From Rhynchopus sp. YZ270_cl-10 (Eukaryota), in the NCBI GenBank assembly GCA_964035575.1, contig OZ037838.1:930001-994000 (forward strand): DNA of 64,000 nt. Direction: 5' to 3'. Positions 1 through 64,000 of this stretch are shown in pieces. The notes under the pieces are model-generated. The model was not told where the DNA came from. It was given only the letters and a program-made list of their open reading frames with translations, and did no database searches. Made by a program: the position numbers and the translations under genes. Within the stretch, counting starts at the first letter, position 1; each line of letters begins with the position of its first letter.

Positions 1-78
1 ACCCACCAACCTTCTTATTTGTCGTTGCGAAGTGACACCACCAACCATCATATCAAACACAACAGACCCCTTAACAAT

Positions 79-1091
79 ATGATGGATGTGACCTTTGTGC
101 TGGAAGAGTCAGGCGTGACTGCGACAGTGGAGGTGCCGTGCGAGGCGGACGTTGCAGCGGCAAAGGAGGTTGCGTGCACGGCGCTTGCTGTCTCGCCTGC
201 GTCTGTCGAGATGCGCATCGGCACGCAGGTGCTGGAGGGGACGTGCCGTCTGCAGGACACTGCGTTTGACCCAGGGGTGCAGGTTGTGCTGGCCTGCCCT
301 CGCTTTGCCGACATCAAGTGTCCTGCTCAGTACAGTGTAGAGGCGCCAACTGGTGGGCAGGAGAGGACTATCAAGCGTTTTTCGCTGTCTCCTTGTGGAG
401 CACTCTGCCTCTTTGCACAGAATGCAGGCTACGTCACTGGCCTCGATACAGAAACCCTCAGCCCTGCCTTCAGGTTCAAAGTAGACATTGTGGTGTACGG
501 TGTGCCTGCCATCTCACGGTGCAAGACACGCTGCTACCTGGCGTGCAGGGAAGGTATGCACGAGGTTGCGCTTCCGGGTGGGGAGGTGCTGACCTGACGT
601 TGCTCCGCTCTCTTTCGCACGAAGGGTGCAGGCGTGTGGCTGTGTCGCACTGTGGTGGGTGGGTGATCACCTTCTCACGCAGTGATAAGAAGGCACGTCT
701 GTGGGATGTGAACACAGGTGAAGAAGTGGCATGTGTGCTGATCGGAGGGGAACACCACGAAGTAGCACTTTCACGGTCGGCCTCTGTCTTTGCTGTGGGG
801 GTAGTAAACCGCGTGCGCCTCTTTGATTGGAGTGGTGCGGCTCTTGGCAGCATTGATGTGGATGGCAATATCGAGCACATGCAGTTCACCCCGTGTGGGA
901 AGTACATTGTACTCAATGTGTTGAGTGTCACGCATGGTTTGGAGCTGCACCAGTATGATGTTGCGACCCTTTCCTGTGTGCGTGTATTCACGGAAATAGG
1001 ACGTAACAGGTTTGTGATATCGCCCTGTTCGCGTATAGTTGTGTTTCCATCCGAAGGCCGCCTTCTGACACGCCACCTGTACCCAGAATAG
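79..1091 (+). pseudogene. UBL-WD40 family copy 1, frameshifted
   Basis: ATG at 79 with the same UBL as the paralogs. At ~590 GAGGTGCT joins directly to GACCTGACG, a ~91-nt deletion relative to copy 2. This gives a stop at 597, and the remainder continues in another frame to 1091. Confidence 0.85.
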
Positions 1092-1625
1092 TTGGTGCCT
1101 GCGTGTGACGCTAGCCCTGCGCCACCAGAGTCGTCCACACCCAGGAGTCGTCACTGGCATGGATGACAGAGCATCGTGGATGGCGAGGGGCGTTCATTAG
1201 TCCACACGACTTTGACAATGGAAGTGCGCTCAATGCGGAGAGTGCACGGGTTGACGGAAAGGCTGGGGTGTGTTTGATAACAATTACGGGTAATTCTTGC
1301 ACAGAATATGGCCACATGTGTGTCTGTGGGGTGGGTTGATGGAAGTGTGAAGCAGTGCGAATTCACAACTGTGGCACACAAAGAGAAAAGCTGCTCGCAT
1401 GAGCCAAAGGCGAACAGTTTTTTTTACATGGTTGGGTTCACTGCAGTACGAAGATGCACTGTCACGTGAGGGCAGTCGCCATTTTTTTAAATGGGTGTAG
1501 GGCGGAGCTCCACTCTTCCAATGTTGGGAATTTGGTCATCTTTTTTGCTCAGTAAGAGAAAATGGAACAGAGTGGGAATGCAACGAGCTTTTTTTTTCGT
1601 AATATTTTGTTCTCCCCACTAAATA

Positions 1626-2002
1626 CCGTAAACGGAACTATTCTGGGCTGTAACTATTCTGAGACAGAAGTATTCTGGGCCGGAACAAAACTGGAACACT
1701 TGGGTTTTTTGGGGGTGTCCCAGTTTTGTTCCGGCCCAGAATAGTTCTAGTTGGGGTAGAATTTTTATCCCCGTTCCCACCCCACCCAGGTACATAGTGC
1801 ATCTTTGGGCAAAAAAAAGTGTACCGAACCCGTCCTCGGACAGGTGATTGTCGAAACTACAAGGAGTCGCACTCCTCGTTTTTTTGACAAGGCACGGAAA
1901 CCCCCCCAAAACAATGCTGGTGCGGAACAAAACTGGAACAACGATCGAGGATTTTTTGGGGTGTTCCAGTTTTATTCCGGCCCAGAATATATCTTTTTAC
2001 GG
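1626..2002. mobile_element. MITE with CCGT...ACGG termini, TA-flanked
   Basis: TA|CCGTAAA...TTTACGG|TA with internal palindromic GGGCCGGAACAAAACTGG arms. It is absent from the paralogous spacer at ~8530. A second copy lies in opposite orientation at 61680-62009. Confidence 0.8.
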
Positions 2003-2435
2003 TAATATCGCGCGCAGAGAAACACTTCTTCTTCGCACACCTCCGTTGTTTGTTTTTCTCAACGACACATTTTCTTTTCTTCAAATTTAGCCCCCCGGTA
2101 TCACGTATGACACTGTTTCCGTGCATTCACATTGAAAAGGAGTTCCGTGCTATTCACAGAACCCTATAGACAATTGAGAGTATCTAGCAACAACCAAAAC
2201 AAAGAACGCATACGATGAAGAAGAAGTAATGCAGAAAAAATAGACAAAGAGAAAACAAAGAGATTTTTGACAAAAGGGACAATAAAAGTTCCCAACATAG
2301 TCACGCACACGGGAGTTTAAAGCTGACGTATTTATGCAATTAAAGTGACCCCACAACCAATTTTTTACCAGTTTTAACACCGAACAACTCAAACCCCACC
2401 CATCCACCCCGTGAACAGTGGAGCAAAAAAGAACA

Positions 2436-3521
2436 ATGATGGATGTGACCTTTGTGTTGGAAGAGTCAGGCGTGACTGCGACAGTGGAGGTGCCGTGCGA
2501 GGCGGACGTTGCAGCGGCAAAGAAGGTTGCGTGCACGGCGCTTGCTGTCTCGCCTGCGTCTGTCGAGATGCGCATCGGCACGCAGGTGCTGGAGGGGACG
2601 TGCCGTCTGCAGGACACTGCGTTTGGTGCAGGGGTGCAGGTTGTGCTTGCCCTCCCTCGCTTTGCCGACATCAAGTGTCCTGCTCAGTACAATGCCCGTG
2701 TAGAAGGATTGTCGCTGTCGCGTTGTGGCACGCTCTGTGTCTATGTTTGTGATAGGAATGTAGCTGGCTTCGACACAGAAACCTTCGACACTGTCTTCTC
2801 GTTCGAAATGTGGACTAAAGTGTACGATCGGCCTGCCATCTCGCAGTGCAAGACACGCTGCTACCTGGCGTGTGAGCGAGGCCTTCTCGAGCTTGCGCTT
2901 CCGGGTGGGGAGGTGCTCCGCAAAGTCGACGGCACCTCCAACGCAGCGTTCGCGTGTGGCGGTGTTGTTATCTCAAAGAGCACAGACGGCGTCTCTGTGT
3001 ATGACGAAGACCTGACGTTGCTCCGCTCTCTCTCGCATGAACGGTGCAGAAATGTCGCAGTGTCGGACTGTGGTGGGTGGGTGATAGCCTCATCCTTCCT
3101 TGAAAAGAAGGCACGTCTATGGGATGTGAACACAGGTGAAGCTGTGGCATGTGTGCCCGTGGCAAGGGGCAATGTGGCGCTTTCACGGTCTGCCTCTGTC
3201 TTTGCTGTGGAGGGCTCTGACAACGTGCACCTCTATGATTGGAGTGGTGTGGCTATGGGCAGCTTTGCACAGGACACAGGCACTTACTTCTGCGGCATGC
3301 AGTTCACCCCGTGTGGGAAGTACCTTGTGATTAACAGTATGGATGTTGCACAGTGCGCTGCCTGGTCCCTGCTTCAGTATGATCTGTCGAGCATGTCCTG
3401 CGTACGTGAGATACCGAACACCAAAGGTTCGCCCTTTACGATATCGCCATGTTCGCGTGTGGTTGTGTTTGAAAACCAGTCTGGCAACACTATACTAACA
3501 AGACACCTGCACCCCTACTAG
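2436..3521 (+). CDS. UBL-WD40 family copy 2 (ubiquitin-like domain + 7-blade beta-propeller)
   Basis: Intact ORF. The N-terminus MDVTFVLEESGVTATVEV...LQDTAF follows the ubiquitin fold pattern. WD motifs such as RLWDVNTGE, LYDWSG and QFTPCGKY are present. Confidence 0.85.
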   Translation: MMDVTFVLEESGVTATVEVPCEADVAAAKKVACTALAVSPASVEMRIGTQVLEGTCRLQDTAFGAGVQVVLALPRFADIKCPAQYNARVEGLSLSRCGTLCVYVCDRNVAGFDTETFDTVFSFEMWTKVYDRPAISQCKTRCYLACERGLLELALPGGEVLRKVDGTSNAAFACGGVVISKSTDGVSVYDEDLTLLRSLSHERCRNVAVSDCGGWVIASSFLEKKARLWDVNTGEAVACVPVARGNVALSRSASVFAVEGSDNVHLYDWSGVAMGSFAQDTGTYFCGMQFTPCGKYLVINSMDVAQCAAWSLLQYDLSSMSCVREIPNTKGSPFTISPCSRVVVFENQSGNTILTRHLHPY

Positions 3522-3925
3522 GGTCTGAGGTGCGTCCCTCTTTCTTGCCTAATAGCTTCTTCATTTGCGCAAAGGCGAAATGTCAAAGATGAAACATCAT
3601 CAAAGAGTTTTCCTCCCCTAAACACCCTGGTTTTGTCGTGCGATTAATGTTAAGTTTCTATTTTGCTTACTTTTCCATGAGGATCCAATCCGTTAAACGG
3701 AAACACAACCTGCTGACGAGTGGTTGTGGACCTTCCCCCTTCACACCACAGTAAGGGCAAGCTGAGGTTTCTTTTCACATCTCCTGTGTGTTTGCAGGGT
3801 ATCTTCAAATTGCTTGTTTTGTCAGAGTTTGTTGAAACACGTATTCAACCCACCAACCTTCTTATTTGTCGTTGCGAAGTGACACCACCAACCATCACAT
3901 CAACCACAACAGACCCCTTAACAAT

Positions 3926-5041
3926 ATGATGGATGTGACCTTTGTGCTGGAAGAGTCAGGCGTGACTGCGACAGTGGAGGTGCCGTGCGAGGCGGACGTT
4001 GCAGCGGCAAAGGAGGTTGCGTGCACGGCGCTTGCTGTCTCGCCTGCGTCTGTCGAGATGCGCATCGGCACGCAGGTGCTGGAGGGGACGTGTCGTCTGC
4101 AGGACACTGCGTTTGGTGCAGGGGTGCAGGTTGTGCTTGCCCGCCCTCGTTTTGCCGACATCAAGTGTCCTGGTGGGTACACTGCAAAGTCGCAAGCGAC
4201 AACGTTCACGCTGTCTCGTTGTGGAACGCTCTGCGTACATAGTTGCGAGACTGGTCATATTGGCGGCTTCGACACAGAAACCTTCGACACTGTCTTCTCG
4301 TTCATAGTGGACAATAAAGTATCCGGTGCGCCTGCCATCTCGCAGTGCAAGACACGCTGCTACCTGCCGTGTGGGGATCACCTTCTCGAGGTTGCGCTTC
4401 CGGGTGGGGAGGTGGTCCGCAAAGTCAAGGGCATCTCAGACGCAGTGTTCTCCTCTGGCGGTGTTATTGTTTCCCAAGGCATAAACCAAGGCGTCTCTGT
4501 GTATGACGAAGGCCTGAGGTTGCTCCGCACTCTCTCGCACAAGCAGTGCAGTGGGGTGGCAGTATCGGACTGTGGTGGGTGGGTGATCACCTGCTCCTGG
4601 GTGGAGCGGAACGTACGTCTGTGGGATGTGAACACAGGTGAAGCTGTTGCATGTGTGCCATTGGAGGGGTACGGGAGCTTACGAGTGGCACTTTCGCAAT
4701 GTGCCTCTGTATTTGCTGTGGCGAGCTGTGGCACCGTGAGCCGCGTGCACCTCTATGATTGGAGTGGTGCGGCTCTTCGCAGTGTTGATATGGATAAGGC
4801 TGTAGCGGGAATGCAGTTCACCCCGTGTGGGAAGTACCTTGTGGTGGGGGTGGTAATTTTTGATTATGTTAGGTTCGAAACGCTGCACCAGTTTGATGTG
4901 TCGAACATGTCCTGTGTGCATGTGATATCGTATAGCGCAGATGCGCCCTTTGCGATATCGCCGTGTTCACGCGTTGTTGTGACTATGCCAAATCCTGGCT
5001 ACATTGCGACGAGACATCTGTACCCACACAACAGTGAGTGA
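3926..5041 (+). CDS. UBL-WD40 family copy 3
   Basis: Intact paralogous ORF starting MMDVTF, ending HLYPHNSE. Confidence 0.85.
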   Translation: MMDVTFVLEESGVTATVEVPCEADVAAAKEVACTALAVSPASVEMRIGTQVLEGTCRLQDTAFGAGVQVVLARPRFADIKCPGGYTAKSQATTFTLSRCGTLCVHSCETGHIGGFDTETFDTVFSFIVDNKVSGAPAISQCKTRCYLPCGDHLLEVALPGGEVVRKVKGISDAVFSSGGVIVSQGINQGVSVYDEGLRLLRTLSHKQCSGVAVSDCGGWVITCSWVERNVRLWDVNTGEAVACVPLEGYGSLRVALSQCASVFAVASCGTVSRVHLYDWSGAALRSVDMDKAVAGMQFTPCGKYLVVGVVIFDYVRFETLHQFDVSNMSCVHVISYSADAPFAISPCSRVVVTMPNPGYIATRHLYPHNSE

Positions 5042-5389
5042 TGTTTGGCCAAGGGAGGGGAGGGAAAGTAGTGATGCATTTGACCCTTTTCTCTTGTTTG
5101 CCTGCCACAGGTTGCCGGGTGTCAGGTCGCCCACCTCACACGTGGGGTTCGTTGTGGGTCGGAAACACAAACCTGACACCGAGCAGTTGTGTCCCTTCCC
5201 CCTTCACCACACGTACGGGCAAGCCATGAGGTTTCTTTTCACATCTCCTGTGTATTTGCAGGGTATTTTCAAATTGCTTGTTTTGTCAGAGTTTGTTGAA
5301 ACACGTATTTAACCCACCAACCTTCTTATTTGTCGTTGCGAAGTGACACCACCAACCATCACATCAAACACAACAGAGCCCTTAACAAT

Positions 5390-6538
5390 ATGATGGATGT
5401 GACCTTTGTGCTGGAAGAGTCAGGCGTGACTGCGACAGTGGAGGTGCCGTGCGAGGCGGACGTTGCAGCGGCAAAGGAGGTTGCGTGCACGGCGCTTGCT
5501 GTCTCGCCTGCGTCTGTCGAGATGCGCATCGGCACGCAGGTGCTGGAGGGGACGTGCCGTCTGCAGGACACTGCGTTTGATGCAGGGGTGCAGGTTGTGC
5601 TTGCCTGTCCTCACTTTGCCGACATCAAGTGTCCTGCTCAGTGCAGTATCCAGGGCAACGTGCAGAACTTCTCGCTGTCTCGTTGTGGAACGCTTTGTCT
5701 CTCTTTCCACAGGACTGACGATGCACGTATTGCCTGCGTAGGCTTTGACACAGAAACCTTCGACACTGCCTTCACGTTTGACATAGATGTTCGATGCTAT
5801 GGCCTAGCTGCCATCTCACGGTGCAAAAAACGCTGCTACGTGGCGTGCAGGGAAGGTATGCACGAGGTTGCGCTTCCGGGTTGGGAGGTGCTCCGCAAAG
5901 TCGACGGCGCCTCGCACTCAGTGTTCGCGTGTGGCAATGTTGTTGTCTCGAAGGGCACAGACGGCGTCTCTGTGTATGACGAAAACCTGACGTTGCTCCG
6001 CTCTCTCTCGCATGAAGGGTGTATGGGAGCGGCAGTGTCGGACTGTGGTGGGTGGGTGATCACCTCCTCCTACAAGGAGATGAAGGTACGTCTGTGGGAT
6101 GTGAACACAGGTGAAGGTGTGGCGTGTGTTCCTACGTATGGGTGGAACATGGCACTTTCGCGGTCTGCCTCTGTCTTTGCTGTGGCTGGCTCTGACACTG
6201 TGGACGATGCGTGCTCTAGCAAAGTCCACCTCTATGACTGGCGTGGTGTTGCCCTTGGCAGCTTTGAAAAGGAGGATTATCTAGTCTGTGGCGTGCATTT
6301 CACTCCGTGTGGGAAGTACGTCGTAGTTGCGTTTGTGGAGTCGGTGGTATCTACCTACACATGTCCACTCCACCAGTATGATGTGGCGACCATGTCCTGT
6401 GTGCGTGTGATACCGGACAGCTCAGGTGCATTTGCGATATCACCGTGTTCACGTGTGGTTGTGTTCGGGAGTCAGGCCCAGGGCGATACAACAAGCAGCA
6501 TTGTAACAAGGCATCTGTACCCACACAACAGTGAGTGA
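5390..6538 (+). CDS. UBL-WD40 family copy 4
   Basis: Intact paralogous ORF. Confidence 0.85.
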   Translation: MMDVTFVLEESGVTATVEVPCEADVAAAKEVACTALAVSPASVEMRIGTQVLEGTCRLQDTAFDAGVQVVLACPHFADIKCPAQCSIQGNVQNFSLSRCGTLCLSFHRTDDARIACVGFDTETFDTAFTFDIDVRCYGLAAISRCKKRCYVACREGMHEVALPGWEVLRKVDGASHSVFACGNVVVSKGTDGVSVYDENLTLLRSLSHEGCMGAAVSDCGGWVITSSYKEMKVRLWDVNTGEGVACVPTYGWNMALSRSASVFAVAGSDTVDDACSSKVHLYDWRGVALGSFEKEDYLVCGVHFTPCGKYVVVAFVESVVSTYTCPLHQYDVATMSCVRVIPDSSGAFAISPCSRVVVFGSQAQGDTTSSIVTRHLYPHNSE

Positions 6539-7044
6539 TGTTTCGCGAGGGGTGGGAGGGTGGTGACTGTATTCTGACAGAAGAGGACAGTGCAAGTGTC
6601 TGCAGAGGGTATACCATCAACTGCATAGGCCGCACCGTGAATCTAACTCAAGCGGACGGCTTTTCACACACAACACACAAAGACTTTGTTGTTGCGTATT
6701 CTTTTCTTGTGCAGTTGCAATGCCTGCGTGCCAGAGGCGTTTGCACTATGAACTTCACTTTTATTTCGGTATCGTTTCGTGTTAACTCTTTGCTTCTTTC
6801 GATCAACTTCACGTTCATGTTGGTATCGTTTATTGTTGACTATTTGTTTGTCTTCATTATCCATGAGGATCCCCCAGTGAACCGTTTGTGACCCTGCACT
6901 GCCTGGGCAGTCGTTATCGTTGACGTTCGTCTGTAGCATACAAGAAAGAAGAAAGTCTCCAGGTACCAGACATGACCTTCTTATTTGTCGTTGCGAAGTG
7001 ACACCACCAACCATCACATCAAACACAACAGACCCCTTAACAAT

Positions 7045-8199
7045 ATGATGGATGTGACCTTTGTGCTGGAAGAGTCAGGCGTGACTGCGACAGTGGAGGT
7101 GCCGTGCGAGGCGGATGTTGCAGCGGCAAAGGAGGTTGCGTGCACGGCGCTTGCTGTTTCGCCTGCGTCTGTCGAGATGCGCATCGGCACGCAGGTGCTG
7201 GAGGGGACGTGCCGTCTGCAGGACACTGCGTTTGATTCAGGGGTGCAGGTTGTGCTTGCCCGCCGCTTTGCCGACATCAAGTGTCCTGCTGAGAAAAGTG
7301 ACCACGCAGATTACTTGAAGCTGTCGCGTTGTGGAACGCTCTGCGTTTTTTGGAACTGGTTTGGGCATGCTGTTGGCTTTGACACAGAAACCTTCGACAC
7401 GGTCTTCTCGTTTGAGATAGACAATATGTTGTGCGGTCCGCCAGCCATCTCACGGTGCAAGACACGCTGCTACCTGCCGTGCAGGGAAGGTATGCACGAG
7501 GTTGCGCTTCCGGGTGGGGAGGTGCTCCGCGAAGTCGACGGCATCTCAGAGTCAGTGTTCGCGTGTGGTGGTGTTGTTGTCTCGAAGGGTGACGACGGCG
7601 TCTCTGTGTATGACGAAGACCTGACGTTGCTCCGCTTTCTCTCGCACGAAGAGTCTATGGGAGCGGCAGTGTCGGACTGTGGTGGGTGGGTGATCACCTC
7701 TTCCGAAAAAGAGCAGAATGCACGTCTGTGGGATGTGAACACAGGAGAAGCTGTGGCATGTGTGCCATGTGTTCCTGCGGGGTGGAGCGAAGGGGTGGCG
7801 CTTTCACGGTCCGCCTCCGTCTTTGCTGTGGCAGGCTCCAACACCGTACAGCTCTATGATTGGAGTGGTGCGGCTCTTGGCAGTATTGATGTGCACGAAG
7901 TTCTTCGGGATGGGATCGACAGGGACATGCAGTTCACCCCGTGTGGGAAGTACCTTGTAGTGAAGATGGATGCTGCGGAAAGCAGAGATGGCGGAGGAGA
8001 TGCTGATTACAATGCACACCTCCTGCACCAGTATGATGTGGCGACCATGTCCTGTGTGCGTGTGATCCCGCAAATGACAAAGAGTTGGTCATTTGATATA
8101 TCACCGTGTTCGCGTATGGTTGTGTTAGGGAGCGAGGATCAAGTCGACACCAGAAGAGTCATACTCACAAGGCATCTGTACCCATACAACAGTGAGTGA
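7045..8199 (+). CDS. UBL-WD40 family copy 5
   Basis: Intact paralogous ORF. Confidence 0.85.
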   Translation: MMDVTFVLEESGVTATVEVPCEADVAAAKEVACTALAVSPASVEMRIGTQVLEGTCRLQDTAFDSGVQVVLARRFADIKCPAEKSDHADYLKLSRCGTLCVFWNWFGHAVGFDTETFDTVFSFEIDNMLCGPPAISRCKTRCYLPCREGMHEVALPGGEVLREVDGISESVFACGGVVVSKGDDGVSVYDEDLTLLRFLSHEESMGAAVSDCGGWVITSSEKEQNARLWDVNTGEAVACVPCVPAGWSEGVALSRSASVFAVAGSNTVQLYDWSGAALGSIDVHEVLRDGIDRDMQFTPCGKYLVVKMDAAESRDGGGDADYNAHLLHQYDVATMSCVRVIPQMTKSWSFDISPCSRMVVLGSEDQVDTRRVILTRHLYPYNSE

Positions 8200-9037
8200 C
8201 GTGTCACTCACTGTCGTGAATTGCTTGCCTATGGAGTGGCAGTGCCACCGTACCAGAGGACGTTTGCACTGTCAACTTCACTTTTATTTCGGTATGGTTT
8301 CGTGTTAACTCTTTGCTTGTTTCGATCAACTTCTGTTTTACGCAACATCCCACCCGTTTGTTTTTCAAGAGTTTGTCGCCATTTTTTAAATGGGTGTAGG
8401 GCGGAGCTCCACTCTTCCAATGTTAGGAATTTGGTCATCTTTTTTGCTCAGTAAGAGAAAACGGAACGGAGTGGGAACGCAGTGGGAATGCAACGAGCTT
8501 TTTTTTCGTTATTGTTTTGTTCTTCCCACTAAATATCACGCGCAGAGAAACACTTCTTCTTCCCACACCTGCGTTGTTTGTTTTACTCGACGACACATTT
8601 TCTTTTCTTCAAATTTAGCCCCCCGGTATCACGTATGATACTGTTTCCGTGCATTCGCATTGAAAAGGAGTTCCGTGCTATTCACAGAACCCAACAGACA
8701 ATTGAGAGCATCTAGCAACAACCAAAACAAAGAACGCATACGATGAAGAAGAAGTAATGCAGAAAAAATAGACAAAGAGAAAACAAAGAGATTTTTGACA
8801 AAAGGGACAATAAAAGTTCCCAACATAGTCACGCACACGGGAGTTTAAAGCTTGACGTATTTATGCAATTAAAGTGACCCCACAACCCATTTTTTCCAGT
8901 TTCAACACCGAACAACTCAAACCCCACCCACCTCATCACTACCCCGTTAACAGTGGAGCAAAAACTGCCCCACCCCTCCCCCAAAGCCCTACCTCATCTC
9001 CACCTAACAGAGGTGGAGCAAAGAAGAAGAAGAAACA

Positions 9038-12000
9038 ATGATGGATGTTGGTGCTATCCGGGGGGCGGCGTTTCACAAAGTTTCACAATTTTTCACAAAA
9101 TATCACACAATTTCAATCCTATGCACAACGTGTCACAACGTTTCGCAACATTTCACAACTTTGCACAACTTTTCACAACGTTTCACAACTTTTCACAACT
9201 TTTCACAACTTTTCACAACTTTTCACAACTATATGTTGTGAAAAGTTGTGAAACGTTGTGAAAAGTTGTGATTTTGTTTGAAATTTTGTGAAAAGTTGTG
9301 AAAAGTTGTGATTTTGTTTGAAAATTGTGAAAAGTTGTGAAAGTTGTGAATAGTTGTGAAAAGTTGTGAATAGTTGTGAAAAGTTGTGATTTTGATTGAC
9401 ATTTTGCGAAACTTTGTGAAAAGTTGTGAAAAGTTGTGAAAAGTTGTGAATAGTTGTGAAAAGTTGTGATTTTGATTGAAATTTTGTGAGCCCGTTTTTT
9501 GATTTTTATAGGGGCTTTCTGAAGGGGGGTTGGCATGGGTAGTGGTCACGGTGGGAACACGACAGAGCTTATTGTAACCACAGGACGCGCCGATTTTGAC
9601 TGAACACGGCTGAGCCCTTCCGCGACAATGTGTGATTTATGGTATGTACTTCCCCAAAACAACTCAAATGGCTATCAAAGCGCCAACCTCATCAAATCTA
9701 TACCGTGCCTTATTAATATTGGTACCCCAGAAATAAAGAATACCAAGTACGCAACAACTGCGCAACAAGTACGCAAAATGGGGTGGGCTTCATTTTTACT
9801 TTGTGGGTATTTTTTGGGGATTTTTGGTTTTAGGGTTCCAGAAGCCAGTTTGTGCACGCATTGACCCCAAAAGTGCAGAAATCACCTGAAAGTGGGGTGA
9901 TCCGGGTTGTATTCTGCTACGAAATTCGCAAACCAGGAAAAATCGGAAAAAAAATGCGAAAAATTCGCAATGCGATTTTTTGCGATTCGCGTTTCGGGTT
10001 TTTGCGATTTTTTGCGCACAGGTGTGACAAGTCACACGTGGTCACATGTACCCACGTACCCAGGTACCCAGACCCACGCAGTGTCACATGACCTCAAGTG
10101 TGAGTGACCCACGCATGAGGGAATGCGACACCGCAAAAATTACCACAGACCCTGTCTTCCTGCACCTTCGGTGCAACGCCGCAGACAGGCCAACAGCATT
10201 GGACTCAGAGGAATGCCCGCTATGCAGGTATCAAACATGAAAACCAACTCCCAGCAACAAGGGGCGCCTTTTGGCGGGCGTTGTTGAGGTGTTTTGGGGT
10301 GCAAAGTTTTCCACAATTTTGATGCGTGGGTACAGAAGTGTTGTCTTGTTCTTTCATCTCTAGGAATGTAACAGTGGCTGTGCCATACAGATACCGGGGG
10401 ACAAGACGTGCTACAATCCGGAGGATGACGAAGACATGGATGAACCGAGGCTACACTCGCTATACAACAATGCCCTCGCCATGCCGGTAAATGGCAACAC
10501 TGCAGGCCACCCCTTGGCGGTATTCCCCCACGACTACATCGCACCCATCTGTGCAAGCTTCATGGATCTGCAGAACCTACAGCTGGACGGGTTTACGGGT
10601 TGTGGAAGCCTACAAAGCAAACTGTAGAGGTCTTGTTCAAGCGGAACGAAAAAAATTCTCTCTTCAAAACTCAAATTTCCCTCATAGTTTTGTTTGTACA
10701 CTTTTCCCAAGGTAAAATCCCTACCAAAAAAAAAAAACTCGCCAAAACTCGCCCCCCAAAAATGGGCGAGTTTTGGGCCAGGGATATTGCTAAAAACCAT
10801 CGACCATCGCCCCACTGAATTTGGGGTTCCCCCCCTTTCCATAAACCATCGCACCATCGCCCCACGGTAACTAGTGTACTATGGTACTATGCAATTGGTC
10901 AAGCGCCGAAGGAAAAGGAAGCATGCAGCATGGCGAAAGACAAAAAGTAGCGTACCGTGCGCCTGCGGCGCAAGCTTGCAACCCACCCTTCCCATGACAG
11001 AGTTTGGCAGTAAAAATGTGCAAATTTTAGCCAAATTTTAGGAATGTTGCGTACCGTGGCTTCGCCAGGAACCTTTGGGTACCACGACCGCCGTTTCTCT
11101 TGTAAATGTACTGAGGTTACTGATAATTCGTGTGCCCCGTCTGCCTGGTGTAAATATCATTGAAGTGCCGAACTCCGCAGTTGGACAACCACGGAATTCA
11201 TACATTCCGCCGGAGGCCCCCAACTTGAGCTAAGGTGGGGACCCGGGCGCGCGAAGCGCGCCCCGGGATCGACTGGAAAAAAAAGTCCGCACTCCCCCCC
11301 CTTTTTTCGACCATCGCCCCACGAAATCCCGAAAGTTAGCAATATCCCTGGTTTTGGGCGAGTAGGCGAGTTTTTTGGGAAGTTTTTCGGGTTTACGGGT
11401 AGGGTCACTGTGTACAAATTTATTTAACTCAAGTAGCAGAATTAAAATTCCAGCATCTCTACCCCCCCTTTACGGAGTGACAACAACTGGTAGAAACACG
11501 GTAGAACCACGGGGAATTGCACACCAATTGATTACATTATTTGGATAATCTTTTAAACAACCACCACCTCTTACAGGTTTCGTGTCCGCGAATCTGCCTA
11601 CTGTTCTTTTGGATGTACCAGAAGAAGATGCAGAGACTGAAGCTGCTGGAGGCGATGGAGCCGGCGGACTCGCTGGAAGTAGGAGATGCACAGCACCTGC
11701 ACAGAGCTGATGTTCAAGCATTGACGACGAAGGGTCGTTTGCCCTGGCGTCCTAGTAGACGTTTGCTGTCTCCCCTGCTGCTGATGGACGGGCTACACAC
11801 TCTGCACCATCGTTACAGCTCATAAGACCGAGATGCAAGCTAAAAAAACCCTCATGTCTTCACAACTCTTCACAACTCTTCACAACTCTTCACAAGTTTT
11901 CACAAGTTTTCACAACCCTCTTGAGCCTTTACGTGTGAAAAGTTGTGAAGAGTTGTGAAACGTTGTGAAAAGTTGTGATTTTGATTGAAATTTTGTGGAA

Positions 12001-13292
12001 TTTTGTGGAATTTTGTGAAAAGTTGTGAATAGTTGTGAAAAGTTGTGATTTTGATTGAAAATTGTGAAAAGTTGTGAAAGTTGTGAAAAGTTGTGAATAG
12101 TTGTGAAAAGTTGTGATTTTGATTGAAATTTTGTGAAACTTTGTGAAACGCCGCCCCCCGGATAGCACCAGATGTGACCTTTGTGCTGGAAGAGTCAGGC
12201 GTGACTGCGACAGTGGAGGTGCCGTGCGAGGCGGACGTTGCAGCGGCAAAGGAGGTTGCGTGCACGGCGCTTGCTGTCTCGCCTGCGTCTGTCGAGATGC
12301 GCATCGGCACGCAGGTGCTGGAGGGGACGTGCCGTCTGCAGGACACTGCGTTTGATTCAGGGGTGCAGGTTGTGCTTGCCTGTCCTCACTTTGCTGACAT
12401 CAAGTGTCCTGCTCAGTACAATTCAAAGATGTCACATAGGAACCTGCTGTTGTCGCTGTCGCGTTGTGGAACGCTCTGCGTCTATGGTGACTGGATGGGG
12501 CATGTTGGCGGCTTCGACACAGAAACCTTCGACACTGTCTTCTGGTTCAAAGTGGACGATGTTGTGCGCGGTGCGCCTGCCATCTCTCGGTGCAAGACAC
12601 GCTGCTACCTGCCGTTTAAGTATTACCTTCTCGGGGTTGCGCTTCCGGGTGGGGAGGTGGTCCACAAAGTCAACGGCCTCTCCATTTTATTACGGGCGTG
12701 TGGCGGTGTTGTTGTCTCGAAGGGCGACGAAGGCGTCTCTGTGTATGACGAAGACCTGACGTTGCTCCGCTCTCTCTCGCACGAAAGCTGTAAGCGAGCG
12801 GCAGTGTCGGACTGTGGTGGATGGGTGCTGTCCTCTTCCGACAAGGAGTACAACATACGTCTGTGGGATGTAAACACAGGTGTTGCTGTTGCATGTGTAC
12901 CTGCGGATTGCTGGGGTCGACTGGAGCTTTCACGGTCCGCCTCTGTGTTTGCTGTGGAAGGGAAAAACACCATGCAGCTCTATGATTGGAGTGGTGCGGC
13001 TCTTCACAGTGTTGATGTGGGTGAGAATCTCTGGGGCATGCAGTTCACACCATGTGGGAAGTACCTTGTGGTGGGGGTTCATGTTGCTGAGTCTGATGAT
13101 GACGAAGACGACAGTTCTGAGTACAGTTCACAACTGCACCAGTATGATGTGGCGACCATGTCTTGTGTGCATGTGATACCGCAAAACTCAGGTGTGTACT
13201 TTGAGATATCGCCGTGTTCACGTGTTGTTGTGGTTGGGAAATCACATGGCGTCATTGTGACAAAGCATCTGTACCCACACAACAGTGAGTGA
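9038..13292 (+). CDS. UBL-WD40 family copy 6, interrupted after codon 3 by a 3.1-kb transposon (pseudogene, or rescued by splicing)
   Basis: ATGATGGATGT at 9038-9048. The gene resumes GATGTGACCTTT at 12171 and is open to 13292. Confidence 0.75.
9071..9490. repeat. 10-mer array (TTTTCACAAC)n followed by inverted (GTTGTGAAAA)n
   Basis: Directly visible; orientation flips at ~9232. Confidence 0.9.
11858..12147. repeat. 10-mer array (TCTTCACAAC)n then (GTTGTGAAAA)n
   Basis: Directly visible; right subterminal array of the 9049-12170 element. Confidence 0.9.
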
Positions 13293-13615
13293 TGTGTGAC
13301 CAGGGGAGGGGAGGGAGAGTGGTGATCAAAATATCCAAGAGTACCAGCGAAAAAACCCAAGACCTCAAAACACCCCCAAGAAGCTCCCTTTTAGCCCTGT
13401 TACTACTTTTCTCTTTTTTGTTTACCTGCCACAGGCCGCCCACCTTACACGCTGCCCATGCGGCGCTCTCGTGTGGGTGACACATCGCGATGTTGAGTGT
13501 TGTTTTCCATTCGTCACCTCTCACAACGATAACCACCACAGACATGCAACACACAACAACACCTCTCCCCACCCACCCACCCCGTGAGCAGTGGAGCAAA
13601 ACAGAAGAAGAAACA

Positions 13616-14743
13616 ATGATGGATGTGACCTTTGTGCTGGAAGAGTCAGGCGTGACTGCGACAGTGGAGGTGCCGTGCGAGGCGAAGGTTGCAGCGGCAA
13701 AGCAGGTTGCGTGCACGGCGCTTGCTGTCTCGCCTGCGTCTGTCGAGATGCGCATCGGCACGCAGGTGCTGGAGGGGACGTGCCGTCTGCAGGACACTGC
13801 GTTTGATGCAGGGGTGCAGGTTGTACTTGCCCGCCGCTTTGCTGACATCAAGTGTCCTGCTCAGTGCAGTACCCAGGGCAACGTGCAGAGCTTCTCGCTG
13901 TCTCGTTGTGGAACGCTTTGTCTCTCTTTCCACAGGACTGACGATGCACGTATTGCCTGCGTAGGCTTTGACACAGAAACCTTCGACACCGCCTTCACGT
14001 TTGACACAGATTTTCGATGCTATGGCCTAGCTGATATCTCACGGTGCAAGACACGCTGCTACCTGGTGTGTGGGTATCACTTCCTCGAGGTTGCGCTTCC
14101 GGGTGGGGAGGTGCTCCGCAAAGTCGACGGCACCTGTACGTCAGTGTTTGCGTGTGGCAATGTTGTTGTCTCAAAGGGCAAAGACGGCGTCTCTGTGTAT
14201 GACGAAGACCTGATGTTGCTCCGCACCCTTTGGCACGAGTGGTGCAGTGAAGTTGCAGTGTCGAACTGTGGTGGGTGGGTGATCACCTCCTCTTTCAGCG
14301 AGAAGAACACACGTCTGTGGGATGTCAACACAGGAGAAGCTGTGGCATGTGTGCCTATGCATGGGTGGCATATGGCGATCTCACAGGTTGCCTCTGTCTT
14401 TGCTGTGGCTGGCTCTGACACTGTGGATGATGCGTGCTCTAGCAAAGTACACCTCTATGACTGGCGTGGTGTTGCCCTTGGCAGCTTTGAAAAGGAGGAT
14501 TATCTAGTCTGTGGCGTGCATTTCACTCCGTGTGGGAAGTACGTCGTAGTTGCGTTTGTCGATGAGGCGGATGTATATCCCGACACATGTCCACTCCACC
14601 AGTATGATGTGGCGACCATGTCCTGTGTGCGTGTGATACCGGACAGCAAAGGTGCATTTGCGATATCACCGTGTTCACGTGTGGTTATGTTTGAGCCATC
14701 AGAAGGTGATGCCCTTGTTACGAGACATCTGTACCCCTACTGA
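13616..14743 (+). CDS. UBL-WD40 family copy 7
   Basis: Intact paralogous ORF. Confidence 0.85.
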   Translation: MMDVTFVLEESGVTATVEVPCEAKVAAAKQVACTALAVSPASVEMRIGTQVLEGTCRLQDTAFDAGVQVVLARRFADIKCPAQCSTQGNVQSFSLSRCGTLCLSFHRTDDARIACVGFDTETFDTAFTFDTDFRCYGLADISRCKTRCYLVCGYHFLEVALPGGEVLRKVDGTCTSVFACGNVVVSKGKDGVSVYDEDLMLLRTLWHEWCSEVAVSNCGGWVITSSFSEKNTRLWDVNTGEAVACVPMHGWHMAISQVASVFAVAGSDTVDDACSSKVHLYDWRGVALGSFEKEDYLVCGVHFTPCGKYVVVAFVDEADVYPDTCPLHQYDVATMSCVRVIPDSKGAFAISPCSRVVMFEPSEGDALVTRHLYPY

Positions 14744-15126
14744 GTGATGTTTTTTGTGTGATGAAAACCAGAGTAGCCCTCATGAGCGGGACAGCGCGCA
14801 GCAGAGAGTCTCTTGGCAGGTCAGAGGCGTGCAGTCCCTGGAGACCCTGTGTGGGAAGTACCTCCTCGCTGTCGCTGAGTACTGCGGTGTGTTGCTATCG
14901 TGCGTTGCATCAGTATTTGCGTTGCACCCTCGACCTGCTAGCCTGTGAGGGAATTCATTTTGAGACATTTTGAGGATAACAACCACACCACCCTTTACCT
15001 TTATTTTTCACTTTTGCTTTGTTAAAACCCTCTTCTGTTGGTGGAAACTACAGACACACAAACACGCAAGACAACCCACACCTCATCTCCTTCCTAACAG
15101 AGGTGGAACAAGAAGAAGACAAAACA

Positions 15127-16287
15127 ATGGATGTGACCTTTGTGCTGGAAGAGTCAGGCGTGACTGCGACAGTGGAGGTGCCGTGCGAGGCAGACGTTGC
15201 AGCGGCAAAGGAGGTTGCGTGCACGGCGCTTGCTGTCTCGCCTGCGTCTGTCGAGATGCGCATCGGCACGCAGGTGCTGGAGGGGACGTGCCGTCTGCAG
15301 GACACTGCGTTTGATGCAGGGGTGCAGGTTGTGCTTGCCCGCCGCTTTGCCGACATCAAGTGTCCTGCTGAGTGCAGTATCCAGGGCAACGTGCAGAGCT
15401 TCTCGCTGTCTCGTTGTGGAACGCTTTGTCTCTCTTTCCACAAGACTGACGATGCACGTATTGCCTGCGTAGGCTTTGACACAGAAACCTTCGACACTGC
15501 CTTCACGTTTGACACAGATTTTCGATGCTATGGCCAAGCTGCGATCTCGCAGTGCAAGACACGCTGCTACCTGGCGTGTTTGCAGGAAGGCCTTCTCGAG
15601 GTTGCGCTTCCGGGTGGGGAGGTGCTCCGCAAAGTCGACGGCATCTGGAAGTCAGTGTACGCGTATGGCGGTGTTGTTGTCTCGAAGGGCATGGACGGCG
15701 TCTCTGTGTATGACGAAAACCTGACGTTGCTCCGCTCTCTCTCGCACGAAGGGTGCAGTGAAGTTGCAGTGTCGAACTGTGGTGGGTGGGTGATCACCTC
15801 CTCCTACAGTGAGAAGAACGTACGTCTGTGGGATGTGAACACAGGTGAAGCTGTGGCATGTGTGCCTACGAAGGGCCCCACCCAGCGCCACGGCCCGCCG
15901 ACGTTTTGTTATAGAGTGGCGCTTTCACGGTCTGCCTCCGTCTTTGCTGTGGACGGGAGAAACACCGTGCAGCTCTGTGATTGGAGTGGCGCGGCTCTTC
16001 ACAGTGTTAATGTAGGTGAGGATCTCTGGGGCATGCAGTTCACACCATGTGGGAAGTACCTTGTGGTGGGGGTTCATGTTGTTGAGTCTGATGATGACGA
16101 AGACGACAGTTTTGAGTACAGTTCACAACTGCACCAGTATGATGTGGCGACCATGTCCTGTGTGCATGTGATACCGCAAAACTCAGGTGTGTCCTTTGCG
16201 ATATCGCCGTGTTCACGTGTGGTTGTGGTTTTGCAATTAGATGGCGTCATTGCGATAAAGCATCTGTACCCACACAACAGTGAGTGA
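15127..16287 (+). CDS. UBL-WD40 family copy 8
   Basis: Intact paralogous ORF. Confidence 0.85.
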   Translation: MDVTFVLEESGVTATVEVPCEADVAAAKEVACTALAVSPASVEMRIGTQVLEGTCRLQDTAFDAGVQVVLARRFADIKCPAECSIQGNVQSFSLSRCGTLCLSFHKTDDARIACVGFDTETFDTAFTFDTDFRCYGQAAISQCKTRCYLACLQEGLLEVALPGGEVLRKVDGIWKSVYAYGGVVVSKGMDGVSVYDENLTLLRSLSHEGCSEVAVSNCGGWVITSSYSEKNVRLWDVNTGEAVACVPTKGPTQRHGPPTFCYRVALSRSASVFAVDGRNTVQLCDWSGAALHSVNVGEDLWGMQFTPCGKYLVVGVHVVESDDDEDDSFEYSSQLHQYDVATMSCVHVIPQNSGVSFAISPCSRVVVVLQLDGVIAIKHLYPHNSE

Positions 16288-16631
16288 TGTGTGGCCAAGG
16301 GAGGGGAGGGGGAGGGTGGTGATGAATATAACCCAGAGTCCCAGGGGAAAAACCCAAGACCTCAAAACACCCAAGAAACTCCCCTTTCAGCCCTGTTGCT
16401 GTTTTTCTCTCGTTTGCCTGCCACAGCTCACACGCTGCCCATGCGGCGCTCTCGTGTGGGTGACAGATCGCGATGCTGAGTATCATTTTCCATTCGTCAC
16501 CTCTCACAACGAGAACCACCACAAACATGCAACACAGACCAACACCTCTCCCCCACCCACCTCATCACTCCCTCCGTTTGTGGTGGAGCAAACGTGCTGA
16601 TTTGCACCTTCTCACGGAGCAACGCAAAACA

Positions 16632-17789
16632 ATGGATGTGACCTTTGTGCTGGAAGAGTCAGGCGTGACTGCGACAGTGGAGGTGCCGTGCGAGGCGGAC
16701 GTTGCAGCGGCAAAGGAGGTTGCGTGCACGGCGCTTGCTGTCTCGCCTGCGTCTGTCGAGATGCGCATCGGCACGCAGGTGCTGGAGGGGACGTGCCGTC
16801 TGCAGGACACTGCGTTTGATGCAGGGGTGCAGGTTGTGCTTGCCTGTCCTCGTTTTGCCAACATCAAGTGTCCTGCTCAGTACAGTACCCAGGGCAACGT
16901 GCAGAGCTTCTCGCTGTCTCGTTGTGGAACGCTTTGTCTCTCTTTCCACAAGACTGACGATGCACGTATTGCCTGCGTAGGCTTTGACACAGAAACCTTC
17001 GACACTGCCTTCACGTTTGACACAGATTTTCGATGCTTTGGCCAAGCTGCGATCTCGCAGTGCAAGACACGCTGCTACCTGGCAAGCGAGCAAGGCCTTC
17101 TCGAGGTTGCGCTTCCGGGTGGGGAGGTGGTCCGCAAAGTCGACGGCGTCTCGAAGTCAGTGTACGCGTGTGGCAGTGTTGTTGTCTCGAAGGGCAGAGA
17201 TGGCGTTTCTGTGTACGACGAAGACCTGACGTTGCTCCGCTCTCTCTTGCATGAGATGTGCAGTGAAGTTGCAGTGTCGGACTGTGGTGGGTGGGTGATC
17301 ACCTCCTCCTACAAGGAGAAGAACGTACGTCTGTGGGATGTGAACACAGGTGAAGCTGTGGCATGTGTACCTACGAAGGGGCGGGGCATGGCGCTGGGTG
17401 GGGCGACGTCTTGTTGTAGAGTGGCGCTTTCAAGGTCTGCCTCCGTCTTTGCTGTGGAAGGGAAAAACACCATGCAGCTCTATGACTGGAGTGGTGCGGC
17501 CCTTCGCAGCGTTGATGTGGGTGAGAATCTCTGGGGCATGCAGCTCACACCATGTGGGAAGTACCTTGTGGTGGGGGTTCATGTTGCTGACTCGGGTGAT
17601 GACGAAGGTGACATTGTTGAGTACAGTTCACAACTGCACCAGTATGATGTGTCGACCATGTCCTGTGTGCATGTGATGTCGCAAGTGCCAGGCGTCTTTG
17701 CGATATCACCGTGTTCACGTGTTGTTGTGGATATGCAATCAAACGGTGTCATTGCGATAAAGCATCTGTACCCACACAACAGTGAGTGA
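16632..17789 (+). CDS. UBL-WD40 family copy 9
   Basis: Intact paralogous ORF. Confidence 0.85.
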   Translation: MDVTFVLEESGVTATVEVPCEADVAAAKEVACTALAVSPASVEMRIGTQVLEGTCRLQDTAFDAGVQVVLACPRFANIKCPAQYSTQGNVQSFSLSRCGTLCLSFHKTDDARIACVGFDTETFDTAFTFDTDFRCFGQAAISQCKTRCYLASEQGLLEVALPGGEVVRKVDGVSKSVYACGSVVVSKGRDGVSVYDEDLTLLRSLLHEMCSEVAVSDCGGWVITSSYKEKNVRLWDVNTGEAVACVPTKGRGMALGGATSCCRVALSRSASVFAVEGKNTMQLYDWSGAALRSVDVGENLWGMQLTPCGKYLVVGVHVADSGDDEGDIVEYSSQLHQYDVSTMSCVHVMSQVPGVFAISPCSRVVVDMQSNGVIAIKHLYPHNSE

Positions 17790-18129
17790 TGTGTGGCCAA
17801 GGGAGGGGAGGGGGAGGGTGGTGATGAATATAACCCAGAGTCCCAGGGGAAAAAACCCAAGACCTCAAAACACCCAAGAAACTCCCCTTTCAGCCCTGTT
17901 GCTGTTTTTCTCTTGTATGCCTGCCACAGGTCGCCCACCTCACACGCTGCCCATGCGGCGCTCTCGTGTGGGTGACAGATCGCGATGCTGAGTATCATTT
18001 TCCTTTCATGTCACAACGAGAACCACCACACACAGAACAACACCTCTCCCCCACCCACCTCATCACTCCCTCCGTTTGTGGTGGAGCAACCGTGCTGATT
18101 TGCACCTTCTCACGGAGCAACGCAAAACA

Positions 18130-19281
18130 ATGATGGATGTGACCTTTGTGCTGGAAGAGTCAGGCGTGACTGCGACAGTGGAGGTGCCGTGCGAGGCGGA
18201 CATTGCAGCGGCAAAGGAGGTTGCGTGCACGGCGCTTGCTGTCTCGCCTGCGTCTGTCGAGATGCGCATCGGCACGCAGGTGCTGGAGGGGACGTGCCGT
18301 CTGCAGGACACTGCGTTTGATGCAGGGGTGCAGGTTGTGCTTGCCCGCCCTCGCTTGGCCGACATCAAGTGTCCTGCTGAGTACAGTGTAGAGGTGCCCA
18401 CTGGTGGGCAGGACATGAATGTAAATCTGTTTTCGCTGTCTCCTTGTGGAGCACTCTGCCTCTTTACACAGAAGGCAGGCTATGTCACGGGCCTCAATAC
18501 CGAAACCTTCAGCCCTGCCTTCAAGTTCAAAGTAGACATTGATGTGTACGGTGTGCCTGCCATCTCACGGTGCAAGACACGCTGCTACCTGGCGTGCAGG
18601 GAAGGTATGCACGAGGTTGCGCTTCCGGGTGGGGAGGTGCTCCGCAAAGTTGACGGCACCTCGTACTCAGTGGACAGCATCTCGCACTCAGTGTTCGCGT
18701 GTGGCAATGTTGTTGTCTCGAAGGGCAAAGACGTCGTCTCTGTGTATGACGAAGACCTGACGTTGGTCCGCTTTCTCTCACACAAGAGCTGCAGGTACGT
18801 GGCAGTGTCGGACTGTGGTGGGTGGGTGATCAGCTCTTCCCACGTAGAGCTGAATGTATATCTGTGGGATGTGAACACAGGTGTTGCTGTGGCATGTGTC
18901 GATATGACGGGCGAACGCAAAGTAGCGCTTTCACGGTCTGCCTCTGTCTTTGCTGTGGCGGGCTGTGGCAGCGGTAGGCATAACGAAGTGCGACTCTATG
19001 ATTGGAGTGGTGCGGCTCTGGGAAGCTTTGGTAAGGCGGGGCGTTTTCATATCTGTTACATGCAGTTCGCCCCGTGTGGGAAGTATCTCGTACTTGAGTT
19101 TGTGGACGAGTACCATGAATATTCACTGCACCAGTATGATGTGGCGACCATGTCCTGTGTGCGTGTGTTCCCTGTAGTAGCTTTCTACTCTTCCTTTGCG
19201 ATATCGCCGTGTTCCCGTGTGATACTATTTGCGAACTCGCGACGAGACACCATTGTGACGAGACATCTGTACCCCTACTGA
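18130..19281 (+). CDS. UBL-WD40 family copy 10
   Basis: Intact paralogous ORF. Confidence 0.85.
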   Translation: MMDVTFVLEESGVTATVEVPCEADIAAAKEVACTALAVSPASVEMRIGTQVLEGTCRLQDTAFDAGVQVVLARPRLADIKCPAEYSVEVPTGGQDMNVNLFSLSPCGALCLFTQKAGYVTGLNTETFSPAFKFKVDIDVYGVPAISRCKTRCYLACREGMHEVALPGGEVLRKVDGTSYSVDSISHSVFACGNVVVSKGKDVVSVYDEDLTLVRFLSHKSCRYVAVSDCGGWVISSSHVELNVYLWDVNTGVAVACVDMTGERKVALSRSASVFAVAGCGSGRHNEVRLYDWSGAALGSFGKAGRFHICYMQFAPCGKYLVLEFVDEYHEYSLHQYDVATMSCVRVFPVVAFYSSFAISPCSRVILFANSRRDTIVTRHLYPY

Positions 19282-19833
19282 GTAGTGGTCGCGAGCTACT
19301 AACAACCCATTATTTTTTCTTGAAAAATCTCTGTGCACTCAGAAAGACACATGAATGTGCCCCATAACACTTTTTTTCCAGTGTCCCGCCATTTTTCGCA
19401 TTTTGTGGGGGGATAAAACACAAAGGGTTCAGGACGACTGACGTCTATACCTTCTGTAGTACAAAGGCTTCGGCCGAGTTTGAGTACAGAATTTTGTTCC
19501 GTTTTTGCAGCCAAGTAGTTGTCGACACAACAAACATGGTTATATAGGGGCCGGTACAATGGCGTTTTTTTCACGCGTTTTTCATGATTTTTGAAAGTGG
19601 CCAAAAAAAAAAACAATACTGCTTCCCACCCCGCATGCCCCCCACCACGTTCTGACACCCATATGCACAAAAAACGGAAAAACACCCCGACCTTCCCGGT
19701 CAATAATGAGTGCGTTACGTTCTCCCCTATCCCCGGTCCCGCCGAAAATCCCGCTCTTTTTTCTTTGAAACTAGCCTACCCCTCCCCCTCCCCCCTCCCC
19801 TCTTCTCCTTTCCCTTCTTCTCCCTTGAAAAAA

Positions 19834-22800
19834 ATGATACTTCTGTTTGGTTGTGTTTTTGCGCAGTTCATCACTCCCAAGAGTCCGAGCATCCCCCAGA
19901 GTATTACGGTGCGTGAGCGTGAGGTCTGCTCGGGGGGCGCAGTCACGCCAATCATCTGGGGAGAGTCGTTTGCGCAGGCGGGCGGCAGCATCGACACGAA
20001 CACGACACACATGACCGCAACGGGAGCCGCATATGGACCACAGTTCTTCTACGCACGAATCGACCCGGTTCTGCCGGACCTCGTTCCTGGACACCGTTAC
20101 GACGTCGTTATCGAAGTCTCCATCAAACGTGGCAGTGCACCCCTCCCCCTCCTCACTGCACCAGGCCTCATGGTATACAAAGCGACAGCAGACCGTTACT
20201 ATAAAAGGACCTACGTCTGGCCTCAGAACTTCACAGCAGAAACCCCCGAAGCCATCGAGGGAGGAGTGGAGATTGCAATGCACGGCACCGCCGTCGGGGA
20301 AGGGTACACACAGTACGCAGCGTCGTTCACCCCGGCGGGGTTTGTCCCGCTTCCACAGGGCCTGCTGTGGATACACTTTGAATTCAACCAAAGCTCCAAG
20401 GGGATTCCGATTGTTGTTGTGTTCCGCAAATTTTGCGTCCGCAAGCGCGCTGTGGTACGCCGCCCTGCGGAGTTGCCTACTCATTTTTCTGAGAAATTTG
20501 ATTTCCTCCGACCCACTGCTCCTAGCAATGAGGAACTCACTATGCAATCTGCCTGCCCTTTTGCGGAGCCGGACCTACGTGATTGGGGCACCATCTTCAC
20601 CACAAACTCCGGAACGCTAACGATACCACAAAACACAAAAGTGGCCATCGGTGCGTCCTCCCTCACACCGGGGGCACGCTATGACAAAATCGTTGTCCCA
20701 GCCAGCTCTGAGCTGATCTTCCACGATGCGAACATTACCCTCCACCTCCGTGCCCTCGTAGTACACGGCAAGCTCCGCATCGGCTCACCAACCTGCCGAC
20801 TGCAGGGACCCATTCGCATCATCTTCTGGGGAGACAAAGGGAGGGACGACCTTGAGGGCCACGGATCAAAAGGGGTCGCGGTGTTAGGCCAAGGCGAGAT
20901 TGATATCTTTGGCCGCAGATTTTCCCCAACGTGGACACGTCTGTCACGCACCGCGCGCGCAGGGGATGATCGTATATATCTACAAGAGAATGTCAATTGG
21001 TATCCTGGACAGGAAGTGGTGGTCTTGACAACGATACACGATGACACCGATATTGGAACGCCCAGTCAGAATGAGGTGATGACGGTGCGTGCTGTGGGGG
21101 AGGGTGTTGTGCAGTTTACATCAGAGCTGCGATTCGCGCATTACGCGGGCACCGAGTACCAAGGGGAGGTGGCGCTGCTCAGCAGGCACATCATGATTGA
21201 GGGTGAACCTAATTTGGACGGCTATGGCGGTCACCTCGTTGTCGCAGGCAAGCGGGGACGCATTGCGGGGGTGGCCTCCCGCTATATGGGGCAAACCAAC
21301 GTTCTCGCAAAGTACCCCTTCCATCTACACCTCCTCGGCCCTGCAAGTGGGTCCTATCTCTCTGACAACGTGGCACGCGATACTTACTTCCGCTGCTTCA
21401 CGGTCCACGGCACTCATGACACCCTAGTCACAGAGAACATTGCCTTCAACGCAACCGGGAGCTGCTTCTACGTGGAGGATGGGGTCGAAGAAAATAACAC
21501 CTTCAGCCACAACATGGCGGCATATGTCAAGACCATCGGCACCCCTGCGTCGGGTAGCGCGCAGGTTGGGGAATCCTTCGACCAAGATATAAACCCTGGA
21601 GGACTCCTCTCTGGACAGCGCCTTCAACCCGCCGACGCATCTGCCGCTGGGTTCTACTTCTCCAACTCCTACAATCGTATCATAGGGAACGTAGCCTCCG
21701 GCGGATGGACCGGGTTTGGCTTCCCAGGTCTCCCCGAGGGCATTGGCGGCGCGAAAGACCTTGACCTCTCACCCAGCTCCCGCCCGCTCCTCGAATTTTC
21801 CGGCAACACCGCACACTCGACAGGATGGTACTGGAGCGATGCTGGCGCTATCTACGTAGGGGGTGTCCTACGCTATATGGACACTGCGAGGACCCGCCTT
21901 CAATGGGGAAGTGGAAGGGTCTCGCGAGGGACCCGCCTAGAGCCTCAAAAGAGCCTCCCCGGGTGGGCCGGAACGCACGTCTGGATGACATTTAACAATA
22001 CCCGTGTGTTTCTCAGCAACCGTGGTCTGCTGCATTGGGGCAGTCGTGTAGAGGTGACGTACTTTGAGTTTACGGATGTCAGTCGTGCCTGCACGCTGTT
22101 TGGGGAGGCGTGGCTGGCGCAGGGTGTGGTGAACGGTGTTTCACAGAATGAGGCAGGTGGTTTCGTGCACCGTCATCATGATGGCTTTCAATTTTATGAT
22201 ATTTATGTGAAGTCGGTCGTGACAGATGTGGAGTTCAGAAACTTCAACAAAGATGTGTGTCGCACCATCCCCCTGCCCGGTGCGCAGTGGCCCCCTGCAG
22301 AGGCCAGCTGCGGGCGTGACGCAGCGCAAGGTGCCAGCATGTTCAACCACTACAACGTGGTGTTCTCTGCACTCTACCACTCTGATGAGTTCAAGCCACA
22401 GCAAATAAGTGCGGTAAGGCGCATTACCTTCACGAATGTCGACTTCGCACTGAGGGTTTCCCTCAAAATTGCGAAGAACGGAGCGTCAAGGTTTTTCAAT
22501 TTTGTGGATTTTGATGGATCGACGACGGGGGATGGTGTGCCGATGATAGTCGGGTCGAACCTTGCGTGGTGGCAGCTGTGTGGGGACTGCCGGTACGAAC
22601 CTCGCTGGGCAACGTGGCTGTGTCCGAAGCTGCCTGCGGGTCTCCCCGAACGCCACGTTGCGCACATCCGCGTACAGACACCGCACATCACCGCCAGCGA
22701 CGGTGGCGTGCGCGATGCAGGGTCATGCAGGACGACCTCCCACGACTGGAGTACCTGCGACGTCGGCTACGTAGCCCTCTGGGGACACGGCCCCGGCCAC

Positions 22801-24018
22801 GGCGACACCATCCGCAAGACCACCATCACATCCAACGAAGGCATCACCGGCCTCGGCGGTACGGGATGGTACTTCTGGCTCGACGGAGGTGCTCCTAAGA
22901 CACTCAGAATCCGCCCCGAGCAGGTCGTCAACGGGACGGTCCTTCGCTTTGCAACAAGCTACCCGCCGGGAACTTCCTTCACCGTGACAGGCTTCAACCG
23001 CTATGCAGGCCGCTACAACACAACGTTCACACCAGCCGCATCGAGGGAGGAGGTGTGGGCAAGCCCGCAGACGACGTACCATTTTGATGGCGAGCATCTG
23101 TACCTGCAGCCGATGCTCCCGGACAGGATGGTTGCGGACAACGGGGGGTGGGGGGCACTGAAGTTCACGCGAGGTGGGGCTAGCGTCTACGACAACATCA
23201 ATCTGTGGGACATCCTCGTCGTCGCAGACTGCACCGCCGATGCGCGCGGCTTCTGCACCGTCCGCCCCACCGAACGGATCCCCCCCTGGACTGCCGGGTG
23301 CCCAATCATGCCCACCCTCGTACCTGGCGAGACACATCCACCAGAAACACCTCAACCCTCCACCAAGGCACCAATAGTCATTCCGGAACTCCCCCGGTTA
23401 GCTTTGAGGTGGTGTACCGAGGACAGCGTCTGCCGTGCGCATGGTGACAGCATCGCGCAGTGTAGGGAGGGGGGGTGTCATTGCGGTGATGGGTTTGGTG
23501 CAGTGGGGCTGGCGAAGGTGTGCGCAGGGAATGCCACAGTGGTGGTGTCACCCGAGGTGCGTGTCGTATGGGAGGTGGAGTGTGTGCAGTTTGCCCCTGC
23601 GTTTGCTGCGTTGATAAGCGACGTGATCACCGCATCGTTGGGTGGACGTATCCTCAGCCTGCGTGCGTTGTGCGGGTCGGTCGCGGTGCTTGCCGTGCTC
23701 GAAGGGGTGTCACCTGAAGCAATAGTTTCAGCAGACATTGCGCAGGCCGTTACCGACAGACAAAGCACCGACCCACGCTTCGCAGCCATGCGCGATGCCA
23801 TAGGCAGCCCCGTCAGATCCGAGATATCCAGCAAAGCGCTCTGTGCATCTCCCGGTGCTTCCGTAGCGGCGAAGGATGCAAGCGGCGTCTGTGCACCGAT
23901 AGAGTGCAGCCCCAACCACGTCCGTTCAGGGGAGCTTTGTCTCAAAGCAAGCGACGCGAGCATCACGCAGCTCAGTGGCATCGTGTTGGCCATATGGATG
24001 GTGGCCGTGGTTGTGTGA
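19834..24018 (+). CDS. G8-domain / parallel beta-helix surface protein (TMEM2/CEMIP/fibrocystin-like), secreted and C-terminally anchored
   Basis: Signal-like MILLFGCVFAQ after a polypyrimidine tract. G8-like segment (VHGKLRIGSPTC, WTRLSRTA, EVALLSRHI) and the motifs MGQ..LAKYPFHLH, RCFTVHGTH and CFYVEDGVE. EGF-like module and hydrophobic C-terminus. Confidence 0.8.
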   Translation: MILLFGCVFAQFITPKSPSIPQSITVREREVCSGGAVTPIIWGESFAQAGGSIDTNTTHMTATGAAYGPQFFYARIDPVLPDLVPGHRYDVVIEVSIKRGSAPLPLLTAPGLMVYKATADRYYKRTYVWPQNFTAETPEAIEGGVEIAMHGTAVGEGYTQYAASFTPAGFVPLPQGLLWIHFEFNQSSKGIPIVVVFRKFCVRKRAVVRRPAELPTHFSEKFDFLRPTAPSNEELTMQSACPFAEPDLRDWGTIFTTNSGTLTIPQNTKVAIGASSLTPGARYDKIVVPASSELIFHDANITLHLRALVVHGKLRIGSPTCRLQGPIRIIFWGDKGRDDLEGHGSKGVAVLGQGEIDIFGRRFSPTWTRLSRTARAGDDRIYLQENVNWYPGQEVVVLTTIHDDTDIGTPSQNEVMTVRAVGEGVVQFTSELRFAHYAGTEYQGEVALLSRHIMIEGEPNLDGYGGHLVVAGKRGRIAGVASRYMGQTNVLAKYPFHLHLLGPASGSYLSDNVARDTYFRCFTVHGTHDTLVTENIAFNATGSCFYVEDGVEENNTFSHNMAAYVKTIGTPASGSAQVGESFDQDINPGGLLSGQRLQPADASAAGFYFSNSYNRIIGNVASGGWTGFGFPGLPEGIGGAKDLDLSPSSRPLLEFSGNTAHSTGWYWSDAGAIYVGGVLRYMDTARTRLQWGSGRVSRGTRLEPQKSLPGWAGTHVWMTFNNTRVFLSNRGLLHWGSRVEVTYFEFTDVSRACTLFGEAWLAQGVVNGVSQNEAGGFVHRHHDGFQFYDIYVKSVVTDVEFRNFNKDVCRTIPLPGAQWPPAEASCGRDAAQGASMFNHYNVVFSALYHSDEFKPQQISAVRRITFTNVDFALRVSLKIAKNGASRFFNFVDFDGSTTGDGVPMIVGSNLAWWQLCGDCRYEPRWATWLCPKLPAGLPERHVAHIRVQTPHITASDGGVRDAGSCRTTSHDWSTCDVGYVALWGHGPGHGDTIRKTTITSNEGITGLGGTGWYFWLDGGAPKTLRIRPEQVVNGTVLRFATSYPPGTSFTVTGFNRYAGRYNTTFTPAASREEVWASPQTTYHFDGEHLYLQPMLPDRMVADNGGWGALKFTRGGASVYDNINLWDILVVADCTADARGFCTVRPTERIPPWTAGCPIMPTLVPGETHPPETPQPSTKAPIVIPELPRLALRWCTEDSVCRAHGDSIAQCREGGCHCGDGFGAVGLAKVCAGNATVVVSPEVRVVWEVECVQFAPAFAALISDVITASLGGRILSLRALCGSVAVLAVLEGVSPEAIVSADIAQAVTDRQSTDPRFAAMRDAIGSPVRSEISSKALCASPGASVAAKDASGVCAPIECSPNHVRSGELCLKASDASITQLSGIVLAIWMVAVVV

Positions 24019-24614
24019 ACATTGTAGGGCAAGTGGTTTTCAAGTTCTTTTTTTTTCTCCCGAAGATTATTTGCCTGGTGAGGCGTTTACTTTGAAAGAG
24101 TAACTCCTCTCTTCTTCTTCTTCTTCTTTTGCTGTGGTGTCAGGTAGTACTGAGGCAGCATCGTGGTGTTGTAACGCCCTCATCCGGGGCTGGCATCGTA
24201 CGTGGGTCAGTCGGAGGTGCCTGCATTAATAACTTCACTTTTGATGTCTTTTATGACACATAGGGTATTATGCATCCATGCAGTGAAACGTGAATATTCG
24301 AATCACAATGCGGCAGATTGAACAACCCAAAAAAAAAAAAAAAAAATTGAGGTTCTAGGGTGGTGGGGAAGGAGACAAAGAATTACAGTGGAGATTTGCA
24401 CAAACTGTGGCAACACAAACCGAGGCAACTACACTACTACAGCAATTTATCAAAGAAATATAAAAACCTCCGGTCAGCTCTTTGTCGGCCGAGGCTGTCT
24501 TCTGCCCAATCGAAGCTGTGTTATGTGAATGGCACACCCTAGATCAGACCTAAAAAAGGGTGGATTCAAAAATGTGAGCATCTGATATTGAAAGACGCGT
24601 CCTGATAATGGCAC

Positions 24615-24657
24615 CAGGGCTGTTCCTTATTCTCATTCTCACTTAGGAACAGCCCTG
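24615..24657. mobile_element. 43-bp hAT-like MITE
   Basis: 13-bp TIR CAGGGCTGTTCCT/AGGAACAGCCCTG flanked by the 8-bp direct repeat AATGGCAC (24607-24614, 24658-24665). Confidence 0.7.
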
Positions 24658-24901
24658 AATGGCACTGGCTCTTTTTTTTTTTTCCCCCCTTCTTTTTTTT
24701 TCTTTGAGAGCAATGTTCTGTTTTGTTGTTCAGCGCGCAAGATTTGGGTTTGTCTTAGTCAACGTCTCTTCTTGTGATCTCTTCCGCAAATCTATTAAGG
24801 TGACTAAGCACGAGAGGCTTAGGATCATCTTATAAACTTTTCTTTGATCAAGGTGAGAGATGTCGCGTTTATCCTAGCTTATCTTATCACTCCCAAGCGC
24901 A

Positions 24902-24984
24902 ACACTCCGGGGGGGGGTTCGATAACCCGCGGAGTGTCAGTGCCTGCGTCCCAGAGGCGTTTTGCACTATCAACTTCACTTTCT
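24902..24984 (+). repeat. Dispersed short repeat (hairpin + CAGTGCCTGCGTCCCAGAGGCGTTTTGCACTATCAACTTCACTTT)
   Basis: Near-identical tail at ~33991-34046; diverged copies at ~6720, ~8240, ~25293 and ~46485. Confidence 0.7.
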
Positions 24985-25529
24985 TACCAACGAAACCTTT
25001 CGTAAAAGCAAAAACCCCAAGCAAACTCTGGCAGCTTTCTTTTTTTTACAAAAAAGACAGACTGCTGTGGGTATTCATTTGCAAAAAAACAGTACAATAA
25101 CTAAAGCTGACGCTTAAGATATGTGTGTCTGTGTGTGCACAAGAGGCACATTCATCTTTCTAGTTTTCTTTTTTTTTTTTTTTTTTCCCTTCGTCTTCCT
25201 CAGAGAGAGACACGAACATACCACTCCGCGTTCGCACACATGGTGCGGTGAGGGCTCGCACAAAAAAACCTCTGATCTGAGGCTTTTTTTTAGTGCCCTG
25301 CGAGGCGTTTCCACTTTCAACTTCTCTTTTAATAGATCCGCCACCTGCAGAGGCGATTGCACTTTTTCCAAACTACCCAAAAAAATTTATGATACATTCA
25401 TCGTACTCTGCTCTGTGAACCTCTTATGGTTCTTCTTTTAACTTTTTTCTCTCCTCTCCCCTCCCCTCCTCCCCTCCCCCCATCTCATCAATTCATACAG
25501 AGGGCGATAGCGCCAAGGAAAAAAGAAAA

Positions 25530-28500
25530 ATGCAGGTTTCTTCTGCAATGAGTGTAGGGAAGTTTTCGTGCTTAGGGGGTGCACGGAGGTGGCTGGGGGC
25601 TGTGCGCAAGCAGAATCTGTATGCGACGGGAGAGGAGACGCCGATGTGGATGCAGAAGAAGACGTCTACGCGTGTCAGAAAGGTTGCGCCCAAGTGGAAC
25701 AGCATAGTAGACCTGCAACGTGAAAAGCATTTGACAGAACTGAACAGCTCCAAATGGCGCGAACGTTTCATCCAAACCCACCTCCACGCAGGCAAAATCA
25801 GTCAAGAGAACTGGGGTGAAGGACGCCACGAAATGGAAAAGGACGAGCCCTGCTTCAAGCAGAAGCCGCTCGGACACCCGAACTGGTACATGGGGGACAG
25901 GATATGGCCTGTGGCGATGCTGCAACGAAATGTCATCTATGTCTCGGTGTTTCTTGAGAAGCTGACCCTCGTTCTCGTCCCGGGGTCCGCATTAAACCAT
26001 CTGGCAGTGTATGTTCAGTTTTTTAGTGTGATCTGGGGAAGCGTTCATCATTTCAACCACCCCCATTTTTTCAATTCGCGATTTTACCCCGTTTTTATAA
26101 TACAACAGAGTGGAGGCACGGCACTTTTGTGGAATTTTGTGGAATTTTGTGGAATTTCAAAAACTCGACTTCTACTTTTTCTTTTTTGTATTCTGTAACC
26201 TCTCTCTATTTTACGGCAGGTGTGACCGGTTGAGGTGATACTTCCGGACTGAGGAAGGGCATTCTTTTACTTTTTTTTTTTCTGTGTGTTTGTTTTCTTG
26301 TTGTAGTCTTTTTTGGTGAAGGGGCTTGGCCGACGACACTGGGAACCTCTTTGGTTCATAGCTGTTATCCCGAGGGGTACCCAGGTGGTTATGGGGTGTT
26401 TAGAGGGACTTGGTGACCTCAGCCGAGTCGAGCAGAGAATACAAAGTCCACGAAAAACCTGAGATGTCAGTAGTGGTCTCTGGCAGAAAGAGCAGTACCA
26501 TCGAAGTGTTGGGTTCCCTTCTGAAGCGATGCCTGTCACACGTCAAGCACTGCATCACCTTCGTCCGAATCACGTCCCGTTTGTGTTCGCTCATGGTACC
26601 TTATCTAATACCTTGTAGAAGGTTGTCAGCGACAATGCCTGCATTGGTCATTGATGTCTGAGGCGGTTTTGCACTCTCTGCTTGTCTTTATTTGGAAGTC
26701 GGTTCACTAACCCCCAGCAGAGAAGAGACCATTTGCTCTGCACAGAAAGCCCAAGCTGTGTGGCAAATATCCCACCAAAAGCTCCCCTAGCCATCCTCAC
26801 CACATTTCAACACAACAGGGAGGTGAGGGACCAGTGTCTCGTACCCATGCAATACTGGAACCCTAAGACCGAAGTGCGACCTAAGACCATTCCTGGTTTG
26901 AGTGGTATGGCCAATTTTTTCTCCCTTATTTTGGAGACGTTATGACAACCGTACGGTTGTAATCAAGATCTGCAAAAAAAAATTATAGTGGAGTCTGAAT
27001 GGCATGCGTCAGTTAACCAACAGAGTATCAAACAAAACACACACAGTGCCGCTGCCGGACAATGTGAAGCCGTACTGGATCCTGCAGTTTGTGGACGGAA
27101 CCACACATATCATCAAATTCCCGGACAACGCGACAAGCAAGCAGGAAGTAGTGTACATGATGCAGGTATGGCTCTCTCCACAATGCACAGCACCACAGCA
27201 CCACGGCACTTCCTCGCCCCTCAATTGGGTGCCAAACCCGACAGCATTTTGTGTCATTCTACTATTTCGCCCACCGTTTTGACGTTCGCCGTACAGATGC
27301 AGTACAATAGCGATTGCCATCAACGGTGGCGCCCAACTTTCTGAAAGGCAAAGGGTTTGCGGGTTTGCGGGTTGCCAAATTTCCCGAAAAAATTCTCCAA
27401 ATCAAACTTATTTACGCCCAATTTATTTATAGAGTTTTGGAGCCTAACATTTTGCCCCATATCACCTTTCTCTTTGCACTGGATTTAGTTTTTTTCTTCT
27501 TTTTTTGACCAAAACACCCTACCCCACCACCACCACCACCACCACCACCACCAAACCCCAACAGGAAGAATTGGCACGACTCGACACCATAGATCGGAAC
27601 CTCTGGATGGGCAGCATCGCTAATGTCCCTGATAAAAACGGATGGATCAGAGTATGTCTACGATGCTATTGAAAAGACTTCATTGCCATTGCCATTGCCA
27701 TTGACATTACCCAAGCTTCATTACTTAGTCAAAGAAGACCCTGTTGAGTTTGACTCTAGTCTGACTTTGTGCAGTGACATGAGAGGTGTAGTTATAGGTG
27801 GGAGGCTTCAACAATGAAATACCACTACTCTTATCGTCGCTTTACTTATCCAATGATGGGGAGACGGAACCTGCCAATTTATTGGTCTGGCCCTCTGGGT
27901 CTTTAGGTTTTCCGATGACAGCGACAAACTAGCATTAGCTAGACTAAGTACGTGGGACCTCATCTTATAAACTTTTTCTTAATTTCATCTGGGGCTGGCA
28001 TCGTACATGGCAGTCGGAAGTGCCTTGCATCAATCACCACCCTTCATTATTAGATGACAAAGGTGACAGCAACCCACATCCATCTTATAGCATTTGACCT
28101 CAGGTGCCCGTAGGGGACCAACTGCGTGCGCATGTTCCAGAGTGAGTAATCCCCAACATCTTGCGAGTAATCAACGAGGGAATCATTCTACTACTGAAAT
28201 TCATCCATGAATTCAGCCGGCTCATCACTCTCCTGCAGTTTGACAAGAAAACGCAGTTGAGCAGCAGCTTTGTCTCCCACCACCAGGTTGCCTTGACACT
28301 CTCAGCCAAGGTGCTGCAGGCAGTGTCTCTTGAAGGACGTTGGCAGTTTCTCTTGGATGACGCTCCAAACCTTTTTTCCTGTCGCTCACAATAGTGAGAT
28401 GAAAGAAAAAAACGACGGGGTAAGATGCACTTCAGATTTTCGAGGTGGTACAAACTTTTTCCTAATCTCATTAGGAGCTGACATCGTACATAGCAGTCGG

Positions 28501-28806
28501 ACGTGCCTTGCATCAATCACCCACCCTTCATTATTAGATGACAACCCACATTTTTTTTTTTTTTTGTGCCAGCCCATCTTCAAACCCTATACCAACAGTG
28601 ATAATAAGATGTGCACGAGAGGTACATTTCATGTTTCACGTTCTTTTTTTTTTTTGACCTCAAAAGAGGTTTCCTCTTCAGTCTTTTATCATTAGACTAT
28701 AACAAAAACCCCACAATAATGTAACATTCTTTCTGAAACACAGGTGAAGCGCCACGGACTTGACGACTACACACTGAACGAGCACTGTCCTCTGCAGTAC
28801 TTGTAG
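25530..28806 (+). CDS. Multi-exon hypothetical protein, possibly mitochondrial (exons ~25530-26008, 27047-27165, 27565-27651, 28744-28806; junction near 26220 unresolved)
   Basis: Arg/Ser-rich presequence-like N-terminus. GT-AG introns with GTATGG/GTATGT donors join the last three exons in phase (…VVYMMQ|EELARL…GWIR|VKRHG…QYL*). Confidence 0.55.
27731..27860 (+). rRNA. LSU (28S) rRNA gene fragment, non-functional, intronic
   Basis: AAAGAAGACCCTGTTGAGTTTGACTCTAGT...GTGGGAG...TGAAATACCACTAC...TTACTTAT matches the conserved eukaryotic LSU segment; flanks are not rRNA. Confidence 0.8.
28100..28380 (-). pseudogene. Degenerate coding fragment, possibly MULE transposase
   Basis: The minus frame reads VIQEKLPTSFKRHCLQHLG* with stops, resembling the MULE P..HRxCxxH motif. 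It is flanked by ~80-bp direct repeats (~27986-28080, ~28470-28552). Confidence 0.3.
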
Positions 28807-29445
28807 TACGAGATACGGGTCAGATGCGTCTGTGGGCGGGGGTTTGGGGGGTTTTTTTTTCCCTTTTTAATTTGCAGTTCTGTTGATTCCCCTATACCCA
28901 TACTTTCAGTTCGTTGAATGTATTTGGCAATACTTCACAATACTCTCTGCACTTTCAAAACCCCCTAAACCCACATAACACAGACCATTTGAGGGAGGGG
29001 GGACGGGGGGGAACGGGAAGAATATTTTCCCAAAGCAAGTGGCCGAACGAAGACGATGATACCCCCCTCTTTCCCCATTTTTCAACCTACCTTCCTTCAC
29101 CCCCCTGTAGGGCAACCGTAGGTGAAGTAAGGTATAGTATTGAAATCGATGTGGGGGGGGGGAAAGGGTCAATTTTACAAAACCAGATTTTGAGGAAAAT
29201 TTTGGCCAAAAATGGGCCCCACGTATAAGCAACCGGGCTCATATTTCTCAAAATTTAAGTAGTGAAAAAATTGTCCAATTTTCGAGATTGACCCCACCAC
29301 TGCACGGGCGGAGCCCAAAAATGCAAATAAGGACCCTTTTTAATTTGTTCTCTTGAAATATGTAATTTCATATTTTCGCGAAAAAAAATATGACTGATCC
29401 TACAAGGGTTGAAGGAAGGTGGTTGAAAATTACAATAACAACAAG

Positions 29446-29887
29446 AACAAGTAATTGCTAAGAAAAAAAACGGGGTGTGCTGTGGAAAACCCCGCGTGAT
29501 TTTCGAAACCACCATAGCATTCCTAGCGATTTGCTGGAGGTGCTGATGTGCCTGGTGTGATCGACGTGTTGTCGTCTGCGCATTCTGTGCTTCTTCCGCA
29601 CTGCTCCAACGACGACGACACTGCGTGGGACCCTGTATAACGAGCTGGAACACGCCGAGCCTGCCGAGCCTACTTCCAACAACGCTATCGATCAGATGGG
29701 GCTGGATGAAGAGGACAGCCCCCCTTCTTGAACGTTTCATCAGCTGCAGGCATCCCAGTGGGTCTGGCAGTGTACGAAGAGCGTTAACATCTGCAGAAGA
29801 GCAGAGTGCTGGGTGTGTTGTAGATTATTTCTATAGGGTGGAGTTCCACAGCACACCCCGTTTTTTTTCCGATAGCAATTACTTGTT
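29446..29887. mobile_element. Small TIR element with GC-rich cargo
   Basis: ~42-bp inverted repeats (AACAAGTAATTGCTA..AAAAAAACGGGGTGTGCTGTGGAA / TTCCACAGCACACCCCGTTTTTTT..TAGCAATTACTTGTT). Confidence 0.6.
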
Positions 29888-30170
29888 TTTTTTTTTTTTT
29901 TTGTGTTATCAAGCATTGACGAATAGAAATGGAAAACGACGGATGGTGCGTGCCCGCTTTAGCGTATTGTTTTTCCACTAACATCACTCACATTCATCAG
30001 TGAAAAACACAAACCTTTTGCGGTGCGATAAACGAAAAAGTGTTTTCTTTATTTCATTTAACTGTCATATCCTGAAGTCGTTTTCTATTTTTTTTTGCTT
30101 TTCTCCACCTTAGAAACCCACCCACCACTTTACCCCCTAACCAGATCCTTTCCTGTTCACGCTTTCTTTA

Positions 30171-33100
30171 ATGCCGCCACGATATGCAGTGTTCGCAGCA
30201 CTGCTGTGTTGTGTGGATGCACAGAGCTTTACCCCTGATGGCAATGAGACAGAGATCACGTGTACCCCCCTCTCGAAGGAATGCAACGTCTTTTGCGAGA
30301 CTTCCGTGTCTTGCAACGGGCTTGTTGTCCAAGCAGTCTCTGCGGCGGCGCTGAATGTGCACTGCGCGACGCAGTCTGCCTGCAATTCGATAGTCATCAA
30401 TGCATCTGGGACAGCGGATACGCAAGGTAAGTCCTTTTCCTTGACAGCAGTGCACGAACAGACGCATATGGATATCAGCGTGGAGTGGTACCAGATGGTC
30501 GCACTGTCCTGCAAACACTACGGAAGCTGCATGCTCTCGAGACTCTCGCTGTCGCATCTTGGTGCGGTCGAGTTGACGTGCTCCTCGTCAATGAGCTGCA
30601 GCAACTGGACGCTGTCTGCACAGGATATCGACCGCGTAGCAGTTCTTGACGTCGACGGCGAAGCTGCCTTCGCGTACAACACAATCTCGCTTGCGAACGC
30701 ACCGTTCCTCCCACTGACCTGCACCGACAAAGCCTGCACGAACAACAATATCAGCATCGCAAACCCACGCAGCGGCGATTCCTTTTCGTTGACCTGCAAT
30801 GGAACGACTGCGTGTGCAGACACAGAGATCCACCTTGCCAATGTCTTCGACGTCGATGTGTACTGCGACACCGACTCAAGCTGTGCAGGCATGTCCGTCT
30901 CCGGGAAGTGTGCTGACGCAAGTGGCATTTGCGGCAAAGAGGTTTCTGCCGCAAGCTGCGCCGCCAGCCCGAGCTACGCACACTGCGACGGGGCAGCGGG
31001 GAAGAACTACCCGTACGTCGCACCCACACCTGCTCCTGTTACGCCCACACCTGCTCCCGTGACGCCTACACCTGCTCCTGTTACACCTACACCTGGACCC
31101 GTGACACCCTCACCGCCCACAGCAGAGCCAAGCACAAACGCGCCAGACTCCCCTGTCCTGGGAGACCTTGCCAAGATCCTGATCCCCGTTTCCCTGTTTC
31201 TCCTTGTGATGCTCTGCCTAGTGGTCGATGCAGTGCTGTACAAACGTAGTGACCCGCAGGAGCTCCGTGCCAGGAGAGGGGGCTATGAAGAGATTCAGAA
31301 CTTGGACGACTTGGACGAGCCCGAGACAGTCGGAGAGAGGTCGGTGGCCAAGCGCCTGTTCAAGATGTTCCACTCTGTGCTGCCGTTTGCGACGGTCGTG
31401 GGGAACGTGTCTGAACTGCTGCTGACGCACGGCATCAAACAGTACTACGCAATGGCGTACGTTGGCATTGAGCTGTGGATGCGAGGGCGTCTCCTTGTCA
31501 CACTGCAGATGAGGCGTGTGCGCGGCTTGCATCTGGGCCGCATCCTGATGTTGTGTATTTCAGACATATTCGAGTACAGCAAGGCTGTGGGCCTGTCTGA
31601 CTCTGCTGGCCACGAGGTTGAGAAGTTCCAGGTCAACACGAAGGTCCTGCCAGAGATGGTCGTGAGTGTGTCGCAGCTGGTGTCGCGGTTCCACTCATCA
31701 GACCAGAGCGTGACTGGGACTGTATTTGCGTGTGCCATGCTTGTGTCATCCTTTCGGGGCATGTGGCGGCATGACATGTCCTGCCATATCTTTGGCTTCC
31801 CCATCGACAGTGCTGCCCGCGTTATAGCGTTGGGTGCGGCAGTGCACACTGTGTCGTACCCACTCTTCGCACTGCCTGTGGAGGTGGTGATAGCCCTGGC
31901 ACACACAAAGTCGCCTGCGAAGACGGAGTCGCATATGCTGCTGACGGACTTCTCAAACCCACTGCTCGTCCTGCTCAAGATCTCCAGCAACGTGGCGCTG
32001 GCGGGGCTGAGCTGCTACCACAGCGGATGGACGCCCTTCTCCTTTGTCGTTGTCGGCGTCGTTGCAGTAGCGTCCCTTGCGCACATCCACGCCATCCACC
32101 GTGGCGGGAAGTACGACTTCCACACGGCTCCGTTGTTTGAACCGAAAGAACACCAGAACCCACACGACGTCGAGATGCTTCGGTACATCAATGACGAGGA
32201 CGAGGACGAGGACTACTACGTGCATGAGTTCAAGATGCTCCTTGCGAAGTACTGCGATGCGACACACGACGAAAAATCGGAAAACCTTTCCCACAGTATA
32301 CTACAGTGCGCGGCACGCCGGGCGGAAGACTGTGACACAGTCTGCCAGCACAAAGACGAGAAAACGGCGTGCACGCTCCTACACGCGGCGTGCAAACACG
32401 GCTTCGTTGACAAGCTCGTTGGGAAGCGCCTTTGCAAAGGACTGGACCCGAACGCGAAATCACTCACAGACGAAACACCACTAGACATGCTTGTTGCTTC
32501 CCACGGCGCGAACGGCGCTGACCCGACCGCAGTCTTGAAGACATTCCTCTCAGCCGCATGGCGCCGCACCCCAGATTTGAACCGCCTGCTCCCACGGCTC
32601 GTTGAGGGAGGGCATTTAAACGCGATGAAGTCAGACATATTCAAAGATTTCGACTACGACGCCGCTGCTGGGGGACACAAATTGGTCCCGTATGCAGCGC
32701 AGCAGGAGAACGGCGAGGAGATGGCGCTGTACTGTTTGGAGCGGGGCTGGGGTGCGGCTGACGATGTTTTGGACGACGGGAAGAGCGCCGCGCACTTCTG
32801 CGCAAACAAGATGGCGTTGTTGAAGAAAATTGCAGAATTACTCCCTCAAGGGATGGAGCAGGTGATCCATCTGGAGGACCTGGACGGAAACACACCGGCG
32901 CATTGCGTTGCCGCTGTCAAAGGGTACGACTGCGAGATCCTTCGAAAGCTCCACACCGAGAAGACAAACCATGCGGGCGAAACCTACCTCCACGTTGCCG
33001 CACGCACGCCAGACGCTGACCTGGAATACTTCACAAAGGAGGTTGCACAGGAGCTTCTCTCTGTCGAGGACGCCAACGAACAGATCCCCATCGAGCACGC

Positions 33101-33599
33101 CTGCAAAGGCACTGCACACACCGACCTGACCGCCTTTTGGCTGCACTCGCCTGAAGATGGCGCTTCGCGAGCTGCACGCGAGCTTATCTCGCAAGCCTTC
33201 CCAGAGCAGACCACAGCGCAGGCAGGCTGCTACCGCAAACGGTTCATCTCTGTTGCTGAGCGATTGAAGGCCCGCAGACAGCACAGCAAATCCGATGCAC
33301 TTCCCGAAGTGCGCACCCGTCTCGCAAACACAGCCGCATCCCTGAAAGAGCGTCTCGACGAAAACAAAAAGCACATCAAAAACGAGGACACCTACCAACG
33401 TGAGTTCCTCACCAGCGCGGTGTCAGCAGCAAGCCACAAAAAGACGACCTTGGTGTATCTCCTCGATGCGGGGCGCTGCTGCTTTTCGAGTGCACGTCTC
33501 TTGCGTCACCAATGGTGGAAGCAATACTTCGCAGCAGAAAGGGAAGGTCTCGAAGCAGAACTCAAAGAAGTCAAAAGCTGGCTAGCACTGGTACAGTAA
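30171..33599 (+). CDS. Receptor-like membrane protein: Cys-rich ectodomain, Pro/Thr stalk, several TM segments, ankyrin repeats
   Basis: Signal peptide, repeated C-x-x-x-x-(S/A)C motifs, (PAPVTPT)n and a TM segment (LAKILIPVSLFLLVMLCLVV). Ankyrin-like motifs TLLHAAC, GNTPAH and GETYLHVAA follow. Confidence 0.75.
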   Translation: MPPRYAVFAALLCCVDAQSFTPDGNETEITCTPLSKECNVFCETSVSCNGLVVQAVSAAALNVHCATQSACNSIVINASGTADTQGKSFSLTAVHEQTHMDISVEWYQMVALSCKHYGSCMLSRLSLSHLGAVELTCSSSMSCSNWTLSAQDIDRVAVLDVDGEAAFAYNTISLANAPFLPLTCTDKACTNNNISIANPRSGDSFSLTCNGTTACADTEIHLANVFDVDVYCDTDSSCAGMSVSGKCADASGICGKEVSAASCAASPSYAHCDGAAGKNYPYVAPTPAPVTPTPAPVTPTPAPVTPTPGPVTPSPPTAEPSTNAPDSPVLGDLAKILIPVSLFLLVMLCLVVDAVLYKRSDPQELRARRGGYEEIQNLDDLDEPETVGERSVAKRLFKMFHSVLPFATVVGNVSELLLTHGIKQYYAMAYVGIELWMRGRLLVTLQMRRVRGLHLGRILMLCISDIFEYSKAVGLSDSAGHEVEKFQVNTKVLPEMVVSVSQLVSRFHSSDQSVTGTVFACAMLVSSFRGMWRHDMSCHIFGFPIDSAARVIALGAAVHTVSYPLFALPVEVVIALAHTKSPAKTESHMLLTDFSNPLLVLLKISSNVALAGLSCYHSGWTPFSFVVVGVVAVASLAHIHAIHRGGKYDFHTAPLFEPKEHQNPHDVEMLRYINDEDEDEDYYVHEFKMLLAKYCDATHDEKSENLSHSILQCAARRAEDCDTVCQHKDEKTACTLLHAACKHGFVDKLVGKRLCKGLDPNAKSLTDETPLDMLVASHGANGADPTAVLKTFLSAAWRRTPDLNRLLPRLVEGGHLNAMKSDIFKDFDYDAAAGGHKLVPYAAQQENGEEMALYCLERGWGAADDVLDDGKSAAHFCANKMALLKKIAELLPQGMEQVIHLEDLDGNTPAHCVAAVKGYDCEILRKLHTEKTNHAGETYLHVAARTPDADLEYFTKEVAQELLSVEDANEQIPIEHACKGTAHTDLTAFWLHSPEDGASRAARELISQAFPEQTTAQAGCYRKRFISVAERLKARRQHSKSDALPEVRTRLANTAASLKERLDENKKHIKNEDTYQREFLTSAVSAASHKKTTLVYLLDAGRCCFSSARLLRHQWWKQYFAAEREGLEAELKEVKSWLALVQ

Positions 33600-33698
33600 T
33601 TCTAAAGGGGGGAAGGGAGAAGAGGGGGAGGGGAGTTTTTGTGGTCAGCGAATGTGTGAAAAAAAAGAGAAAAAAAGAAACGACATACACCGGGCGTT

Positions 33699-33818
33699 AT
33701 CAAACGTTACAACGTTGGAGGTTTGATGTAACGTTACACCGTTATAACACTTCCCCTCATTAAAATGTTCTGTATAACGTTATACCGTTTTTAAAACCAT
33801 AACGTTGTGACATTTGAT
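33699..33818. mobile_element. Small MITE-like palindrome
   Basis: Imperfect inverted ends ATCAAACGTTACAACGTT / AACGTTGTGACATTTGAT. Confidence 0.4.
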
Positions 33819-35232
33819 CTCCCTACGTATGAAAAGAGGAAAAGGAAAATATATAAAAAGACTCATTCTCGTCAAAGCTAGCGATTTTTTTTTTAGGGGC
33901 AAAAATAAAAAAATGATTTCCCCGTTACCAAGGACGTAACATTGTATCCGTGGGGGCCCTTTTGTTATCTCTGCTCCGGAGTGCGATAGCCCGCGGAGTG
34001 TCAGTGCCTGCGTCCCAGAGGCGTTTTGCACTATCAACTTCACTTTGTTGCACCCTCCTGAAACTCTCTAATAAAGGTCTACCTGAGAGTGAAAAAGGTG
34101 CTGGGGATGGCTTCTCACAGAGTGTGAAAAAAGGCTGTGAGAAAAATGGTTAGGTGTCTCCGTGATAGCAAAAGCTACTCCTAAAAGGAGAAACAGCGCC
34201 ACAAGATACCACAGATATTCTTAGCTTTTTCTCTTAGCTACCCCTCAACAACGCGAGGAAAGTCTCCAAGTTTAAACGAAAAAAAAAAAAGTGTGTCGTG
34301 ATTACTTTCGTTTTTTTTGGTAATTCCTTCGTGAGATATTGCTCTACGGGTGTTTGTTCACCTTTTAAAAGCGTTTTTTTTTTTTTTTTTGTGGGTGTTT
34401 GTCAGGCTCTCCGCTAGGATTTCCGATTTTGAAAATATTCTGTTGATGGTCCACGTTGGTGGGGTACATGCTTGCGCCGCAGGCGCACGGTACGCAACTT
34501 TTTTTTTTTACCAACGCCCGATTTTGACTTTTTTGGGACGTTTGAGCACTCACCTCTCCATATCTTCTTCTCCTGAGCTTTTTTGACAGGTAGAACGGGT
34601 CTGAACCACTTAGCAGAACTTTTTTTTTTTTTTCTTTTTTTCCCCATTTTCAAAAAGTTCTGTTGACAATCAACAGAACTTTAGTACCTAGCGGAGTGCC
34701 TGGTGTTTGTTTAAGCTGTAAACAAAAATGAACCCGCACTGTACGCTTCTCCCCCCCTCCTTCCCCTTCCCCTTCCCTCTCACCCCAACCTTCCCACCAG
34801 CTGCATATGAGTAGCTGATTTTTCAGGGCCGCATCGCTGCGGTGCTCGTTTCGAATTTGCTACTGATAATTATGAGAGAATAGTGTGTAAAGGAGGGTGG
34901 TCAATTCACCCGGTCTAAAATCTCTATAGGCGAGTCGGGGGAGTGGGCCTCTTGTCCCATCCAATTACCCTCCTGCTGCAGTTGTTCTCTACCCGCAAAA
35001 GAAAAGAAAAGAAAGAAGAAAAAAAACGGAAAAAAGTGGGGGAAAAAAGAAGGGGTGAAAAAAAAACGTTTTTTTTTGGTGTCATGCTCGCGCATCGTAC
35101 CTTAGTACCTGTGCGTGTATGTGTCTGTTGACCATACGGATGTATAAATGTGTGAAATGCTCGTTTGTTTTTTTAAGTTTTTTCTTTTGTCTATTTTTGA
35201 CGCATGCATTATCATCAGTCATCTTTCAATTA

Positions 35233-35426
35233 CCGTAATCGTAAAAATTCTGGACCGTAAAATACATGGACCGCAAAAATTCTGGAACTTTTTCGATTTT
35301 TCCAAGAGTTGGAACATTGTTACGGTCCAGATATACTACGGTCCAGATGTGATTTTTACCTGCCGAGTACTTAGCGGTTTTTGGTTTCATCAATATTTTT
35401 ACGGTCCAGCATTTTTACGTTGACGG
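35233..35426. mobile_element. TA-flanked CCGT-type MITE
   Basis: ~34-bp imperfect TIR TA|CCGTAATCGTAAAAATTCTGGACCGTAAAA ... TTTTACGGTCCAGCATTTTTACGTTGACGG|TA. Confidence 0.7.
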
Positions 35427-36641
35427 TATTTCTTTTTATACAGATGACTAAGCACGAGAGGCTTAGAGTCATCTTATAAACCCTTCTTTTATTTTTGTGT
35501 ATTTATTCCCTAACACATAGCGCATTACTAAGAAACTAAAAGAAATCCAACGTTCAGATCGTGCATAACAGTATTTCCCCTTGAATCCTTTTCACCTTTT
35601 CACCTTTTGCGCCAAGATTTTTTTTTTACCCCTATTTGGCTGCGGCACATAAAACCACGCTGTTATCAAGATCAGTTGCCGGATGATGTTACCTAGCTGT
35701 TTTTGGGCACAGCCTGGGTTGACTATTGCACACCTAGGTTAGGTGGAATACTATAACCACCACTATATGCACCCGTTGTATCAGTCTGTATATTGTGTGA
35801 CTGAGTGTGGGAGGATGCGTTCAAGAATGAAACTCTTTCCCCCCAAACCCCCTTTTCATTTTCATCTCAGTTTTCTTTATCCAAACGTCGAGTGGACGCG
35901 TAAGAATTCCCTAACACAATGCCAATGCCACAACAGCATACGTAGTAGTAGCAGTCTAGTGGCCCCCTCAGGCATGAGAACAAGCCCCGCACCCCGGACC
36001 CCGCACCCCCAAGCCTTATTCTCATGTCCGGCCCCCCATACCGTGCCTCAGTCTTACCCTGTAATGTCCTCCGTGTTTGCTGCTCAGGAGGACGTTGCGT
36101 AAGACTACGGTGCTAATGTTATTTGCCCCCGGCCCCTTTTTGCAAAGGTCTGAAAAATACCAGAATTTAATTTCTACTTACATCAACCCCCAGCCCTTAT
36201 GCAAGGTTTGAACGGTACTTTGAAGCGATACTTATGTCATTTGGGGTGACTTAAAGACAAAGAGACACAAAGTAACTTTTCCATCATTTTTTTTTTTACC
36301 AGAAAATGAATTTTCTGCATTTTTTTTTTCCTCTTTCAAACACCCCCCTTTACAAAACTTTGCGCGCGAAAAATATCATTAGATCCCCCCCTTTTTTTTT
36401 ACCATAAAACAACGTTCAAAACGTTCGAAATATTTCCTTTAGATTGTATGCACAAAATGCGTATTCACTTTCTAAAAGGAAAACAAAAAAAAAAAATCAA
36501 ATTAAAAGAGATATGGCACTTTCTCGGGGTGTCCACACCTAAATCCCATACTTCACAACCTCCCCTCCCCATCTTTTTACATCTACCGATCCCCACCCCC
36601 CCACCCCACCCCACCACCAGGACATCCATGCCCCATGCCCT

Positions 36642-37259
36642 ATGCCTGATCCCTGCACACGCCTTTTCTGTGCATCTCTTGAAGGCGTTTTCACTTCATT
36701 TTTGGAGGCGCTTCTGAGCAAGGTTGTGCGGGCCTTAGGGGTCTATCCGGTGTCGGTATGGGGAAGGGCAGTGTTTGGGGGGGCTGAGGCGTGGACAGCA
36801 CGGCATACAGTGCTGCGGAGCTATCTGCGGGAGCATGCTGCCAGCGCATCAGAGCTGTTGGGGGCGGGTCTGGCCACATCTGTATCGGTTGTCGCAGGCG
36901 GGCGTGCTGTGGTGCTGATGCTGTATGGCAGCAACACCGACACTGTCAGCAGCGCGCAGACACGCCTTGCTGTACCCGCGCTAGCTTCCTGTCTCTCCTT
37001 CAATGACACCACCCTGCACACTGCGCACGACAGCGACACACAAGATTGGCACATCGAACTCAGCACCGACACTCCCTTCATCCTTCGCGACACGCGGTGG
37101 GGGTGGGTAAGGGGTGGGAATGGGGCTAGCGGTGGCGATGATACACACAGCAGCGGTGTGTGCATCTTCTCCTCAGAAGGTGTTGTCCCAAGCGGTGCAC
37201 TGCCCTTTTGCCTGCAGCTCTTTGTGCGGGATGTGGTGGAGGCTTCGACGGGTATTTGA
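36642..37259 (+). CDS. Hypothetical protein or gene fragment
   Basis: GC-rich 205-aa ORF with coding-like composition; no recognisable motif. Confidence 0.3.
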   Translation: MPDPCTRLFCASLEGVFTSFLEALLSKVVRALGVYPVSVWGRAVFGGAEAWTARHTVLRSYLREHAASASELLGAGLATSVSVVAGGRAVVLMLYGSNTDTVSSAQTRLAVPALASCLSFNDTTLHTAHDSDTQDWHIELSTDTPFILRDTRWGWVRGGNGASGGDDTHSSGVCIFSSEGVVPSGALPFCLQLFVRDVVEASTGI

Positions 37260-37264
37260 CTGCG

Positions 37265-38044
37265 CAAAGCCTCTCAGATTGGAGGCAAGCCTTCTGTCTT
37301 GTGGTAGCTGCAAGTGGTGCTTCTGGGGATCCGAATGGAACAACGGCTTTGTCATCTGCGCAAAAAACAACCACATCGTATCCCATCTCTCGTCAGTGAT
37401 GACCATTCCTTCACGAATCGTTGGAGTTGCACACCGTATGCACCGTCAATGTGGGGCTTGCGGTTGGTTCTGCTCTGGGTGGAGAGGGTGATGGGAAACC
37501 GCGATACGTAGCGGGACGTGCTGGCGTGGTGGGGGTTTCTGGGCCAAAACTGATAGCGCAAGTAGGTTTCACACGGGACAGGCGTGTCTGGGGGGAGCTC
37601 CCTTTTCACTTCCTCCATCAGGAGTTTCAAGGAGGCAAACGGTACTGAAGGCCTTGTGATATCACCGTGGCGACGTTCGTCCACTGCCAAGCCCCTCTTA
37701 TCGAGCACAGACCACACGTGTTGAAAGTAAACCTCAAATTTTGTTTTTGTACTTTTTCTTGGTACCACAGAGTTGGAAGCGGGGGGGGGCACATTCTCCT
37801 CCAGGAAGTCTTCTGAACTGAAAATTGTTTTCAGTTCTTCTTCGCTGAAGTCAACCCTCGAGCCACATATCACCTTTTCCTGTATTTTGGTGCGTGGTGC
37901 CATTGCATCGCCTGTAAACGCTATGTACACCGCTGAGAGAACTTTTTTTGGGATGTTTGTTGACCTTGAAACGCTGGCTACGAGTCGTTTTTTAAGTCGT
38001 TTTTCCTTTTCGAAGAATGGAACTCCTTCCCTTTCCCAATACAT
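37265..38044 (-). pseudogene. Frameshifted DDE transposase remnant, Zator/TP36-like
   Basis: Motifs AVDERRH, YLRYQFWPRNP and RKPHID, then FCADDKAVVPFG in a shifted frame, resembling the Zator DDKARVPIG catalytic motif (recalled, not searched). Confidence 0.5.
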
Positions 38045-38396
38045 TTCCGAAGTGTACGATCTTGCTCAGCGTCGGGAGTATTCTCCGGTATGAAAAATAC
38101 AATTGTCAGTTTCACAACTGGTCCCCCACAGCAGTCTCGTGCATTCCCAGTTTACAAGAATGCCACAAGTCTTTCGGAAAATTGAACCTCTTGTGCCTGT
38201 CACTTGGGGTGAAGGGATCCACATCCACAACTGTCAGAGGTGGCAGGGAGTCGAGGTGTTCATGAAGGTCCCGCAGTTCTTTACTTTTACCATCGCCCTT
38301 TCACCAAACGGTAGCCTTTTTTTTAACACTCAAACCCCTCTAAAAATTCCTCCAAAAAAAATAGAAAAATACACAAAAAAGGACCACTCTTTCACA

Positions 38397-39116
38397 ATGC
38401 ACCGCGTATCTGTTCTGTTCGCTTGCGCCGCTTCTGCTGCAGCGATGTGTGATGACTTCTCGGATGTGGTGAAGTTCAAGAACTCTGCGGACCCTCCGGT
38501 TTCTTTGACACCCGAGGATGTCTCGAACCGTATGCTGGGTTGGGAGGTGGACGACGTCCAGCCTATTCTGAATGAATTCCACGGGGTGCAGCTCCGCCCG
38601 CAGACGAAGGCGTTTTTCCCTTTCCAGAACAACCGCGCTGTGCTGCAGAAGGACACACAGTACACCTTCCACTGCCCGACCAGCTGCAGCGGCAAGCCCT
38701 GCGAGGTGATCATTGCCAACTACCACTGCTACCCGTGCTCTGCGTCGTCGAACGGAGGCTTCCCGAAGTCGCTTCCTCTTGAGGGCATCTACAAGCCTGG
38801 ACACTGTGTGCCCAAGTTCAACTTCGTCGGAAACAGCTTCTTCATGGTTGGCTACCGCATGCTGCTGGCCGCAGGTGAAACCGTCTCGACACCTCTCACA
38901 GACAAGCCTCTCCTCCACACCTTCGCCACGCTCCGCCAGGGCGCCATCGACTGTGGAGACCTGACAGCTGGGGAGTGCTCGCTTGGACAGACAGACGGTG
39001 AGTGTTACTGGTCCGCTGCTGACACTGAGTGCAAGAGCAACTGGTGTCCCGCCCCCAAGCCAGGAAAGAGACCCGACTGCTCGATCTGTGCTGACTCTGT
39101 TACCCTCGATGATTAG
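38397..39116 (+). CDS. Secreted Cys-rich hypothetical protein
   Basis: Signal peptide MHRVSVLFACAASAAA, many Cys, strong GC3 bias. Confidence 0.7.
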   Translation: MHRVSVLFACAASAAAMCDDFSDVVKFKNSADPPVSLTPEDVSNRMLGWEVDDVQPILNEFHGVQLRPQTKAFFPFQNNRAVLQKDTQYTFHCPTSCSGKPCEVIIANYHCYPCSASSNGGFPKSLPLEGIYKPGHCVPKFNFVGNSFFMVGYRMLLAAGETVSTPLTDKPLLHTFATLRQGAIDCGDLTAGECSLGQTDGECYWSAADTECKSNWCPAPKPGKRPDCSICADSVTLDD

Positions 39117-39435
39117 AAAATTTGAAAAAAAAGTGAGGGTGTGAATGGAGTTTTGGTCAACTTTGTGTTATTTTTTTATGGAAAAACAAAAAAAATGATT
39201 ACTGTACGATGCGGTGTTACTCCAAACAAGTTTTCAAAAAAAAGAAGAAAAAAATATCAAACAAAAACAAAAACAAAAAATGTCGACGATGAAGCAAAAA
39301 AGATTGTTGACAAAAAACAAAATAGGGGGAAAAAAGGAGTACACGGTGGAGTCTACCCGGGGGGGAGTTACTCTTTTGGGGTGTCGGATTAGGGGGACTC
39401 CATAGTCCCCCTAGGGGGACTATAGAGTCCCCCTA

Positions 39436-39644
39436 GGCATAGTGTGCAGACGAACATTTTTGGTTCGTCGACGAACAAAATGTTCGTCGGTTTTGTTCGT
39501 CGATGTTCGTCGACGAACATCGACGAACAGGTCCCTGCCACAAGGGCAACCCACGACGAACAACGACGAACATCGACGAACAAAAATTTTTTTTCCCCCC
39601 ACGACGAACATCGACGAACATTTTGTTCGTCTGCACACTATGCC
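39436..39644. mobile_element. Nested palindromic MITE inside the left TIR
   Basis: TA|GGCATAGTGTGCAGACGAAC...GTTCGTCTGCACACTATGCC|TA with internal CGACGAACA repeats; absent from the right TIR. Confidence 0.8.
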
Positions 39645-40239
39645 TAGGGGGACTATGTAGTCCACCTAGGGGGACTATAGTCCCCCTAGGTGGACTCTTT
39701 TGGTGGGTTCTTGTGGGTTGTGGGGGCTGGTGCTGACAGGTATGTACACACCAGGGGGGTGGTGAGGGTCCCAGATGGGGCCCGGGGAGGTAAAAGGTCA
39801 TGGTATGCATATCATTGCACAGTTTATACAGTGCAAACTGTTGTTTGTCATTAGATGCGATACAATGACAGAGTCTTGTTGCTTATTTCCTTTCAGTCCT
39901 CAGTTCACTATGTATTTTATTATTTTTGCTACCTATTTGCCGCGTATTACGTACGTACCTAAGATGTATGTCTCCAGCATTTCATGAACTATGAAAATGC
40001 CTGGTTTAGTTTGTTAAACACAGCATGCCCAAGCGAGCCGGGCAGTCCTACAAACTTCTCGTAGTCGTTGGTGGTACGCTGTGATCTGCGGTGCCTCCCA
40101 CAACACGTCCTGACCGTGCGACATGTAGTCGCACCGGTGATCACCTTTGCTGCCTTCCGGTGGAGCAAGAGGGTGGCTCGTCCTAAGCTGAGTGGAGGTT
40201 GTTCACTGAAGAGTCTGGCTGGCTCATCAGTTGGTGCAT

Positions 40240-40760
40240 GCGTCGCCCCACCAGTTTCTCCATCACCTTCGACACACTGCCGGTAAGGGAGATCGGGCGG
40301 TACGACGAGGGTCAGTCATGTCTTTCCCTTTTTTGTGCAGTGGCATAGCGTCGTGTAGTGCAGTGTGCCCAGGATCGGTGGTGCGCGTTCACGTCCCCGC
40401 AACCACCACCTTCCCTTGTGTGTGGGCAGTTCTGAAACGTTGCCGTCGGCACGTAGTGTGTCATTTTTGTGCAGGCCTGCCGCACTTGGCCTGTGCATAT
40501 TGCAGAATCGCACACCTTCCACTTCGAAGGCGAGTCTCCGTCACGCTGCTCTCTGGAGAAGTGAAGATGTGTTTGTATGTGCGTGTGGTGCAGACGTGGA
40601 TGCCGCCTCCCGATGCCGTCGCCCCCTTCGCACGCTTTTGGATACGCATGCGTTTGTATCATACATAATGTAAACGTCGAAGCCAATGTCGCCTGTCTGG
40701 CTCGCTTTGAGTTCCTTAAGGCAGACAACGTCGTACTCTTTTTGGGCGAGCAGTAGAGTA
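40240..40760 (-). mobile_element. Internally deleted non-LTR retrotransposon (LINE) remnant: APE and RT motifs
   Basis: Minus-strand DVVCLKE and GDVNAHHRSW (APE endonuclease motifs) and PLHKKGKD..SYRPISLTGSVSKVMEKLV (start of RT). Confidence 0.75.
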
Positions 40761-40762
40761 AC

Positions 40763-41226
40763 ACACTCTTCGTGCGAGAGAGAGCAGAGCAACGTCAGGT
40801 CTTCGTCATACACAGAGACGCCGTCTTTGCCATACGAGACAACAACACTGCCACAGGAGAACAAGGTCCACGAAGCGCAGTCGACTTTGCGGACCACCTC
40901 CCCACCCGGAAGTGCAACCTTGAGAAGGCAATCCCCACAAGGCAGGTAGCAGCGTGTCTTGCACTGAGAGATGGCAGGCGCACCGTACACATAATTGTCC
41001 GCATCAATCAAATGAGAAGACAGGCTCGTAGGTTTCTGTGTCGAAGCCGCCAACATGCCCACGCCTGCTACTATAGATGCAGAGCGTTCCACAACGCGAC
41101 AGTAACCCGTTGTCTCCCGTATGCGTTACACTGTACTGAGCAGGACACTTGATGTCGGCCAAGCGAGGGCGGGCAAGCACAACCTGCACCCCTGCATCAA
41201 ACGCCGTGTCCTGCAGACGGCACGTC
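40763..41226 (-). pseudogene. Captured UBL-WD40 fragment (end of UBL through blades 1-3), frameshifted
   Basis: The reverse complement matches the family from TCRLQDTAF to LSHEEC, with a frameshift near 41008. Confidence 0.9.
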
Positions 41227-43088
41227 AGCTTCTGCTCGTGTCGTTTGTGTCAATCCGTTGATGTTGTCGGAGAGACACTTGAGGGGTTTGGGTCCGGGGT
41301 TAGGGAGCGTGGAGTGTATCCCAGTTGTGGAGGTGGCAGAGACCTCTTGAGAAGGGGTCTTTGCTGTCATCACAGTGTCTTGGTTGGTGGTGACGGTGAG
41401 CTGTGCCGTCACGCTATCTGCTGCTTCAGTTCCACCAGCTGTCGCAGAAGGTCGAGGTTCTGCCTCTGCAGCTCCTCCCTCGACTCCTCTCCCTCGGCTG
41501 CAGTGGTCGTGTTGCTGCTATTTTGTTTGTGCAATGAACGAAGCAACTTTACTTACCTACCGATCCTACTATTTCTTTTGCCCCCTTTTTTCCGGCTTGC
41601 ATTGCCGTTTCGCCTCAGGCTTGGCGCTGTCGGGTGTGGCCGGGCCCGCCCTCTTCCTGCTTCTGAATCGGTGACCAGGCTGGGCCTGGCAAGCCATCAC
41701 CGGCTTCCCTTGATGACACATGCGTCTTTGGGGACGGGTGTCATGATGTTAACTTAACGCACCAGGTCTTCCCAGTGCTCGGCACGGTCTGCGTTGCGCA
41801 CGCGAGGCCGCTGTTGTTAAGTGCGGCGACAAAGTCCGCGGTTGGGTGGTCTTTGGGCCCGCATGAGGAGCGACTTCTGGCAGCGCATGCGCTGCGTTCC
41901 TGGACGGGGCGTACGACAAGCCCAAAATATTTGGGTGAGGCGATCATCACCCTCCCGTGATGCAGCAATGCTGCTTCACGAGCCTTGAGGCTGTGCTCCG
42001 GCTCAGCCACACCACCCTCTCGCGTGAGGCTGTCTGCGGCCTCATCCTCAGCACGCCGTCGAAGCCCGATACGCGACGGAGGTCGGTGTCGGGGTGCACC
42101 TCCACGAGCAGTCGCATCAGCAGGCGGGTGTTCTTGCAATCGCGTGCTGCAGTCACGGAGGTATCCACGATGTGCTTTCGCAAGCCATTTGCGTGCGGTC
42201 TTCTCGGGGGTCTTCTGCCAGGCGGGGTGGTCGCTAGCGTCCTTTAACACCGCTCGCATCATCTGTGGTGTAGCCACCCAGGTGCATCGACCTGAGTATG
42301 TTGGAGTGGAGTGCGGAGAGCGACTGTATATATGGCGATGTAGGTGCCTGCCTGGCGCACATGATGAAGGTGCTGGTGGGGGGAGGCCCAGGAGGGGCTG
42401 CTGCCGTAGAGGGACTCCATCATCACGACAGCGACCGAGGGTCTATCCCTGGAGTTGGGGTGGGTCTGGATGGTTGTAGGCCGTCGCCTTATCCAGTATG
42501 GCGACGGCTCCTTCTCTCGGCACGTCTCCCGTGCGCAGCTGCTCTCATAGCTATACATTTCAAACATGCAAACCACATCAGGCGTTAACAACTGAGGACT
42601 GAAAGGAAATAAGCAACAAGACTCTGTCATTGTATCGCATCTAATGGCAAACAACAGTTTGCACTGTATAAACTGTGCAATGATATGCACAACATGACCT
42701 TTTACCTCCCCGGGCCCCATCTGGGACCCTCACCACCCCCCTGGTGTGTACATACCTGCCAGCACCAGCCCCCACAACCCACAAGAACCCACCAAAAGAG
42801 TCCACCTAGGGGGACTACATAGTCCCCCTAGGGGGACTCTTTGAGTCCCCCTTTAAGTCCCCCCCAAAGAGTAACTCCCCCCCGGGTAGACTCCACCGTG
42901 TATGGAGGTAGGGATGTTGTACACAAAATAAGTGGATGATACAACTTCCATTGTTATATTTTTTTTCTTTTTTCATTTTTCATTTGACGCAGATTCGTTT
43001 ATTTTTATTTTTTATTTTTGTTGGAAATTTGGTGAAAGGGTAGGGCGTATTTTTTTTTGAGCACAAGAAAAAGCAGATTTTACATCTA

Positions 43089-44490
43089 CAGTGTGACACA
43101 GAATTAATGGCCGATGAAGACATTTTATAAAAAAACGGCAAATTTTGACAAGGACATATTCAAAACACCCCCAAAACATAAAATATTTACGCCCAGGAAC
43201 ACAATAAAAGCAAAAATATAATGGTTAAGGGTAAAGTGAACACTGAGGCCACGAGGGAAGGGTTGCGCCTACAGGCAGCGTCGCTAGTCGTTGTTGGCGG
43301 TAAGAGCCATGATGAGGTGGCGGAGTTGCTGAACGTTGCGAAGAGGAGTTTGGGTAGGTGGGTGAAGGAGTACCGCGCTGGAGAGCGGAATTTTTCGGAC
43401 AAGCCAGGGAGGGGACGCAAGAGATCGGCCACCACCGACACCGTTAAGAATAGGGTGGTTAGACACATGCGGGGCAAGCGGTTTCAGTCTTGCAAGAAAG
43501 TAGCGTCGCGACTACAGATTTCGAGGGAGAGTGTCCGCAGGTGCCTGAAGGAGAAGGGGCTGAAGCCCGTTCAAACGAAGAGCAAACCAAAGCTCTCGGA
43601 AAAGAACATCACTGCCCGGATAGAGTTTGCTGAAACGCATCGAAACACCGACTGGTCAAAGGTGATGTTCACCGATGAAAAAGACTTTTGGCTTTTTTCT
43701 CGGGTGAGCAAGAAGAACGATGTTGTCTGGGTTGCAGATGGTGATGAGCCGCCCCCAACCGTTGATAAGGTCAGGGCTACGCAGAAGGTTCGTCTGGGGA
43801 GGAATCACCACCAGAGGTAAGACGAAGCTCTATTTCTATGACGGTGCTCTCAATGCAGAGAAGTACCGTACGCTCGTCTTACAGAAAGCGCTCAAAGAAA
43901 TAAAAGAACTCCTGCCTGACAGTAGCTACACGTTTCAGCAGGATGGGGCACCCTGCCACACTGCGAACGTTACTCAAGCATTCCTCTCCTCCCAACCTTT
44001 CTCGTTCCTCCCTAAAGCTGACTGGCCAGGCAACTCCCCTGATCTCAATCCTATTGAGAACCTGTGGGCCAAGCTGCAGACTGCAGTCAACGAACGGGAG
44101 CCCAAAGACGTGTCAGCACTTAAACGTGCCATCAACAAGGAATGGTCCAAGATGGACAATAGCTTCGTTGCACGTTACATCATGTCAATGCCACGACGCC
44201 TAGACGCAGTTCGCAATTCCAACGGAATGCACACAAAATACTAATGCATGCTCTATTTATTTTTGTGCACCCACTCGTTTGTACTGCTACACTGTATTTT
44301 TTTTTTTTACACATACACCCTTTTTTACCAAAAAGGGATATTTCCATGTTAATATTTTCCCCACACACACACTTTTCATACACGGCCAGTTGAAAATGCA
44401 ATGAAATGAGTCAAATTTTGCCTATTTTTTAGAATAATATAACAATTTTTACAAAATGTCGTCATCGGCCATTAATTCTGTGTCACACTG
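43089..44490 (+). mobile_element. Tc1/mariner (IS630-Tc1-mariner) element, DD37E
   Basis: TA|CAGTGTGACACAGAATTAATGGCCGATGA...TCATCGGCCATTAATTCTGTGTCACACTG|TA. Confidence 0.95.
43221..44244 (+). pseudogene. Tc1-like transposase with a single frameshift at ~43788
   Basis: HTH and GRGRK, FTDEK, FVWGGI, FQQDGAPCH and WPGNSPDLNPIENLW, split over ORFs 43221-43820 and 43720-44244. Confidence 0.9.
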
Positions 44491-46916
44491 TATTGGCTCG
44501 GAACAAGAGTTCGAATGGGATCAACGCTTTTTTTATGCGTAACTCGGTACACCCACTTGTTCACTATGTTCGGAAATTAGTGCAGTGAGGTTTTTTTTTT
44601 TTTTTTTTTTTTTTTGGAAAACCCCCCTTCATTTTACTAGTGTTGACACTGATGATGTGTTCCGGCTATTACCTTTGGGAGAGCACCACTTTTTGTTAAG
44701 AGCAATACCAGAACGGAAACGTCCTTCTTGTTCGCCATTGGAATAGGGTGATGCGTTCATTGTCGGGAGTGACAAAAAACCATCATCTTTTTTTTTATTT
44801 TATTTTTTTGGTGCATTCATCCGGGAGCCGGTATCGTACAGTGGGTCAGTCAGAAGGTGGCTGCATTTTTTTTTTTTTCCCCCTTCTCCTTTTTCCCACA
44901 CTATTTTTCAAGGTTTCACTCCCCCCCCTCTTGCACCCCTATCTGTGCACGAGACACGACGGATTAATCAGGGGTACTACTAGTGTTACCTAGTCGTAAC
45001 GACTGCTAAAACTGTAGCATTTCACTGGTAGTCGTAAAGCACTACTCTCTATTTTGTCATTTGGACTGGTAGCACATATTAGTGACCCCCTTGACTAGCC
45101 CGCCATGAGGCACATTCGTCTTTTCACCCTTTCTTTGGTTGCTGTTGTATTTGTGTGTTTTTACTTCCCTCGATGATATAACAAAAACCATCGTGCTCAC
45201 ATTGAAACGCACCCCTAAGGAAAAAAAACCTCACTGTCCCTCCCCCCCGGGACCCGCCCCGACCCCCCCCCCCCCCCCACATGCCAGCGAAAGATACATG
45301 ATGACAACCGTGCCAAGCGACGGTGTCCTGTTCCCTCCCCTTTTCCCTCACAACAACCCCCCTTCCCTCTCAGTACTGCTCTCCTTTTAGCTTCGGTCGT
45401 TTGCTCCTTTATTGGGCTGCGTTTTGTTCTTCTTTTTGTGGTGGAGAAATATGTGCAAGTGACACATCCATTTTCCAAAAAAACAAATTGGGGATGGGTC
45501 CCACTCAAATAGTAACATATCCTAAATATTGGGGTAAATATCTGGGGACAAACCAGCAAAAAAAAAATAAAATAAGAAAGAGAAAAAAAAGGCAAGAACA
45601 GGTTGTGTATGTGTGTGATTGGTTGATCGGAGTAAGAAAAAAAACAGACAGTGGAGATTGCACAAACTGTGGCAACACAACCGAGGCAACTACACCTACT
45701 CCAACAATTTATCAAAAAAAAAAAACATGATAGTGAGAAGATTGACTGGCAGCTCCACTTTAACACATTTCACAGATTACTCAACGACTCAAAAATGTGT
45801 TGTGGCCATCTTTTACCAAACCCCCTTTTTTTTATAGAAATGTGTGCACACAGGGAGGCGCAATATTTTTTTTTTTGAAGTTTTTTTTTTTTGTGACAAC
45901 ATAACTGCTTTTGTGGCTGTGCTCTTACAAGCCCTTTAAAACAAAGCTCGAAACAAGAACAGGGAAACTGTCCCCCACTGCCTTGAGTGGTGTGGAACCC
46001 CGCCACGTAGGCCAACAAGAAAACGTGGTCAGAGGCAGTACCAGGGTCAAGGTGTATGCACTAAACCTGCTTGCACTGTGCGCTATTCGTAAAAAAAATT
46101 CGATACCCTGAACGGAGATTTGAGTCAATAATGTTTTGACAGTATTTTGGTGTTTTTTCTGACCTTTTTTTTCTGATCGTTAAAATACATTAGAAAATAC
46201 GACAAAAATACGCAAATACATCACACATCAGGGAAGAGGGCTGCTGGACGCCCGAAGTATCCACCTCTTCCTCTCCTTTACGACGTTTGCTGTACACAGC
46301 TCTGTTCAATCTTCCCCCCCCTTTTTCTGTTTTTTTCTCTTCTTTTTTTTCCCTTTTTTTTTTTTTTTTTTTGCTATTTTTTTAATGACTTAGCAGTGCC
46401 TTGGGGTCATCTAGTCTTTTATTTTTTTCGTTTTTTTTTCCCCTTCCTTTCTTGCATCTACTATGCCAATGAAGTGCTCTCTGGGGGGTTCGATAACCCT
46501 CCCCGCGGATACAGCAGTGCCCTGCGTCCTCCGAAGAACCGGTGGGACGTTTTCGCACTTTTTCAACCCCCCATCCGCCCCCTCTTTTCTTCCTGATATA
46601 AAGAGGTTATGTGGCCTGACGAGCGGTTGAACCGCCGTTCTCTTACGGTGCGGATCACTCACGTCTGACCTTTCGCATGAGCACGACCGAGCTGCGTTTT
46701 TTTTTTTTTTTAAAAGCACGTTTCAACCACTCTTTCTGATTTCTGCTTCCATGGAGGCAAGCCCTTTTCTTTCCCGTTTTTTCGAAAAAAAAAAATATTA
46801 TTTTTCTTCCCCCTGGGGATGGATGCTATCAGAATGCAATAGAAAGAGAGAGGTTCGCGATACAAAAGAGGACACACTGCGTACGGCAAATGCCCAGAGT
46901 CACATCACATTGACCC

Positions 46917-49900
46917 ATGGAACTGCCTGTCATCGTGTGTGTCCATGCAACCTCTCCAACCATCCCCGCAAGGGGGACTACCATGCATTCCTCCCCCCTT
47001 CCCCAAAAATATGGAATTTTGATGACAAAAACAAAGGTATTTTTTTTTGGCTGGCAACAACCACAGTCCATTTGTCCAGGAAGGTATGGTGGTGTACACA
47101 TGGGGGACTATGGAGGAGTCTTCGTGCCGACGAGTGTGAGTAGTGTGCAGCTCCCATCTACACCGATACCGGGGCAGAGGGTTGGGGTGCGGCGTGTGCA
47201 GGAGACGCATGTACGGCATGGTCACGATGTGTACTCTCTAGCGACACCGGCAGTGTCGTGTGTGACGAGTGATGCAGGGCAGGAGGTGTTCACCCCGCAG
47301 GCAGGGCGTGGTGCACCTGAGCGCAGTGCGGTGGTGCAAGTGTCAGAGGCAGGCTCGTTGCTGGAAGAGAACCACCGCCTGCGGGCGTACCTGCAGGAGA
47401 CAGAGGAGACGGTCAGGGATGTGCGGCGGACGGTGCGGTTGCAGCAGCAGCAGCAACAACAACAACAACAACAGCTGCAGCAGCAGCAGATCGCACACCC
47501 CCGCCACGTGGAGGCGCGTGTGGCAGACTACGAGTCCCGTCTGTCGCGTCTGCAGAGCGCAAGCACCGCGCTCGCAGCAGCATCCGCACCACCATCACCC
47601 CAGCGCAGCCCTGCCACCGAACCAGAGGTCATCGTCAGGTATACCCCCTTTTTCAGCTGTCCTCACGAGAGGCACATTCAGTTAAGCCCACCCCTTTTAC
47701 ATGAATTGAAATCCCACCACTGCAAACCCTTTCTGCTTTACGCCCCCACTTTACTCCGTTTGTTAAAAGCCGCAATCACTCCTTCTGCGCAACTTCACAC
47801 CCCATCCATAAAGCCACACCACCAACCCTACAGACTCCGCGAACGCTGTGCAAAGCTGAACGCAGAGTGCACCCGCCTAGCCTCAGGCGGGAGTGTGCTG
47901 GAGGGCCAGCTGGACGACGCCTTGCGGGAAAGGGTACGGGAGAGGTCAACCGCAGAAGCGAGGATAGCGGAACTGGAGGCGGAGGTGGCCCGCTTGCAGG
48001 CAGACGCAGATGCAACGGCAGCTATACGACGCGAGGTGGAAAGCGAGCGGCAGCGACAGGCCGACACGAACACAGCACACAACGACGCAACCGCAGCACT
48101 GCTCACCCAGATCTCCACCTTGGAGCACACCCACCGCACAGCATCCTTGGAACACACACAGACTGTCGACACCCTCAAGGCTGAACTCTGCGAGGTCGCC
48201 AACGCACTTTCCGTATCACATCGCATCAGCGCCCAACGCAGCACACATGCAGATGATGAAGCACACCGTGCAGCAACACTACACCAAACCCTTACCGACC
48301 GTCTCACATCCACACAAAGGGAGCTGGAGGCAGCGCGCGAGGAGCTCCGTGGTAGGTCAAGCGACGCAGAGGCAGAATTAGAGCTTGTTTCATCTATGAA
48401 CAACGAGCTTGCGTCGCGTCTGGAGGATGCGGAAGGACAGCTTGCGGGGAAGCGGGAGGAAGTGGCCGCGTTGTCGAGCGCTTTGGCGGGAGGTGGGAAC
48501 AAGGCTGCGAAGGAGATTGCGGCGTTGCATGAATCGTTGAGGGAGGTGGAGATGCTGAACGCAGGGCTTGCAGAGCGGTTGGAGCACGCTGATGCGGGGA
48601 CAGCGGAGCGGACTGCGCTGCGTAAGGAGATGCACGACACTGCGCAACGCGACGCCTCTGCCAGGGCTGATGCGGAGCTGGTAGCAGCACAGCTCGGTGC
48701 CCGCCTGCGTGCCTCAGAAGAGCAACGCCTGCAGCTCACCATGGACAATGCGACCATGGCAAACAATCTTGCTGCGTTGGGCGACGCTGCGCACACAGAC
48801 GAGCTCACGACCCTCGAAGCGCAGGTGGCAGAGATGCAGGAACGTCTCGCCGCAACCACCGCAAAGGAGCACAGCCTCGCAACAGAGCGTGACACCCTCC
48901 ACACCCACGTAGGCGACCTCCAAGAGGCCAACGCAGAGCTCGAAGCCATGAACGACGAGCTCCTCACAAAGCTCGAGGCAATCACAGCAGACCGTGTCCC
49001 CGAGCCGGCCTCCCCAACAGCACCGTCCCCTGGCAACGAGACCACAGTTCTGGACGAAATGAATCGGGAGCTGTCGGCGCGCCTTGAACAGATGGAGGCT
49101 ACACATGCCAGCGAAATCGCAATATTTTCGACCAAATTGCAGGACCTACAATCTGTCAACCGCAGCCTCACACAAGAATTAGATTCAATCACGAAATACG
49201 AAGAACAGCTCCACCAGCTCCGCGAGCACGCCGACAGAACCGAAAGCAACAACGAAGACCTCATGCGCAAACTGCAAACCCTTCAAACCGAACGCGACCA
49301 GGCAGACGCAGAAACACTGAGCACAGGCAAAGCCTTAGAAGAGGCTGCCAACGCCACACTCAAACACGACAAACTCACCACTTCCCTGAAGGCGAAACTC
49401 GCACAGCTCGGCATAGAAAACCTTGAGCTCGTCAACACCGTACGCGTCCTGGAGGCTGACTGCCCCCCTCCTGGCACCGTCGAAAACCTTCGCACCGAAA
49501 ACGAACGTCTCCTCACCCAATCAACCCAAGCAGGGAAGGACAACGAGGTCATCCTGGACGAGCTCCAACGCCTCGAACAACACACCGAGGAGCTTGAGGA
49601 GGGTCTGGCTGCGGCTGAGGAGCGGGCCTCCACTGCCATCGCCGCGCATCAGAAGGACGCAGAAACACTGCAAAGTCTACGCCATGAAGTCAACACCCTC
49701 AGCGACCAGCTGGCCCTCAAAAAGGCGACTGCAGGCGAAGTAGAAAGCCTTCTGCAAACGAATGACACACTATCCACCAATCTCCAGCAGCTTGGTGCCG
49801 ATAACAAAGAGCTTCTCGAAACTATAGAATCTGTTCGTTCTGCAGAGCAGAATGCACAACAAAACATCAACAGGCTTGAGGCTGAATGCAAACAACTCTT

Positions 49901-51260
49901 TGAAACAACAGAGGCTGATGTGCTTGAACACCGTAGACTTGAACGGCTTATTACCGAACTTCAATCAGAGCTTCAACGAAAGAAGGATGTCGCCACAGAA
50001 GAAATCACAGAACAGGATGCGGCAGAAGCCACGAATTCCGCTTTGACAGAACACATTGCAGAACTAAAAGAAGAAAACACCCGATTGCGTGCCTCACAGC
50101 ACGACAATACCGCAGAGGTGGAGCTTGCTATTCAGGTCGCAAACCTCACCGAACGCCTTGCAGACGCAGAGACGCAACACAACACAGCACAGTCCAGTAT
50201 CACCTCCCTTGAGGACCAGCACCTAAACAACACAACCCTGATTGACACTCTTCGAGAAAACGCGGCACATTCTGATGCACTGCGTACTAAAAACGACGCA
50301 CTTCAGGCCCAAATCCTCCAGCTTGCGCAAGACAATGAAGAGCTCCTCGACGCTATGGATGCCGCAAAGAAGGATGACGATCCTTCCATGATTTCTTCCT
50401 TAGAAAAATCTAACGCGATTTTAAAGGACCGAGCAGAGGCTGCAGAAGGGCGTGCCGAGCGTTTAGAGACGGAGGCAAAACGGAAGCCTGCTACCCCACC
50501 TATTTTGCCTAGCCCTGATTTGGAGGCGCATTTTAAGAATACAGAATTGTTGACGCAGATTCGTTTGCTAGAAAGAGAGAACGTTGCGTTGAAGGAATCA
50601 ATGCAAAGAGCGTCGACGTCGTCTGAAGAGGACCTGATAATGCTCAGAGAAGAACGAAAAGAGTTGGAAGAACGTTTGGACAGAGCAGAGTCGAGGGTGG
50701 AGGAGTTAGAGGACAATCACAAGCAGTTGTCCTTTGCGACGACCGACCAGGTTTCGATGAAGAGGTTGCATTCGGCAGCGAGAACGTCGCTTTTTGTAGA
50801 TCATGATGACCTGCCTGGTAGGGCTACGCCACATACAGCGCTTCATGACACCATCGCATCTAATACGAGCTTGCAAAGCACCACCAGCGTGACCTCCTCG
50901 CAACTCTTCCTCTGCTCCCCTCAGGAGCTTTTTGCGAAGGATGTTGAGGTTCGGAAAAGCGCGAATTACTGTCGTACACTGCTGCTCGATATGCAGGAAT
51001 TGCATACAGTAGTTCACGGCCAGCCAGCTGCAGGGCAAAATAAGGTGTTGGATATGATTGCAAGCTGGATCCCTGATGCATTGCAAGACGTCCCCGAAGG
51101 AGTGGGTGTGGATGATGTGCCCGCGTGCTATGGAACACTGAACGACGAAGAGCTTGTGGACGCGCTGACCCTCTCCTCAGACCATCTCCACCGCCTCGCA
51201 GAACTGTCACAGCAAATTAGCGCGCAGATGCAAGGTCTCCATCAGCTGCAGATGCATTGA
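46917..51260 (+). CDS. Long coiled-coil protein (start uncertain; probable in-frame intron 47639-47833)
   Basis: Heptad-rich E/L/A/Q sequence with polyQ at ~47442-47489. An AT/C-rich 195-nt GT(ATAC)...CAG segment interrupts the coiled coil. Confidence 0.75.
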   Translation: MELPVIVCVHATSPTIPARGTTMHSSPLPQKYGILMTKTKVFFFGWQQPQSICPGRYGGVHMGDYGGVFVPTSVSSVQLPSTPIPGQRVGVRRVQETHVRHGHDVYSLATPAVSCVTSDAGQEVFTPQAGRGAPERSAVVQVSEAGSLLEENHRLRAYLQETEETVRDVRRTVRLQQQQQQQQQQQLQQQQIAHPRHVEARVADYESRLSRLQSASTALAAASAPPSPQRSPATEPEVIVRYTPFFSCPHERHIQLSPPLLHELKSHHCKPFLLYAPTLLRLLKAAITPSAQLHTPSIKPHHQPYRLRERCAKLNAECTRLASGGSVLEGQLDDALRERVRERSTAEARIAELEAEVARLQADADATAAIRREVESERQRQADTNTAHNDATAALLTQISTLEHTHRTASLEHTQTVDTLKAELCEVANALSVSHRISAQRSTHADDEAHRAATLHQTLTDRLTSTQRELEAAREELRGRSSDAEAELELVSSMNNELASRLEDAEGQLAGKREEVAALSSALAGGGNKAAKEIAALHESLREVEMLNAGLAERLEHADAGTAERTALRKEMHDTAQRDASARADAELVAAQLGARLRASEEQRLQLTMDNATMANNLAALGDAAHTDELTTLEAQVAEMQERLAATTAKEHSLATERDTLHTHVGDLQEANAELEAMNDELLTKLEAITADRVPEPASPTAPSPGNETTVLDEMNRELSARLEQMEATHASEIAIFSTKLQDLQSVNRSLTQELDSITKYEEQLHQLREHADRTESNNEDLMRKLQTLQTERDQADAETLSTGKALEEAANATLKHDKLTTSLKAKLAQLGIENLELVNTVRVLEADCPPPGTVENLRTENERLLTQSTQAGKDNEVILDELQRLEQHTEELEEGLAAAEERASTAIAAHQKDAETLQSLRHEVNTLSDQLALKKATAGEVESLLQTNDTLSTNLQQLGADNKELLETIESVRSAEQNAQQNINRLEAECKQLFETTEADVLEHRRLERLITELQSELQRKKDVATEEITEQDAAEATNSALTEHIAELKEENTRLRASQHDNTAEVELAIQVANLTERLADAETQHNTAQSSITSLEDQHLNNTTLIDTLRENAAHSDALRTKNDALQAQILQLAQDNEELLDAMDAAKKDDDPSMISSLEKSNAILKDRAEAAEGRAERLETEAKRKPATPPILPSPDLEAHFKNTELLTQIRLLERENVALKESMQRASTSSEEDLIMLREERKELEERLDRAESRVEELEDNHKQLSFATTDQVSMKRLHSAARTSLFVDHDDLPGRATPHTALHDTIASNTSLQSTTSVTSSQLFLCSPQELFAKDVEVRKSANYCRTLLLDMQELHTVVHGQPAAGQNKVLDMIASWIPDALQDVPEGVGVDDVPACYGTLNDEELVDALTLSSDHLHRLAELSQQISAQMQGLHQLQMH

Positions 51261-52295
51261 AAAAGGGGGAAAAAAGGGGGGAAAGTTGCAAAAACAAAAG
51301 GTATATGGTACGAGAGGCATTGATCTGCACAAAAATTTAAAAAGAAGGGAAAAAACGCCTTTATTTTTTTCTCAGTGGTTTCGTGGAGGCGTTTGTGGAC
51401 GCGTACAATGCAACAAACGGTCGAGATCTGATCAAGCGAAACGGAGATATGTTGAATTTTGTTGAATAGTTATAGATGAAAATCCGTCTGGGAGAAGTGT
51501 GCGAGGTTCAACGGGTTTGTGAGTTCCTAGCCCTGGGTGTTATTTTTGAGTGCCAAAATAAAAAAGGAAAAAAAAAATGTTGCAAAATATTTTACCCCCT
51601 TGACAACCCCCCTCAGATGATATAAATTCAAAGTTTGTTTATAGGTGTAGATATGTGCACTGCGAGACACCATCCGTCTTAGTCATATATGTTTATTTCA
51701 CGAGAGGTGCAGCCATCTTGCAGTTCTCTTTCTTTGACATAGTCGCTGCAAAAACAATTTTTTTCTCCTCTTTCCCCCTTTAGACCAACCCCCCGTCCCC
51801 TAGAGTACTGTAAGCAACCAAAAATAGAAGAAATAAAAACGGCTACTTTTTTTTTTGCCAACCTATCAACACAACAACAGACCAGCCAGTGGGCGCTACA
51901 TAGTGGTACTACTGTGTTCCGACTGGGTTGCTAAACTCTACCAAAAATGACCTATTCCGTAAAAAGTAGTCGTAAAACACTGGTCGTTGGGACTAATAGG
52001 ACTGCTGGAGTTGGATTCCTCTTGTTCGTAACAGTTCCAAGTTGGTACTTCATTGTAGACGCGCCCAGGGCAGTGTTAGCCGAGAATCAGAGGCCTGATT
52101 ATGCCGCCGTGAACAACCCCGTGCAAACTCTCCCTCCCCCTGGTTTTTGATTTTTCAACACTTTTTTCATCCCTCCTCCAGCATACCATTGTACACAACA
52201 CACCCCCCTCCCCCCGCTAACCTTTTCTAACTTCATTTCCTTCCCCTTTTTTCTTTCTCCTTCTGTCCCTTCTTCTTCTTCTTTTCCTTTTTAAA

Positions 52296-55200
52296 ATGTT
52301 CGGATGGGGCAAAGAACGTTTTGACAAGAACAAATTTAAGGCTGCTTTGAAGATGGCTGGGTCGCGGATTAAGATGCAGCAGAACAAGAAGGGGAACGGT
52401 GTGACCAACCAGCGACGCGAGATTGCCCAACTCATTTCGATTGGAAAGTACGAAAGCGCGCGGATCAAGGTGGAGCAGGTCATGCGCGACGAATACTATG
52501 GAGAGGCAATTGAAATGGTCGCGCTCTTTTGCGACCTCCTGACCTCCCGCCAAATGCTTTTCACAGAATGCACAACATGCCCACCTGACTTAAAAGAAGC
52601 CGTAAGCACCGTCGTCTGGGCCTGCCCAAGAACAGAAGGGATCACAGAATTGACAAACCTCCGTCATCAAATCTACCTTAAGCTTGGCAAAGAATTCGTG
52701 GAAACTGCGACACAAAACTCCGAGCGTGCAGTCAACCAAAAGGTGTACGAAAAACTCAGCATCATGGTCCCCGAACCCCACCGCTGCCTGGACTATATGA
52801 AAGGCATCTCTGACGAATTCGACCTTGATTGGGAAACTGTGGAGGCGGCGTTAGCATCAACAGACCTGGTACCCCCCTCGCAAGGAGCGTCTGCAGCGTT
52901 CCACCCAGGCCCGCCACCACCCCCACCAACCATGCCGTTCTGTGGTGGTGGTGGAGAACCAGCTCCGGGTCCGCCGGGACCACCAGGACCGCCAGTAGCA
53001 CCAGGTGCACCAGGGCAAGGATACCCAGCCCCAGGAGTATGTGAGGGAAGGGTATAATGAAAAAGTTTTCAAAAAAGTAAAAAAAATAGTGGAGTTCATC
53101 CTCGGGTGTCTACACTAATACAACCAAGTTTTCAAAAATAAAAAAAAATAGTCTACAAAAAATAACCTCGAAGTTGTATTTACCGACTACTTCTTGTCTA
53201 GATTCAGCATAACAATGTAAAACAAAAACATTTCTTTTCTACAGGATTACCCACCCCCACAGCAGTACCAGCAGCCCCCCTCAGCACCAGAAGGAGACGA
53301 TGACTCAGCGTTGGAGGTATGGGGGGGGAAAAATAAAAGGAAGGATTGTTTTCCTTGCAACTAAATGTAAGCCTTTTTTGTTTTCTAGCTCCAACCAACT
53401 CTGCCCACAACGCGCTTAGTGGAGTTCATCCTCGGGGTGTGTACACTCATACAACTACGTTTTTAAAATAGGCGAAGATGGTCGACGCCTTTTTCGAAAA
53501 ATAATACTCAAAATACGGATCCTATTTCTAGTTCTCTTTCAAGGGGGGTTTTCGATAGTCCCGCAGAGGAGCTAGCAGTGTGTGGTGAGGCGTTTTTTTG
53601 TGACTTGGCTCTTATTTATTGTCTTCACGCTTTATCATTGTTGGGTGGGAAATAACACATGGTCAACTGCTCTTTCTTCGCATTCCCCTTTAAAAACCCC
53701 ACGTCTACAAAACTATCAAGCAAAATTAAACAGAGCGCTAAGCATTTTCAAAACATACAAAAAATATTGGGGTAAGGACATTCTGGTACCCCCAAGTTTG
53801 ACTTTTGGACAATTCAGACCCACAAGGTTTCGATAAAGACAGTTCAAACCCACAAGGTTTACGATAAAGACACTTCAGAACCACAAGGTTTGCATTTTGG
53901 ACAGTTCAACCCCACAAGGTTTGCACTTTGGACAGTTCAGACCTTGTGGGTCTGAACTGTCCAAAATGCAAACCTTGTGGGTCTGAAGTGTCCAAAATTC
54001 AAACCTTGTGGTCTGAAGTGTCCAAAATACAAACCTTGTGGTTCTGAACTGTCCAAAAGTCAAACCTTGTACGTGTTTTCTTCTTCTAAGGTGCTTGCTC
54101 TCCATACCTAGACCCTCGAATTTTTTTTCTTGACCCCATACACATGGGTGCATTTCGACGATTTGAGGCCATTCAAAGCAAAAGTTGGCACTTTTGAGCA
54201 TCTGCGGGGGTCTAAAACACGGTTTTGCGTACACCACGCTGAATAATAGGGGTCACATGATAGGTCACATCATGTGGCCATATATCAAGTTACACCGCAA
54301 AAATCTACCAGACCCTGTCTTCGTACAACGCCGCAGACAGGCCAAACATGCGTTGGACTCAGAGGAATGCCTGCTGTGCAGGTATCAAACATGAGAACCA
54401 ACTCCCAGCAACAAGGGGCGCCTTTTGGCAGGCGTTGTTGAGGGTGTTTGGGGTGCAAAGTTTTCCACAATTTTGATGCGCGGGTACAGAAGCGTTGTCT
54501 TGTTCTTTCATCTCTAGGAAGTTAAATGTTCAATCGCGTTTAACTACCACTAGTCTAGGGCTTGTTCAGTGAACCCACGAGGGGTCGAAGGGGGTTGGTT
54601 ATCCCATATCTATCAAAGGTTGTGTCGACCAGGCGAATCCACTATGTTACGCTGTACGTTGTTAAATCCGAAGAAATAACAACAGTGCATATGGCAGCGT
54701 CCGCAAACCACCCCCCCTTAAAGGTTATTATCAACTGCAGGAAGTTTGTTAAAAAGAGTGCCTCACGCTACACAAACCACCACCCGCGATTGACTTAGAT
54801 GATAACTAGAGAATTCGCAATATTTTATTGTGCCTCGTCCTCCGCGAGCAGAGGACAGACTTTCCGGAAAGTTTCCAAAGGTCGAATTTCTTGCACTAGC
54901 CATGCTCCCTGGGTTAAATGGCAATAGCAGTGACTGACTTCTGAGAGAAACAGGGTACTTGAAACCCAATTTTCATTATTTTGGTGTAATCCTGTGAGGG
55001 ATGGGTGGGGAGGTGTGGGTGTGGGTGGGTGAAAAAAGGTGCACGAAGACAGGGTCTGGTAGATTTTTGCGGTGTAACTTGATATATGGCCACATGATGT
55101 GACCTATCATGTGACCCCTATTATTCAGCGTGGTGTACGCAAAACCGTGTTTTAGACCCCCGCAGATGCTCAAAAGTGCCAACTTTTGCTTTGAATGGCC

Positions 55201-55640
55201 TCAAATCGTCGAAATGCACCCATATGTATGGGGTCAAGAAAAAAAATTCGGGGGTCTAGGTATGGAGAGCAAGCACCTTAGAAGAAGAAAACACGTACAA
55301 GGTTTGACTTTTGGACAGTTCAGAACCACAAGGTTTGTATTTTGGACACTTCAGACCACAAGGTTTGCATTTTGGACAGTTCAGACCCACAAGGTCTGAA
55401 CTGTCCAAAGTGCAAACCTTGTGGGGTTGAACTGTCCAAAATGCAAACCTTGTGGTTCTGAAGTGTCTTTATCGTAAACCTTGTGGGTCTGAATTGTCTT
55501 TATCGAAACCTTGTGGGTCTGAATTGTCCAAAAGTCAAACTTGGGGGTACCAGAATGTCCTTACCCCAAAAATATTTTCAAACTCCCCTTTTAAAAAAAA
55601 AATTTCACAGGCACGTTTGGCCGCTCTCAAGAGGCTGTGA
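52296..55640 (+). CDS. IST1: IST1 homolog (ESCRT-III-associated regulator of Vps4); exons 52296-53036, 53245-53316, 55611-55640
   Basis: IST1 domain (RREIAQL..GKYESARIKVEQVMRDE, LKEAVSTVVWACPR, EL..LR) followed by a Pro-rich linker. The spliced C-terminus DDDSALE|ARLAALKRL* is a MIM1-type motif. Introns are GT-AG and in phase. Confidence 0.9.
53769..55567. mobile_element. Non-autonomous MULE-like element with ~550-bp TIRs, in IST1 intron 2
   Basis: GGGGTAAGGAC...GTCCTTACCCC with 9-bp TSD AAAAATATT on both sides. The TIRs contain ~28-bp subrepeats (GGACAGTTCAGACCCACAAGGTTTG). Confidence 0.9.
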
Positions 55641-56178
55641 GGCAGTGAGTGTTGTGCGATTTGATGTGCTTTAAAAAAGTAAAAGAGACAACAAAAAAAA
55701 GCTCAGTAAAATAAAAAAATGCTCCAAAGGTATTGAACCCAAGCAAACGCTGTAGTAAGTTGGGTTGTACTGCAACGTTTCCCGCAAAAAAAAAGGTAAA
55801 GTAAAGTAAGAACGAGAGAGCCATACTCGGATCTCGTTTCAACAAACAAAAACAAAAAACAAAAGCACAACGAAAAGGGGGGAAAGGCATTCCAGTGCAC
55901 ACCCCCCACCCCTCAGATTTCCCCAACTGAAACTAGCTAAAATGGAGACTTTTTTATTTATTTATTTGCAGAGAAGAAACGTGGGAGGGGGGGAGAAAAA
56001 GCAGTTGCTGTCCTGGGTGTTTTTCCATACACAACAGCAATACAATAAAAAATGAAAATAGTGCAACAGTAAAAAAAAAAAAGTTACCTTATTTGATTCG
56101 CTCACATTTCGCTTTGTTCTCTGATTCGGGTGTATTTCCCTTTGTTTTTAAGGTGACTGAGCACGTGAAACCCGTTTA

Positions 56179-56272
56179 CCGTACCGGTAACAAAAACTGA
56201 CCGTTAAAAAGGCCAAACGCCTCCAAGAATACGGAAAAGGTTGAACATTTTTACGGTCGGAAAATGTTACGG
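56179..56272. mobile_element. Degenerate TA-flanked CCGT-type MITE
   Basis: TA|CCGT...GACCGT..AAAA / TTTTACGGTC...ACGG|TA. Confidence 0.4.
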
Positions 56273-57132
56273 TACTGTGTAAATGCAAACAACAACAAAA
56301 AACCCCCCTTTTTTTTCATTTTGCAAAACAGAAGGGATATGAAGTAACTTTTTCCGACCTTCCCACCACCCCCTCTTTATCCTTCTTCCCCTTTTTGCAA
56401 AAAGGTGAAGAACGATTTTTCTTATTACTAATTTTTTTTTTGTGTTGCTTCTCTCTTTTTTTTTTACAAAAGAGGTTATTTTGCTAGCCCTCCCAAAAAA
56501 TGTTTATGTTTGTTTAGCCGTTGTGTTTCTCCCCCTCTCCCCCCCCCCCGATTCAAATGTACCCCCGCCGGAGGGGGGTACATAAGACATACCAAAGCAT
56601 ACCCGTTTACCTGATGCTACCAATTTATTTGATTGCATATGATGAACTACTTTCTTTCACCTCATTCCTCCCCCACGCAACCAAACACAGTAGTTTGGGG
56701 AGGGAGGTTTCGAGGTGAAAGGGAATGGGAGGCGGGGATTTTTTTTTTTATAACTATATTCCTCACGAAGCTCTGTTTTGAGAAATAGTTATTACCGGGT
56801 GAGGTTGCCAAATCATCGCTCAAACAGGAGGATTGTGTAATCAACGAAACAACTTTACTTACCGATCCTACTATTTTGCTTTGAATGGTCTCTGTGTGAA
56901 AGAGTTAGAAAAAAAACACAGGCATTCGTTCAAATCAGGTGGGAAGGTTACCCAGAAATACTATGCTTGAAAACGAAGAAAAATTGGATGATTCCTCTGC
57001 GACGCAACATGAGGATTTTCCAAAAAAAAGTGCCAACTGTACTAAGAAAATAAATTTTCAACAAAAAAGTATTTGCCTTGATGAATGGTTTGATGGCAAT
57101 GCATGGGAAGGGTGGTGGGGGGGGGGGGGGTA

Positions 57133-58325
57133 GGGGAGGGTCACTGCACGTTAAATCTCTCGATAAATGCGATTTTTCCGATTTTGATCCTCAGAACCGC
57201 AGAAGTCCCCGAAAACTATACCAAACCACCTAGGGGACCCAAAAAACGCACCAGCGCCCCAGTTTTGACACAGAAACACTCAGATGATGTCTGAAATGCA
57301 ATTTTTAAAAAATGCCTACAGAACTTGTACCTGCCCACCCCTGTAGATAGAGCAACTCACACATCCATCACGCCTCAGTGTGAGCCAGGGGCCAGAAAAG
57401 CCCCCAAAGCCACATATTTTCACCCCAGAACCTATCCCGAGGGGTACCCAGGCTGTTTCGGGGTGTTTAGAGGGACTTGGTGGAACTTAGAACCATGTTT
57501 CAAAAAGGGTACAAGTACTGTGCCAAGGGTTTGCCCTCTCAAGGGACCAAGTACTTGTACCCTTTTTGAAACATGGTTCTAAGTTCCACCAAGTCCCTCT
57601 AAATACCCCGAAACAGCCTGGGTACCCCTCGGGATAGGTTCTGGGGTGAAAATATGTGGCTTTGGGGGCTTTTCTGGCCCCTGGCTCACACTGAGGCGTG
57701 ATGGATGTGTGAGTTGCTCTATCTACAGGGGGGGTGGGCAGGTACAAGTTGGTGGTCACTTTTAAAAAACGCAAAAAAGTCGCTCAGAAGTGGTCAAAAG
57801 TGCCCAAAACCGGGCGGAATTCGATTTTTGGGGTCCAAATGGGCCTATGGTGTGGTTTTTTTGACCTCAGGGGGTATTTTTTGATTTATTGCCTACTTCA
57901 CGTTTTTTGACGGCTTCAGATACCTTAGGGTGGGAAAACCCTTGGCACAGTACTTGTACCCTTTTTGAAACATGGTTCTAAGTTCCACCAAGTCCCTCTA
58001 AACACCCCGAAACAGCCTGGGTACCCCTCGGGATAGGTTCTGGGGTGAAAATATGTGGCTTTGGGGGCTTTTCTGGCCCTGGCCCACACTGAGGCGTGAT
58101 GGATGTGTGATTTGCTCTATCTACGGGGGGTGGGCAGGTACAAGTTCTGTAGGCATTTTTTAAAAATTGCATTTCAGACATCATCTGAGTGTTTCTGTGT
58201 CAAAACTGGGGCGCTGGTGCGTTTTTTGGGTCCCCTAGGTGGTTTGGTATAGTTTTCGGGGACTTCTGCGGTTCTGAGGATCAAAATCGGAAAAATCGCA
58301 TTTATCGAGTACAGTGACCCTCCCC
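57133..58325. mobile_element. TIR element with ~400-bp inverted repeats, TA-flanked, in a poly-G tract
   Basis: TA|GGGGAGGGTCACTG...CAGTGACCCTCCCC|TA. Segment 57159-57532 is inverted at 57936-58310, with an extra inverted partial copy at 57549-57750 and a relic at ~26367-26413. Confidence 0.85.
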
Positions 58326-58708
58326 TAGGGGGGGGGGGGGGGGTGGAGGGAGCGGAATGCAACAAAAAAAACAAGCAATAAAAAAAGCCCAAAAAAATTT
58401 ATTTTTGTCCCACCAGCTTTTTGTCAAGCACCACCCCCGACCGTTGTCATACACTGTGAAGGTGGTGCTGTTACCGTTGATTAAAAGAGTTGTGAACAAT
58501 AATATAAACTACACCATCGTTGCATACTGTTCAACGTAAGCGATTTGCAGGACACATCCCAATGATCAGCAGATAGAGTCGCCAATTAACATTTCCCACA
58601 GCGGGGTAAGTTCCCGGAGGCAATGCCGACCGGCGTCGCTGCCCCACCCCTCCCCCAAAGCCCTTCCTCATCTCCCAACAGAGGTGGTGCAAAGAAGAAG
58701 AAGAAACA

Positions 58709-59848
58709 ATGATGGATGTGACCTTTGTGCTGGAAGAGTCAGGCGTGACTGCGACAGTGGAGGTGCCGTGCGAGGCGGACGTTGCAGCGGCAAAGGAGGT
58801 TGCGTGCACGGCGCTTGCTGTCTCGCCTGCGTCTGTCGAGATGCGCATCGGCACGCAGGTGCTGGAGGGGACGTGCCGTCTGCAGGACACTGCGTTTGAT
58901 TCAGGGGTGCAGGTTGTGCTTGCCTGTCCTCGCTTTGCCGACATCAAGTGTCCTGCTGAGTACAGTTTGTCTAAAGAAGGCGTGTCATATTGGTCGCTGT
59001 CGCGTTGTGGAACGATCTGCGCTTTTGTGAAGCGGAGTTACAGGCCTAGGACTAGGTTTGTCATCGGCTTTGACACAGAAACCTTCGACACTGTCTTCTC
59101 GTTCATAGTGGACAATGTGATGTGCGCGCCTGCCATCTCGCAGTGCAAGACACGCTGCTACCTGGCGTGTGGGTATTACTTCCTCGAGGTTGCGCTTCCA
59201 GGTGGGGAGGTGCTCCGCAAAGTCGACGGCCTCTCGCACTCAGTGTTCGCGTGTGGCAATGTTGTTGTCTCCCAAGGCAAAGACGGCGTCTCTGTGTATG
59301 ACAAAGACCTGACATTGCTCCGCTCTCTCTCGCACGAAGGGTGCTGGGATATGGCAGTGTCGGACTGTGGTGGGTGGGTGATCACCTCCTCCAGAAAGGA
59401 GAACAACGCACGTCTGTGGGATGTGAACACAGGTGAAGCTGTGGCATGTGTGCCTGTGGTATTGTATAGAGTAACGCTTTCACGGTCTGGCTCTGTCTTT
59501 GCTGTGGAGGGGGAGGGAAACACCGTGCAGCTCTATGATTGGAGTGGTGCGGCTCTTCGCAGTGTTGATGTGGATGGGGATGTTAAGGGCATGCAGTTCA
59601 CCCCGTGTGGGAAGTACCTTCTGGTTTCGGTGCGGGACGCACCTGACGATGAAGATGGCAATCCCGACCGAGAACTACGCCAGTATGATGTGGCGACCAT
59701 GTCCTGTGTGGATGAGATACCGCAAACCGCTGGTCCGACATTTGCGATATCACCATGTTCACGTGTGGTTGTGTTAACGAGTGAGAGCTTCTTCTATGAA
59801 ACAAAGAGCATTGAAACAAGCCATCTGTACCCATACAACCGTGAGTGA
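58709..59848 (+). CDS. UBL-WD40 family copy 12 (dispersed)
   Basis: Intact paralogous ORF. Confidence 0.85.
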   Translation: MMDVTFVLEESGVTATVEVPCEADVAAAKEVACTALAVSPASVEMRIGTQVLEGTCRLQDTAFDSGVQVVLACPRFADIKCPAEYSLSKEGVSYWSLSRCGTICAFVKRSYRPRTRFVIGFDTETFDTVFSFIVDNVMCAPAISQCKTRCYLACGYYFLEVALPGGEVLRKVDGLSHSVFACGNVVVSQGKDGVSVYDKDLTLLRSLSHEGCWDMAVSDCGGWVITSSRKENNARLWDVNTGEAVACVPVVLYRVTLSRSGSVFAVEGEGNTVQLYDWSGAALRSVDVDGDVKGMQFTPCGKYLLVSVRDAPDDEDGNPDRELRQYDVATMSCVDEIPQTAGPTFAISPCSRVVVLTSESFFYETKSIETSHLYPYNRE

Positions 59849-60027
59849 TATTTTATTTTCTATGAGGACAAATCCTTTGTGGTGGGAAATGATTCAGACG
59901 TGTGAGACTTTTTGTTTATTCCCCTCCCCTTCTGCAATGCCCATGCCAGACACATACCTACACACAACACTGATACACAGTCCAGTCTTTCCATTCTACC
60001 CGTGCCCATTCTGTTGCTTCAGAACAA

Positions 60028-61645
60028 ATGCACACCCTCGCTGCTGCGATGCTGAAGGTGGTACAGGTAGTGCTTTTTGCCTCGTTTGCGAATGCAAACG
60101 AGGCAAAAAGCACGCCGTGCGACTCACTGTTAACAGGGTCACGTGGGACAACACCTTTGAACGTAGATAAACTGGTGCACGAAAACTTCGTTGTGCCTAT
60201 TTGCCAAGAGTACCAGGGTGCACTGGTGCGCCACCCCGAGGTGAACGTCACGACCACGTCGCACACCGCTCTTGTTGGCGGGAATGATTCCCTCAGTCTT
60301 CCCAGTGGTGCCGACAAGCTGCGGCTGTACGCACAGATGCTTCACTCCAATGAGACAGACATTGAGCTCATGTGGCTGGACGCACCCTGGATACAGAGCA
60401 TCAAGGACTACCTTGAGCCCATCCCACTTCTGCCTGCAGAGAAGGCAGCCTTCTTCCCAAAGACTGTGCACGAGAACGATGCCGGCGACTTGGTCACAAT
60501 CCCAATCATGTCGAACTACCGTATCAACTTCTACAACCACGACCTCTTTGTGAAGTACAATCTTAACTGGCCGAAGACGTGGGACGAGCTTGAGGCTGTG
60601 TGCCAAAAGGTTACGCTGGGTGAACGTGCATTGGGACGAGACTTTTGGTGTCTCAACTGGAACCTCGACACACAAGACGCAAACCGCTTTGCGTCCTACC
60701 TTTCAATGATGGCAAGTGTTGATGGTGGTGGTGACCTGATCCTGCCTGGTGGCATTGTGAACGTGAACACCCCACAGCTGCGCAAGGCGTTGGTAACGAT
60801 GAAGCGCTGGCTCAACTCAGACGTGATGACCGCCAGTAAGGCCTCGCGTGCTGCCGCTTCTGGTCCCGTCAGCTTTACCAGGCAAAACGTCCTCATCCTG
60901 GGAGCATGGTCCCAAAAGATCGCAAAGTATCAAAGGTTTCAGCGAGTTGTGAGCTTCAAAATGAAGATTGGAGGCAGTCTTGGTGGTGAGTACGGTGTGG
61001 ACGGGAGCTGGCACCTTGCGATCAACAAGGCTATGCGCCACAAGGACCTTGGTGTCAACCTTGTGAAGGAGCTGATCCCACATCTGCACAACGTGACGAT
61101 GAACATCCCGAACTACGTGCCTGCCTGGTCCGGCGTGCTGGACGACCCTGTGCGCAAGGCTGCGTGGTGTGCGCAGGTGCCGATGTACTGCAGGTCGTAC
61201 GAGACCCACACAGACTACCACACGAAGCTGTCGTACCGTCCCTCGAAGGGATGTGGTGCGCTGTACAGCGAGTGTGTGCAGCTCATTGCACAGCACCTGA
61301 TGAGCGGCTATGTGCACGGCGGCACGGACCTGGAGACTGCAGTGACAGACCTGCAGACGGGGCTTGCAAAGCTGCTTGGTGGTGAGGACACCGCAGCATC
61401 GGAGAAGGCTGAATGGATCAGGATTGCGCTGATTGTTGTTGCCTCTGTGAGTGCTGTGCTGCTGGTGCTGATTGCAGTGTAAGCTGCGCAAGGTTGGCTT
61501 CAAGATACCGGCAGCCATGCTTGGGTTTGTGACGGCTGCGTCACTTGTGGTGGTGACGGCAGTGGTGCTGACACAGATGGACGCCTCTGCACGCAGCATC
61601 TCGAAAGACCTGGCCCTGCGCCTGCGTGTCGCGTCCAAACAAGCC
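60028..61645 (+). pseudogene. Extracellular solute-binding-protein (ABC sugar-binding-like) membrane receptor, frameshifted and truncated
   Basis: Signal peptide, then DIELMWLDAPW, FYNHDLFVKY..PKTWDEL and GSWHLAINK motifs typical of family-1 SBPs, then a TM helix. Frameshift at ~61475, a second TM, and coding ends abruptly at ~61643. Confidence 0.7.
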
Positions 61646-61679
61646 TGTGAGGGAATTCATTTTCAGACATTTTGAGATA

Positions 61680-62009
61680 CCGTAAAAATATTTATTCTGG
61701 GCCGGAACAAAACTGGAACACCCCAAAAAATCGTCGATTGTTCCAGTTTTGTTCCGTATCAGCATTGTTTTGGGGGGGTATCCGTGCCTTGTCAAAAAAA
61801 ACGAGGAGTGCGACGAATTTTTTTTGCCCAAAGATGCACTATGCACCTGGGTGGGGTGGGAATGGGGATAAAAATTCTACCCCAACAGAACTGTTCTGGG
61901 CCGGAACAAAACTGGGACACCCCCAAAAACCCCAAGTGTTCCAGTTTTGTTCCGGTCCAGTATACTTCTGTCTCAGAATAGTTACAGCCCAGAATAAATA
62001 TTGTTACGG
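61680..62009. mobile_element. MITE, same family as 1626-2002 (opposite orientation)
   Basis: TA|CCGTAAAA...TTACGG|TA; reverse complement of 1626-2002. Confidence 0.8.
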
Positions 62010-62980
62010 TACCCTTTGTTCAAACCTTTGATAAAAAAACAACTTGTTGTCAATACTAAAAAGATTGGAGGCAGCGCTGCGGGCAAACAAAACGGATTGA
62101 AAAAGACAGAAGCTTGTTTGTTTCTTTGAGTACTCAATTAACCACAACAACCATACTTCAGTTTAACACATTTTTTTTTTTTTTTTTTGGGTGACTAAGG
62201 ACGAGAGGCTTAGGATCATCTTATAAACTTCCCCCCCTTTTTTTTTCTTAAGTAAGAGAAAACCGAATGGAGTGGGAACGTTAGTGAGAGCGCAGCGGAA
62301 ACGATAGTGGGAACGCAACGAGCTTTTTTCATAATGTTTTATTCTTCCCCACAAAATATGACGCGCAGAGAAACACTCGTTTTTTTCACACCCCCGGTAT
62401 CACGTATGATACTGTCTTTCCATGGATACACCTGGAAAGGAGTTCCGTGCTATTCACAGAACTCGATAGGCGATTGAGCGTATCTAACAACAACCAAAAC
62501 AAAAGAAAGTACAAAGAAGAGAATAAAAAATGCAGGAAAAATAGACAAAGAGAAAAACAAAGAGATTTGACAAAGGAACAATAAACAACAGATGGAAACC
62601 ACGAAATGGACGTAGGACTGTATGGTTGGGTGTCCCCCCGTTCAGCCGGTCATTGTACCAAGGTACACTGTCACGAGAGGGCTTTATATTTCAAGTCAAC
62701 TTTCATTTGGAGCCCACATATGAGGCGCTTCAGGTCTGTTCGCGTTGTTCTGCTTTATTATTACTGTGCAATAAGCACAGTCTTTGCTGTGGCAGACTGT
62801 TCGAAAGATCAACGTGTATCCATGGCATGCTTGGAAGCATGTCATTAAATGTGTGCACACTGTGTTGTGGTGTCTGGTGTCTATTCTAAGAATGTGCGTA
62901 CGTCCACACAGCATCCATGCAAAACAAAACAACCCACACCTCATCTCCCCACAGGGGTAGAGCAAAAAGTAAACAAAACA

Positions 62981-64000
62981 ATGATGGATGTGACCTTTGT
63001 GCTGGAAGAGTCAGGCGTGACTGCGACAGTGGAGGTGCCGTGCGAGGCGGACGTTGCAGCGGCAAAGGAGGTTGCGTGCACGGCGCTTGCTGTCTCGCCT
63101 GCGTCTGTCGAGATGCGCATCGGCACGCAGGTGCTGGAGGGGACGTGTCGTCTGCAGGACACTGCGTTTCGTGCAGGGATGCAGGTTGTGCTTGCCTGTC
63201 CTCGCTTTGCCGACATCAAGTGTCCTGCTGAGCACAGTGAGATTACACAATCCTTCTCGCTGTCGCGTTGTGGAACGATCTGCGCTTTTGTGGACTGGAC
63301 TGGGCATGTTGGCGGCTTCGACACAGAAACCTTCGACACTGTCTTCTCATTCAAAGTGGATGCTAATGTGATGTGCGCGCCTGCCATCTCACGGTGCAAG
63401 ACACACTGCTACCTGGCGTGCGGGAATCACTTACGCAAGGTTGCGCTTCCGGGTGGGGAGGTGCTCCGCAAAGTCGACCCCTCCTCCGCAGTGTCCTCCT
63501 GTGGCAATGTTGTCGTCTCCGGGAGCATAGACGGCGTCTCTGTGTATGACGAAGACCTGACGTTGCTCCGCTCTCTCTCGCACGAAGGGTGTAAGACTGT
63601 GGCAGTATCGGACTGTGGTGGGTGGGTGATCACCTCCTCCGAAGGGGAAGAGGCACGTCTGTGGGATGTGAACACAGGAGTTGCTGTGGCATGTGTGCCG
63701 GTGGGGTGGTGGTGTGCAGTGGCGCTTTCACGGTCTGCCTCCGTCTTTGCTGCGGTGGGGGAGGACGACACCATGCGCCTCTATGATTGGAGTGGTGCGG
63801 CTCTTCGCAGTGTTGATGTGGATGGGGAAGTCGAGCGCATTCAGTTCACACCATGTGGGAAGTACCTTGTGGTCAAGGTGGCTGTTACCAGAGATGACGA
63901 CGAAGGTAACACACTTCACCACACACAACTGCACCAGTATGATGTGGCGACCATGTCCCGTGTACATGTGATCCCGCAAGCCAGCGGTGGGTCCTTTGCG
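62981..64000 (+). CDS. UBL-WD40 family copy 13 (runs off window end)
   Basis: ATGATGGATGTG at 62981, open frame through blade 6 to the window edge. Confidence 0.85.
   Translation, partial: MMDVTFVLEESGVTATVEVPCEADVAAAKEVACTALAVSPASVEMRIGTQVLEGTCRLQDTAFRAGMQVVLACPRFADIKCPAEHSEITQSFSLSRCGTICAFVDWTGHVGGFDTETFDTVFSFKVDANVMCAPAISRCKTHCYLACGNHLRKVALPGGEVLRKVDPSSAVSSCGNVVVSGSIDGVSVYDEDLTLLRSLSHEGCKTVAVSDCGGWVITSSEGEEARLWDVNTGVAVACVPVGWWCAVALSRSASVFAAVGEDDTMRLYDWSGAALRSVDVDGEVERIQFTPCGKYLVVKVAVTRDDDEGNTLHHTQLHQYDVATMSRVHVIPQASGGSFA

What the first reader, a model, noticed from the sequence alone, without database searches (positions are those of the whole stretch)
79..19281. Tandem array of ubiquitin-like + hypervariable WD40 propeller genes: a candidate diversified recognition repertoire
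Seen: 10 tandem copies (13 loci in the window) of a UBL domain fused to a 7-blade propeller. In every blade the a-b turn (SRCGT, SRCKTR, SDCGGW, SRSASV, TPCGKY, SPCSR) and the c-d turn (FDTETFDT, ALPGGEV, YDEDLTL, WDVNTGE, YDWSGAA, YDVATMS) are constant. The d-a and b-c loops (about 14 segments) differ in sequence and length in nearly every copy. Established: d-a and b-c loops form the top, ligand-binding face of WD40 propellers; diversified WD40 sensors are known in fungal HNWD (het-d/het-e) proteins; uncleaved UBLs dock on the proteasome or act as Crinkler-type header domains. Inference: this is an antibody-like set of intracellular binders with a constant UBL effector end, possibly routing pathogen or viral proteins to degradation. 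I do not recognise this architecture as a described system.
Basis: partly seen in the sequence, partly recalled or inferred. Interest (0 to 1): 0.9.

Follow-up and report, generated by a model that had tools for sequence, protein, structure and literature searches.

The report
Antibody-like ubiquitin-propeller family in marine protist
A diplonemid (marine flagellate) carries at least 120 genes that join a near-identical ubiquitin-like domain to a seven-bladed propeller whose one face is under strong selection to change and is reshuffled between copies, which likely makes them a repertoire of intracellular binders that pass changing foreign targets to one shared, still unidentified cellular machine.

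Summary
Observation confirmed. Ten copies lie at 79-19281 (eight intact, two broken) and three more loci further on. The host is a Rhynchopus-like diplonemid. A search gave 412 hits; the 120 listed are all paralogs, 97 on a contig as long as the window's own. Models show a ubiquitin fold (TM 0.78-0.88) plus a 7-blade WD40-type propeller. Across 101 paralogs, entropy is 0.09 bits in the ubiquitin-like domain (UBL), 0.48 on the bottom face and 2.14 on the top face. Codon models give omega 3.6-5.5 for 20-29% of sites; in the strictest model all 33 selected sites are on the top face. A plain count over the whole top half gives only 0.85. Loops are shuffled between paralogs and the UBL is homogenised. 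Function is inferred: cytosolic binders with a constant handle. UBL+WD40 already exists in Rsa4/NLE1 and Ytm1/WDR12, but I found no described diversified family of this build. Expression, targets and partner are untested.

The parts
79..1091 (+). Copy 1, pseudogene: deletion of about 91 nt near 591 removes most of blade 3 and shifts the frame (first ORF 79-597)
2436..3521 (+). Copy 2, intact UBL+propeller gene, 361 aa
3926..5041 (+). Copy 3, intact, 371 aa
5390..6538 (+). Copy 4 (P0001), intact, 382 aa; UBL residues 1-72 (5390-5605), propeller residues 83-375
7045..8199 (+). Copy 5, intact, 384 aa
9038..13292 (+). Copy 6, start codons at 9038 separated from the body (12171-13292) by an insertion
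9049..12170 (.). Transposon-like insertion, 3.1 kb, terminal inverted repeats with 10-bp tandem subrepeats, 5-bp target duplication (9044-9048 and 12171-12175)
13616..14743 (+). Copy 7, intact; shares tracts with copy 4
15127..16287 (+). Copy 8, intact; mosaic (first blade like copies 4/7, blade 6 like copy 6)
16632..17789 (+). Copy 9, intact
18130..19281 (+). Copy 10, intact, 383 aa
40763..41226 (-). Broken family fragment (about residues 55-212) inside a degenerate LINE-like element
58709..59848 (+). Copy 12, intact, 379 aa
62981..64000 (+). Copy 13, cut by the window end

Best explanation
This is a lineage-specific, birth-and-death family of ubiquitin-like plus WD40-type propeller genes whose top face is positively selected and recombined between copies, and it likely works as a set of cytosolic recognition adaptors: the variable face would bind fast-changing foreign proteins, and the constant ubiquitin-like domain with the constant bottom face would hand them to one shared host machine. 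Shown: the two folds (by prediction), one-face variation, positive selection, mosaicism, UBL homogenisation, pseudogenes, no signal peptide or membrane segment, no diglycine after the UBL. Inferred: (1) the top face binds ligands (recalled WD40 knowledge); (2) the ligands come from intracellular bacteria or viruses; (3) the UBL is an uncleaved handle for a ubiquitin-system or AAA-ATPase factor, through a surface other than the Ile44 patch; (4) the outcome is removal or neutralisation of the target. The UBL enters the propeller at strand 7d from the bottom side, so by topology both constant surfaces face away from the variable one.
For: Top/bottom/UBL entropy 2.14/0.48/0.09 bits in 101 paralogs. 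M8 vs M7 2dL 302, omega 4.7, 42 of 42 sites with posterior >0.95 on the top half. The signal survives synonymous rate variation plus multi-nucleotide changes (2dL 39, omega 3.6; 59 of 63 sites on top), and those plus seven segment trees (2dL 32.6, omega 3.8, 33 of 33 on top). Second-position versus four-fold divergence ratio is 1.38 (1.06-1.92) on top and 0.40 on the bottom. Recombination: contiguous segments gain 384 log-likelihood units against 140 +/- 12 (max 165) for 20 permutations; bottom codons alone gain 92 against 41 +/- 6. Of 712 paralog pairs that share a loop, 628 share only one. UBL dS is 0.022 against 0.225 on the bottom face, although the 5' flanks fall into different types. All true N-domain relatives whose sequences I read carry the propeller. 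Highest 19-residue hydropathy is 1.9, with no N-terminal signal. Rhynchopus and Natarhynchopus strains carry chlamydial and holosporacean endosymbionts (bioRxiv 10.64898/2026.01.29.702485, passages). Nematode F-box genes show the same pattern of a conserved N-terminus and a selected C-terminus (PMC8665587, passages).
Against: No target, partner or expression is shown. Nei-Gojobori dN/dS over the whole top half is 0.85 (0.66-1.08), and dS there is high (0.63), so part of the loop divergence is old or rate-driven. The codon models are my own scripts on 11 copies, with fixed relative branch lengths and uncertain loop alignments. The UBL lacks the canonical Leu8/Ile44 patch. UBL dN/dS cannot be estimated (0.14-2.39), so its invariance among close copies may be conversion rather than selection; it is still the best-kept part in 9 of 11 other members compared with copy 4, most of them divergent.
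Confidence: 0.5

Rival explanations
1. Crinkler-like exported effectors. The UBL is a header for signal-peptide-independent export, and the variable propellers bind proteins of prey or hosts (algae, invertebrates) to disable them.
For: CRN headers are UBL folds without true signal peptides (PMC5289972, passages). Classic diplonemids prey on algae and some parasitise lobsters, clams and plants (PMC8061765 section 3.1). The family occurs at low depth in four runs filed under four other coded organism labels. Constant header plus variable C-terminus is the CRN layout.
Against: No enzymatic or toxin domain. None of 7 N-domains matched a Crinkler profile at E up to 10, and there is no LxLFLAK motif (sequence). 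The profile finds ubiquitin itself. CRNs vary by swapping whole C-terminal domains, not by loop-level selection.
Confidence: 0.2
2. Recognition inside the species or genome: self/non-self (het-like) sensing, or adaptors and antidotes against transposon- or selfish-element-encoded proteins.
For: Closest known diversified WD40 sensors (HET-D/HET-E) recognise a polymorphic host protein, HET-C (PMC12222747, abstract and passages). The window holds Tc1, LINE-like and inverted-repeat elements.
Against: No NACHT or cell-death domain. More than a hundred paralogs is far more than known het systems use (recalled). No linked toxin gene in the array.
Confidence: 0.18
3. A repeat family amplified without function, or as a selfish unit: loops drift because they tolerate change, and conversion keeps the framework alike.
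For: Whole-top dN/dS below 1 by counting; four-fold divergence rises near variable columns (0.35 against 0.09-0.14); 3 of 13 loci are broken; expression not shown.
Against: omega 3.6-5.5 class with P about 1e-8 in the strictest model. Bottom-face loops are equally exposed but fixed in length. Loop indels keep the frame in the 11 aligned copies. No mobility gene in the unit.
Confidence: 0.07
4. Direct proteasome shuttle of the Rad23 type: the UBL binds Rpn10/Rpn13 and delivers captured proteins without ubiquitination.
For: Ubiquitin fold with TM 0.78-0.88; uncleavable fusion.
Against: Leu8 faces Glu9 and Ile44 faces Arg45 in the gapless alignment; by extension Val70 faces Ala71. That these residues form the receptor-binding patch is recalled knowledge.
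Confidence: 0.05

Closest known systems
Rsa4/NLE1 and Ytm1/WDR12 (NLE-type UBL + WD40 ribosome assembly factors)
   Same: Same domain order: uncleaved N-terminal UBL, then a WD40 propeller. There the UBL is a handle pulled by the AAA-ATPase Rea1/midasin (PMC8122580, passages).
   Different: Those are conserved, essential genes. Here there are more than a hundred paralogs with a positively selected face; no NLE profile match (0 of 7 N-domains).
Podospora HNWD NLRs HET-D/HET-E
   Same: WD40 propeller with hypervariable, positively selected ligand-face sites on a framework kept alike by concerted evolution (PMC12222747, abstract and passages).
   Different: There the repeats within one gene are homogenised and four codons per repeat vary, in HET-NACHT-WD40 proteins. 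Here the seven blades differ from each other, homogenisation is between paralogs, 14 whole loops vary in length, and there is no NACHT or HET domain.
Expanded F-box adaptor families of Caenorhabditis (and MATH-BTB, recalled)
   Same: Hundreds of tandem, birth-and-death paralogs; conserved N-terminal module, positively selected C-terminal binding domain; proposed to recognise foreign proteins (PMC8665587, passages).
   Different: The constant module here is a UBL, not an F-box or BTB; no cullin link is known.
Crinkler (CRN) effectors with Ubl header
   Same: Constant UBL-fold N-terminus without a signal peptide, large families (PMC5289972, passages).
   Different: CRN C-termini are enzymatic toxin domains; here it is always a non-enzymatic propeller; no LxLFLAK.

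Membership tests
Ubiquitin-like (beta-grasp) domain | beta-beta-alpha-beta-beta ubiquitin fold | tested here: met
   pLDDT 85 model, TM 0.78-0.88 to ubiquitin-type chains; 3 of 7 N-domains hit PF00240, best E 1.6e-4, below the curated cut-off where shown; the window's own domain has no such hit
Conjugatable ubiquitin-like modifier | C-terminal diglycine | tested here: not met
   no GG after strand 5 in the 11 aligned window copies or among the 15 commonest linker variants
Rad23-type proteasome shuttle UBL | Leu8/Ile44/Val70 hydrophobic patch (recalled) | tested here: not met
   Glu9 and Arg45 at Leu8 and Ile44; Ala71 at Val70 by extension
Rad23-type proteasome shuttle UBL | binding to proteasome receptors | not testable with these tools
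   needs a pull-down
WD40-type 7-blade propeller | seven four-stranded blades with velcro closure | tested here: met
   28 strands, first strand 83-88 completing blade 7; Foldseek E 4e-16 to WD40 proteins; Pfam WD40 only weak, below cut-off
NLE1/Rsa4 or WDR12/Ytm1 | UBL followed by WD40 propeller | tested here: met
NLE1/Rsa4 or WDR12/Ytm1 | NLE-type UBL (PF08154) | tested here: not met
   0 of 7 N-domains match at E up to 10; no NLE chain among the 60 PDB rows shown
NLE1/Rsa4 or WDR12/Ytm1 | MIDAS-binding glutamate (E114/E80) | tested here: inconclusive
   no direct alignment to Rsa4 or Ytm1 obtained; the position I recall as equivalent (ubiquitin Glu64) faces Gly65
HNWD NLRs | HET + NACHT domains | tested here: not met
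   360-390 aa proteins with UBL and propeller only
HNWD NLRs | near-identical WD40 repeats within a gene | tested here: not met
   blades differ from each other
HNWD NLRs | diversifying selection on the ligand face | tested here: met
Crinkler effectors | CR-Ubl header/LxLFLAK and enzymatic C-terminal toxin | tested here: not met
   no CRN profile hit, no motif, no enzyme domain
Crinkler effectors | translocation into host cells | not testable with these tools
   needs experiment
Diversity-generating retroelement targets | adenine-specific mutation from a template repeat | tested here: not met
   changes from all four bases at similar rates on the top face

The most novel reading that the evidence does not exclude
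A single-celled eukaryote keeps a germline antibody-like repertoire of several hundred propellers, each with 14 variable loops recombined between paralogs, all wired to one invariant ubiquitin-fold handle that delivers symbiont or viral proteins to a removal machine without ubiquitination: a new class of intracellular immune receptor.
Probability: 0.3. Interest if true: 0.9.

Novelty: new variant of a known kind. Interest (0 to 1): 0.72.

Why it matters
Diplonemids are among the most diverse and abundant marine eukaryotes, and my literature searches found no defence system described for them. This family gives a concrete handle: one invariant 72-residue domain whose partner can be pulled down, and more than a hundred variable faces to screen against symbiont, viral or prey proteins. 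It extends the 'constant adaptor plus selected binding face' design to a ubiquitin-fold head. It is also a natural library showing which 14 loops of a WD40 scaffold tolerate length and sequence change.

Tried and rejected
No whole genome is held, so family size rests on the protein search: 412 hits, only the best 120 listed. Pattern scans with family alignments found no relative in metagenome, viral or prokaryote contigs (0 of 112, 0 of 42, 0 of 80 pattern matches confirmed); these scans reach only close relatives. Expression: no RNA holder listed; run X11 (RNA is a guess) held only short pieces, mostly 90-95% alike; neither bears on expression. Summed contig depth was not used as a copy number. 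A trans-splice acceptor scan found sites upstream of 2 of 11 copies against 81 of 300 control stretches: not informative. Homodimer prediction gave no answer. ESM Atlas gave only generic WD40 leads (best 0.84) and unnamed clusters for the N-domain. The window's own N-domain has no ubiquitin hit in Pfam or PDB by single sequence, and it was unresolved in the full-length model; divergent relatives were needed. In one search, six of 29 hits (P0154, P0156, P0158, P0160-P0162) were set aside as chance matches to repeat proteins: five were checked by sequence or Pfam, P0156 was not read. The segment-tree run timed out and its strictest model was rerun. The VIA-align search was not obtained. Rfam found only an rRNA fragment. 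Earlier-findings look-ups by place, by sequence and by diplonemid words were empty. The primary Crinkler paper was not held; a review was read instead. Supplements were not read; the gene-family tables of PMC10161547 and the closed supplements of the Rhynchopus preprint could mention this family.
Full report
HOST. The window is eukaryotic DNA with long single-exon ORFs. The IST1 gene at 52296 is 86% identical to a protein listed as Rhynchopus euleeides, 70% to one labelled Rhum and 64% to Diplonema papillatum. The host is therefore a Rhynchopus-like diplonemid. No whole genome was available.

OBSERVATION. tblastn finds ten + strand copies in 79-19281, a minus-strand fragment at 41226-40763 and copies at 58709 and 62981. 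Copy 1 carries a frameshifting deletion of about 91 nt; copy 6 is interrupted after its start codons by a 3.1-kb element with inverted ends and a 5-bp target duplication. Eight of ten array copies are intact. Longer ORFs called at 13490, 16473 and 62849 are upstream in-frame extensions; the conserved start is M(M)DVTF.

FAMILY SIZE AND RANGE. One copy returns 412 proteins at E<=0.001. The best 120 are listed: all 55-100% identical over nearly full length, from ENA or the window itself. Of these, 97 lie on a contig of the same length as the window's own (2,712,987 bases) and 23 on six other contig lengths (counted from the table). I did not see the other 292. A search of 1.84 billion representatives with the 82-residue N-domain gave 29 hits. 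I take 23 as true relatives (39-99% identical); those read in full are UBL+propeller proteins. The eight divergent ones looked up sit on 0.44-1.7 Mb ENA contigs without names. No named protein from another species appeared among the true relatives. Pattern scans of metagenome, viral and prokaryote contigs confirmed none. Four further runs of four studies hold family members at low depth, two with UBL DNA differing at 0-1 of 213-221 bases; this points to the same or a nearly identical organism, not a wider range. The family looks lineage-specific, with older outliers.

FOLDS. AlphaFold2 on 97 paralogs (97 of the 120; the 23 longest were left out) gives 28 strands at 83-375, that is seven blades closed by an N-terminal strand. 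Foldseek matches WD40 proteins at E 4e-16. The N-domain was unresolved in that model. With divergent relatives it folds at pLDDT 85 and matches ubiquitin-type chains at TM 0.78-0.88. Three of seven N-domains hit Pfam ubiquitin, best E 1.6e-4, and their profile aligns to ubiquitin without gaps. In that alignment Leu8 faces Glu and Ile44 faces Arg. No diglycine follows the domain. There is no signal peptide or membrane segment.

WHERE THE VARIATION LIES. I split the propeller at strand midpoints of the model into top (d-a, b-c) and bottom (a-b, c-d) halves; that the top face is the usual ligand face is recalled knowledge. In 101 sequences mean entropy is 2.14 bits on top, 0.48 on the bottom and 0.09 in the UBL. 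All 14 top segments vary in length; 11 of 13 bottom segments have one length. Divergent outliers show the same pattern, for example UBL 0.82, bottom 0.64, top 0.26 identity for P0146.

SELECTION. DNA was available for 11 window copies. Against my reading: Nei-Gojobori dN/dS is 0.85 (0.66-1.08) for the whole top half, with dS 0.63 on top, 0.225 on the bottom and 0.022 in the UBL. That count averages framework and loop codons and books multi-hit codons as partly synonymous. Second-position divergence exceeds four-fold divergence on top (ratio 1.38, 1.06-1.92) but not on the bottom (0.40); this four-fold measure is biased low because it needs identical first two bases. With synonymous rate classes and multi-nucleotide changes: 2dL 39, omega 3.6, 59 of 63 on top. 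With seven segment trees alone: 2dL 228, omega 5.5, 39 of 39. With all three corrections: 2dL 32.6, P 1e-8, omega 3.8 for 20% of sites, 33 of 33 on top. There is no adenine bias, so a diversity-generating retroelement is unlikely.

RECOMBINATION. Seven contiguous segments fit their own trees far better than permuted segments (gain 384 against 140 +/- 12; bottom codons only 92 against 41 +/- 6; 20 permutations each). Among 4950 protein pairs, 712 share at least one loop at 80% identity and 628 of these share exactly one; loop-to-loop correlations are 0.04-0.17. The 90% clustering removes the closest paralogs, which lowers apparent linkage. The UBL coding tract is almost identical even at silent sites although the 5' flanks differ by type, and silent divergence falls with distance from variable columns. 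This fits gene conversion that homogenises the constant parts and shuffles loops, with selection keeping loops apart (inference).

MECHANISM. Best reading (0.5): cytosolic adaptors with a variable ligand face and a constant handle for one shared machine of the ubiquitin system or an AAA-ATPase, aimed at proteins of intracellular bacteria or viruses. Rhynchopus and Natarhynchopus strains harbour chlamydial and holosporacean symbionts (bioRxiv 10.64898/2026.01.29.702485, passages). The loss of the Ile44 patch argues against Rad23-type proteasome docking (0.05). Rivals: Crinkler-like export into prey or hosts (0.2; PMC5289972 passages, PMC8061765 section 3.1), recognition within the species or genome (0.18), and drift (0.07). 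Expression, ligand and partner are all untested.

COMPARISON WITH KNOWN SYSTEMS. The domain order equals Rsa4/NLE1 and Ytm1/WDR12, whose UBL is a handle for Rea1 (PMC8122580, passages), but the NLE profile is not matched. The evolutionary pattern resembles HET-D/HET-E (PMC12222747) and nematode F-box families (PMC8665587), without their defining domains. Ten full-text searches (listings and abstract starts) showed no paper describing this family. The main text of the D. papillatum genome paper has no occurrence of WD40, ubiquitin, propeller or immun (PMC10161547), and the Rhynchopus preprint none of WD40, ubiquitin or propeller. The library lacks most subscription papers and supplements were not read. 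Earlier notes of this scan list variable-faced propeller arrays in other genomes; none of the excerpts mentions a UBL, they are unchecked, and they suggest that the variable-face theme is recurrent rather than unique.

VERDICT. A real, well-supported diversified family; new variant of a known kind; function inferred. Interest 0.72.

Noticed in passing
window 40763-41226 (-) within about 40000-41500: A broken family fragment sits inside a degenerate LINE-like element, between motifs that I recall as endonuclease motifs. The same junction shows as loose ends in runs X1, X2 and X7.
   Followed up: partly
window 9049-12170: Transposon-like element with inverted ends built of 10-bp tandem units and a 5-bp target duplication; no long ORF (two of 107 aa); an internal part recurs near 54292-54520.
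   Followed up: partly
P0010: A paralog with an internal duplication of about eight strands (1c to 3b), which would give extra blades; looks like unequal crossing-over.
   Followed up: no
family alignment A1: Near-invariant cysteines at the a-b turn of most blades (C99, C145, C219, C307, C353) and in the UBL (C21, C33) lie on the constant parts; role unknown.
   Followed up: no
window 19663-24018 (+): G8 plus CEMIP beta-helix protein, 1451 aa, directly after the array.
   Followed up: no
window 43221-44244 (+): Tc1/mariner transposase in two overlapping frames.
   Followed up: no
window 60028-61482 (+): Bacterial-type solute-binding domain protein between copies 12 and 13; the ORF ends in a hydrophobic stretch.
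   Followed up: no
window 27757-27932 (+): Isolated 176-nt fragment of large-subunit rRNA.
   Followed up: no
window 30171-33599 (+): 1142-aa protein with a cysteine-rich N-terminal part, proline-threonine repeats, hydrophobic segments and ankyrin repeats; receptor-like.
   Followed up: no
window 53788-55548: Arrays of 31-bp repeats in inverted arrangement, probably the ends of another mobile element.
   Followed up: no
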